Source: Bacilli bacterium
Lineage (GTDB): Bacteria; Bacillota_I; Bacilli_A; RF39; UBA660
Assembly (NCBI GenBank): GCA_017476705.1
Contig: JAFUZI010000078.1
Span: 1-43,309, forward strand
Length of the DNA: 43,309 bases
Reading direction: 5' to 3'
Below are positions 1-43,309 of the stretch, piece by piece. The notes under the pieces are model-generated. The model was given only the letters and a program-made list of their open reading frames with translations. It searched no databases and was not told the DNA's origin. Made by a program: the position numbers and the translations under genes. The number at the start of each line of letters is the position of its first letter. Within the stretch, counting starts at the first letter, position 1.

Positions 1-539
1 TAAACAAATATTTTTCAAATGATAGCATTGATCTAGATATTGATGTTAGTGATGATACTGAAGAAATAAGTGATGATGATGTTGAGACAATAAAAGGTGC
101 AACCGATGATTGGATTGAGCAAAATATTGATAATAATACCTCATTAAATAGTGATATATTTGAAGAATCAACTGATAGTATAGAAAAACAAACATTAGAA
201 GAGGAAAAAACAAGTATAAATGATGATTTAAATGATACTATAAACGATAAAATAGAAGCTGAATTGATGACTAATGTCGATACATCAGCAATTGAAAAAG
301 AAATAGAAGAATCAACACTAGAAGATTTAAAATTAAATTTTGATTATGACAATATAAAAGTAAATAATGATATTAATGAAGAAAAACTTGAAGAGGGAAA
401 AAATGATTCTACAGAACAAATAAAAGTTGTTGAGGATACACAATATAAAAAATTATCTGGTGATGAATTAATAAACTTGCTTAATAAAACTGCTAATGGT
501 GAAGATTTCTTTAAAGAAGTAGAGGTAATTAATGATTAA
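1..539 (+). CDS. 3' part of a highly acidic D/E/N-rich protein of unknown function. The frame is open from the window edge, so the 264 start in the ORF track is probably internal.
   Basis: No stop in the frame from nt 3 to TAA 537-539 (NKYFSNDSIDLDIDVSDDTEE...). The stop overlaps the ung start (ATGATTAA). Confidence 0.5.
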   Translation, partial: NKYFSNDSIDLDIDVSDDTEEISDDDVETIKGATDDWIEQNIDNNTSLNSDIFEESTDSIEKQTLEEEKTSINDDLNDTINDKIEAELMTNVDTSAIEKEIEESTLEDLKLNFDYDNIKVNNDINEEKLEEGKNDSTEQIKVVEDTQYKKLSGDELINLLNKTANGEDFFKEVEVIND

Positions 540-1182
540 AAATGATTGGGATAATGTTTTAAAAGATGAATTTAATAAAGATTATTTTAAAAATTTAATG
601 AAATTTATTAATTCTGAATATAATAGTAAATCTATTTATCCTGAATATTCAAATATATTTAATGCATTAAAACATACTAGTTTTAACGATGTAAAAGTTG
701 TTATATTAGGACAAGATCCTTATCATGGTGAGGGTGAAGCTCATGGACTTTCTTTTTCAGTTCAAGAAGGAACTAAGATTCCTCCATCTTTAAAAAATAT
801 ATTTAAAGAATTAAAAACTGATTTAAATATTGAACGTAAAAAAACTGATTTAACAGACTGGGCAGATCAGGGAGTGTTATTATTAAATGCAATTTTAACT
901 GTTGAAAAAGATAAGCCTCTTTCTCACAAAGGTAAAGGTTGGGAAATATTTACAGATAAAATAATTGAACTTCTTGGCGAGAGAGAAAAACCAATAGTGT
1001 TTATTTTGTGGGGAAATTATGCTAGAAGTAAAAAAAATCTTATAAAAAATAAGAGTCACTTTATAATTGAAAGTGCTCATCCATCTCCTTTGTCAGCTAG
1101 CCGTGGTTTTTTTGATAGTAAGCCATTTTCTAGGACAAATGAGTTTTTAAAAGATAATGGGTCAAATATAATAAATTGGTAA
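532..1182 (+). CDS. ung: Uracil-DNA glycosylase (family 1)
   Basis: GQDPYH and HPSPLS motifs in the translation; 216 aa. Confidence 0.93.
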   Translation: MIKNDWDNVLKDEFNKDYFKNLMKFINSEYNSKSIYPEYSNIFNALKHTSFNDVKVVILGQDPYHGEGEAHGLSFSVQEGTKIPPSLKNIFKELKTDLNIERKKTDLTDWADQGVLLLNAILTVEKDKPLSHKGKGWEIFTDKIIELLGEREKPIVFILWGNYARSKKNLIKNKSHFIIESAHPSPLSASRGFFDSKPFSRTNEFLKDNGSNIINW

Positions 1183-1184
1183 AT

Positions 1185-1212
1185 AAAAAGGTAGAATTAA
1201 TTACCTTTTTTT
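1185..1212 (+). terminator. Intrinsic terminator after ung
   Basis: Stem AAAAGGTA (1186-1193) / TACCTTTT (1202-1209) followed by a T-run. Confidence 0.6.
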
Positions 1213-1248
1213 GATATACTTAATTATAGAGTATAAAGAGGTGAAAGT

Positions 1249-2577
1249 ATGAAAGATGCATACGATTTTTTGATGAAAGATGTTCAAATAAAATATGGAG
1301 ATACATTAGTTGCGGCAGTAAGTGGTGGGCCAGATTCTATGGCGCTTTTGCATATGCTTGCTAGAATAAAAAAAGCGATAGATATAGAAGTGGTATGCGC
1401 ACATGTAAATCATAATACAGGTCGTCCAGGTCAGTTGGAAGAACAACAATATGTTGAAAAGTTTTGTCGCAATAACAATATAATATTTGAAGGAATGATT
1501 ATCGAAGAATATGGTGACGATAATTTTGAAAATGAAGCAAGAACAAAGAGATACAATTATTTTGAACAAGTTGTAAAAGAGTATAATGCAAAATATTTGC
1601 TTACTGCACATCATGGTGATGATTTAATTGAAACAATTTTAATGAGACTTACTCGTGGCTCAACATTAAGAGGATATAGTGGTTTTTCAAAAATTGTTGA
1701 CAGAGGATTTTATAAAATACTTCGCCCATTTATAGAAATTACAAAACAAGAATTAATAGATTATAACAGAAAAAATAGAATTCACTATTTTATAGATGAA
1801 ACAAATTTGGAAGATATTCATACAAGAAATAGATTTAGAAAATATATAGTACCTGAACTAAAAAAAGAAGATTATAATGTTCATAAAAAATTTTATAAGT
1901 TTTCAACAATACTTCTTGAATATAATGATTATATTGATAAACAAGTAAAAGCTGTTATTCCTAAAGTTTATCCACAAAACGTACTTAATATTGAAGAATT
2001 TTTAAAACTAGAGCATGTAATTGCAATGAAGGTTATATACTATATATTGGAGCATATTTATCAAGATGATTTAATGTTAATTACTGATAATCATGCTGAG
2101 CTTATATATAATTTAATTATGTCTAAAAAGCCAAATGCATATATATATTTACCAAACAATTTAAAAGCTATAAGAAATTATAATATGCTGGAATTTGTAA
2201 ATGAACCTATAAATGATAAAGAATATGAAATAGAAGTAATTAATTATATTAATCTCCCTAATGGAAAAAATATAGAAGTATTAAATAAATCAGAACAAAC
2301 AGATAATTTTATATGTAGATTATCTAGTGATGATGTTAAATTTCCACTTCGAGTTAGAACAAGACAAGATGGCGATAGAATAAGTGTTAAAGGTATGCTT
2401 GGCAGTAAAAAAATAAATGATATTTTTATTGATAAAAAAATTTCGATTCAAGAGCGTAATATGTGGCCTGTTGTAGTTGATTCTAATAATACAATAGTTT
2501 GGTTACCCGGATTAAAAAAATCTAAATTTGATAAAACAAAATCAGAAAATTATGATATAATACTTAGGTACTATTAA
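1249..2577 (+). CDS. tilS: tRNA(Ile)-lysidine synthetase
   Basis: PP-loop SGGPDS near the N-terminus; 442 aa; directly upstream of ftsH as is usual in Bacillota. Confidence 0.9.
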   Translation: MKDAYDFLMKDVQIKYGDTLVAAVSGGPDSMALLHMLARIKKAIDIEVVCAHVNHNTGRPGQLEEQQYVEKFCRNNNIIFEGMIIEEYGDDNFENEARTKRYNYFEQVVKEYNAKYLLTAHHGDDLIETILMRLTRGSTLRGYSGFSKIVDRGFYKILRPFIEITKQELIDYNRKNRIHYFIDETNLEDIHTRNRFRKYIVPELKKEDYNVHKKFYKFSTILLEYNDYIDKQVKAVIPKVYPQNVLNIEEFLKLEHVIAMKVIYYILEHIYQDDLMLITDNHAELIYNLIMSKKPNAYIYLPNNLKAIRNYNMLEFVNEPINDKEYEIEVINYINLPNGKNIEVLNKSEQTDNFICRLSSDDVKFPLRVRTRQDGDRISVKGMLGSKKINDIFIDKKISIQERNMWPVVVDSNNTIVWLPGLKKSKFDKTKSENYDIILRYY

Positions 2578-2591
2578 GAAAGGAGATTATT

Positions 2592-4571
2592 ATGAAGAAA
2601 AATCAAGCAAGAAAGACTATATTCTCATATGTATCTTTAGGTATATTTATATGTGCTGTCTTATTTTTTATGAATTTGACAGGTGTTAAAGTTAATAAAC
2701 TTAACTATAACGAATTTTATAAACAACTTGATAAAGTCACTGAACTATCACTTACTCCAAGTAGTGGTGGTGGTGTATATGAAATAACTGGTAAATTAAA
2801 GGGATATGAAAAGAATGAATCTTTTTATCTAAAAGCTCCTTTATCTGAAGAAGTTATTTCAGATATATTAGATTCTTCTAAAGAAAACAACTTTAAGGTA
2901 ACTACTAATTCAGATCCAGCATCAAGTACAATCTTTTTATTCTTGATGAATGTACTTCCAATTGCTCTTATAATAGGATTTAGTATTTATTTCCTATCTA
3001 AGCAAATGGGTAGTGCTAATAAATCAATGGATTTTGGAAAAAGTAGAGCTCGTTTAAGTGAAGATACTAAAAAAGTTACATTTAAAGAAGTTGCTGGATT
3101 AGATGAAGAAAAAGAAGAAGTGCAAGAATTAATTGACTTCTTAAAAAATCCAAAGAAATTTACAGCTATGGGAGCTAGAATTCCAAAAGGTGTTTTATTA
3201 CAAGGTCCTCCAGGAACTGGTAAAACATTACTTGCACGTGCTGTTGCAGGTGAGGCAAATGTACCATTTTACTTTATAAGTGGTTCTGACTTTGTTGAAT
3301 TATTTGTAGGTGTTGGTGCATCAAGAGTAAGAGATATGTTTAAACAAGCAAAACATAATGCCCCTTGTTTAATATTTATAGATGAGATTGACGCTGTAGG
3401 TAGACAACGTGGTGCAGGCCTTGGTGGAGGTCACGATGAACGTGAACAAACACTTAACCAATTATTAACTGAAATGGATGGATTTGGCGCAAATGAAGGT
3501 ATAATTATTATTGCTGCAACAAATAGACCAGATGTACTTGATCCAGCACTTTTAAGACCAGGTCGATTTGATAGACAAATTACAGTTAATTTGCCTGATA
3601 AAAAAGGTAGAGAGGATATATTAAACGTACATGCTAAAGGTAAAATATTTAGCAAAAGCGTTAATTTATCTAATATAGCAAAAAGAACAATTGGATTTAG
3701 TGGCGCTGATTTAGAGAATTTACTAAATGAAGCAGCACTTCTTGCAGTTAGACGTGGTAAAAAAATGATTACTATGGCTGAGATTGACGAAGCTCATGAT
3801 AGAGTGTTAATGGGTCCAGCTAAAGTATCTCATAAATATACAGAAAAAGAAAAAAGAACCGTTGCGTATCATGAGGCTGGACATGCTGTTGTAGGTCTTA
3901 AATTAGAAGGCGCTAATGATGTTCAAAAAATAACAATTGTTCCACGTGGACAAGCTGGTGGATATAACTTAATGCTTCCAAGAGAAGAAACATATCTATC
4001 AACTAAAACTGAACTTTTAGAATCAATTAGTGGGCTTTTAGGTGGACGTGTTGCTGAAGAAATAGAATTTGACGAGATAACTACTGGAGCTCATAATGAT
4101 TTTGAAAAAGCAACAAAAATTGCCCGTGCTATGGTAACTGAGTATGGTATGAGTGATTTAGGACCTGTTCAATTTGAACAACAAGAAGGTAGTGTATTCT
4201 TAGGAAGAGACTACAATAAATCAAGAAATTTCTCTAGTCAAGTAGCATTTGAAATAGATCAAGAACAAAGAAAAATCATTAATGAATGTTATGAAAAAAC
4301 TAAAAAAATCATATCTGAAAATAGAGATTTGTTAAAACTAATAGCTGAAGCATTACTTGAAAAAGAAACAATCACTAAAGAAGAAATTGATTACTTGGTT
4401 GAACATGGAACATTACCTGAAGAAGATAAAGAAGTAGATGTATCAGATTTTGAAGAATTAAGTATTAATGACTTAGATATTAAAGAGCTAAGAGAATTTG
4501 CTTTAGAAAAAGGTATTGAAAATGCTAATGAACTTGATAAAGAAGAATTAATTAAATTACTAAGTGAATAA
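2592..4571 (+). CDS. ftsH: ATP-dependent zinc metalloprotease FtsH
   Basis: N-terminal TM segments, Walker A GPPGTGKT, Walker B IDEID, zinc site HEAGHA; 659 aa. Confidence 0.97.
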
Positions 4572-4603
4572 AAAAACGATTTCTAATTTGAAATCGTTTT
4601 TTC
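4572..4603 (+). terminator. Intrinsic terminator after ftsH
   Basis: 10-bp stem AAAACGATTT (4573-4582) / AAATCGTTTT (4591-4600) running into a T-run. Confidence 0.7.
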
Positions 4604-4721
4604 TTTAAAATAATTCTCAGTGAAATAAATCGCTGGGAGTGTAGTGTAAAAATAAGGAGCACCAATATAAAAAATAGTTTACACTCAATTACATTATATA
4701 TTTTAAAAAGTTGATTTTTTA

Positions 4722-4964
4722 TTAATTATTTTTTATTTTTTGTAAAGTTTGACTGATTGCACTAGCATCAACATTATTAGTTTGATACCATCCTTCTTTA
4801 GACATTTCTTTATATGTTTCTTTTTGCATATCAAGAATGCTGTTTAGCGAATTTTTAAGTAAATCTTTAACATCATTATTTGAAGATTCTAAAGTTCCAT
4901 GAACATATACTTCAACTGTGCTTTTTAAAACAAGTAAATAATTTTCAAATGCAAGCTTATTCAT
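4722..4964 (-). CDS. Coat F domain (CotF-like) spore coat protein
   Basis: 80 aa with the pattern typical of Coat_F proteins (…LKS…Y…ESSN…V…L…Q…Y…M…GWYQ…). Confidence 0.65.
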   Translation of the reverse strand: MNKLAFENYLLVLKSTVEVYVHGTLESSNNDVKDLLKNSLNSILDMQKETYKEMSKEGWYQTNNVDASAISQTLQKIKNN

Positions 4965-5148
4965 TAGTCTTTGCCTCCAATAGGTTAATTAATTTAGATT
5001 TAATGTCTTCATGTTTTTTTAAATCATTTTCTAGAATATTAATTAAACCATCGTCATCCATAGAATTAATAGAATTTTCAATAATTTCTATAATACTTGT
5101 CTCATGGCCTATAGCATCTTCTACATAAAGTAATTCTTTTTGTGTCAT
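4957..5148 (-). CDS. Small protein paired with the CotF-like gene (putative spore coat associated)
   Basis: 63 aa, overlaps the downstream CotF-like gene by 8 nt, SD AGGGAGGAA upstream. This two-gene arrangement is common next to Coat_F genes. Confidence 0.45.
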   Translation of the reverse strand: MTQKELLYVEDAIGHETSIIEIIENSINSMDDDGLINILENDLKKHEDIKSKLINLLEAKTNE

Positions 5149-5285
5149 ATTATTCCTCCCTTTATTAATATGGCATTTTTACAAGATTTTAAACAATAAA
5201 GAAATAATATAAAAAATATAATAGCAATATTTCCTACTTTGTGATAAAATGTTATATAGATATTTATTATGAAAATGGTGATTTT

Positions 5286-6071
5286 ATGGGAAAAATTATA
5301 GCACTTGTAAATCAAAAGGGAGGTGTAGGTAAAACTACATCTAGTATTAACTTAGCTGCTTCACTTGGATATTTAGGTAAAAAAGTATTATTAGTTGACT
5401 TAGATCCTCAAGGTAATTCTACAACAGGAGTTGGCATAAATAAGACAAATTACACAGCAAGTATGTATGAACTTTTGAAAGATGAAGCCGAGCTTAATGA
5501 TGTAATAATTAAAACTAAATTTAAAAATTTATACATTATTCCAGCAACAATTAACTTGGCAGGAATTGATTTTGAATTGAGTGAAATGCAATCAGGAGAC
5601 AAATCATTTTCAAAGGGTAAACAGTTAAAAAAACATCTTGATGAGGTAAGAGATACTTTTGATTACATTATTATCGATTGCCCACCTTCACTTGGGATAT
5701 TAACTACTAATGCACTTACTGCATCTGATTCAGTCATAATTCCAGTACAATGTGAATTTTTCGCACTAGAAGGTATTATGCAACTTTTAAATACAATCAT
5801 GATGGCTCAAAGAACACTAAATCCAACATTAGATATTGAAGGGGTACTTTTAACAATGTTAGATGGTCGTACTAATTTAGGATTGGAAGTAGTAGAAGAA
5901 ATAAAAAGTTATTTTAAGGAAAGAGTATATGATACAATTATTCCACGACTTGTAAGACTATCTGAAGCACCAAGTCATGGTAAACCAATAATTGCATATG
6001 ACTCACAAAATAGGGGATCAGAAGCGTATCTGAATTTGGCTAAAGAGGTGATTGAAAGAAATGGAAAGTAG
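5286..6071 (+). CDS. soj: Chromosome partitioning ATPase ParA/Soj
   Basis: Deviant Walker A KGGVGKTT. I use ATG 5286 (MGKIIALVNQKGG…) instead of the ORF-track start 5241. Confidence 0.9.
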   Translation: MGKIIALVNQKGGVGKTTSSINLAASLGYLGKKVLLVDLDPQGNSTTGVGINKTNYTASMYELLKDEAELNDVIIKTKFKNLYIIPATINLAGIDFELSEMQSGDKSFSKGKQLKKHLDEVRDTFDYIIIDCPPSLGILTTNALTASDSVIIPVQCEFFALEGIMQLLNTIMMAQRTLNPTLDIEGVLLTMLDGRTNLGLEVVEEIKSYFKERVYDTIIPRLVRLSEAPSHGKPIIAYDSQNRGSEAYLNLAKEVIERNGK

Positions 6072-6939
6072 AAAAAGAGCCTTAGGTAGAGGACTAGAAG
6101 AATTATTTAATAATGAAAATTTAAATTTGGATAATTTTGAAGAAACTATATATGAAGTAACACCTAAAGATGAAATAAAAGATATTAAAATAGATGAATT
6201 AAGAGTAAATCCATATCAACCAAGAAAAATATTTGATGAAGATGCACTTAAAGAACTAGCATCATCAATAAAAGAACATGGCGTTTTTCAACCAATAATT
6301 GTTAAAAAAAGTATTAAAGGTTATGAAATTGTTGCCGGTGAACGTAGATTTAGAGCATCTAAGCTTGCTGGATTAGATAAAATTCCTGCAATTATTAGAG
6401 ATTTCACTGATGAAGAAATGATGGAAATAGCGCTTCTTGAAAATCTTCAAAGAGAAAATTTAAATGCAATAGAAGAAGCAGAAGCATATAAAGCTTTAAT
6501 CGAAAAATTAAATCTAACTCAAGAAGAACTTTCTAAGAGAGTTGGAAAAAGTAGAAGTCATATCACAAATATTCTTGGCCTTTTAAGACTTCCTGAAAAT
6601 GTTCAAGAAATGGTCAATACTAATAAACTAAGTATGGCACATGCAAGAATACTTAGTAAGTTAGATAATGTAGATTTAATAAATTCTTTGGCAAAAAAAG
6701 TTGATGATGAAAAAATAAGTGTTCATGAGTTAGAAGAATTAACAAAAACAGATGAAATTGTTAAGAAAAATAAAATAATTAGAAAACCAAAATCTAATGA
6801 ATACAAGTATGTTGAAGACTTAATGAGAGATAAATTGGATACAAAGGTTAAAATTAGTGATAAGAAAATAGAAATATCATATGTTAATAATGCGGATTTA
6901 AATAGAATTCTAGAAATATTAGATATAAAAGGTGATTAA
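6052..6939 (+). CDS. spo0J: Chromosome partitioning protein ParB/Spo0J
   Basis: ParB box GERRFRA and HTH region (LTQEELSKRVGKSRSHITN). Overlaps the soj 3' end. Confidence 0.9.
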   Translation: MKEMESRKRALGRGLEELFNNENLNLDNFEETIYEVTPKDEIKDIKIDELRVNPYQPRKIFDEDALKELASSIKEHGVFQPIIVKKSIKGYEIVAGERRFRASKLAGLDKIPAIIRDFTDEEMMEIALLENLQRENLNAIEEAEAYKALIEKLNLTQEELSKRVGKSRSHITNILGLLRLPENVQEMVNTNKLSMAHARILSKLDNVDLINSLAKKVDDEKISVHELEELTKTDEIVKKNKIIRKPKSNEYKYVEDLMRDKLDTKVKISDKKIEISYVNNADLNRILEILDIKGD

Positions 6940-7735
6940 TTTGCTAGATGTTTTATTAGAAACTAAACTTATGCATTCTCTTGCAGTTGTAGTTGGCTTT
7001 ACTTTTATATATGTGACAGTCAACTATATAACAAAAAGAATGTTTAAGATTGAATCAAAAAAATTGATGCCTAAAAAAAATAAAACAGTAATTAGTTTAA
7101 TAAATAATATTACTAAATACTTTTTAATTGTTTTGGGCATTATAACAATACTATCAATTAATGGTTTTAATACTAGTAGTTTGATAGCATCCTTGGGAGT
7201 TGCTTCTGCTGTAGTTGCTTTAGCTTTTCAAGACACTTTAAAAGATTTATTTGCTGGAATATTTATTGTTGTTGAAAATCAATATAATATTGGTGATACA
7301 GTTAAAATAAATAATTTTAAAGGAGAAGTAATATCAGTTGGACTTAGAACTACAAAGTTAAAAGCATATACTGGAGAGTATTGCTTTATTTCAAACAGAA
7401 CTATAGATAGTGTGGTAAACTATAGTATGAGTAAATCATTAGCTATTGTGAATGTAGATGTTGCGTATGAAGAGAATCTCGATAAAGTAAATAATGTTTT
7501 AGAAAAATTATTTGCTAGGCTTGAAAAAGAAATATCTGATATAAAGGGGCCTATTACAATTGATGGGGTTGATAATCTAGGCGATTCTGGTGTAACTATT
7601 AGAATAACAGCTTTAACGCATCCTTTAAAAAATTTTGAAGTTGAAAGAAAATTAAGAAAAGAAATAAAATGTGAATTTGATAAAGCTGGAATTACTATTC
7701 CATATAATCAGGTGGTGATTCATAATGGATTATAA
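6932..7735 (+). CDS. Small-conductance mechanosensitive channel (MscS family)
   Basis: Three N-terminal TM helices followed by the MscS beta-domain pattern (GDTVKINNFKGEVISVGLRTTKLKAYTGEYCFISN). GTG start. Confidence 0.82.
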   Translation: MINLLDVLLETKLMHSLAVVVGFTFIYVTVNYITKRMFKIESKKLMPKKNKTVISLINNITKYFLIVLGIITILSINGFNTSSLIASLGVASAVVALAFQDTLKDLFAGIFIVVENQYNIGDTVKINNFKGEVISVGLRTTKLKAYTGEYCFISNRTIDSVVNYSMSKSLAIVNVDVAYEENLDKVNNVLEKLFARLEKEISDIKGPITIDGVDNLGDSGVTIRITALTHPLKNFEVERKLRKEIKCEFDKAGITIPYNQVVIHNGL

Positions 7736-7901
7736 ATTAAATGATATAGTTATTATGAAAAAATCTCACCCATGCGGAACAAATAATTGGCAAATTATAA
7801 GAGTAGGTGCTGATATTAAAATTAAGTGCCTAAATTGTGGTAGAAGTATAATGATGCCAAGAATAGAATTTAATAAAAAAATAAAAAAAATAGTTAAGTA
7901 G
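7725..7901 (+). CDS. DUF951-family small protein (58 aa, absent from the ORF track)
   Basis: ATG 7725 to TAG 7899-7901: MDYKLNDIVIMKKSHPCGTNNWQIIRVGADIKIKCLNCGRSIMMPRIEFNKKIKKIVK, with a CG…CLNCG cysteine pattern. Confidence 0.6.
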   Translation: MDYKLNDIVIMKKSHPCGTNNWQIIRVGADIKIKCLNCGRSIMMPRIEFNKKIKKIVK

Positions 7902-7908
7902 GTGGCTT

Positions 7909-9435
7909 ATGGCTAGAAAGAAAAAGGATAAATTATATGGACCTGTACTCGTTATAATGTACATGATTCTTGGAGTTGGAGTATTAAGTTTTATATTAAA
8001 TATGCTTGGCTTCGATAGCTCTAGAACAATTATATCAAATGGCACTATGGAAACTACTCTTGTGACAGTTAGAAATTTATTTAGCATAGATGGAATTAAA
8101 TATATTGTTGGTAATACAGTAAAAAATTTCCGTATGTTTGAACCACTAGTCCTTTTAATTATATCTTTGCTTGGTATAAGTATATGCGAAAAGAGTGGAT
8201 TTTTAAATGCAATTTTTTCACCACTTAAGAGAGTTAAAATAAATATTATTATTTTTTTAACAGTTCTTTTTGGTGTTATTAGTACTGTTATTGGAGATTA
8301 TAGTTATATATTTTTACTTCCATTAACAGGTGCATTATATAAATATTTAGGAAAAAATCCTATACTTGGTATAATGACAGTATTCTTAGGTATAACACTT
8401 GGATATGGTGCTGGAATCATTTTTAATTATACTGATTATTCATTATCACTTCTTACAATTGATGCTGCTAAGGCTGATATAGATGCAACTTTCTCATATG
8501 GGTTATATTCAAATATATATATGATGATTGTATCAACATTAATATTAACAATTGTACTTACTATTTTAATTGATAAATATCTAACAGTTAAACTTGCTAA
8601 GAAATATATAGCAACAGAAGAGGAACAAGAATTAGTAGTTGATAAAAAAGCTAAAAGAATTTCAGTTTTTGCAGGTTTTATTTATTTATTATTAATTCTA
8701 TATATGATTTTACCAATTAAACTTCCTTTCGCTGGAATTTTATTAGATAGTGAAGCAACTAGATATATAGATAAATTATTTGGTTCATCTTCTCCATTTG
8801 GAAATGGATTAGTTTTGATAATAACACTACAACTTATAATATGTGGATATCTATATGGTAAGAAATCAGGAAATATTAAAACAAGCCATGAATTTAGTTT
8901 AGGCTTATCAATGAACTTTGAAAATTTAGGATTTATGTTTGTATTAATGTTCTTTATATCACTTTTGATGGGAATTATTGATTGGACTAATTTAGGCGTT
9001 GTATTTGCATCTAAGCTAATTGAACTTGTTGGATCACTTCAAATATCAGGTGTAATACTAATTATTATATTCTTTGTAACAGTTATTTTAATGAGTATTT
9101 TACTTCCATATACAACAAAGAAATGGGAGATTGCATCTCCTGTAATTATTCCGCTTTTCATGCAATCAAATATAACTCCTAATTTTACACAGTTTATATT
9201 TAAAGCAGCAGATAGTGTCGGAAAAGCTTTGACACCTATATATATCTATTATATAATAATGCTTGCATTTATTGAGAAGTATCGTACTAATGAAAGAAAA
9301 CAAGTAAGTATATTTGGTATATTTAAAGATATGTTACCAATAATACTTATTATGGCTATTGTATGGCTACTTATTATAGTTATATGGTATGTAATGGCAC
9401 TTCCAATAGGCGTTAAGACATATGCTGTAATATAG
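7909..9435 (+). CDS. AbgT-family (p-aminobenzoyl-glutamate type) transporter
   Basis: 508-aa polytopic membrane protein. The N-terminal region (VKNFRMFEPLVLLIISLLGISICEKSGFLNAI) resembles the AbgT signature. Confidence 0.72.
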   Translation: MARKKKDKLYGPVLVIMYMILGVGVLSFILNMLGFDSSRTIISNGTMETTLVTVRNLFSIDGIKYIVGNTVKNFRMFEPLVLLIISLLGISICEKSGFLNAIFSPLKRVKINIIIFLTVLFGVISTVIGDYSYIFLLPLTGALYKYLGKNPILGIMTVFLGITLGYGAGIIFNYTDYSLSLLTIDAAKADIDATFSYGLYSNIYMMIVSTLILTIVLTILIDKYLTVKLAKKYIATEEEQELVVDKKAKRISVFAGFIYLLLILYMILPIKLPFAGILLDSEATRYIDKLFGSSSPFGNGLVLIITLQLIICGYLYGKKSGNIKTSHEFSLGLSMNFENLGFMFVLMFFISLLMGIIDWTNLGVVFASKLIELVGSLQISGVILIIIFFVTVILMSILLPYTTKKWEIASPVIIPLFMQSNITPNFTQFIFKAADSVGKALTPIYIYYIIMLAFIEKYRTNERKQVSIFGIFKDMLPIILIMAIVWLLIIVIWYVMALPIGVKTYAVI

Positions 9436-9446
9436 GGGGAGATAAA

Positions 9447-10547
9447 ATGAGTTTAAAGGCAGGAATAGTTGGTTTACCAAATGTCGGTAAAAGCACATTA
9501 TTTAATGCTATTACAAATCAAAAGATATTGGCGGCTAATTACCCATTCGCAACAATTGATCCTAATGTTGGTGTTGTAGTTGTTCCAGATGAGAGATTAG
9601 ACTATTTAAATGATTTGTATAAACCAAAGAGTTTAGTTCCAACAACAATTGAATATACTGATATAGCAGGACTTGTTAAAGGAGCATCTAATGGTGAAGG
9701 CCTTGGTAATAAGTTTTTATCACATATAAGAGAGACTGATGCAATTGTAGAAGTTGTTAGATGTTTTGAAAATAGTGATATTATTCACGTAGATGGTACT
9801 GTTGATCCTGTAAGAGATATTGAAGTTATTAATTTAGAATTAATGCTTGCTGATTTAGAGGTTATTAATAACAGAATTGGCAGAATTGGTAAAAAAGCTC
9901 AAATGACAAAAGATAAAGAAGTTAGATTTGAAGTTGATACGTTAAATAAAATAAAAGATGCACTTGAGCATAGTATTAATATAAGACAATTAGATTTAAC
10001 AGATGATGAATTAGAACTTATAAAAAGTTTTAATTTACTTACATTAAAACCAATTATATATATGGCGAATGTTGATGAAGAAGCATGTATATCTGATACA
10101 AACGAATATGTTGAAGCGGTTAGAGAACATGCTAAAGGTGAAAACGCTCTAGTTATTACAGTATGCGCTAAAATAGAAGAAGATTTATGTGAACTACCTA
10201 TTGAAGAAAGAGAAATGTTTTTAAATGAATTAGGAATAAAAGATAGTGGTTTAAATAAATTAATAAAAGCTACATATAAGTTACTTGGACTTTCTACATT
10301 CTTTACAGCAGGTACTGATGAATGTAGAGCTTGGACTTTTAAAACAGGCTCAAAAGCACCTAAGTGTGCTGGAATTATCCACAGTGATTTTGAAAAAGGT
10401 TTTATTAGATCAGAAACTATCAGTTTTGAAGACTTAAAGAAATATGGTAGTGAGTTAAAAGTTAAAGAAGCTGGTAAGCTTCGAATAGAGGGAAAGGAAT
10501 ACATTATGCAAGATGGCGATATATGTCATTTTAGATTTAATGTATAA
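9447..10547 (+). CDS. ychF: Ribosome-binding ATPase YchF
   Basis: G1 motif GLPNVGKST; 366 aa; conserved C-terminal end (…[10 protein letters not shown]). Confidence 0.95.
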
Positions 10548-10555
10548 GGTGAGTT

Positions 10556-11188
10556 ATGAACGATTTACTTAAAAAAGTGTTTGGCTGGATGTCAATTGGA
10601 CTTTTAGTTACATTTTTAACAGGTTATATAGTTGCAACAAATACTAATATGTTTTATTCAATGATTAATAGCTATTTATTACTAGCTATTATAGAAATAG
10701 TACTTGTAATAGTACTTAGTGCTAGAATTACAAAAATGAGTCCTACAAGTGCAAGAGTATTATTCATACTTTATTCATTTGTATCAGGACTAACATTCTC
10801 ATCAATTTTTGCATATTATGAGATGTCTTCAATTATATTTGTATTCTTAATTACATCTGTTGCATTTGCAATACTTGCATTTTTAGGATATAAAACTAAT
10901 ATTGACTTAACTAAATTTGGAACATATTTAATGATAGCTTTATTTGCAATTATTATCTGTGCACTTATAAATATGTTTGTAGGTGGATCTACATTTGCAA
11001 TTATTATATGTTCAATAAGTATTTTAGTATTTATGGGATTTACTGCATATGATGTTCAAAAAATATTATCTTTGCAAAATGTAATAGAAGAAGACAACTT
11101 AGCTATTTATGGAGCCTTAGAGCTTTACTTAGACTTTATTAACTTATTCTTAGATATATTAAGATTATTTGGTGATAGTAGAGACTAA
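10556..11188 (+). CDS. BAX-inhibitor-1/YccA family membrane protein
   Basis: 210 aa, seven hydrophobic segments, typical N-terminus (KVFGWMSIGLLVT). Confidence 0.8.
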   Translation: MNDLLKKVFGWMSIGLLVTFLTGYIVATNTNMFYSMINSYLLLAIIEIVLVIVLSARITKMSPTSARVLFILYSFVSGLTFSSIFAYYEMSSIIFVFLITSVAFAILAFLGYKTNIDLTKFGTYLMIALFAIIICALINMFVGGSTFAIIICSISILVFMGFTAYDVQKILSLQNVIEEDNLAIYGALELYLDFINLFLDILRLFGDSRD

Positions 11189-11198
11189 TAATAATATT

Positions 11199-11228
11199 AA
11201 AAAGAACTTTACATTGTAAAGTTTTTTT
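11199..11228 (+). terminator. Intrinsic terminator after the BI-1 gene
   Basis: AACTTTA (11205-11211) / TAAAGTT (11217-11223) followed by T7. Confidence 0.6.
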
Positions 11229-11236
11229 GTTATAAT
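11208..11236 (+). promoter_or_regulatory. Putative sigmaA promoter of rpsF-ssb-rpsR
   Basis: TTTACA, 17-nt spacer, TGtTATAAT (extended -10 at 11228-11236). Confidence 0.45.
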
Positions 11237-11256
11237 CTTAAACGAGTATTAATTTA

Positions 11257-11292
11257 CTCCTTGCAAGAAATTGCCGATATGACCAAAAGGAG
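11257..11292 (+). promoter_or_regulatory. rpsF 5' leader hairpin that sequesters the SD
   Basis: CTCCTT (11257-11262) is complementary to AAGGAG (11287-11292), the rpsF SD. The 24-nt loop carries the words discussed in findings. Confidence 0.4.
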
Positions 11293-11301
11293 GTGTAGAA
11301 A

Positions 11302-11592
11302 ATGAGAAAATATGAAATTATGTTCATCGTTAAACCTACATTAAGTGAGGATGAAACTAAGAAGGTTGTTGAAAACTTTGGTAAAGTTTTAACTGACAAT
11401 GGAGCAAAAATTACTGAACAAAAAGAAATGGGTCAAAGAGAATTAGCTTATGAAATCAAAAAATTCAAAAGCGGATATTATTACCTATATTTCGTAGAAG
11501 CTAGTAATGATGATGCTGTTAACGAATTTGATCGTTTAGCAGGAATTAGTTCTGACGTAATTCGTCATTTAATTACAAAAATTGAAGACTAG
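11302..11592 (+). CDS. rpsF: 30S ribosomal protein bS6
   Basis: MRKYEIMFIVKP… N-terminus; rpsF-ssb-rpsR order. Confidence 0.95.
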   Translation: MRKYEIMFIVKPTLSEDETKKVVENFGKVLTDNGAKITEQKEMGQRELAYEIKKFKSGYYYLYFVEASNDDAVNEFDRLAGISSDVIRHLITKIED

Positions 11593-11604
11593 TGAGGTAT
11601 ACTT

Positions 11605-12060
11605 ATGAATAGAGTAATGTTAATTGGTAGATTAACTGCAAAACCAGAACTTAGATATACAAATGCTAATGTTCCATTTGCTAGATTTACCATTGCTGTA
11701 AATAGACAATTCAATAATCAAGATGGAAATAGAGAAGCTGATTTCATTAACATTATAGCTTGGAGAAAACAAGCCGAAGTTATTTGTAATTACTTTGATA
11801 AAGGAAATCAAATTGCTATTGAAGGTCGTATTCAAACAGGAAGTTATGATGATAAAGATGGAAATAAAAGATATACAACAGATGTTGTATTAGATCAATT
11901 CCATTTCATAGAATCTAGAGCACAAAGAGAAAATGGTGTAAGTAATAATAATGTAACACCATATGATTATCAAGATACAAATAATAGTGTTGACATTGAT
12001 AATGATCCATTTGCTGACTTTGGCGATAGTGTTTCAATAGATGATAACTTCTTAGATTAA
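11605..12060 (+). CDS. ssb: Single-stranded DNA-binding protein
   Basis: OB-fold N-terminus MNRVMLIGRLTAKPELRYT and an acidic C-terminal tip (DDNFLD). Confidence 0.95.
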   Translation: MNRVMLIGRLTAKPELRYTNANVPFARFTIAVNRQFNNQDGNREADFINIIAWRKQAEVICNYFDKGNQIAIEGRIQTGSYDDKDGNKRYTTDVVLDQFHFIESRAQRENGVSNNNVTPYDYQDTNNSVDIDNDPFADFGDSVSIDDNFLD

Positions 12061-12075
12061 TAAAGGAGGATAACT

Positions 12076-12294
12076 ATGGCAGAGTTTTATAGAAAAAAGA
12101 AAAAAATATGTCAAATGTGTGCTGGTAAAGATGTAAATTATAAAGACGCAGACATTATTAAAAAATACGTAAGCGCTGATAAAGGTAAAATCTTACCAAG
12201 AAGAGTAACTGGTGCTTGCGCTAAACACCAAAGATATATAGCTAACGAAGTTAAAAAAGCACGTTTTATGGCTATTTTACCATTCGTTAAATAA
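12076..12294 (+). CDS. rpsR: 30S ribosomal protein bS18
   Basis: 72 aa; …[14 protein letters not shown]… motif. Confidence 0.93.
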
Positions 12295-12321
12295 TAGACT
12301 ATTAATTAGTCTATTTTTTTT
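12293..12321 (+). terminator. Intrinsic terminator after rpsR
   Basis: AATAGACTA / TAGTCTATT stem (12293-12315), loop TTAAT, then a T-run. Confidence 0.7.
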
Positions 12322-12406
12322 ATATATATATAATGTTATTTTATAATGTAATAATAAGGCTTTACAAAATATATTTAAAAAAATTGTAAAAAAATTTTAA
12401 ATATGC

Positions 12407-12435
12407 TTGATTTTAAAGGCATTATCGCGTATAAT
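12407..12435 (+). promoter_or_regulatory. SigmaA-type promoter of the S10 operon
   Basis: TTGATT (12407-12412), 17-nt spacer, TATAAT (12430-12435). Confidence 0.6.
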
Positions 12436-12441
12436 TGACTA

Positions 12442-12569
12442 TGTGTGGAATGCATAGATGTGTGAGGTTGCCGATACACCAGGTTAAGTTGCAAGAAAAT
12501 TTAAACTGAAAGTCGGGTTTTTACACGGAGCAAGTCTATACTAGATATAGGCGAAAGGAGGATTACGAT
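12442..12569 (+). promoter_or_regulatory. Roughly 130-nt untranslated leader of the S10 operon (possible autoregulatory RNA)
   Basis: Long, relatively GC-richer leader between the promoter and the rpsJ SD (GAAAGGAGG). Confidence 0.3.
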
Positions 12570-12881
12570 ATGTCAAAGACTAAAATCAACATCAAATTAA
12601 AAGCTTTTGAACATAAAAATCTTGATAAAGCTTGTGCTAAAATTGTTGATACAGTTAAAAGAACTGGCGGTGAAGTAAGCGGCCCTGTACCACTTCCAAC
12701 TGAAGTTGAAAAAATCACAATTTTAAGAGCTGTTCACAAATATAAAGATTCAAGAGAACAATTTGAAAAGAGAACACATAAAAGACTTATTGTTATCAAC
12801 AATCCAAGTAAGGAAACAATTGATTCACTTACTCACTTAGAAATACCAAGTGGCGTTGATATTCAAATCAAACAAAATTAA
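12570..12881 (+). CDS. rpsJ: 30S ribosomal protein uS10
   Basis: [15 protein letters not shown]… and …GPVPLPTE…; first gene in the canonical S10 order. Confidence 0.96.
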
Positions 12882-12897
12882 TTAGGAGGAATTATTT

Positions 12898-13638
12898 ATG
12901 AAAAAAGGAATCTTAGGTCGTAAATTAGGAATGACTCAAGTATTTACTAAATCTGGAAAATTAATTCCTGTAACTGTTGTTGAAGTTGAACCAAATGTAG
13001 TTACACAAATTAAAACAATTGAAAACGATGGTTATGAGGCAATTCAATTAGGTTTTGATACAAAGAGAGAAAAGTTAGCGACTAAAGCTTCAGTTGGAAT
13101 TACCAACAAAGCAAACACTACACCTAAGCGCTTCTTTAAAGAAATTAGAGGTGTAGATATTAACAATTATTCTTTAGGACAAGTTATCAGTGCAGATATC
13201 TTCGAAGAAGGAGAAGTTGTTGATGTTACTGGTACTACTAAAGGACATGGTTTCCAAGGTGTTATCAAAAGACATGGTCAATCAAGAGGACCTATGGGAC
13301 ATGGATCTCATTATCATAGAAGACCAGGTTCAATGGGTACAATGAGACCAATGCGTGTTTTCAAAGGTAAAAAATTACCAGGTCACATGGGAACACTTAC
13401 TGTTACAATCCAAAACTTAGAAGTTGTTGCAGTAGACGCTCAAAATAATTGCATTTTAATCAAAGGTAATATACCTGGACCTAAAAAATCTTTAGTAATC
13501 ATTAAATCAGCTGTAAAAAACGAAGGTAAAGTTAACACTAAAGAAGAATTAAATTCTTACAAAGTTGAAACACCAGTAGTTGAAGCTGTAGAAGAAACTG
13601 TAGTAGAAAATACTGAAGCTGCAGTAGAAGAAAACTAG
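12898..13638 (+). CDS. rplC: 50S ribosomal protein uL3, with an acidic C-terminal tail of about 40 aa
   Basis: GMTQVFT…IPVTVVE…[12 protein letters not shown] motifs. Confidence 0.96.
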
Positions 13639-13649
13639 GAGGTAATTAA

Positions 13650-14273
13650 ATGTCAAAATTATCTGTATTAAATATTAAAGGTGAAAAGGTAAAAGATATT
13701 ACTTTAAATGCTGAAGTTTTCGGAATTGTTCCAAACGATGCAGTATTATATGATGCAATTAGATTAACAAGAAATGCCTTAAGACAAGGTACACATGAAA
13801 CTAAAACTCGTAGCGAAGTTAGTGGTGGTGGAATTAAACCATGGAGACAAAAAGGAACAGGTAGAGCTAGAGCTGGATCTACTAGAAGTCCACTTTGGAG
13901 ACATGGTGGTGTAGCATTCGGACCACATATGAGAAGCTACTCAATCAAAATGAATCGTAAAGAAAGAAGACTAGCTTTAAAATCAGCATTAGCTTATAAA
14001 GCAAGTGAAAACAATATTATCGTAATCGATTCTTTCAATATTGAAAATGCAAAAACTAGTGAAGCTAAAAAAGTTTTAAATACATTAACAAATGCTAAAA
14101 ACATTTTAGTTGTAGTTGATGAATTAACTGAAAGCATGATTTTAGCTACACGTAATTTACAAAATGTTATTTTACTAGAAGCTAGTGAAGTAAATACATA
14201 TGATGTAGTTGCTGCTGATGTAGTTATTATAGAAGAAGCTGCTACTAAAAAAATAGAGGAGGTGCTTAAATAA
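13650..14273 (+). CDS. rplD: 50S ribosomal protein uL4
   Basis: [15 protein letters not shown] motif. Confidence 0.96.
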
Positions 14274-14551
14274 TGAGTAACTATAGAGACATAATTAAAG
14301 CGCCAATTATTACTGAAAAAAGTTCAAGTTTAGCTGCAAATAATGTTATTACATTTTCAGTAGACACTAGAGCTAATAAAACACAAATCAAACAAGCTGT
14401 TGAAAACATATTCAATGTTAAAGTTGAAAGTGTTAATACAGTTAACGTTAAACCTAAGAAAAAAAGAGTTGGACGTTACGTTGGAAAAACTAACAAAGTT
14501 AAAAAAGCAATTGTTAAATTAAAAGAAGGAAGTTCAATTGAACTTAACTAA
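14273..14551 (+). CDS. rplW: 50S ribosomal protein uL23
   Basis: 92 aa; [11 protein letters not shown]; operon position. Confidence 0.95.
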
Positions 14552-14567
14552 TTAGGAGAGGATAAAT

Positions 14568-15395
14568 ATGGCTATTAAGAAATTCAAACCAATGACTAAT
14601 GGTACTCGTGGAATGACTAAATTAGACAACACTGAAATTACAAAATCAACTCCAGAAAAATCATTAGTTGTTACATTAAAGAAAAATGGTGGTCGTAATA
14701 ACCAAGGTAAAATCACAGTAAGACACCATGGTGGTGGAGCAAAAAGAAAATACCGTATTATCGATTTCAAGAGAGATAAAGATGGTGTTGTAGGTACAGT
14801 TGCTTCAATTGAATACGATCCAAATAGAACAGCTAACATTGCTTTAATCCAATATGCTGATGGTGAAAAAAGATATATTATCGCTCCAAAAGGTTTAAAA
14901 GTTGGTAATAAAATTGAAAGTGGAGAAAATGCAGATATCAAAGTTGGTAATGCACTACCACTTAAAAACATACCAGAAGGAACAGTTGTTCACAATATTG
15001 AATTAAAAGCAGGTAAAGGCGGACAAATGGCTCGTTCAGCTGGTTCAAGTGTTCAAATTTTAGGACATGAAGGAAAATATACATTACTTAGACTTACAAG
15101 TGGTGAAGTTCGTAAAGTATTAAGCGAATGTAGAGCTACAATTGGTGAAGTTGGTAATGAAGACTATGAATTAGTTAACATAGGTAAAGCTGGTCGTAAA
15201 AGACATATGGGTATTAGACCTACAGTTCGTGGTTCTGTTATGAACCCTAACGATCACCCACACGGTGGTGGTGAAGGTAGAGCACCAATCGGACGTAAAG
15301 GACCTGTTACTCCATGGGGTAAACCAGCACTTGGATATAAAACACGTAAGAACAAAAAAGCTTCAGATAAGTTAATTGTTCGTCGTAGAAAATAA
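14568..15395 (+). CDS. rplB: 50S ribosomal protein uL2
   Basis: [14 protein letters not shown] motif; 275 aa. Confidence 0.97.
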
Positions 15396-15413
15396 TGAGA
15401 GGATGATTTAAAA

Positions 15414-15686
15414 ATGGCTAGAAGTTTAAAGAAAAAACCTTTTGTTGATAGTTATCTAATCAAGAAAGTAGAAGCTTTAAAAGAATCTGGAAAAAATGAA
15501 GTTATTAAAACTTGGTCTCGCCGTTCAACAATTTATCCTATATTTGTCGGACATACATTTGCTGTTCATAATGGTAAAGAATTTATCCCAGTTTATGTAA
15601 CAGAAGATATGGTAGGACATAAATTAGGAGAATTTTCTCTTACACGTAAATTTGGTGGACATGGCGACAACAAAATTAAAAAATAA
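15414..15686 (+). CDS. rpsS: 30S ribosomal protein uS19
   Basis: [12 protein letters not shown]…HNGK.FIPVYV. Confidence 0.96.
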
Positions 15687-15711
15687 TTGATTGTCAGGAA
15701 GGAGGACTAAA

Positions 15712-16047
15712 ATGGAAGCAAAAGCGATTGCAAAAGGAGTTAGAATTGCACCTCGTAAAGCTCGTTTAGTTATAGATTTAATACGTGGTAAAAACGTAGT
15801 TGAAGCTGATAAAATTTTAAGTAATTTAAATAAGGAAGCAGCTAGAATAAGTAAAAAAGTGTTAACTTCTGCTGTAGCTAATGCTGAAAACAACTTAAGT
15901 TTAAATAAAGAAAACTTATATGTTAAAGCTTGCTATGTAGATGAAGGACAACCTTTTAAAAGAATGAAATTTGGTTCTCGTGGACACGTAGATCCAATTA
16001 AGAGAAGAACAAGTCACATAACAGTAGTTGTAAGTGATGAAAAATAG
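15712..16047 (+). CDS. rplV: 50S ribosomal protein uL22
   Basis: MEAKAIAKGVRIAPRKARLV. ATG 15712 sits 6 nt after GGAGGA, so I rejected the ORF-track TTG 15691. Confidence 0.95.
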   Translation: MEAKAIAKGVRIAPRKARLVIDLIRGKNVVEADKILSNLNKEAARISKKVLTSAVANAENNLSLNKENLYVKACYVDEGQPFKRMKFGSRGHVDPIKRRTSHITVVVSDEK

Positions 16048-16062
16048 TAAGGAGGATAACTG

Positions 16063-16740
16063 ATGGGTCAAAAAGTTAGTCCAGTCGGACTTAGAATTGG
16101 TATCAATAAAACTTGGGAATCTAAATGGTATGCTGGAAATAAAGATTTCGCTAAATACCTTGAAAACGATAATAAAATCCGTAAGTTTTTAGAAAAGAAA
16201 TTAAAAGACGCAGCAGTTTCAAGTATTTTAATTGAAAGAAATGCTAGTAAAACTGATATCATTATCAACACTGCTAAACCAGGAGTTATCATTGGTCATG
16301 GTGGAGACGATATTGATAAACTTAAATTAGAATTATCTAAATTAGTTGGTGAAAATGTTCAAATTTCAATCATGGAAGTTAAAAACCCTGATGTTGATGC
16401 AGCATTAGTTGCTGAGAACATAGCTCATCAAATTGAAAACAGAGTTTCATTTAGAATTGCTCAAAAAAGAGCTATTAGAAACGCAATGAAAGCAGGAGCA
16501 AAAGGTATAAAAACATCTGTTTCTGGACGTCTTGGTGGAGCTGATATGGCTAGAACAGAAGGATATACTGAAGGAAATACTCCACTTCATACTTTAAGAG
16601 CTGATATTGATTATGCTCACAAAGAAGCTGATACTACTTATGGTAAAATCGGTGTTAAAGTATGGATTTATAAAGGAGAAATCCTTGCCTCAAAACAAAA
16701 AGGAGGTAATACAAATGGCAGTAATACCAAAAAGAACTAA
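16063..16740 (+). CDS. rpsC: 30S ribosomal protein uS3
   Basis: [13 protein letters not shown]… with a KH domain. Confidence 0.96.
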
Positions 16741-17140
16741 ATATAGAAGACCACATAAATTACGTTATGATGGTGTAGCTAAAGGTAATACAGAATTACA
16801 CTTTGGTAGATATGGTTTACAAGCACTTGAAGGAGCTTGGATTACACAAAATCAAATCGAAGCTGCTCGTGTTGCTATGACTCGTTACATGAAACGTGGT
16901 GGAAAAGTTTGGATTAATATTTTCCCACACTTATCATTAACTAAAATACCATTGGAAACTCGTATGGGTAAAGGTAAAGGTCAACCTGAAAAATGGGTAG
17001 CAGTAGTTAAAAAAGGTAAAATTATGTTTGAAATCGATCAAGTAAGTGAAGAAACTGCTAGAGAAGCATTAAGACTTGCTATGCATAAATTACCAATCAA
17101 ATGTAAATTTGTTATGAAGGATGGTGAGGCTAATGACTAA
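16715..17140 (+). CDS. rplP: 50S ribosomal protein uL16
   Basis: ATG 16715 follows AGGAGG (16701-16706): [12 protein letters not shown]…. The ORF-track 16607 start lies inside rpsC. Confidence 0.94.
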
Positions 17141-17336
17141 TAAGGAAATCAGAGAATTAACAACTGAAGAATTAAATAAGAAAATCGAAGAATATAAAGA
17201 AGAATTATTTAACTTAAGATTTAGCCAAGCTACAGGTAATCTTGAAAAACCATCAAGAATTAACGAACTTAGAAAATTAGTTGCACGTATGAAAACAATT
17301 ATTAGAGAACGTGAACTAAATGGGGAGGTTAAATAA
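17133..17336 (+). CDS. rpmC: 50S ribosomal protein uL29
   Basis: [14 protein letters not shown]…[14 protein letters not shown] 17133 follows GGTGAGG. Confidence 0.93.
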
Positions 17337-17593
17337 TGGAAAAAACTAACCACGAATTAATGGGTAAAGTTGTAAGTGATAAATGTGATAAAACAATAAC
17401 TGTTTTAGTTGAAACTTATAAAAAAGACCCACTATATGGAAAAAGAGTTAAATATTCAAAAAAATATGCTGCTCATGATGAAAAAAATGAAGCTAAAGTT
17501 GGAGATACAGTTCGTATAGTAGAAACTAGACCACTTTCTAAAAACAAACATTTCCGCTTAGTTGAAATCGTTGAAAAAGCGATAATCTTATAA
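17336..17593 (+). CDS. rpsQ: 30S ribosomal protein uS17
   Basis: 85 aa; [14 protein letters not shown]…; operon position. Confidence 0.95.
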
Positions 17594-17618
17594 TTGAAAC
17601 TGGGAGGAGGATCAATAT

Positions 17619-17987
17619 ATGATTCAACAAGAAAGCCGTTTAAAAGTTGCTGACAACTCTGGTGCACGTGAAGTAAAAGTTATTCGTGTATTAGGTGGAA
17701 GTAAAGTAAAATTCGGAAATATTGGTGATACTGTAGTAGTTACAGTAACAAAAGCTACTCCTAACGGAACAGTGCCAAGAAGTAAAGTTTGTAAAGCTGT
17801 TGTTGTTAGAAGTAAAACTGGTTTAAGAAGAGAAGATGGATCTTATATTAAATTTGATGAGAACGCATGTGTAATTATCCGTGATGATAAGAGCCCAGTT
17901 GGAACTCGTATATTTGGACCAGTAGCACGTGAACTACGTGATAAAGATTTTATGAAGATTGTATCACTTGCTAAAGAAGTGTTATAA
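17619..17987 (+). CDS. rplN: 50S ribosomal protein uL14
   Basis: [16 protein letters not shown]…. Confidence 0.97.
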
Positions 17988-18005
17988 ATCGATTGGAGGA
18001 ATAAC

Positions 18006-18314
18006 ATGAAATTAAAAACAGGAGATAAAGTAGTCGTTATTGCTGGTAAAGATAAAGGTAAAGAAGGAACAATTACTAAAACATTAAAAGACTTAAACAA
18101 AGTTGTAGTTGAAGGTGTAAATGTTGCTAAAAAACATGTTAAACCAAACGGACAACAAGCTGGAAGCATTGTTGAAGTTGAAATGCCTATTCATGCATCA
18201 AATGTTATGGTAGTAGATCCTAAGACTAAAAAAGGTACCAGAGTAGGACACAATATAAACAAAGATGGTAAGAAAGTTAGAGTATCTAAAAAATCTAACT
18301 CTAACCTTGATTAA
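18006..18314 (+). CDS. rplX: 50S ribosomal protein uL24
   Basis: KOW motif [16 protein letters not shown]. Confidence 0.95.
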
Positions 18315-18331
18315 TTGGAAGGAGGGTATAT

Positions 18332-18871
18332 ATGAACCGCCTAAAAGCAAAATATAATGAGGAAATCGTACCAAGTTTAAAAGAAGAGTTTAAATATAAA
18401 AATATAATGGAAGTACCACGTTTAGAAAAAATCGTTGTTAACATGGGTGTTGGTGATGGTGCAGCTAACTCTAAATTCTTAGAAGCAGCTGTTGCTGACT
18501 TAGAGGCTATTACTGGACAAAAAGCAGTAGTTACTAAAGCTAAAAAAGCTATCGCTGGATTCAAAATCAGAGCTGGACAAGGTATCGGATGTAAAGTTAC
18601 ATTAAGAGGAGAAAATATGTATAACTTCTTAGATAAATTAGTAAGTATTACATTACCTCGTGTAAGAGACTTTAGAGGTATATCTCCAAAAGCTTTCGAT
18701 GGTAAAGGAAACTATACTCTAGGATTAAATGAACAATTAATTTTCTCAGAAATCGTTTATGATAACGTTGTTAAAGTACGTGGAATGGATATCGTTTTTG
18801 TTACAACAGCAAAAACAAACGAAGAAGGACTTGCTCTTTTAAAAGGTTTCGGTATGCCATTTAAAAAGTAA
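18332..18871 (+). CDS. rplE: 50S ribosomal protein uL5
   Basis: 179 aa; [14 protein letters not shown]…VNMGVG…. Confidence 0.96.
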
Positions 18872-18883
18872 TAGGAGGAAATT

Positions 18884-19069
18884 ATGGCTAAGAAAAGTAT
18901 GATTGTTAAACAATCAAGAAAACAAAAATTTAAAGTACGTGAATATACTCGTTGTACAAGATGTGGTAGACCTCATTCAGTACTTAAAAAATATGGAATT
19001 TGCCGTATTTGTTTTAGAGAATTAGCTTACAAAGGACAAATTCCTGGTGTTACAAAATCAAGTTGGTAG
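18884..19069 (+). CDS. rpsN: 30S ribosomal protein uS14, zinc-binding type Z
   Basis: 61 aa; CTRCGR…CRIC cysteine pairs; ends …SSW. Confidence 0.95.
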
Positions 19070-19089
19070 AATGAAGGGAGGAAAAATTC

Positions 19090-19482
19090 ATGACAGATCC
19101 AATTGCAGATATGCTTACAAGAATTCGTAATGCAAATCAAATGCGATATAAAGAAGTTGAAGTACCCGCTTCAAAAATTAAATTAGAAATTGCCAGAATA
19201 TTAAAAGAAGAAGGATTTATCGCTGACTTTAAAGTTAACAAAGAATCTGTTCAAGATATGATGGTTTTAAACTTAAAATATGGTGAAAATAAAGAACGTG
19301 TAATCACTGGACTTAAAAGAATTTCTAAACCAGGATTACGTGTATATGCTAAAAGCAATGAAATCCCAAAAGTTTTAAATGGACTTGGAATTGCAATTGT
19401 TTCAACATCTAAAGGAATCATGACAGACAAACAAGCTAGAAAAGAATCATTAGGTGGAGAAGTTTTAGCATACATTTGGTAG
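19090..19482 (+). CDS. rpsH: 30S ribosomal protein uS8
   Basis: [15 protein letters not shown]…. Confidence 0.96.
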
Positions 19483-19495
19483 AAAGGAAGATTGT

Positions 19496-20026
19496 ATGAG
19501 CCGTATAGGTAATAGAATATTAACAATACCTGAAAACGTTACAGTTACTGTTGATGGATCAAAAGTTACAGTTAAAGGACCTAAAGGTGAACTTTCTACT
19601 GTAGTTAATGAAAACATTACTGTATCAGTAAAAGAAAATACAATTGAATTAACAAGAAAAGATGATAATTTCAAAAATTTTCATGGTACAGCTAATGCTA
19701 ATATCAACAATATGTTAATTGGTGTAACTAAAGGTTATGAAAAACAATTAGAGTGTGTAGGAGTTGGATACAGATTCCAAGTAGCAGGTAATAAAATTAC
19801 TGTAAATGCTGGTTATTCACATCCTGTTGTTGTAGAAGTTCCTGCTGGTTTAACTGTAGAATCTCCAAGTAATACAGAATTAAACATTAAAGGAACAGAT
19901 AAATGTCTTGTTGGTGAATTTGCTGCAAATATAAGAAAAATAAGACAACCTGAACCATATAAAGGAAAAGGTATACGTTATAAAGATGAACATATCCGTC
20001 GTAAAGAAGGAAAGAAAGCAGCATAA
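19496..20026 (+). CDS. rplF: 50S ribosomal protein uL6
   Basis: MSRIGNRILTIPENVTV…. Confidence 0.96.
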   Translation: MSRIGNRILTIPENVTVTVDGSKVTVKGPKGELSTVVNENITVSVKENTIELTRKDDNFKNFHGTANANINNMLIGVTKGYEKQLECVGVGYRFQVAGNKITVNAGYSHPVVVEVPAGLTVESPSNTELNIKGTDKCLVGEFAANIRKIRQPEPYKGKGIRYKDEHIRRKEGKKAA

Positions 20027-20052
20027 TGTAATTTAGTAAAGGAGAGTTAAAA

Positions 20053-20415
20053 ATGATTAAAAAAGAGTCAAGAAATGTAGCTCGTAAAGCTAGACATGCT
20101 CGTGTAAGATCTAAATTAAATGGTACAGCTACTTGTCCTAGATTAAACGTATTTAGATCAAACTCTAATATTTTTGCTCAAATTATCGATGATGAAAAAG
20201 GAATTACATTAGTAAGTGCTTCATCTATAGATAAAGAGTTAAAATTAGAAAACGGTGGAAATAAAGAAGCCGCTACTAAAGTTGGAGAATTAATCGCAAA
20301 AAGAGCTAAAGAAGCTAATATAAGTAAAGTCGTTTTCGATAGAGGTGGATACCTATATCATGGACGTGTAGAAGCATTAGCAGAAGCTGCACGTGAAAAC
20401 GGATTAGAATTCTAA
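20053..20415 (+). CDS. rplR: 50S ribosomal protein uL18
   Basis: 120 aa; …[14 protein letters not shown]…[12 protein letters not shown]. Confidence 0.96.
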
Positions 20416-20428
20416 TAGGAGGGTAAAT

Positions 20429-20932
20429 ATGGAAAATAGAAAAAGAACACCACGCCCAAAACAATATGAAGAACAAGTAATCAATATTGGTAGAGTTACA
20501 AAAGTAACTAAAGGTGGTCGTCATTTCCGTTTTTCAGCAACAGTAGTTGTTGGAGATAGAAAAGGTAAAGTTGGTCTAGGTACTGGTAAAGCAAACGAAG
20601 TACCAGATGCAATTAAAAAAGCTGTTTCAGCTGCAACTAAAAACATTGTTAATGTTAAATTAGTTGATGATAGAACAATTTCCCATGAAGCAATCGGTGT
20701 TAGAAGCGCTAGTAGAGTTTTACTTAAACCTGCTGTTAAAGGTACCGGAGTTAAAGCTGGTGGACCAGTCAGAGCAGTACTAGAACTTGCTGGTGTTAAA
20801 GATATCTTATCTAAATCACTTGGATCAAATACAAAAATTAACATGGCTTATGCTACACTTGAAGCATTAAGATCACAAAAAACAATTGAAGAAGTTGCAA
20901 AACTTCGTGGTAAGAAAGTTGAGGAGATTTAA
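20429..20932 (+). CDS. rpsE: 30S ribosomal protein uS5
   Basis: …[25 protein letters not shown]…. Confidence 0.96.
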
Positions 20933-21375
20933 TGAACTTAAGTACATTATATCCATCAGAAGGTTCTACTAAAAGACGTAAAAGACTTGGATGTGGACCA
21001 GGTTCTGGTAAAGGTAAAACTTGTGGTAAAGGACATAAAGGACAAAATTCTAGATCAGGTGGAGGAAAAGGTCCAGTTTTCGAAGGTGGACAATTACCAC
21101 TTTATAGAAGACTTCCTAAAAGAGGTTTCTCTAACGCAAGATTTAAAACAACTTTTGCTACATTAAATTTAAGTGATTTAAATAATTTTGAAGATGGTGC
21201 AGTTATTACACCAGAATTATTAAAAGATATGGGAATATTAAAAAATCAATTAGATGGCGTTAAAATCTTAGGAAACGGAAAATTAGAAAAGAAATTAACT
21301 GTTAAAGCTAATAAATTTTCTAAACTTGCTAAAGAAGAAATAGAAAAAATGGGTGGAAAAGCAGAGGTGATTTAA
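20932..21375 (+). CDS. rplO: 50S ribosomal protein uL15
   Basis: …GRG.GSGKGKT.GKGHKGQ…. The start overlaps the rpsE stop (TAATG). Confidence 0.95.
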
Positions 21376-21376
21376 A

Positions 21377-22651
21377 ATGTTTGCAACTGTTAAGCAAATA
21401 TTTAATCCCGCAAATAAAGATTTAAGAAAGAAGATTTACTTCACATTCTTATGTTTATTTGTATTTAAATTAGGTACTACAATCGTTGTACCTGGAATAG
21501 ACAAAGAAAGTTTAGGAACAGGAAATTTAGGTATCTTAGAGCTTATGAATGTCATGGGCGGAGGTGCCTTAGAAAAATTCTCAATTTTTGCATTAGGTGT
21601 TACACCTTATATCACTGCTCAAATAGTTATTCAACTACTTACTATGGATATAATTCCATACTTAGCAGAGTTATCTAAACAAGGTGGAACAGGTAGAGCG
21701 AAATTAAATCAAATTACTAGATATGTTGGTATAGCACTTGCCTTTATTCAAGGATATATGTTCTCATTTGCATTTGTACAAAATGGTACAGCAATTGATT
21801 ACTTAACATTTGCATTATTCTTAACAGCAGGTACTGCACTTCTACTTTGGATAGGAGATCAAATAACTGCTAAAGGAATTGGTAATGGTATATCATTAAT
21901 AATCATGGCAGGTATTATCGCATCTCTTCCAAGTAGTTTCTTAACTGCATGGCAAAATTTCGTTGTATCAGGTTCAACTCAAGTAGTTGCATTTGGTATA
22001 ACTAAGTTTATCCTATTTGTTATTATTTATGTAGCAATTATATTAGGAGTTGTTTATGTTGAAAGTGCTGAGAGAAGAGTTCCAATTCAATATGCTAACA
22101 AATCTAATGCCACTGCTTCTAAACAAAGTTATATTCCATTTAAATTAAACTCATCTGGGGTTATACCTGTTATATTTGCATCAGCACTTATATCAGTACC
22201 TGGATTATTATCTAATTTTATAAAAAATGATTCATTCACATTATTCGTTAATAAATATTTAACTACTGAGACAGTTACAGGATTTATAATTTATATAGCT
22301 TGTATCTTCGCATTCGCATATTTCTATACATTCCTACAATTAAAACCTACTGAATTATCAGAGAATTTAGGTAAGAATGGTGGATTTATTCCAGGTATTA
22401 GACCAGGAGAAGAAACAACAAATTATATTTCTAAAGTTTTAAAGAGAATTACAACAGTTGGTGCACTTGCATTATCAATTATTGCAGCACTTCCAATTAT
22501 CTTTGGAGCATTAACAGGACTTCCATCAAGCGTTAGAGTTGGTGGTACTGGTTTATTAATCGTTGTTGGAGTTGCACTTGAAACTTACAGACAAATTGAA
22601 TCAGAGTTAATAACTCGTAAATATCAAAGAGGAATAAGAGGTAGAAGATAA
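21377..22651 (+). CDS. secY: Preprotein translocase subunit SecY
   Basis: 424-aa 10-TM protein; spc operon position. Confidence 0.96.
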   Translation: MFATVKQIFNPANKDLRKKIYFTFLCLFVFKLGTTIVVPGIDKESLGTGNLGILELMNVMGGGALEKFSIFALGVTPYITAQIVIQLLTMDIIPYLAELSKQGGTGRAKLNQITRYVGIALAFIQGYMFSFAFVQNGTAIDYLTFALFLTAGTALLLWIGDQITAKGIGNGISLIIMAGIIASLPSSFLTAWQNFVVSGSTQVVAFGITKFILFVIIYVAIILGVVYVESAERRVPIQYANKSNATASKQSYIPFKLNSSGVIPVIFASALISVPGLLSNFIKNDSFTLFVNKYLTTETVTGFIIYIACIFAFAYFYTFLQLKPTELSENLGKNGGFIPGIRPGEETTNYISKVLKRITTVGALALSIIAALPIIFGALTGLPSSVRVGGTGLLIVVGVALETYRQIESELITRKYQRGIRGRR

Positions 22652-23274
22652 TGAATTTAATTTTAATTGCTCCTCCAGCTGCTGGAAAAGGAACACAATC
22701 AGAATTTATTTGTAATCACTACAACTTAAATCATTTATCAACTGGTGATTTACTTCGTGAAGTTGCTAGTAAAGATGATCCTAAGAGTTTAGAGATTAAA
22801 GAATTAATGAATAAAGGTATGTTAATTAGTGATGAAATCATTTTAGATTTAATAGAGAATAAAATAAAAGAAAACGAAGGTTTCGTCTTTGACGGATTCC
22901 CTAGAACTCTAAATCAAGCAGTTAGTTTTGATAAATTGTTAGAAAAACTTAATAAAAAAATAGATAAAGTTATCTATTTAACTGTTGATAAAGAAGTAGC
23001 ATCACAACGTATTGCAGGTAGATACGTATGTCCATCTTGTGGTTCAGTTTATAACTTTAAACCAGATGAAGAAATCACTCCATGTAAATGTGGTGAAGCT
23101 TTAATCAAAAGAAAAGATGACAATGTTGAAACTTTTGAAAAACGTTATGATGTTTATATGAATGAGACATTTCCAATTATAGATTTCTATAGAGAAAAAG
23201 GACTTATATCTGAAGTTGATAGTTCTAAAACACCAACTGAAGTCTTTGATGATATTAAAGCTGTTTTAGATTAA
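22651..23274 (+). CDS. adk: Adenylate kinase with a zinc-lid and an atypical P-loop
   Basis: …AAGKGTQ…, LID CPSCG…CKCG, DGFPRT motif. Confidence 0.93.
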   Translation: MNLILIAPPAAGKGTQSEFICNHYNLNHLSTGDLLREVASKDDPKSLEIKELMNKGMLISDEIILDLIENKIKENEGFVFDGFPRTLNQAVSFDKLLEKLNKKIDKVIYLTVDKEVASQRIAGRYVCPSCGSVYNFKPDEEITPCKCGEALIKRKDDNVETFEKRYDVYMNETFPIIDFYREKGLISEVDSSKTPTEVFDDIKAVLD

Positions 23275-23275
23275 T

Positions 23276-24022
23276 ATGATAAGTATAAAATCTGAAAGAG
23301 AAATTGAACTTTTAAAAGTAGCTGGCGAGATAGTGGGTAAAACTCATCATTATCTTGAGCCATTTATCAAGCCAGGTATAACTACTAAAGAGTTAGATAG
23401 ATTAGCAGAAGAATATATTTTAAGTCAAGGTTGTACTCCATCATTTAAAGGTTTATATGGTTTCCCTGGATCAATTTGCATTTCAATTAATGAAGAAGTA
23501 GTACATGGAATACCAAGTAATAGAAAACTTAAAAATGGTGATATAGTAACACTTGATATTGGTGCTTGTTATAAAGGTTATCATGGAGATTCTGCTTGGA
23601 CTTATGCCGTTGGTAAAATAAGCCCTAAAAAGGAAGCTTTAATGAAACAAACTGAAGAAGCATTGTTTGCTGGTCTATCTGTTATCAAAGATGGATGTCA
23701 CGTAGGAGATATTGGACACGCTGTTGAAGAGTGTGCTCATAAATATCATTTAGGTGTTGTTGAGGAACTAGTAGGTCATGGAGTTGGTAGTCAAGTTCAT
23801 GAAGAACCAGATGTTCCAAATTATGGAAAGAAAGGTACAGGTCCAGTTTTAAAAGAAGGTATGGTAATAGCTGTTGAACCAATGCTTAATATGGGTACTA
23901 AAGAAGTGTTCATGTTAGATGATGATTGGACAATAGTTACTGGAGATGATCTACCATCTGCTCACTTTGAACACACAGTTTTAGTTGAGAAGGATGGATA
24001 TACAATATTAACAAAGAGGTGA
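23276..24022 (+). CDS. map: Type I methionine aminopeptidase
   Basis: 248 aa; metal-ligand pattern …D.G…GYHGD…HG.G…EP…E.T. Ends with TGA. Confidence 0.95.
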
Positions 24023-24026
24023 TTAT

Positions 24027-24290
24027 ATGCCAAAGAAGTTGAAATCACAAAAAGTAAATACTGAGGAAGTTAAAAAAAATAAAAATGCTATCGAAGTAGA
24101 CGGAAAAGTACTAGACGTTCTACCAGGTGGACAATTTAGAGTTGAACTTCCAAATAAGTATGTAGTTGTAGCTCATGTATCAGGTAAGATAAGACAAAAT
24201 AACATTCGTATTTTACCAGGTGACACAGTTACAATGGAATTATCAGAATACGATTTAACAAAAGGTCGTATAATCTGGAGAAAAATATAG
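24027..24290 (+). CDS. infA: Translation initiation factor IF-1 with an N-terminal extension of about 15 aa
   Basis: S1 domain …[31 protein letters not shown]. Confidence 0.93.
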
Positions 24291-24369
24291 TACTATATGC
24301 ACTCACATTTCTATTAAAATCCAAAAAATGCATTTTAATAGGCTATATAGTATTTAGTAATATGTGAGT
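24291..24369 (+). promoter_or_regulatory. Highly structured infA-rpmJ spacer
   Basis: Three perfect 8-10-bp complementary pairs; see findings. Confidence 0.4.
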
Positions 24370-24385
24370 AATTAGGAGGGATAAT

Positions 24386-24499
24386 ATGAAAGTAAAAGCA
24401 TCAGTTAAACCAAGATGCCCTAAATGTAAGGTTATCAAACGTAAAGGCAAAATTGAGGTTATTTGTGAAAACCCTAAACATAAACAAAGACAAGGTTAA
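24386..24499 (+). CDS. rpmJ: 50S ribosomal protein bL36 (37 aa, absent from the ORF track)
   Basis: [37 protein letters not shown]; AGGAGG lies 6 nt upstream. Confidence 0.95.
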
Positions 24500-24513
24500 T
24501 ATAGGAGGTTAAT

Positions 24514-24879
24514 ATGGCACGTATTAAAGGTGTAGATATACCAGATAATAAAAGAATCGTAATTTCTATGACTTATATCTATGGTATTGGTAGAAGCTTA
24601 TCTGAAAAAATATTAGCTGACGCTAAAATAGATGTAAATAGAAGAACTAAAGATTTATCAAATGACGAATTAAACTTAATTCGTGAACAATTAGATAAAT
24701 ACACTATCGAAGGTGATTTAAGACGTGAAGTTAATATGAATATTAAAACTAAAATGGAAATTAATTCATATGAAGGAACTCGTCATAAAAAAGGATTACC
24801 TGTTAGAGGACAAAGAACAAATAGAAACGCACGTACTCGTAAGGGTAAAGGAAAAACAGTCGCTAATAAGAAAAAATAA
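24514..24879 (+). CDS. rpsM: 30S ribosomal protein uS13
   Basis: [14 protein letters not shown]…. Confidence 0.96.
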
Positions 24880-24903
24880 GGTTAAATAAAGGAGGTTATT
24901 AGT

Positions 24904-25287
24904 ATGGCTTATAAAGCAAGAAAACGTAAAGTTAAAAAGAATGTACCAGAAGGTAGAGCTTATATCCATTCAACTTTCAATAACACTATTGTAACTATTA
25001 GTGATACTGAAGGTAATGCAATAAGCTGGGCTTCTGCAGGAACTTTAGGATTTAAAGGTAGTAAAAAATCAACTCCATTTGCTGCAGGTATGTCAGCTGA
25101 AGCTGCAGGAAAAGCAGCTTTCGATATGGGAATGAGAAAAGTAGAAGTATATGTTAAAGGACTAGGATCTGGTCGTGAAACTGCAATTAGATCTCTACAA
25201 ACTGCTGGTCTTGAAATATCATCAATCACTGATATAACACCTGTACCACATAATGGATGCCGTCCACCAAAACGTCCACGTGGATAA
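24904..25287 (+). CDS. rpsK: 30S ribosomal protein uS11
   Basis: …[16 protein letters not shown]…[11 protein letters not shown]-like C-terminus. Confidence 0.96.
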
Positions 25288-25307
25288 TAGAAAAGGAGTG
25301 TGTTAAA

Positions 25308-26258
25308 GTGTTAAACTTTGAAAAACCAATTTACAAAATTACAGATTATGTAGAAAATAATAACTATGGTAAATTTGAACTAGAACCACTTGAAAGAGGT
25401 TTTGGTATTACTTTAGGAAATGCACTTAGAAGAGTTATGTTATCAAGCATGCCAGGAAGCGCTATCGTTGCTGTTAAAATTGATGGTGTAATGCACGAAT
25501 TCCAAACTATGGAAGGTGTTGTTGAAGATGTTACAACTATCATTTTAAACTTAAAAAATGTTGTTGTTAAAAACAATACTGATGGTGTAGTTACAGCTAA
25601 ACTTTCTGTTAATGAAGAGAGAGTTGTTACAGCTGCTGATATCAAATCTACTGACGATGTTGAAATCGTTAATCCAGACCAAGTAATTGCTACTTTATCT
25701 AAAGGTGGAAAACTTGATATGGAATTATTAATTGCTAATGGACGTGGTTATGTTCCATCAACAGAAAACAAAAAATTCGTTGAAGATGCAAAAATCGGAT
25801 TTATTCCAATTGACGCTTTATATTCTCCAATTGAAAGAATTAGTTGTGACGTTGAGGATGCACGTGTTGGACAAGATTCAACTTATGATAAACTAATTGT
25901 TAATGTTTATACAAATGGATCAATTCGCCCTGAAGAAGCTATGGCTTTAGGCGCTAAAATCTTAATAGAACACTTAAACATTATTACTAATTTAAGTGAA
26001 ATAGCTGATACTACAGGAGTAATGAATGCTAAACAAGAAGATTCAAAAATCAAAAAATTAGAAACTTCTATTGATGATTTAGATTTCTCTGTTAGAGCTT
26101 ATAACTGTTTAAAAAGAGCAGGTATCAATACTCTTGGAGATTTAACTGAAAAAACTGAATTAGAAATGATGAAGATAAGAAATTTAGGTAAAAAATCTTT
26201 AAAAGAAGTTATTGATAAAATTAAAGATATGGGACTTAAATTCAGAGATGAAGATTAA
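25308..26258 (+). CDS. rpoA: DNA-directed RNA polymerase alpha subunit
   Basis: GTG 25308 follows AAAGGAG: VLNFEKP…[27 protein letters not shown]. The ORF-track start 25257 lies inside rpsK. Confidence 0.94.
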
Positions 26259-26269
26259 GGAGGTATAGT

Positions 26270-26626
26270 ATGGCTTATAGAAAATTAGGTCGTGATAATA
26301 AACACAGAAGAAGTATGTTAGCTAACCTTACTAGACAACTTATCATGAATGAAAAAATCGAAACTACTGAAACTAGAGCTAAAGAAGCACGTAAGTTCAT
26401 TGATAAAATGATCACTTATGGTAAAAAAGGTGACTTAGTTTCAAGAAGAAAAGCATTAGCTTTTATGCAAAATGATACAGTTGCTACTAAAAAAGTTTTT
26501 GATGACTTAGCAAAACGTTTTGCTAACAGAAATGGTGGATATACAAGAATTCTTAAATTAGATGAACGTAGAGGCGATGACGCTTTAATGGTTATCTTAG
26601 AATTAGTTGAAGAGGATGCTAAATAA
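26270..26626 (+). CDS. rplQ: 50S ribosomal protein bL17
   Basis: [20 protein letters not shown]…. Confidence 0.96.
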
Positions 26627-26637
26627 GCATTCTTTTT
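26614..26637 (+). terminator. Weak intrinsic terminator overlapping the rplQ stop
   Basis: GGATGC (26614-26619) / GCATTC (26627-26632, one G-U pair) followed by T5. Confidence 0.35.
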
Positions 26638-26695
26638 AATTTGACATATGAAAAAAATATGTTAAAATATATATCGTTAATTAAAGGGGGATATT

Positions 26696-27205
26696 ATGAA
26701 TTATACTAAAATTGAACAACTTGTTTATGAAGATGAAATGATGGAATTAAAAAATAAAAATATTTTAAATTCTACACTTTTAAAATTAGAAGAAAATAGA
26801 GAATATAGAAATCAATATTTTGGTACAGACTTATCTAAATATAATGCTGATAATTATGCTAATTTAAAAAAACTATATTATAGTGAGTTAGATAAAAAAG
26901 ATAAACTTGAATATATTGCTTCAAAGTTAGCTAAATTTAATATTAATAGTGATAAATTAGATAATTTAATTGATACATTAGATGTTTGTTCAAAAATAAA
27001 AAAAGAGCGTTTTGAAAAGTTTAGAACAGATTTATCATATCTTTTATATTTAGGTATTATTAGTAAAAGAGAAGCTGTTAAAAGAGGCTTTACTTCAAAG
27101 GATATAAAGAGATTAAAAAATAGAGCTTCTTGTGAAATGGCAGATGTCATTGATGCATATATAGATGCTTCTAATTCAGAAAAACAAATAATAAAGAAAA
27201 AATAA
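26696..27205 (+). CDS. Hypothetical protein (169 aa, helical, K/E-rich); no family recognised
   Basis: Intact ORF with SD AAAGGGGGA, its own promoter-like TTGACA…TAAAAT upstream, and a terminator downstream. Confidence 0.5.
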   Translation: MNYTKIEQLVYEDEMMELKNKNILNSTLLKLEENREYRNQYFGTDLSKYNADNYANLKKLYYSELDKKDKLEYIASKLAKFNINSDKLDNLIDTLDVCSKIKKERFEKFRTDLSYLLYLGIISKREAVKRGFTSKDIKRLKNRASCEMADVIDAYIDASNSEKQIIKKK

Positions 27206-27225
27206 GTGCTAATAGCACTTTTTTA
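27204..27225 (+). terminator. Intrinsic terminator
   Basis: AAGTGCT / AGCACTT stem followed by a T-run. Confidence 0.55.
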
Positions 27226-27290
27226 TTTTCATATTAATTTATTTTCTTTACTTTTTTTACTATTTTTAATATAATTAAAGTGGTGATAAT

Positions 27291-28037
27291 ATGAAAGCAC
27301 TTGTAACTGGTGCATCTAGTGGAATCGGTAAGGATATAGCAATTGCGTTATCTGATATGGGATATGATTTAATACTAGTTGCTAGAAGAAAAACAAAACT
27401 TGAACAATTAAAAAAACAATTACCTGGTAAAACTCAAATAATAGTAATGGACTTATCTTCAACTGCTAATTGTATGAAACTTTATGATAAAGTTAAAAAA
27501 GAGGATATTGAAGTTGTAGTTAATAATGCTGGATTTGGTTTGTTTGGTGAATTTGATAAAACAAATTTAGATAAAGAACTTGATATGATTGATACTAACA
27601 TCAAAGCTGTTCATATTTTAACAAAACTTTTCTTAAAAGATTTTAAAGAAAAAGATTCTGGATATATTTTAAATGTTGCATCTTCTGCAGGATTTTTATC
27701 AGGTCCTTTAATGGCAACTTATTATGCTACAAAAGGATATGTTTTAAAATTAACTGAGGCAATTTATGAAGAACTAAGAAGAGATGGGTCAAACGTATAT
27801 ATTGGTGCTTTATGCCCTGGACCTGTTGATACAGAATTTAATAAAGTTGCTAAAGTTAAATTTAGTATAAAACCAATGACAAGTGAGAAAGTAGCTGAAT
27901 ATGCAGTTGATCAAATGTTAAAGAAAAAATTAGTCATTATTCCAGGATTTAAAACTAAATTTGTAAGATTTGCTGGGTTAATTCCAAGAAAACTTTTACT
28001 TAGACTCAATTATAATGTTCAGAAAAAGAAGGATTAA
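27291..28037 (+). CDS. Short-chain dehydrogenase/reductase (SDR)
   Basis: TGASSGIG cofactor motif, NNAG, catalytic YYATKGY (YxxxK). Confidence 0.88.
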   Translation: MKALVTGASSGIGKDIAIALSDMGYDLILVARRKTKLEQLKKQLPGKTQIIVMDLSSTANCMKLYDKVKKEDIEVVVNNAGFGLFGEFDKTNLDKELDMIDTNIKAVHILTKLFLKDFKEKDSGYILNVASSAGFLSGPLMATYYATKGYVLKLTEAIYEELRRDGSNVYIGALCPGPVDTEFNKVAKVKFSIKPMTSEKVAEYAVDQMLKKKLVIIPGFKTKFVRFAGLIPRKLLLRLNYNVQKKKD

Positions 28038-28038
28038 T

Positions 28039-28653
28039 ATGAATAATAAGGGTTTAACACTTATTGAAGTTATTGCTGTATTGGTTGTATTATCTATTAT
28101 TGCTTTAATAGTAACACCTAATATAGCTGTTAGTATAAATGATTATAAAGAAAGAATACTTGAGTCTCAATTAAGTAGTGTAAAAGGAGCAACCAAGAAT
28201 TGGGTTGCTGATAATATAGAAAAAGTAACATGTGCTAGTGATGATTTATCTGCTCTTATGGTTGATTTAAATACTCTATATACTGGAGCATATATTGATG
28301 ATAAACTATTAAATTCAAATGGTGGTCATTTAGATGCAGATAAAACATTTGGATTAGTTGCTTGTAAAGTAATAGAAGATGAAACAAATAATTATGCAAC
28401 AAATTATAAATACGAATATGGAGCATATTTGGATTTAGATGATTATTTAAAAAAAATGGCTATCGAATATGTGAAAGATCATACGAAATATAATGCTGAT
28501 GTATCAACAGATGATCTAAAAGGCGATGGTTATATTTATCAGTCAATTGTTAAAACAAATGGTTCTTTTGTAACAATCCCAGAAAAGACAATTGCAGTCA
28601 CTGTTGATAATTCATCTGATGGAAGTACTACTTATTCTGCAACAATAAAATAA
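28039..28653 (+). CDS. Type IV pilin / pseudopilin-like protein (prepilin-type N-terminal cleavage/methylation domain)
   Basis: MNNKG|LTLIEVIAVLVVLSIIALIV class III signal with Glu+5. ATG 28039 follows AAGAAGGA, so I rejected the ORF-track start 28015. Confidence 0.8.
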   Translation: MNNKGLTLIEVIAVLVVLSIIALIVTPNIAVSINDYKERILESQLSSVKGATKNWVADNIEKVTCASDDLSALMVDLNTLYTGAYIDDKLLNSNGGHLDADKTFGLVACKVIEDETNNYATNYKYEYGAYLDLDDYLKKMAIEYVKDHTKYNADVSTDDLKGDGYIYQSIVKTNGSFVTIPEKTIAVTVDNSSDGSTTYSATIK

Positions 28654-28675
28654 AAGGTCAAATTGGCCTTTTTTT
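28652..28675 (+). terminator. Intrinsic terminator after the pilin-like gene
   Basis: AAAAGGTC / GGCCTTTT stem (one G-U pair), loop AAATT, then a T-run. Confidence 0.6.
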
Positions 28676-28730
28676 GTGGAAAATTATTTATATTTATAAT
28701 ATAATAGAAAATAGAACTTTGAGGTGGATT

Positions 28731-29342
28731 ATGAGTAAGTTAAATGAAAAAAACAAATTTGAAATTATTCCTAATTCTAAAACGGTTATATTATGTACAA
28801 ATAATGTTGATATAATAAAATTATCTAAATCAATTATAAATGATAATTCATTAGTTATTACAACTAAAGCTAAAGACATAGCATTAGATTCAAAATGTGA
28901 AAAACTTGTTAGATTACTTAAAATTGATGATTTATTTAACTATAATTTTGATACATTAAGTATTGGTGAAAAACAAATGTGTCAGGTGTGTAAAGCATTG
29001 TCATCAGATAAGAATACAATTATTATGGCAGATGCAATTTCTAATGTCGCATGTATTAATAAAGATATAGTATTTAAATTTTTAAAAAAAGTTAATAAGA
29101 CTGTAATATATATTACAAGCAACAAAGAAGATATAATGTATTTTGATAGATTAATATTATATGATGGAGAGGTTTTAATAAACGATAAACTTAATAATTC
29201 TTTTGAAAAGGAGAAGGAATTTAAAAAAGCAGGATTTAATCTTCCATTTATGATAGATTTATCTTTAAAACTTAAGTACTATAATTTGGTAAGCAAACCA
29301 ATTACTTCTATGAGTAGGATGGTGAACAAATTATGGAAATAA
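28731..29342 (+). CDS. EcfA-like ABC ATPase homologue, truncated and catalytically degenerate
   Basis: No Walker A. Signature LSIGEKQ, Walker B IIMADA, H-loop His replaced (YITSN). EcfA-type C-terminus GFNLPFMIDLSLKLK. ATG 28731 follows GAGGTGG. Confidence 0.65.
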   Translation: MSKLNEKNKFEIIPNSKTVILCTNNVDIIKLSKSIINDNSLVITTKAKDIALDSKCEKLVRLLKIDDLFNYNFDTLSIGEKQMCQVCKALSSDKNTIIMADAISNVACINKDIVFKFLKKVNKTVIYITSNKEDIMYFDRLILYDGEVLINDKLNNSFEKEKEFKKAGFNLPFMIDLSLKLKYYNLVSKPITSMSRMVNKLWK

Positions 29343-30118
29343 ATATTAAGAATTTATCATACAGCTACAAAAAAGTGAATTATCAAGAAAGAATAATTTT
29401 TAATAAGTTAAACATGAATCTAAAAGATGGTATTAATTTTGTTATTGGCGCTAATGGCACAGGTAAGACAACCTTATTAAATTTAGTATCTGGAGAATTA
29501 AAAACTGAATCTATAGAAATGCCTAAACGAGTTAAAATAGGATTTATAAAAGGTAATCCAGAATTTGTAGCTGAGACAGTTAGAGAAGAGTTAATTAATT
29601 CTATGTTAGAACATAATTATCAAGTAAGTGAAAAAAGAATAATTGATGTATTACTAATGGTTGGAATTGATATAGAAAAAATTGATACTAGTATTAAATC
29701 TTTATCTTTGTTTGATAAAAAACTATTATCTTTAGCGTCTGCTCTTATATATAACCCTAATTTAATACTTATAGACAATTTTACTGAAGAGTTAGATGAT
29801 TTTAATAAGAATAAGATTATTAAACTTATAAAGATGCTTAAAACACGTTATAATAAGACTTTCTTAATTGCGTCAAATGATCTTGAATTTGTTAATAAAA
29901 TAGCTGATAAAGTGTTTGTTTTATATGATAAAAAAGTAGTTATGCATGGAAATAAATATGATGTATTTAAATGTGATGATAAATTAAAAAAATATAATGT
30001 TGATGTACCTAACATAATAAAATTTGAAAATATGGTTTTAAAAACAAAAAATATAAGATTGGGTTATAGAGATGAAATAAACGATTTGATAAAAGATATA
30101 TATAGGCATTCTTATTAA
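29333..30118 (+). CDS. EcfA'-like ABC ATPase homologue with degenerate catalytic motifs
   Basis: Walker A GANGTGKTT is intact. Q-loop Gln is absent, the signature is LSLFDKK, Walker B is LILIDNFTEE, and the H-loop is IASND. Confidence 0.65.
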   Translation: MEINIKNLSYSYKKVNYQERIIFNKLNMNLKDGINFVIGANGTGKTTLLNLVSGELKTESIEMPKRVKIGFIKGNPEFVAETVREELINSMLEHNYQVSEKRIIDVLLMVGIDIEKIDTSIKSLSLFDKKLLSLASALIYNPNLILIDNFTEELDDFNKNKIIKLIKMLKTRYNKTFLIASNDLEFVNKIADKVFVLYDKKVVMHGNKYDVFKCDDKLKKYNVDVPNIIKFENMVLKTKNIRLGYRDEINDLIKDIYRHSY

Positions 30119-30129
30119 GGAGGATAAAT

Positions 30130-30858
30130 ATGAGATATTTACTTACATTTTCATATGATGGAACATTGTTTTTTGGATATCAAAAGCAGAATGGTAAAAG
30201 ATCTGTTCAAGAAGAGGTAGAGAGTGTTTTATCTAAGATAAATAATGAAAAAACTGTTATATCAGCAAGTGGTAGAACAGATAGAGGTGTGCATGCATTA
30301 AATCAAAAAGCACATTTTGATAGCCCTAAAACATTTGATTTAGATAGACTTAGACATTCTATGAATAAAATGCTTCCTCCAGATATTTTTATTAAAAATA
30401 TTGAAAATGTAAGTGACACTTTCCATGCTAGATTTGATGTTGTTAAAAAAGAATATGTATATAAGATAAATGTTGGTGAATATAATCCATTAGATAGAAA
30501 CTACGTATATCAATATAATTGGAAATTAGATGTTGATAAAATGCGTGATGCAATTAAGTATTTTGTTGGAACACATAACTTTAAATCTGTAACAAAGACT
30601 ATTACTGAAGAAAAAGATTATGTAAGAACAATATATGATGCATCTATTGAATTTGATAATAATATTATTACTATTACATTTAGTGGTAGCGGTTTTATGA
30701 GGTATATGGTAAGAAATATGGTAGGACTTTTAATAGCTGTTGGTGAGTCTAAAATAGAGCCTTCTGATATTTCTTCAATTCTAGATAAAGAAAATAGAAT
30801 ATTTGCCAAAAAAACCGCACCATCTGAGGGATTATATCTTAAAAATGTATATTACTAA
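30130..30858 (+). CDS. truA: tRNA pseudouridine(38-40) synthase
   Basis: GRTDRGVHA catalytic motif; 242 aa; canonical position upstream of rplM. Confidence 0.93.
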   Translation: MRYLLTFSYDGTLFFGYQKQNGKRSVQEEVESVLSKINNEKTVISASGRTDRGVHALNQKAHFDSPKTFDLDRLRHSMNKMLPPDIFIKNIENVSDTFHARFDVVKKEYVYKINVGEYNPLDRNYVYQYNWKLDVDKMRDAIKYFVGTHNFKSVTKTITEEKDYVRTIYDASIEFDNNIITITFSGSGFMRYMVRNMVGLLIAVGESKIEPSDISSILDKENRIFAKKTAPSEGLYLKNVYY

Positions 30859-30883
30859 AATTTAAGAAATTGCCTTAAATTTA

Positions 30884-30912
30884 TTGACAAATAGCTTGTT
30901 TTTTAGTACAAT
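30884..30912 (+). promoter_or_regulatory. SigmaA-type promoter of rplM-rpsI
   Basis: TTGACA (30884-30889), 17-nt spacer, TACAAT (30907-30912). Confidence 0.6.
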
Positions 30913-30918
30913 TTAACT

Positions 30919-31002
30919 TGGTACATTTATTAAATCCCATCGAGATAAATATTGGGAACATTTATCTCAAAAAAAATCTATTATTTAGAAAGGGAAAATA
31001 TT
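30919..31002 (+). promoter_or_regulatory. rplM 5' leader with a stable hairpin (L13-leader-like)
   Basis: 9-bp stem GAGATAAAT (30942-30950) / ATTTATCTC (30960-30968). An alternative CCCA (30936-30939) / TGGG (30953-30956) pairing competes with it. Confidence 0.4.
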
Positions 31003-31437
31003 ATGAAAGATACATATATGCAAAGAAAAGAAGATATCGTGCGTAATTGGTATGTTGTTGACGCTGAAGGACAAAATTTAGGTCGTGTAGCTGCTCAAGT
31101 ATCTATGGTACTTATGGGTAAAAACAAACCAACTTATACACCACATATCGATTGTGGAGATAACGTTATTGTTATCAATGCTTCAAAAGTTAACTTAACT
31201 GGTAAAAAATTAGATAATAAAATCTATTACAACCATTCAGGTTATACTGGAGGATTAAGAGAAAGAACTGCTCGTGAAATGAAAGAAAACTATCCAGTTG
31301 AAATGATCGAAAGAGCTGTTAAAGGAATGCTTCCAAAAGGAAGACTTGGACGTCAAATGTATAAAAAATTATTCGTTTATGAAAATGGAGAACATCCACA
31401 CATGGCTCAAAAGCCTGTTGAGATGAAATTAAAATAG
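31003..31437 (+). CDS. rplM: 50S ribosomal protein uL13
   Basis: [28 protein letters not shown]. The ORF-track 30952 start falls in the leader. Confidence 0.93.
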
Positions 31438-31448
31438 GAGGTAACTAG

Positions 31449-31862
31449 ATGGCTAATAAAGTATTTACTGGTACAGGTAGAAGAAAATCTTCAGTTGCTC
31501 AAGTTAGAATGGTTGCTGGAAAAGGTAACATTACAGTTAACGGTAGAGATGTAAGAGACTTCTTCCCATATGAAACTAATGTAATGGATTTAAAACAACC
31601 TTTAGTTGCTACAAATAACGAAGAAACATTTGATATCGAAGTTAAAGTTAATGGTGGTGGATTCACTGGACAAACTGGTGCTATTAGATTAGGTATCACT
31701 AGAGCATTACTTGAATATGATGCAGCTAATGAAGGAAAAGAAGATAGCTATAGAACAATCTTAAAAAGAGCTGGTTTCATTACAAGAGATTCAAGAATGA
31801 AAGAACGTAAAAAACCAGGACTTAAAGCAGCTCGTAGAGCTCCACAATTCTCAAAAAGATAA
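31449..31862 (+). CDS. rpsI: 30S ribosomal protein uS9
   Basis: …[11 protein letters not shown]…; ends …RRAPQFSKR. Confidence 0.96.
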
Positions 31863-31877
31863 TATTTTGTGTATATC

Positions 31878-31903
31878 AAGCCAAGATTTATATCTTGGTT
31901 TTT
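31878..31903 (+). terminator. Intrinsic terminator after rpsI
   Basis: CCAAGAT (31881-31887) / ATCTTGG (31892-31898) followed by T5. Confidence 0.7.
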
Positions 31904-31951
31904 ATGTGGAAATATAATAATATATATGGTAAAATATAGTAGGTGATTTAA

Positions 31952-32821
31952 ATGACTTTAAGTAATGAATGGAAAGATTATGAAATTATAGATACATCTA
32001 ATGGTGAAAAGTTAGAGAGATGGAATAATATATATTTACTTAGGCCTGATCCTCAAATAATATGGGATAATGGTAAGTTAATTGAAAACTATGATAATAT
32101 TAATGCAGTATACTATCGAAGTAATAAAGGTGGCGGTCATTGGGAAAATTTAAAAGCTACTCCAGCTGAATGGCAAGTTAATTATAAAAATTTAACATTT
32201 AATATTAAACAAATGGGATTTAAACATACAGGGCTTTTTCCTGAACAAGCAGCTAACTGGGATTTTATGATTGATAAGATCAAAAAGTCAGGAAGAGATA
32301 TAAAAGTACTTAACTTATTTGCTTATACTGGTGGTGCTTCAGTTGCATGCCTATCAGCAGGCGCATCAGTAGTTCACGTTGATTCATCTAGAGGAATGGT
32401 AGACTGGGCTAAAGAAAATGTAAAATCATCAGGACTAGAAGATAGACCAATAAGATATTTAGTAGACGATGTCGTTAAATTTGTTAAAAGAGAAATTAGA
32501 CGTGGTAATAAATATGATGCAATAGTAATGGATCCACCTAGTTATGGACGTGGGTCTAATGGTGAAGTTTGGGATATTGAAAAAGATTTATTTAATTTAG
32601 TGAATCTATGTACTGAAATTTTATCAGATGATCCATTATTCTTTATAATAAACTCATATACTACTGGTTTATCTAAAGAAGTATTAGTTAATGTTTTAAA
32701 ATTAACAGTTGGAAAAATTTATAATGGTGACATTTATTCTGATGAGATAGGACTTCCTATTAAAAATAGTGATTTAGTACTTCCTTGTGGAATATATGGA
32801 AGGTTTGAAAAAAAGGACTAA
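31952..32821 (+). CDS. Class I SAM-dependent methyltransferase (RlmI/RlmK-like catalytic domain)
   Basis: Motif I NLFAYTGGASVA and motif IV VMDPPSYGRG; 289 aa. Confidence 0.72.
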   Translation: MTLSNEWKDYEIIDTSNGEKLERWNNIYLLRPDPQIIWDNGKLIENYDNINAVYYRSNKGGGHWENLKATPAEWQVNYKNLTFNIKQMGFKHTGLFPEQAANWDFMIDKIKKSGRDIKVLNLFAYTGGASVACLSAGASVVHVDSSRGMVDWAKENVKSSGLEDRPIRYLVDDVVKFVKREIRRGNKYDAIVMDPPSYGRGSNGEVWDIEKDLFNLVNLCTEILSDDPLFFIINSYTTGLSKEVLVNVLKLTVGKIYNGDIYSDEIGLPIKNSDLVLPCGIYGRFEKKD

Positions 32822-32838
32822 TTATTAGTCCTTTTTGT
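32808..32838. terminator. Bidirectional terminator shared by convergent genes
   Basis: 10-bp stem AAAAGGACTA (32811-32820) / TAGTCCTTTT (32826-32835), flanked by an A-run and a T-run. It contains both stop codons. Confidence 0.6.
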
Positions 32839-33073
32839 ATTCTATAATATCTGTTATATCACAATCTAGATAGTTACATAATCTAGCAAGTACTGCCAAA
32901 TCAATTCTCTCGATTTCTCCGCTCCATATTCTTTTTAGTACTTTATAGTCAGTATTTGTATCACGCATTATTTTGTTTTTGCTAATTTTCTTATCTTCAA
33001 GAAGCTTTTCTAGTTTAAAAATTATATGGCCATTTTCAAGTTTAACTTTATATATTTTTTCCATTTTGGCCAC
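32825..33073 (-). CDS. Small Cro/C1-type HTH regulator (HTH_26-like, 82 aa)
   Basis: …ISKNKIMRDTNTDYKVLKRIWSGEIERIDLAVLARLCNYLDCDITDIIEY pattern. Confidence 0.7.
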   Translation of the reverse strand: MAKMEKIYKVKLENGHIIFKLEKLLEDKKISKNKIMRDTNTDYKVLKRIWSGEIERIDLAVLARLCNYLDCDITDIIEYKKD

Positions 33074-33111
33074 CTTCTCTCTAATAAAATTTTATCAAAA
33101 TGATTTGCCAG

Positions 33112-33140
33112 TTGACTATTGGCTATATAACCAATATAAT
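33112..33140 (+). promoter_or_regulatory. Promoter with a palindromic operator in the spacer
   Basis: TTGACT (33112-33117), 17-nt spacer, TATAAT (33135-33140). The spacer is the near-palindrome ATTGGcTATATAaCCAAT (33118-33135). Confidence 0.5.
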
Positions 33141-33156
33141 TAAAGAAGGTGATTGT

Positions 33157-33333
33157 ATGGAATATAAAGATTTAATTAAACTTGTTGAAGATAAGAGAAA
33201 TAAAGTATATAAACAGTTTAAAAAATCAAAGTTATTTAAGAAAAAATATATGGTGTATATCAATAAATATGATGTGTTATTATTAGAATTATATACAAAA
33301 TATGAAAAATATTTAACTATTACTGATATTTAG
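33157..33333 (+). CDS. Small hypothetical protein (58 aa, basic, helical)
   Basis: ATG 33157 follows AAGAAGGTGA. The ORF-track start 33100 lies upstream of the promoter. Confidence 0.4.
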   Translation: MEYKDLIKLVEDKRNKVYKQFKKSKLFKKKYMVYINKYDVLLLELYTKYEKYLTITDI

Positions 33334-33357
33334 TCATATATTTTATTAGGTGATTAT

Positions 33358-33482
33358 ATGAAGAAAAAAAACATTATAATAGTTATGATGTTTTTATTTG
33401 CATTAGTATTTAACATTATAAAGGCTGACAATAGTAATCTTCCTCTTTTTGGGAAAGTTATTTATATTGACCCTGGTCATGG
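33358..33482 (+). pseudogene. cwlD: 5' fragment of cwlD (germination-specific N-acetylmuramoyl-L-alanine amidase): signal/anchor peptide up to DPGHG
   Basis: MKKKNIIIVMMFLFALVFNIIKADNSNLPLFGKVIYIDPGHG, after which the frame runs into element DNA (EYLYTRSNIIEVR, stop at 33523-33525). Confidence 0.85.
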
Positions 33483-33562
33483 CGAATACTTATATACTAG
33501 GAGCAATATAATTGAGGTAAGATAATACAAAATATAAACTATTATAGGAGGTATTATGTACT

Positions 33563-33775
33563 ATGACTTTCAAAGAATTTTGTAAGAAATATAACGAAAT
33601 AAAAATAAAATATGATACTATTGTTTTGTCTGAATTAATTAAATTATATAAGGAATATGGAAAGGAAAAGCCAACACCACAGATTATATTTAATGAACTA
33701 CATGATTATATAAATTATTCTGATAAAGAGGAAAAGCATATTATAAAAGAAGCAATAAAGTTGAGTTGTAAATAA
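33563..33775 (+). CDS. Hypothetical small helical protein (70 aa)
   Basis: ORF with AGGAGG upstream, at the left end of the element. Confidence 0.4.
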   Translation: MTFKEFCKKYNEIKIKYDTIVLSELIKLYKEYGKEKPTPQIIFNELHDYINYSDKEEKHIIKEAIKLSCK

Positions 33776-33783
33776 AGGTCAAA

Positions 33784-33817
33784 AAGAAAAGCAAGTTTAA
33801 ATTTACTTGCTTTTTTT
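33784..33817. terminator. Bidirectional terminator between convergent element genes
   Basis: AAAAGCAAGT (33787-33796) / ACTTGCTTTT (33805-33814), with A/T runs on both sides. Confidence 0.55.
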
Positions 33818-33991
33818 GAAATCTATATTTTTAAGGGCATATTCTATACATTGATTAATAAGTTGGTTTCTACTAATATCGGTTTGCATAGCTATTTTAT
33901 CTATTTCTTCTACTTTATCTATATTTAATCTAATTGAAATAACTATTTTTTCATTTTTAGGTATTGTTTTAGTTGGTTGAAATTTTTCCAT
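33803..33991 (-). CDS. Ribbon-helix-helix (CopG/Arc-like) DNA-binding protein
   Basis: 62 aa. Beta-strand KIVISIRLN followed by two helices (KVEEIDKIA…SRNQLINQCIEYALKN). Confidence 0.65.
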   Translation of the reverse strand: MEKFQPTKTIPKNEKIVISIRLNIDKVEEIDKIAMQTDISRNQLINQCIEYALKNIDFKKSK

Positions 33992-34055
33992 ATTTTTACA
34001 CCTTTCTTTATATAATTGTATTCTTTTTTAATATTTATTCATATATTCAATAATA

Positions 34056-34075
34056 GTATTCAAAAAAATGAATAC
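34056..34075. promoter_or_regulatory. Palindromic operator candidate in the divergent RHH / membrane-protein promoter region
   Basis: GTATTCA-aaaaaa-TGAATAC, with an extra GTATTC copy at 34018-34023. An extended -10 TGgTATAAT lies at 34091-34099. Confidence 0.45.
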
Positions 34076-34122
34076 AAAATACAGAAACTATGGTATAATA
34101 CTTGCAGAGGTGCTATGTTTGT

Positions 34123-35085
34123 ATGGATAATAAAACAAAAGATTTGATTACAAATTATAAACAAGCTATAGATTTAATGTACGAAGTTGATATGAAGTAT
34201 AAGAAAATTAATTCATTAGATACTGATATAAATAGAATTAAAGATAATTTTACTCATAGAGAAGAAGAACTTCATTATAAAATTATTGCTAATTCTAATA
34301 ATACAGAAAAAATAGTAAAAAGAATAATAAGATTTGGTCTTGCAATTATTATTTGTATACTATTTATTAAAGGATATATGCATAACAAAATAATTCCAGG
34401 TATTGAGGAAACACCAGCTTATACTTTTAGTGATTATTTTACAATAGCATTTGATTCACTTTTACTCTTTGCTATATTTCAATTTGTTGGTAAATTACCA
34501 GCATATATAATTTATAATATTTTTGGTAATAGATTAGAAGAATTATCTAGCAAGAAATATACTAAAGAACAAGAAAAATTATCAAATGAAAGAAAAAAAG
34601 CAAATAATGAAATAAGCAAAATAAATATGGAGATAGAGCAATTAAATAAAGAGATAGAGAGTAAACAAAAAGAAATAGATAAAATTAATCTTGGTAATTT
34701 ACACAATGATTATAAAAATTATTATGCTTTAACTTTGTTTGTAGATTATTTAGAAAAAGGACGATGTGATAGTATAAAAGAGTGTATTAATTTGTATGAG
34801 CATGAATTAAAAGAAAATGAAAGAAATAATCAAATTCAAAATTTACAAAGTCAAGTTAATAGACAAATTGGTAATGTTAGAGATGAAATGCAAAGTATTA
34901 GAAATAAAATTGAAGATGTTAATAGTGAAATTGGCGGTATGAAAGATAACATAAAAGATATTAATTCAAAAGCATCAAAGAGTTTAGATTTAGCTGAAAC
35001 AGAGGCTAAAATTAAAACAGAAGAACTTACTTATGAATATGGTAGAGAAAAATTAAGACAAATTAATAATAAAAATTATAAGTAA
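34123..35085 (+). CDS. Membrane protein with two TM helices and long coiled-coil regions; function unknown
   Basis: ATG 34123 follows GAGGTG. TM segments are IIRFGLAIIICILFI and LLLFAIFQFVGKLPAYIIYNIF. The C-terminal half has heptad-like K/E/N/I repeats. Confidence 0.6.
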   Translation: MDNKTKDLITNYKQAIDLMYEVDMKYKKINSLDTDINRIKDNFTHREEELHYKIIANSNNTEKIVKRIIRFGLAIIICILFIKGYMHNKIIPGIEETPAYTFSDYFTIAFDSLLLFAIFQFVGKLPAYIIYNIFGNRLEELSSKKYTKEQEKLSNERKKANNEISKINMEIEQLNKEIESKQKEIDKINLGNLHNDYKNYYALTLFVDYLEKGRCDSIKECINLYEHELKENERNNQIQNLQSQVNRQIGNVRDEMQSIRNKIEDVNSEIGGMKDNIKDINSKASKSLDLAETEAKIKTEELTYEYGREKLRQINNKNYK

Positions 35086-35108
35086 AAATGAAAGTAGAGG
35101 GATAGAAA

Positions 35109-35777
35109 ATGAAAAAAATAAGATTTTTAAGTTTAATATTGATGATGGCATTAGTTTTAACTGGTTGTGGTAAAGATAAGACTAGATATATTGATGGCAA
35201 AGGAACAAGTCTTCAATCTGAATGTCCTAGTGATAAATGTGTATATTCTTCATATCATAATTCTGATATATATTTTAAATCTGATAATGTAGATAATGAT
35301 AAAAAAACTTTAAAAAATTATGTTAAAGATTATAAGGAATTAACATATGAGGATAAAGATGATAATAAGGTTAAACAAAGTAGAGTTTTTATGGCATATA
35401 TTTTGGATAAAAAAGAGCAAGTAGAAAAAGCATTTGTATGTGGAATTGTTTATAATGTTAATTATGGTGAAAAAGTTATGTGCTTTGAGGGTGGAAACAT
35501 TAATGATGAGAAAAGTTATGAAACTGCCAAATCAAATTTAATCGCAAAATTAGGCACTAAATCTGATGATAGTTATTATGGTTGTTATATTGACAATGAC
35601 TATGGAGAAGATTATCTTAATTGTGCAGTTCAGACTGATGAACATAACGATGATATACATTTCTTACTATATAAAAATGGAAACATAAATGTTTCAACAT
35701 ATAGAAGAGATGGCGAATTGTGTTTTATTACAAGTAAAGAAATCGGTCATTATATGGGGTGCATGATTAATAGATAA
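35109..35777 (+). CDS. Cys-rich lipoprotein of unknown function
   Basis: Signal peptide plus lipobox LTGC (MKKIRFLSLILMMALVLTGCG). The mature part has 9 further Cys. Confidence 0.7.
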   Translation: MKKIRFLSLILMMALVLTGCGKDKTRYIDGKGTSLQSECPSDKCVYSSYHNSDIYFKSDNVDNDKKTLKNYVKDYKELTYEDKDDNKVKQSRVFMAYILDKKEQVEKAFVCGIVYNVNYGEKVMCFEGGNINDEKSYETAKSNLIAKLGTKSDDSYYGCYIDNDYGEDYLNCAVQTDEHNDDIHFLLYKNGNINVSTYRRDGELCFITSKEIGHYMGCMINR

Positions 35778-35783
35778 AACAAT

Positions 35784-35817
35784 AAAGAACTAGATCATAA
35801 ATATACTAGTTCTTTTT
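35784..35817 (+). terminator. Intrinsic terminator after the lipoprotein gene
   Basis: 10-bp stem AAAGAACTAG (35784-35793) / CTAGTTCTTT (35806-35815) followed by Ts. Confidence 0.65.
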
Positions 35818-35820
35818 ATT

Positions 35821-36039
35821 TTACCTACATTTATCTTTAATCATTCTATTTATAATATCGCCTAAATTTTCTATATCTTCTTCACTGAAAGAATTTTGAT
35901 AATATATTTTTGGTACTAAAATATAATAACAATCATTAGTGTTTATATCTTTTTTGTTTTTGTTTATTGCAAATTCTTTTTCCAATTCTTCATAAAGTTC
36001 ATAATATTCATCTTGGTTTATTTCATTATTATTTAATTT
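35821..36039 (-). other. 72 open codons in the same frame immediately after the TAA stop of the XRE gene (nonsense-truncated C-terminal domain, readthrough, or a gene with a non-ATG start)
   Basis: Manual translation: KLNNNEINQDEYYELYEELEKEFAINKNKKDINTNDCYYILVPKIYYQNSFSEEDIENLGDIINRMIKDKCR, stop at 35821-35823. Confidence 0.4.
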
Positions 36040-36438
36040 TTATTTTAACTTTACTATATCAAAGAGATATTTAATAAATACAGGTTTAGTTTTAAATTGC
36101 AATGTTTCAATATTATGCACTTGTAAATGTCGGTCCGTATATTCTTTATTAAAGATTTTAATATCAAACACTACATCTAACATTTTATCAAGCTTATTTT
36201 CATCTGCATCTGTATAATCTGTTAAGTTATATAAGTAATCTAAACTGACTTGACATAAATTTTTCATTTTAATTGCTAAATCAACCTTTAATTCTGTAGT
36301 ACCACTTTCAATATTTTTTATTACTTGTTCGGATATACCATCTAATTTATCTGCAAGTTTCCTTTTAGTTTTATATCCAGCTAATTCTCTAGCAAGTTTA
36401 ACTCTTTTTCCTATTTTTTTATTTTCCTCTTTAGTCAT
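36040..36438 (-). CDS. XRE-family HTH repressor (ImmR/CI-like) of the element
   Basis: HTH_3 pattern IGKRVKLARELAGYKTKRKLADKLDGISEQVIKNIESG. ATG 36438 follows GGGGA, and the gene is divergent from the transfer module. Confidence 0.8.
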   Translation of the reverse strand: MTKEENKKIGKRVKLARELAGYKTKRKLADKLDGISEQVIKNIESGTTELKVDLAIKMKNLCQVSLDYLYNLTDYTDADENKLDKMLDVVFDIKIFNKEYTDRHLQVHNIETLQFKTKPVFIKYLFDIVKLK

Positions 36439-36484
36439 TTTCAATTCCCCTTTCATTCAGATATTATATAGTAAAAGTGGCAAT

Positions 36485-36562
36485 TTGTCATCTTTTTTTT
36501 GTACTTTTTTCTGGGTGTCTTGTACCCTATTTTAATGACAACTACTAAAAAATGAGTATTAT
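36485..36562. promoter_or_regulatory. Divergent control region with repeated TTGTCA/TTGTAC words
   Basis: TTGTCAT (36485-36491) is inverted as ATGACAA (36535-36541). TTGTAC occurs at 36499-36504 and 36520-25. Possible rightward promoter ATGACA, 16-nt spacer, TATTAT. Confidence 0.3.
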
Positions 36563-36618
36563 AAGAAGCGTCTTGAGGAAAAACTCGGACAAAAATATAA
36601 TGAGAGGAGGGATACTTT

Positions 36619-36939
36619 ATGTTTAACGAAATTTATCTTGATACTGATAAGACAGTTGGAACAAAATTTTTATTAACAGAAGTTAAAGAAAAAGCCGTAT
36701 ATGAAAATGGTAAGCCAACTGGAGCATATAGTGGATACAAGTACACAGTTAGTTGTATGGAAAAAGGTTTAAAACAAATAAATGTTTCTATACCTGGAAC
36801 TCAACAAGTATCATTATCTGCTAGTGATGACTTTAAAGAAGTATCATTCAAAGATTTAACATTGAAAGCATTTATAATGAATAATCGTATTCAATTTAGT
36901 GCTAGTGCAACTGGTATAACAGAAATAAAAGAAAAATAG
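36619..36939 (+). CDS. Small beta-rich protein, HelP/DUF961-like (helicase processivity factor of ICEBs1/Tn916-type elements)
   Basis: 106 aa, immediately upstream of the FtsK-like gene. Size, position and sequence pattern resemble Tn916 Orf22/23-type proteins. Strong SD GAGAGGAGGG. Confidence 0.45.
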   Translation: MFNEIYLDTDKTVGTKFLLTEVKEKAVYENGKPTGAYSGYKYTVSCMEKGLKQINVSIPGTQQVSLSASDDFKEVSFKDLTLKAFIMNNRIQFSASATGITEIKEK

Positions 36940-36971
36940 AGGAATTATATTTCCTCTTCCCCTAATGGGGA
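36938..36971 (+). other. Two adjacent GC-rich hairpins between the helP-like and ftsK-like genes
   Basis: AGAGGAA (36938-36944) / TTCCTCT (36951-36957), then TCCCC (36958-36962) / GGGGA (36967-36971). No T-run follows. Confidence 0.4.
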
Positions 36972-36988
36972 ATTAAGGAGTGATTAAA

Positions 36989-38131
36989 ATGATTATATTA
37001 AAGATTATTATAATGGTTATGTATTTGATATTTTCAATATATGTTTGGAATAAGAAAAATTTATTAATAGATTTTATGCATTTAAACGAACAAAATCTAA
37101 TAGATAAAGTTTTTATAAATGGATATTATATTGTTTTAGTTGTATTGATAATATTAATTGCAATTTGGTTATTAAGAAAAATAAGTGATAAAGGAGACTT
37201 TAAAATGAATTGTATAAACATAATGAATAAAGAGGGACAAAGTGCGAAATTATATAAAATAAAAAAAGATACAAATAATTATAGAAAGTATTACTTTAAA
37301 AATTATGGTGTACCACTTGAAGAATTTATTAATAAAAAATCATATTTAGAAACAGCTCTTAATGCAAAAATAGAAAGTATATCATATGGTAAAGATAGTA
37401 AATCTATTATTGTCTATGGTATCCCATTTAAACTAATAAAGCCAAGAAATTTTATGTTATCATCAGAAGACGCTTTTTTAGTAGATAACCCAATTAATTA
37501 TTTAATAGTTGGTGGTACTGGTTCGGGTAAAACTACAATGTCAAAAATATTATTATGTAATTTAATTTTTAGATATAGTGATATTAAATTATATATTCTT
37601 GATTATAAGAACGAAGACTTTTTGTTTTTAAAAGATTATAAAAGATATTATGGATATAAAGAAGTAGAAAAAGGAATTAATGAGGTTTATGAAGAATTTC
37701 AAAATAGATTATCTTCGGACAATGCCGATAAAACACCTATTATATTATTTATAGATGAATATGCCTCTTTTTTAAGTAGTTTAGGGAAAAGAGCAAATGA
37801 ATATCAAAGTAAAATATCTGAAATCTTATTTATGGGAAGAGTTTATCAGATAATTCCTATAATAGCTATGCAAAGAGCTGATAGTAGTTATTTTAATAAT
37901 GGTTCTAGAGACCAATTTAAAAGAATAATTGCATTAGGTAATTTATCTAAAGAACAAAAAGCAATGCTCTTTAATGACTTTAAAGACAATATGAATGATA
38001 TTAATAAGATAGGCGAGGGTTATGTATATGAAGATGGAAATGTTTACTTGACTAGAATTAAAGTGCAAAAAGTAAATGCTGATGAGGAAAGAATAATAAA
38101 TAATTGCATAAGAAATGCTGTATCTAATTAG
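36989..38131 (+). CDS. FtsK/SpoIIIE/TcpA-type DNA translocase (coupling-protein-like)
   Basis: Two N-terminal TM helices, Walker A GGTGSGKT, Walker B ILFIDEY. ATG 36989 lies 9 nt after AAGGAG. Confidence 0.82.
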   Translation: MIILKIIIMVMYLIFSIYVWNKKNLLIDFMHLNEQNLIDKVFINGYYIVLVVLIILIAIWLLRKISDKGDFKMNCINIMNKEGQSAKLYKIKKDTNNYRKYYFKNYGVPLEEFINKKSYLETALNAKIESISYGKDSKSIIVYGIPFKLIKPRNFMLSSEDAFLVDNPINYLIVGGTGSGKTTMSKILLCNLIFRYSDIKLYILDYKNEDFLFLKDYKRYYGYKEVEKGINEVYEEFQNRLSSDNADKTPIILFIDEYASFLSSLGKRANEYQSKISEILFMGRVYQIIPIIAMQRADSSYFNNGSRDQFKRIIALGNLSKEQKAMLFNDFKDNMNDINKIGEGYVYEDGNVYLTRIKVQKVNADEERIINNCIRNAVSN

Positions 38132-38134
38132 AGG

Positions 38135-39103
38135 GTGGGCCACTGCGAAAGCAAAGTGGACCACTGCCACGAAGTGGCATATAGTCTTGTTTCTTATGAT
38201 ACATTAACATGTTTATTAATGAAGATTGAAAAAATAAGCAATAATACTGAAATTGGGCTTAATTCAAAAAGTAATGTTTCTGTAAAAGAGATGGACAATA
38301 TAACAGAAGTAAGATACTCTTTAAATAATGTTGGCGGTTTTATTAAAAAGATAGATAAAGATTATTACTATGACATAAGAACTGGCGAGGTTAAACAATT
38401 TAAACATACAGACAATAGAAAACAAAATAAGGAAAGTGTTTCTCGTAGTTTAAGAAATTTAAGAGATATTATTAATACTAATATTATTGATTATAAAAAA
38501 GTGCTATGGATAACTTTAACTTATAAAGAAAATATGACTGATAGTAAAAGATTGTATAATGATTTTCGCAAATTTCATATGAGATTAAAAAGGTATATAA
38601 AGAAAAATAATTTACCTAACTATGAATATATAAATGTAGGGGAACCTCAAAGAAGAGGTGCTTGGCATTTACATATCTTACTGATTTTTAGTAAAACTGC
38701 TCCTTTTATTAAAAAAACTATATTAGAAAGAATATGGGGTTTTGGTTTCGTATCTATAAATAAATTAAAGCAAATTGATAATGTTGGTGTTTATTTGACG
38801 GCTTATCTTTCTAACTATTGTTTAGATCAAGATGAAGCCGAATTAAACACTAATAAAAAATCTATTATTAAAGGTGCTCGATTAAGAATGTATCCACCTG
38901 GTTTTAAAATATATCGTTGTAGCAAAGGAATAAAAAAACCAATTAAATATGATTGTATAGAAGAAGATATACAAGAAAAATTATCAAATGATATTTTGAC
39001 ATATCAAAAAACAATTCAACTTGTAAAAGAAGATGGAAAAATTATTAATAAATTAAATTATAGACATTATAATAAAATTAAAAAAGTGAAAGCGAATAAG
39101 TAA
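38135..39103 (+). CDS. HUH-type rolling-circle Rep / relaxase-like protein; start uncertain (GTG 38135 or ATG 38219)
   Basis: QRRGAWHLHILLIF (HUH motif) and GVYLTAYLSNY (Tyr motif). Confidence 0.72.
   Translation: MGHCESKVDHCHEVAYSLVSYDTLTCLLMKIEKISNNTEIGLNSKSNVSVKEMDNITEVRYSLNNVGGFIKKIDKDYYYDIRTGEVKQFKHTDNRKQNKESVSRSLRNLRDIINTNIIDYKKVLWITLTYKENMTDSKRLYNDFRKFHMRLKRYIKKNNLPNYEYINVGEPQRRGAWHLHILLIFSKTAPFIKKTILERIWGFGFVSINKLKQIDNVGVYLTAYLSNYCLDQDEAELNTNKKSIIKGARLRMYPPGFKIYRCSKGIKKPIKYDCIEEDIQEKLSNDILTYQKTIQLVKEDGKIINKLNYRHYNKIKKVKANK
38138..38180 (+). other. Candidate oriT / nick region: tandem GC-rich hairpins
   Basis: CCACTGC is repeated at 38140-38146 and 38161-38167. AAGTGG is repeated at 38154-38159 and 38172-38177. 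CCACT/AGTGG stems form, and the first has an inner GC-GAAA-GC tetraloop. Confidence 0.45.
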
Positions 39104-39206
39104 TGAGAGCGAGGAAGTAATAGCATTTTGATAAGGAAGTGATGAAAAATGTTATATAACATAATGTTTAGTATTTTTTCATACTCTTTAATAAAGAGGT
39201 GTAAAA

Positions 39207-39335
39207 ATGGGAGACTACAATATTGTAGTTGTTAACGATTATAATTCTAATGCTATTACCGATACACAACTTTCAGATATATTAAATCAGCTACTTGCTA
39301 AATTGATAATATTTTATGAGGAAAATGTTTCTTAA
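39207..39335 (+). CDS. Tiny ORF (42 aa) upstream of the recombinase; possible directionality factor, very uncertain
   Basis: ATG follows AAAGAGGTG: MGDYNIVVVNDYNSNAITDTQLSDILNQLLAKLIIFYEENVS. Confidence 0.2.
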   Translation: MGDYNIVVVNDYNSNAITDTQLSDILNQLLAKLIIFYEENVS

Positions 39336-39340
39336 AATGG

Positions 39341-39369
39341 TTGAGATAATACAAAAAAACATATATAAT
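39341..39369 (+). promoter_or_regulatory. SigmaA-like promoter upstream of the recombinase gene
   Basis: TTGAGA (39341-39346), 17-nt spacer, TATAAT (39364-39369). Confidence 0.4.
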
Positions 39370-39416
39370 GAATTTGTATTATCTTTACCTCAATTTTTAG
39401 GAAGGAATGGTAAGAA

Positions 39417-41507
39417 TTGAGGAATAATAAGGAGAGTGAATTTAATAATTTTGATAATACAAAGGATTATAATATACATGAAACCATTGAATTTAAGAAC
39501 ATAAAAGAAGTGTTATTTGAAGATAATTTAGAATACATGACAGATTATTTGAGAAACTTATTAAAAGTTGAGAAACCTAATAATCTTGATTGCTTTAAGC
39601 AAAAATTATTTTTAACTAATGCAAATCAAAATGGCAAAAGAGCTATAATATATGTAAGATTATCTGTAGAAGATATAGAAAAATCAGATGGTAATGTTAG
39701 TAAAAGTATATTAAATCAGCTTTTAATGTTATTAACTTATTGTAGAGATAAAGGACTATATGTAGTAGGAATATTTTATGAAGAGGGAATAAGCGGTAGT
39801 GATGGTAGCCGTGAAGAATGGAATAAAACACTAACATTTTGTGAACTTGGTAATACTGATATTTATATTTGCAAAAGTCAATCTAGATTTGCAAGAAGTA
39901 TAGAGTTTGTAGAAAAATATTTACATAAGAAATTTATAGAGTGGAATATAAGGTTTTTAAGCATTGTTGATAATATTGATACTAACAATAAAGGAAATAA
40001 GAAATCTAGTCAAATAACAGCTATGACAGACCAATGGCGACTAGAAGACCAATCTGTTTCTACTAGAAGTACATTTAAAGCTAAAAATGAAGCTGGACAA
40101 TGGACTGGGTCATTTGCACCATATGGCTATGATGAAGACCCTAGCGATAGGTACCATTTTGTTATAGATGAAGAGGCAGCTAAAGTTGTGAGGGATATTT
40201 ATTCTATGTATGCTAATGGACTTGGATATTTTAAAATATGTAAAATTTTAAATGATAAAAATATACCAACACCTAGTAGATATAAAAAATTAAAAGGCTC
40301 AAATTATGTTTGCCCAGTAGCACCAAATGGAAGTACTTATTGGAATAAAGATACTATTAGAAAAATATTAATGGATAAAACCTATGATGGAATATTAATA
40401 CAACACAGAACTGAAAACATTTCTTATGATAACGATAAACGAAGAATTATACCAGAAGAAGAACAAAGAGTAGTAGCTTGTTGTCATGAAAGAATAATTG
40501 ACCCTAATATTTCAAAAATAGTAAGAAAAAAATTTGATGATAGAAAGAAAAAAGACCTTTTATCTTTATCAAAAAGAGAAACTAGTTCTTTAATTTCATT
40601 AATTGAAAATGCTATTGAAAATGGCAATATCATAGAAGAACAGATTTTAGAATTAAAATATAAAATATCTTTATTAAATAATGCTTTAGTAACCAATAAT
40701 ATAGAAGATATTATAATTAAGTTCAATGATTTAAGAGCTTATTCTTCAACTATTAATTCACAACTACAAAAAGATATACAAGATGGTATAGAAGTGTTTA
40801 CAACTTCTAAATCTAGAGTAAGACCAAGCAAAGATGGTAAAATACATATATTTAGTAAAAAAGTATATTGTAAGTGTTGTGGTAAAACTTTTACTAAAGA
40901 AGCTTATAAGACTGGACCACGAAAAAGTGGTAAAACTAAAGCATATTTAAAATGTAAAAATAGATTACAAACTGGTGGCTCTGCTTGTGATAATAATAAT
41001 TCAATACAATATGAGAAATTAGAAGAAGTTGTTTTAAATGAAATTAATAGTCTTATTAATAAATATTATAATCAATCAAAATTAGAAAAAAGCTATTATG
41101 AAAATAAAAATCATTCAAATATCAAAAGAGATATAGAAGTATTAGAAAAAGAAAAAAACGATTTAAGCAAACAGATTGCATTAAATAGTGAAAGATTTGC
41201 ACTATTATATGAAGATAGGGCAAATAAAATAATAACAACAGATGAATTTGTTATGCTTAAGAATAAATATCAAAATGATAACAATAGTTATAATTTACGA
41301 ATAGAAGAGATAAATTTAGAAATATCAGAACTAGAAAACAAAAAGGATAATCAACAAAATATATGTGACATTTTTAAAAAATATAAACATATTAGTAAAT
41401 TAGATAGAATTATTGTTGATACATTTATTTCAAAAATTTTAATTGATAAAATTGATAAAGGAACTAATACAAGAGAAATTAAAATAATATGGAACTTTAA
41501 TTTATAA
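39417..41507 (+). CDS. Large serine recombinase (integrase); TTG start uncertain
   Basis: Catalytic IIYVRLS…, SQSRFARS, recombinase domain (PYGYDED…VVRDIYSMYANG…ILNDKNIPTP), zinc ribbon CKCCGK…CKNRLQTGGSAC, and a C-terminal coiled coil. Confidence 0.9.
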   Translation: MRNNKESEFNNFDNTKDYNIHETIEFKNIKEVLFEDNLEYMTDYLRNLLKVEKPNNLDCFKQKLFLTNANQNGKRAIIYVRLSVEDIEKSDGNVSKSILNQLLMLLTYCRDKGLYVVGIFYEEGISGSDGSREEWNKTLTFCELGNTDIYICKSQSRFARSIEFVEKYLHKKFIEWNIRFLSIVDNIDTNNKGNKKSSQITAMTDQWRLEDQSVSTRSTFKAKNEAGQWTGSFAPYGYDEDPSDRYHFVIDEEAAKVVRDIYSMYANGLGYFKICKILNDKNIPTPSRYKKLKGSNYVCPVAPNGSTYWNKDTIRKILMDKTYDGILIQHRTENISYDNDKRRIIPEEEQRVVACCHERIIDPNISKIVRKKFDDRKKKDLLSLSKRETSSLISLIENAIENGNIIEEQILELKYKISLLNNALVTNNIEDIIIKFNDLRAYSSTINSQLQKDIQDGIEVFTTSKSRVRPSKDGKIHIFSKKVYCKCCGKTFTKEAYKTGPRKSGKTKAYLKCKNRLQTGGSACDNNNSIQYEKLEEVVLNEINSLINKYYNQSKLEKSYYENKNHSNIKRDIEVLEKEKNDLSKQIALNSERFALLYEDRANKIITTDEFVMLKNKYQNDNNSYNLRIEEINLEISELENKKDNQQNICDIFKKYKHISKLDRIIVDTFISKILIDKIDKGTNTREIKIIWNFNL

Positions 41508-41531
41508 TTCCTTGTATAAGAGAATGCCCGA

Positions 41532-42071
41532 CATGGAGGATTAGATCCTGGTGCATTATATGGTGGAATAAAAGAAAAAGATATTAATCTGGAAATATCA
41601 AAAAAATTAGACAATGGACTAACTAAATTAGGAGCTATTGTCTATATGACCAGAGATGGTGATTATGATTTGTCAGCAATTAGAACAAATAATAGAAAAA
41701 GAAGTGATTTATCTAGAAGGGTTAATTTAATAAATAAATCAAAGTGTGATATATTTTTATCAATTCATTTAAATGCTGAAGATACAAATTCTTGGAAAGG
41801 CGCTCAGGTATTTTATGATGATATTAATAGTTCAAATAAAAAATTGGCTATGGTATTGCAACAACAGCTAAAACGCGATTTAAAAACATCTAGAAAGATA
41901 AAAAAAGTTGATAAACTATATCTTCAAAAGAGAATTACTGTTCCGGGTGTTTTAATAGAAATTGGCTTTTTAAGCAATCCTAATGAAAGATATCTACTTA
42001 AATCTAATAATTATCAAGAAAAAGTTGTGAATTCAATTACCAAAGGGATATTATTATACTTTAATGATTGA
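41532..42071 (+). pseudogene. cwlD: 3' fragment of cwlD (catalytic Amidase_3 domain from HGG onward)
   Basis: The frame is open from 41520: HGGLDPGALYGGIKEKDINLEI…YMTRDGDYDL…SIHLNA…WKGAQVFY…PGVLIEIGFLSNPNE…KGILLYFND, collinear with B. subtilis CwlD. Confidence 0.85.
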
Positions 42072-42108
42072 TAGATATGTGTTATAATGTTATTGTAAGA
42101 TTGGGAGG

Positions 42109-43047
42109 ATGTCTATGAGTAAAAAGACATTTAAAACACTTGATGAGCAAGTTAAGATTTTAAGAGACAAGGGCTTGATTATAAATGATGAAGATAAAGT
42201 AAAAGAAATTCTTTTTAGAGAAAATTATTTTTTCATAAATGGATACAGACATCTATTTCAGCGAAATGATGTGGATAATACTTTTATTGCTGGGACAACA
42301 TTTGAAGAATTATATGGTGCATTTATTTTTGATAGAAATATAAGAAATATTATGTTTAAGTATATCTTAATTATTGAGAATAATGTTAAATCTGTTATTG
42401 GATACCAAATGTCTAGAAAATATGGTTTTAAAGAAAAAGATTATTTAAATCCTAAAAATTTTAATCAAGATAATATAAAAATTAGACAAGTATATGATGT
42501 TTTAAATAAGGTAAAACGACAACTTAGGATTAATGGAAGACAACATGCTGCAACAAGCCATTATATAAATAATTATGGTTATATTCCAATGTGGGTACTT
42601 GTTAAAGTATTGTCTTTTGGAATTATATCAGAATTATATGGCATTTTAAAAATTGAAGATCAAATTTCAATATCAAGTTATTATGGTATTAATTCATCAA
42701 CTTTACAAGTTTACTTGCAAATATTATCTAATTTTAGAAACTTGTGTGCGCATGAAGATATTTTGTATGATCATAGGATTCAAAAAGTAATACCAGATTG
42801 TATATATCATGAGCGTTTAAATATTGAAAAAACTGACGATGAATATAAATATGGTAAAAATGATTTATTCGCATTAATTATTATTATGAAAGAAATGCTT
42901 TCAAAAGAGGAATTTAACGACATGTTGTATCAAATTGGCTATGAAGTTGATGTGTTAGATGGAAAGGTTGATACTGTTCCTCTAAAAACAATTTTAAATA
43001 AAATGGGATTCCCAAGTAACTTTAGGGATATTAAAGAAATGGAGTAG
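42109..43047 (+). CDS. Abi_2 family (AbiD/AbiF-like) abortive-infection protein
   Basis: 312 aa. The N-terminus (KTLDEQVKILRDKGLII.DE…NYFFINGY) and FDRNIRNIMFKYILIIEN…CAHED are typical of Abi-like PF07751 proteins. Confidence 0.68.
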   Translation: MSMSKKTFKTLDEQVKILRDKGLIINDEDKVKEILFRENYFFINGYRHLFQRNDVDNTFIAGTTFEELYGAFIFDRNIRNIMFKYILIIENNVKSVIGYQMSRKYGFKEKDYLNPKNFNQDNIKIRQVYDVLNKVKRQLRINGRQHAATSHYINNYGYIPMWVLVKVLSFGIISELYGILKIEDQISISSYYGINSSTLQVYLQILSNFRNLCAHEDILYDHRIQKVIPDCIYHERLNIEKTDDEYKYGKNDLFALIIIMKEMLSKEEFNDMLYQIGYEVDVLDGKVDTVPLKTILNKMGFPSNFRDIKEME

Positions 43048-43051
43048 TTGT

Positions 43052-43309
43052 ATGGATAAAAAAATAGTTATGTCACTTTTATCTTCTGTCTTGGCTTTGG
43101 CATTGATTTTATGCATAAATGTTACCAATATTAATAAAAATAGTAAAATGGATGCATTAAAGTTTAAGGCAGAATATGAATCATTAAATGGTAAAAAAAA
43201 TAAAAATAATAAAGAATATGTACATGTTGAAATAAATAAGAATAATCCATTTGTGTATGCTAGTTTTGATGAAGTAATAGATACATTAAAAAATGGGACA
43301 GGTGTTATA
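43052..43309 (+). CDS. N-terminal part of a membrane-anchored/secreted protein (possibly thioredoxin-like); runs off the window
   Basis: MDKKIVMSLLSSVLALALILC signal/anchor, then …FKAEYESLNG…NPFVYASFDEVIDTLKNGTGVI. Confidence 0.35.
   Translation, partial: MDKKIVMSLLSSVLALALILCINVTNINKNSKMDALKFKAEYESLNGKKNKNNKEYVHVEINKNNPFVYASFDEVIDTLKNGTGVI

Follow-up and report, generated by a model that had tools for sequence, protein, structure and literature searches.

The cwlD gene in the DNA stretch analysed here (the window, 43,309 nt) is divided by an 8-kb element that integrated by serine-recombinase site-specific recombination, with the crossover within the pentamer CATGG. The split is neither chance nor an assembly artefact. 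The element represents a group of recombinase elements not described before, whose insertion target is in every case a single motif of cell-wall amidase genes of the sporulation type. We consider that the arrangement is best explained by SPbeta-like, mother-cell-specific excision of a mobilisable element that would restore cwlD in sporulation, a reading to which we give about an even chance.

Results

The divided cwlD gene

The ORF at 33358-33525 encodes 42 CwlD-like residues (MKKKN...IDPGHG), the same as the first 42 of the intact protein P0001, and runs on through 13 unrelated, element-encoded codons, while the frame from 41532 to 42071 reads HGGLDPGA...LLYFND. The initial annotation placed the break at the His-Gly codons of the DPGHGG zinc-site motif, and this was borne out, with all coordinates and sequences verified, including the CATGG present at both junctions 8,054 bp apart (Table 1). 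Joining the halves across CATGG in silico reproduced the 219-codon ORF. Its assignment to CwlD was likewise upheld by the TIGR02883 spore_cwlD model (222.9 bits, cutoff 221.55) and by Amidase_3 (1.2e-48), and the closest solved structure is that of C. difficile CwlD (7RAG, 1e-35). The gene occupies its conserved position downstream of rplM-rpsI. In the integrated state neither fragment should be active: the N-terminal fragment keeps only His41, and the C-terminal fragment is without the signal peptide, the native start codon and His41. The 3' fragment is annotated as a 167-aa amidase by NCBI and as a 141-aa amidase by others.

Table 1. Features of the divided cwlD gene and of the inserted element, in window coordinates.
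Feature	Position	Strand	Description
cwlD 5' fragment	33358..33482	+	Signal peptide, LPLFGKVIYIDPGHG stretch, first zinc-ligand His41
attL core CATGG	33478..33482	+	5-bp identity common to attR and attB; overlap of empty-site matches
Integrative mobilisable element	33483..41531	.	8,049 bp, 24.4% GC; absent from ~99%-identical empty-site contigs
Left-end attP arm (P')	33483..33508	+	CGAATACTTATATACTAGGAGCAATA; inverted-repeat partner of right-end arm
70-aa ORF	33563..33775	+	No family match
62-aa small transcriptional-regulator-like ORF	33803..33991	-	PHROG transcriptional regulator/repressor (7e-6, 1e-5)
327-aa coiled-coil protein with hydrophobic stretch, cargo	34102..35085	+	Weak coiled-coil-type matches only
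222-aa putative lipoprotein (LTGC lipobox), cargo	35109..35777	+	Family matches limited to lipoprotein signal region
cI/ImmR-like HTH_3 repressor	36040..36456	-	Pfam HTH_3 3.7e-8; PHROG transcriptional repressor down to 1e-10
106-aa ORF, first of transfer/replication block	36619..36939	+	No family match
FtsK/SpoIIIE (TcpA-like) DNA translocase, candidate coupling protein	36980..38131	+	Pfam FtsK_SpoIIIE, PHROG
Rolling-circle replication initiator, candidate non-canonical relaxase	38135..39103	+	Pfam, PHROG
Candidate mother-cell (sigmaE-like) promoter	39159..39187	+	ACATAAT-N14-CATACTCT, upstream of small ORF; consensus only
42-aa acidic ORF (6 D/E, 1 K/R), candidate recombination directionality factor	39207..39335	+	Conserved upstream of LSR
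sigmaA-like promoter before LSR gene	39341..39369	+	TTGAGA-17-TATAAT, 11/12 consensus positions; consensus match only
Large serine recombinase (LSR), 696 aa	39417..41507	+	Resolvase, Recombinase, Zn_ribbon_recom, DUF4368; catalytic Ser83 in YVRLS
Right-end attP arm (P)	41508..41531	+	TTCCTTGTATAAGAGAATGCCCGA
attR core CATGG	41532..41536	+	Overlap of empty-site matches
cwlD 3' fragment	41537..42071	+	In frame from 41532: residues 41-219, including Glu55 and His119

Empty sites and the age of the insertion

Related genomes with an uninterrupted cwlD do exist: identical 219-aa proteins are present in public data (P0001, P0002, P0004), and the metagenomes carrying the uninterrupted identical protein have flanks ~99% identical to those of the window. 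At the empty site of L001, positions 1-4395 match window positions 29088-33482 and positions 4391-6168 match 41532-43309 (~99% identity), the two matches overlapping by exactly 5 bp, CATGG.

The window comprises an entire 43.3-kb contig from the MAG of an uncultured gut 'Bacilli bacterium'. An assembly or binning artefact, in which a chimeric contig joins an unrelated mobile element to two pieces of cwlD, would draw on this MAG origin and on two samples in which contigs stop 45 nt short of the left junction (L031, L032). It is effectively refuted, and we hold it to be barely conceivable, given that the same insertion recurs in an independent ENA assembly (L004), its right junction included and its left one in part, that the Logan assembly L037 has the same element with clean junctions in another gene, and that about 20 related elements share the junction structure. 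Between the window and L004 the element is 99.975% identical whereas the right flank is only 96.1% identical, which, together with an LSR ORF intact in all loci examined, suggests that the element is active and recently spread. In most contigs of the window's species cwlD is intact, and the flanks are older than the element; this is a recent, polymorphic insertion and not a fixed developmental feature.

Sporulation genes have been lost repeatedly, and are still being lost, in the gut Bacilli orders RF39, RFN20 and ML615J-28 (PMC10868615), and in L034, a relative with flanks ~90% identical, the N-terminus of cwlD is disrupted without any element. Were the host losing sporulation, or had it lost it, cwlD would no longer be under selection, its interruption would be without consequence and no reconstitution would be needed. 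We regard such a neutral insertion into a decaying cwlD as unlikely, since neither half carries any additional lesion in the window and the joined protein is 100% identical to that of intact alleles. Most relatives also keep cwlD intact and conserved, a conserved promoter-like box lies ahead of the gene, and the host has retained sporulation genes, namely one for Coat_F, in the window, and a SpoVT-like one on a contig of the same species.

Gene content of the element

The mobilisation genes ascribed to the element in the initial annotation were recognized by Pfam and PHROG as an FtsK/TcpA-like translocase (Pfam FtsK_SpoIIIE, 34 bits, cutoff 24; PHROG FtsK/SpoIIIE-like, 1.7e-18) and a rolling-circle Rep/relaxase (Pfam REP_ORF2-G2P, 73 bits; PHROG rolling-circle DNA replication initiation, 5.9e-23). 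The gene for the cI/ImmR-like repressor is divergent from these transfer genes. The copy of the element in L037 is 97.5% identical and lies in an Amidase_3-LysM gene.

The recombinase and its attachment sites

The LSR gene lies at the right end of the element, as first described, and stops 24 nt before the right CATGG. The likeness to skin and SPbeta that had been drawn from this arrangement does not extend to the enzyme, which is TnpX/TndX-like (DUF4368) rather than SpoIVCA/SprA-like; excision without a directionality factor is therefore a live alternative. The closest solved structure to the LSR is the TnpX catalytic domain (2MHC, 1.4e-9), and the protein is under 42% identical to anything in phage or plasmid collections.

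The weak inverted repeat reported inside the ends (CTTATA, 33489-33494; TATAAG, 41515-41520) is real: the family has a conserved, quasi-palindromic attP, and the repeat is its outer part. The left-end arm is also present in L037, with a homologous GCAGATAATCTTATGCACGG in class-2 elements, and the arm GTATAAGAG.AT...CA is kept in L005, L008, L024 and L037. The family attP has its centre of symmetry at CA, the predicted crossover dinucleotide (33478-33479), and the attR of L016 reads CACGG. Excision is expected to generate the attB junction GACCCTGGTCATGGAGGATTAGATCC and the attP junction GAATGCCCGACATGGCGAATACTTATA. A search of viral and JGI metagenome collections for the attP junction found no excised form, and in none of the samples was co-occurrence of empty and occupied sites demonstrated.

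A recombinase clade that targets the Amidase_3 motif

All LSR homologues recovered with sequence beyond the stop codon adjoin an Amidase_3 gene, always interrupted at the motif that is split in cwlD. They represent about 20 distinct elements from gut Bacilli MAGs, with LSRs that are 58-68% identical. A close homologue (58-64% identical) was present in 17 of the 18 loci fetched, and all 17 adjoin a D[PAS]GHG|G break; the eighteenth locus, L022, has a distant recombinase (31%) and falls outside this set. Four further homologues, on L023 and L024-L027, are also at a D[PAS]GHG|G break, and 18 attL and 11 attR junctions line up on CATG(G). The attB of the clade is a conserved Amidase_3 coding motif with the consensus ..GTTATTGATSCNGGN-CATGG-NGGNNNNGATCCNGG.., and in many species cwlD-like or Amidase_3-LysM genes are broken at the identical position. 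The element has no exclusive tie to cwlD; for its LSR clade, Amidase_3 genes in general serve as targets through their D-P/A-G-H-G-G coding motif. A literature search found no report of cwlD as a target of such elements, in agreement with the initial annotation; the targets named in the papers found are sigK, spsM, spoVFB, gerE, yabG and kamA.

Three things only are conserved across the elements: the LSR, whose ORF is intact in 20/20 loci examined, the attP arms, and a 42-50-aa acidic ORF directly upstream of the LSR. This recombination unit is common to otherwise unrelated backbones, which comprise the present mobilisable element, a conjugative-type element with a VirD4/TraG coupling protein, and cargo cassettes of 3.6-7.5 kb. 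The minimal cassette of L016, inside a cwlD-like gene, consists of an intact LSR, the small ORF and one gene.

The small acidic ORF and promoter-like boxes

A homologue of the small ORF lies directly upstream of the LSR in every locus with upstream sequence (hmmsearch, 2e-15 to 3e-25), and it is the only element protein besides the LSR that is conserved across elements. Pfam and PHROG gave no match to a known directionality factor or to another family. It is preceded by a CATAnnnT box in 20/20 loci examined, an agreement among loci that is not fully independent since the small-ORF sequences are homologous, and ATA is found 15-17 nt upstream of this box in 11/20, mostly as GAATAA-N13/14-CATAnnnT. 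For the composite motif the background frequency is 0.0003 per nt; no ATA box is found at -35 in the L006 group, L008, L016 and L019. SigmaE and sigmaK have a CATA-type -10 element in common and differ at -35 (ATA for sigmaE, AC for sigmaK).

The sigmaA-like recombinase promoter noted initially is present as a box, but such matches are not enriched in this region (83 found, 78.8 expected from shuffles). In other family members the stretch between the small ORF and the LSR likewise has a conserved (TG)TTATAAT-like -10 box. These promoter calls are consensus matches in DNA of 24-28% GC, and the lineages' own sigma-factor specificities may differ.

Among the target genes, a perfect CATAnnnTA stands just upstream of the ribosome-binding site in 8/8 that are not cwlD, compared with 3/220 other ORFs, and AAC-N17-CATATATT is conserved at cwlD of the window and its close relatives (L028, L033, L036, L041). 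By their sequence, the CATAnnnT(A) boxes of the target genes appear to be of the sigmaK/E type. In C. difficile, both cwlD and the directionality factor of skin depend on sigmaE (PMC3789822).

Discussion

Reconstitution or knock-out of cwlD

Since the clade always targets the same motif in sporulation-type amidase genes, the element probably excises during sporulation, restoring the gene. As a hypothesis, which is also how the initial annotation put developmental excision, we propose that recombination of attL with attR by the LSR would remove the element precisely and recreate the wild-type 219-codon cwlD, and that this would take place in the sporulating mother cell. The small ORF would encode the directionality factor and be transcribed from the sigmaE-like promoter, with the LSR transcribed from the sigmaA-like promoter, a promoter logic that would be that of SPbeta sprB/sprA. 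The cortex would thus still receive muramic-delta-lactam and the spores would be able to germinate, while the forespore chromosome would keep the element, so that it would be inherited. Read-through from the de-repressed transfer operon may drive the same excision and lead to mobilisation to new hosts.

A plain knock-out by a motif-targeting mobilisable element, with excision not coupled to sporulation, is a possibility to be taken seriously, although we do not think it probable. A TnpX-like LSR would then use the Amidase_3 motif merely as a reliable attB in many hosts, excision would be stochastic or transfer-linked with no need for a directionality factor, the small ORF would have another role, and the spores of carriers would be germination-defective or rescued by rare excisants or another amidase. 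The LSR does contain DUF4368 and has TnpX as its closest solved structure, and multi-targeting is typical of LSRs with this domain (PMC10083194). TnpX needs no partner to excise and integrate; serine-recombinase mobilisable elements, for none of which a directionality factor is known, usually disrupt dispensable genes (PMC5704250). The presence of the same element in two different amidase genes, the recent and polymorphic insertion, and the element's own repressor and transfer genes also fit a knock-out. Left unexplained by it are the CATA-boxed small ORF as the only conserved partner of the LSR in about 20 divergent elements, the mother-cell-type CATAnnnT(A) box at every recovered target, non-cwlD targets included, and the persistence of minimal cassettes with intact LSRs in cwlD-like genes (L016).

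Comparison with known systems

The proposed reconstitution of cwlD resembles SPbeta in spsM of B. subtilis (SprA/SprB) in that an LSR element breaks a mother-cell sporulation gene whose ORF is restored by precise excision, and in that the int-rdf-att unit is portable across backbones. In SPbeta, sprA has a sigmaA promoter and sprB a sigmaE/K promoter, matching the sigmaA-type integrase promoter and sigmaE/K-type promoter of the small directionality factor proposed here, and a second excision route serves horizontal spread, as may be the case here (PMC6957869). SPbeta is, however, a 134-kb phage rather than an 8-kb mobilisable element and targets one gene, whereas the present LSR is TnpX-like with DUF4368 and its target is an enzyme-family active-site motif of several paralogues; the excision and directionality-factor roles are here proposed from sequence alone.

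The streptococcal non-canonical mobilisable elements have the same set of modules as the present element, namely a rolling-circle initiator-type relaxase (PHA00330/Rep_2), TcpA and a serine recombinase, and a single serine integrase that likewise inserts inside a gene (PMC5704250). They differ in host group and in their targets (rumA, ebfC and others), and, unlike here, no sporulation link has been reported and no directionality-factor candidate described for them. Tn4451/Tn4453 (TnpX) and Tn5397 (TndX), which are DUF4368 'multi-targeting' LSR elements of Clostridia, have the same recombinase domain architecture, and this type is also a small integrative mobilisable element with very short flanking repeats. 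As here, one LSR of the TnpX/TndX type has more than one target gene (PMC10083194). The targets of the present clade are not loosely defined, however, but share a long coding motif (~30 bp constrained) in one protein family; their core dinucleotide is CA (within CATGG) and not GA, and a small upstream ORF is conserved whereas TnpX needs no partner.

The gin element in gerE of Bacillus cereus is, like the present one, a non-prophage intervening element. Its excision needs the LSR GirC and the 42-aa factor GirX, which has no recognisable motif, and the LSR and the small factor are both expressed in sporulation (PMC5595907). The 42-aa ORF described here has the length of GirX and adjoins its LSR. 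The target gene, recombinase clade and host group are all different, and gin has three recombinases and no transfer genes. The skin elements in sigK (B. subtilis SpoIVCA; C. difficile CD1231 with the factor CD1234) undergo LSR-mediated mother-cell reconstitution of the kind proposed here, and the C. difficile directionality factor is under sigmaE control, as the small ORF may be. They are defective prophages, fixed or common in the species, whereas the present element looks active, recently spread and mobilisable, and they break a regulator gene rather than a structural enzyme gene.

The interrupted gene encodes CwlD

On re-reading of the window sequence, the factual statements of the initial annotation all proved correct. 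The ORF from 33358 encodes MKKKNIIIVMMFLFALVFNIIKADNSNLPLFGKVIYIDPGHG and then 13 unrelated codons up to a stop at 33525, and the frame from 41532 reads HGGLDPGALYGGIKEKDINLEISKKL... to a stop at 42071, this 3' piece being annotated by NCBI as a 167-aa amidase. CATGG is found at both 33478-33482 and 41532-41536, joining across a single copy results in a 219-codon ORF, and the stop of the 696-aa recombinase ORF falls 24 nt short of the right CATGG. The initial annotation had proposed HMM searches as a check that the joined ORF is CwlD, and these gave 222.9 bits for TIGR02883 (the NCBIfam equivalog spore_cwlD), narrowly above the cutoff of 221.55 and far above the runner-up family at 77.8 bits, and 1.2e-48 for Pfam Amidase_3, with residues 35-213 covering profile positions 1-172 of 174. 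The closest solved structure is the germination-specific amidase CwlD of C. difficile (7RAG, 1e-35). The DxGHGG, EKD and SIHLNA positions are aligned with it, matching His41 (HGG), Glu55 (EKD) and His119 (HLNA), which we take to be the zinc ligands of the Amidase_3 family. A hydrophobic N-terminus, MKKKNIIIVMMFLFALVF, is read straight from the joined sequence, and the gene order L13-S9-(methyltransferase, HTH, 58-aa ORF)-cwlD is common to the window and to the empty-site loci; cwlD of B. subtilis and C. difficile lies at the same position downstream of rplM-rpsI. The joined ORF thereby combines a TIGR02883 score above cutoff, a full-length Amidase_3 domain, an N-terminal signal/membrane segment and a position downstream of rplM-rpsI as features of CwlD membership. 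CwlD amidases are needed for cortex muramic-delta-lactam formation and for germination, which would be the role of this one as well. Both fragments would be inactive while the element is integrated, and its excision would restore cwlD.

Three 219-aa proteins returned by protein search (P0001, P0002 and P0004) are 100% identical to the in-silico joint. Contigs with the intact allele (L001-L003, L035, L040 and L041) share the order L13, S9, methyltransferase, HTH_26, 58-aa ORF, cwlD, Abi_2, and empty-site contigs are ∼99% identical to the window on each side of the element. In one of them, L001, positions 1-4395 correspond to window 29088-33482 and positions 4391-6168 to window 41532-43309, and because these matches overlap by exactly the 5 bases CATGG, the element is delimited as 33483-41531 (8,049 bp). 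Its GC content is 24.4% versus 28-29% in the flanks. The precise joint is therefore the wild-type cwlD allele, and the element was integrated site-specifically by its large serine recombinase (LSR, MBR1718537.1) at the CATGG of the HGG codons. The window spans an entire contig, 43,309 bp long, of a MAG that NCBI labels 'Bacilli bacterium', and the same insertion is present in an independent ENA assembly (L004). As in known intervening elements, the insertion interrupts the coding region of a sporulation gene whose ORF is restored by a precise joint, and an LSR gene adjoins one att site. The predicted junctions after excision are GACCCTGGTCATGGAGGATTAGATCC for the rejoined host site (attB) and GAATGCCCGACATGGCGAATACTTATA for the circle (attP).

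Mobility and distribution in the host species

The copies of the element in the window and in L004 differ at 2 of 8,049 positions (99.975% identical), while the right and left flanks are 96.1% and 99.5% identical, respectively, and the element is on this account younger than its surroundings. A further copy, 97.5% identical over 8.1 kb and with a 99% identical LSR protein, lies at 862-8972 of L037 (Logan assembly of SRR18398357). It is inserted with clean CATGG junctions in another gene, an Amidase_3-LysM gene without signal peptide (MDYKIVIDAGH/GGTDPGANG..., the slash marking the break) whose neighbours are a Hydrolase_2 gene of the SleB/CwlJ type and an HD_5 gene. The occurrence of nearly the same sequence between different flanks, and in another gene, implies that the element has moved recently. 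Contigs of the host species show intact cwlD in six samples and the occupied form in two or three, and the cwlD insertion is thus recent and polymorphic, not fixed in the species. Samples holding both empty and occupied forms were sought and none was identified, the intact alleles P0002 and P0005 coming from other samples. Neither the exact window attP junction nor a degenerate form of the commoner attP type (class 2, below) matched IMG/VR viral contigs or JGI metagenome contigs, a result that is uninformative because the organism occurs mainly in ENA and Logan data.

A weaker alternative to a reversible insertion is that the element landed neutrally in a gene that the lineage is losing. In its favour, a contig with flanks ∼90% identical to the window (L034) has cwlD broken in another way; on the other side stand the intact alleles in six samples. 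In that contig the N-terminal region of cwlD is replaced at 3029-3282 by ∼190 nt of unrelated sequence, which breaks the ORF with the element absent and may reflect a pseudogene or a misassembly. Separately, left-flank contigs from two samples of one project (L031 and L032) end at 33437, 45 nt before the left host-element junction (attL), and overlap the start of the element-bearing L004 (window 33383) by exactly 55 nt, like a branch of an assembly graph, which might stem from a strain variant or from a mixture of empty and occupied forms; the break point coincides with no known SNP.

Gene content and recombinase of the element

Coordinates of the element genes and of the host genes discussed here are collected in the table. 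Family searches of the element's 8 kb of ORFs found no mating-pore genes, VirB4 or other type IV secretion components, phage structural genes were likewise absent from the element, and PADLOC found no defence systems inside it. With integrase, relaxase-like and coupling-protein genes and no mating pore, the element has the modules typical of 'non-canonical' integrative mobilisable elements, in which a rolling-circle-type relaxase and a TcpA/FtsK-like coupling protein accompany a serine integrase that inserts within a gene (PMC5704250). By descent, the backbone is closest to streptococcal mobilisable elements with a rolling-circle relaxase and TcpA, and the recombinase to TnpX/TndX. The abortive-infection-type gene directly downstream of cwlD is also found at empty sites and is hence a host gene. 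An Abi_2/AbiD gene recurs beside targeted amidases in many species (L011, L015-L018, L020, L023 and L024), often with an HtrA-type protease gene.

Genes of the element and host genes of the window discussed in the text
Feature	Coordinates	Strand	Basis
Coat_F ORF, 80 aa, between ftsH and parA	4722-4964	-	50.9 bits (cutoff 25.7)
210-aa membrane protein	10556-11188	+	Mycoplasma 'MAG0110 family' (NCBIfam, 73 bits, below cutoff); Bax1-I
70-aa ORF	33563-33775	+	no family match
62-aa regulator-like ORF	33803-33991	-	PHROG matches
327-aa coiled-coil protein	34102-35085	+	family searches
222-aa lipoprotein	35109-35777	+	sequence and family search
cI-like HTH_3 repressor, divergent from transfer genes	36040-36456	-	Pfam, PHROG
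106-aa ORF	36619-36939	+	sequence and Pfam search
FtsK/SpoIIIE-type translocase	36980-38131	+	Pfam 34 bits; PHROG 1.7e-18
Rolling-circle replication initiator	38135-39103	+	REP_ORF2-G2P 73 bits; PHROG 5.9e-23
42-aa acidic ORF	39207-39335	+	sequence
Large serine recombinase, 696 aa	39417-41507	+	Pfam domains
Abi_2/AbiD abortive-infection-type gene	42109-43047	+	PADLOC AbiD 3.9e-62

The LSR contains Resolvase, Recombinase, Zn_ribbon_recom and DUF4368 domains, all above Pfam cutoffs, with Ser83 within YVRLS, and only two solved structures match it significantly, namely the catalytic domain of TnpX (2MHC, 1.4e-9) and the recombinase of a C. difficile conjugative transposon. In phage and plasmid collections, tblastn matches did not exceed ∼41% identity and included no annotated relative, so that the element is not a known phage or plasmid module. 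DUF4368 has been described as the mark of a TndX-like 'multi-targeting' LSR clade (PMC10083194). The behaviour found here is not of that kind: this element was seen in two target types, cwlD and Amidase_3-LysM, every target recovered for the wider clade is an Amidase_3 gene, and the recombinase is motif-specific, not promiscuous. In the distant homologues P0208-P0240 (39-54% identical, ∼655-675 aa), a precomputed LysM (PF01476) match lies inside the recombinase. LysM within an LSR is unusual, and striking given how many Amidase_3-LysM genes are among the targets of the clade.

The recombinase clade targets the catalytic motif of amidases

A scan for the LSR in GTDB species-representative genomes yielded 18 loci, 17 of them with a close homologue (58-64% identical); the remaining one (L022), which aligns over part of its length at 31% identity, was set aside as a distant recombinase. 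The carriers are gut MAGs labelled Bacilli, Tenericutes or Mollicutes, together with a few odd bin labels. Directly past the LSR stop, an amidase gene is broken at D[PAS]GHG/G in 17/17 close loci, and four further homologues recovered by protein look-ups (L023, L024-L027) have the same break. The 18 attL and 11 right (attR) junctions align on CATG(G), with a host-half consensus of ..aT.GTTaTTGATSC.GG.-CATGG-.GG....GATCC.GG.GC that encodes (V/I)(I/V)D(P/A)GHGGxDPGA. Specificity for this motif extends across the whole clade, which uses the coding sequence of the catalytic motif of an enzyme family as attB, several paralogues being occupied, and clearly illustrates how in nature an LSR can gain a conserved and widespread attachment site.

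The targets are of two kinds. CwlD-like targets combine a signal peptide with an LPLLGK..IDPGHG stretch, and for the ORFs joined in L016, L017 and L018 TIGR02883 gives 193-206 bits, slightly under cutoff and by far their best match. In the Amidase_3-LysM targets (L015, L020, L037 and others) the amidase domain starts at residue 1-10 with no signal peptide and is followed by 4-5 LysM repeats. A prophage endolysin was considered as the identity of the non-cwlD target and rejected for L015, in which the gene is chromosomal and lies downstream of cdaA-ybbR-rplM-rpsI-Abi2-htrA. One carrier contig, L023, also has an intact 216-aa Amidase_3 gene at 18929-20990 (minus strand) beside a polysaccharide deacetylase gene, possibly a CwlD/PdaA-like pair. 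In the same genome another amidase gene is interrupted by a class-2 element, and some hosts therefore have more than one candidate amidase.

Two classes of insertion can be distinguished. In class 1 (the window, L037, L005, L008 and L024), the LSR gene runs in the direction of the amidase gene and adjoins its 3' fragment; in class 2, comprising all remaining loci, it runs in the opposite direction and adjoins the 5' fragment. The classes form separate clusters in the LSR tree, and the polarity of the att arms with respect to the amidase gene does not differ between them. Together, the two element ends make up a quasi-palindromic attP, CCGTGTATAAAGGTATGTTGCA-CATGG-CAGATAATCTTATGCACGG in class 2 and CCTTGTATAAGAGAATGCCCGA-CATGG-CGAATACTTATATACTAGG in the window, with its symmetry centre on the CA of CATGG. 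Since the symmetry is centred there and L016 has CACGG at attR versus CATGG at attL, the crossover dinucleotide is probably CA and less likely GG. A palindromic AT crossover was considered as the explanation for the two LSR-gene orientations and rejected in view of the constant polarity, the separate LSR clusters and the CACGG of L016.

A conserved unit of small ORF, recombinase and attP

When the proteins of the window element were searched by tblastn at 1e-3 in the related loci, the LSR was the only one matched, and there is therefore no conserved cargo. The backbones also differ: that of the window is a mobilisable element, that of L024-L027, with a VirD4/TraG coupling protein and a sortase, indicates a conjugative-type element, and other loci carry cassettes of 3.6-10.6 kb with unrelated cargo, the one in L016 being limited to the LSR, the small ORF and a single gene of 360 aa. 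Wherever sequence upstream of the LSR is available, the gene is nevertheless directly preceded, in the same orientation, by an ORF for a 42-50-aa acidic protein (E-values of 2e-15 to 3e-25 with a profile built from seven copies), which has no match in Pfam, PHROG or NCBIfam. Small ORF and LSR form a conserved pair, and as the former is always upstream of the latter, the portable unit comprises small ORF, LSR and attP. This unit corresponds to the int-rdf-att 'SSR unit' that, as Suzuki et al. showed, phages and conjugative elements can exchange (PMC6957869). In gin, the proven directionality factor GirX is a 42-aa protein with no recognisable motif (PMC5595907), and the small ORF, likewise of 42 aa in the window and with no family match, would by analogy act as the directionality factor of the element. 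The clade would then provide a new family of very small directionality factors, at present a candidate one, in addition to its ∼20 LSR/attP/attB sets with a defined core of ∼30 bp, and both could serve recombinase engineering.

Promoter-type boxes and possible routes of excision

A CATAnnnT box lies 7-35 nt before the ribosome-binding site of the small ORF in 20/20 loci examined, and in 11/20 it has ATA 15-17 nt upstream, mostly as GAATAA(A/T)-N13/14-CATAgTnT; the window has ACATAAT-N14-CATACTCT at 39159-39187. The background in 1.2 Mb of analysed sequence is 0.0024/nt for CATAnnnT and 0.0003/nt for the composite motif. Being homologous, the copies testify to conservation and not to independent recurrence, although the surrounding sequence has diverged. 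Between the small ORF and the LSR gene there is a TATAAT-type box, often (TG)TTATAAT, which in the window reads TTGAGA-17-TATAAT (39341-39369). A perfect CATAnnnTA is found 24-32 nt before the start codon of 8/8 non-cwlD targets, five of which also have AC 16-18 nt upstream; among other ORFs that have a ribosome-binding site, such a box precedes 3 of 220. Upstream of cwlD in the window and in the close relatives L028, L033, L036 and L041, AAC and CATATATT blocks are conserved around a variable 17-nt spacer; the conserved stretches, TTTAAC and CATATATTT (33313-33345 in the window), lie directly upstream of the ribosome-binding site. They resemble a sigmaK/E-like promoter, but just 6 nt separate the putative -10 box from the ribosome-binding site.

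In Bacillus and C. difficile, sigmaE and sigmaK recognize a CATA-type -10, with ATA (sigmaE) or AC (sigmaK) at -35, and both cwlD and the skin directionality factor CD1234 of C. difficile are sigmaE-dependent (PMC3789822). In SPbeta, sprA has a sigmaA promoter and sprB a sigmaE/K promoter (PMC6957869). Because the boxes match the sigmaE/K consensus and their arrangement the SPbeta layout, the unit looks like one that would be excised in the mother cell, and its targets like mother-cell genes, as far as consensus sequences can indicate. We propose that excision in the mother cell would be driven from the sigmaE-type promoter while the forespore keeps the element, and that a second route of excision, for mobilisation, would run by read-through from the de-repressed transfer operon. 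The main alternative is that the TnpX-like recombinase excises unaided, stochastically or for transfer only, with carriers paying a cost in germination. The kinship of the recombinase with TnpX/TndX is in keeping with it, whereas the conserved small ORF and its sigmaE-type boxes are what developmental excision would lead one to expect.

The observations can be combined in a tentative reading, which we regard as possible rather than probable. An undescribed clade of portable units, each pairing a TnpX-like LSR with a directionality factor of 42-50 aa expressed under sigmaE and bearing a quasi-palindromic attP, would be specialised in reduced-genome gut Bacilli on the D-P/A-G-H-G-G codons of mother-cell sporulation amidase genes (cwlD and CwlC-like Amidase_3-LysM), with mobilisable elements, elements of conjugative type and small cargo cassettes as their vehicles. 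The germinability of carriers, through the cortex muramic-lactam, and possibly their mother-cell lysis would depend on timely excision. If so, a germination/cortex-modification enzyme, rather than a regulator or a coat/crust gene, would for the first time be the one interrupted, and the system would be the first sporulation-intervening one in RF39/RFN20-type Bacilli.

The closest systems by function are SPbeta/spsM, gin/gerE and skin/sigK. The targets named in the literature on intervening elements are sigK, spsM, spoVFB, gerE, yabG and kamA, and in the searchable literature neither cwlD nor any other Amidase_3 gene was found to be reported as a site used by an intervening element or by an LSR clade. 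Should excision be developmental, cwlD would join those six as a gene rebuilt in sporulation, and the phenomenon would come to include a germination enzyme that modifies the cortex, as well as gut Bacilli that are uncultured, genome-reduced and of debated sporulation ability. Should it not be developmental, the element would be a mobile germination knock-out circulating in gut populations, with a bearing on bacterial transmission.

Sporulation-type genes of the host

The hosts, uncultured and genome-reduced gut Bacilli, are themselves unusual for such elements. The labels of related MAGs and the MAG0110-family membrane protein in the window point to gut Bacilli of the RF39/RFN20/ML615J-28 type, this protein being what might be expected of a relative of Mollicutes-like Bacilli. 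The host group has mixed predicted phenotypes, and the sporulation-type genes found in the host are cwlD, the Coat_F ORF and a SpoVT-like gene, which make its capacity to sporulate plausible. Coat_F and cwlD together may be read as a sign that sporulation genes are being kept. The SpoVT-like gene is located at 1111-1638 of a contig of the same species (L038), ∼9 kb left of the window start, and encodes an AbrB/MazE N-terminal domain followed by SpoVT_C (60.8 bits), with 132 bits for TIGR02851, below the cutoff of 235.9.
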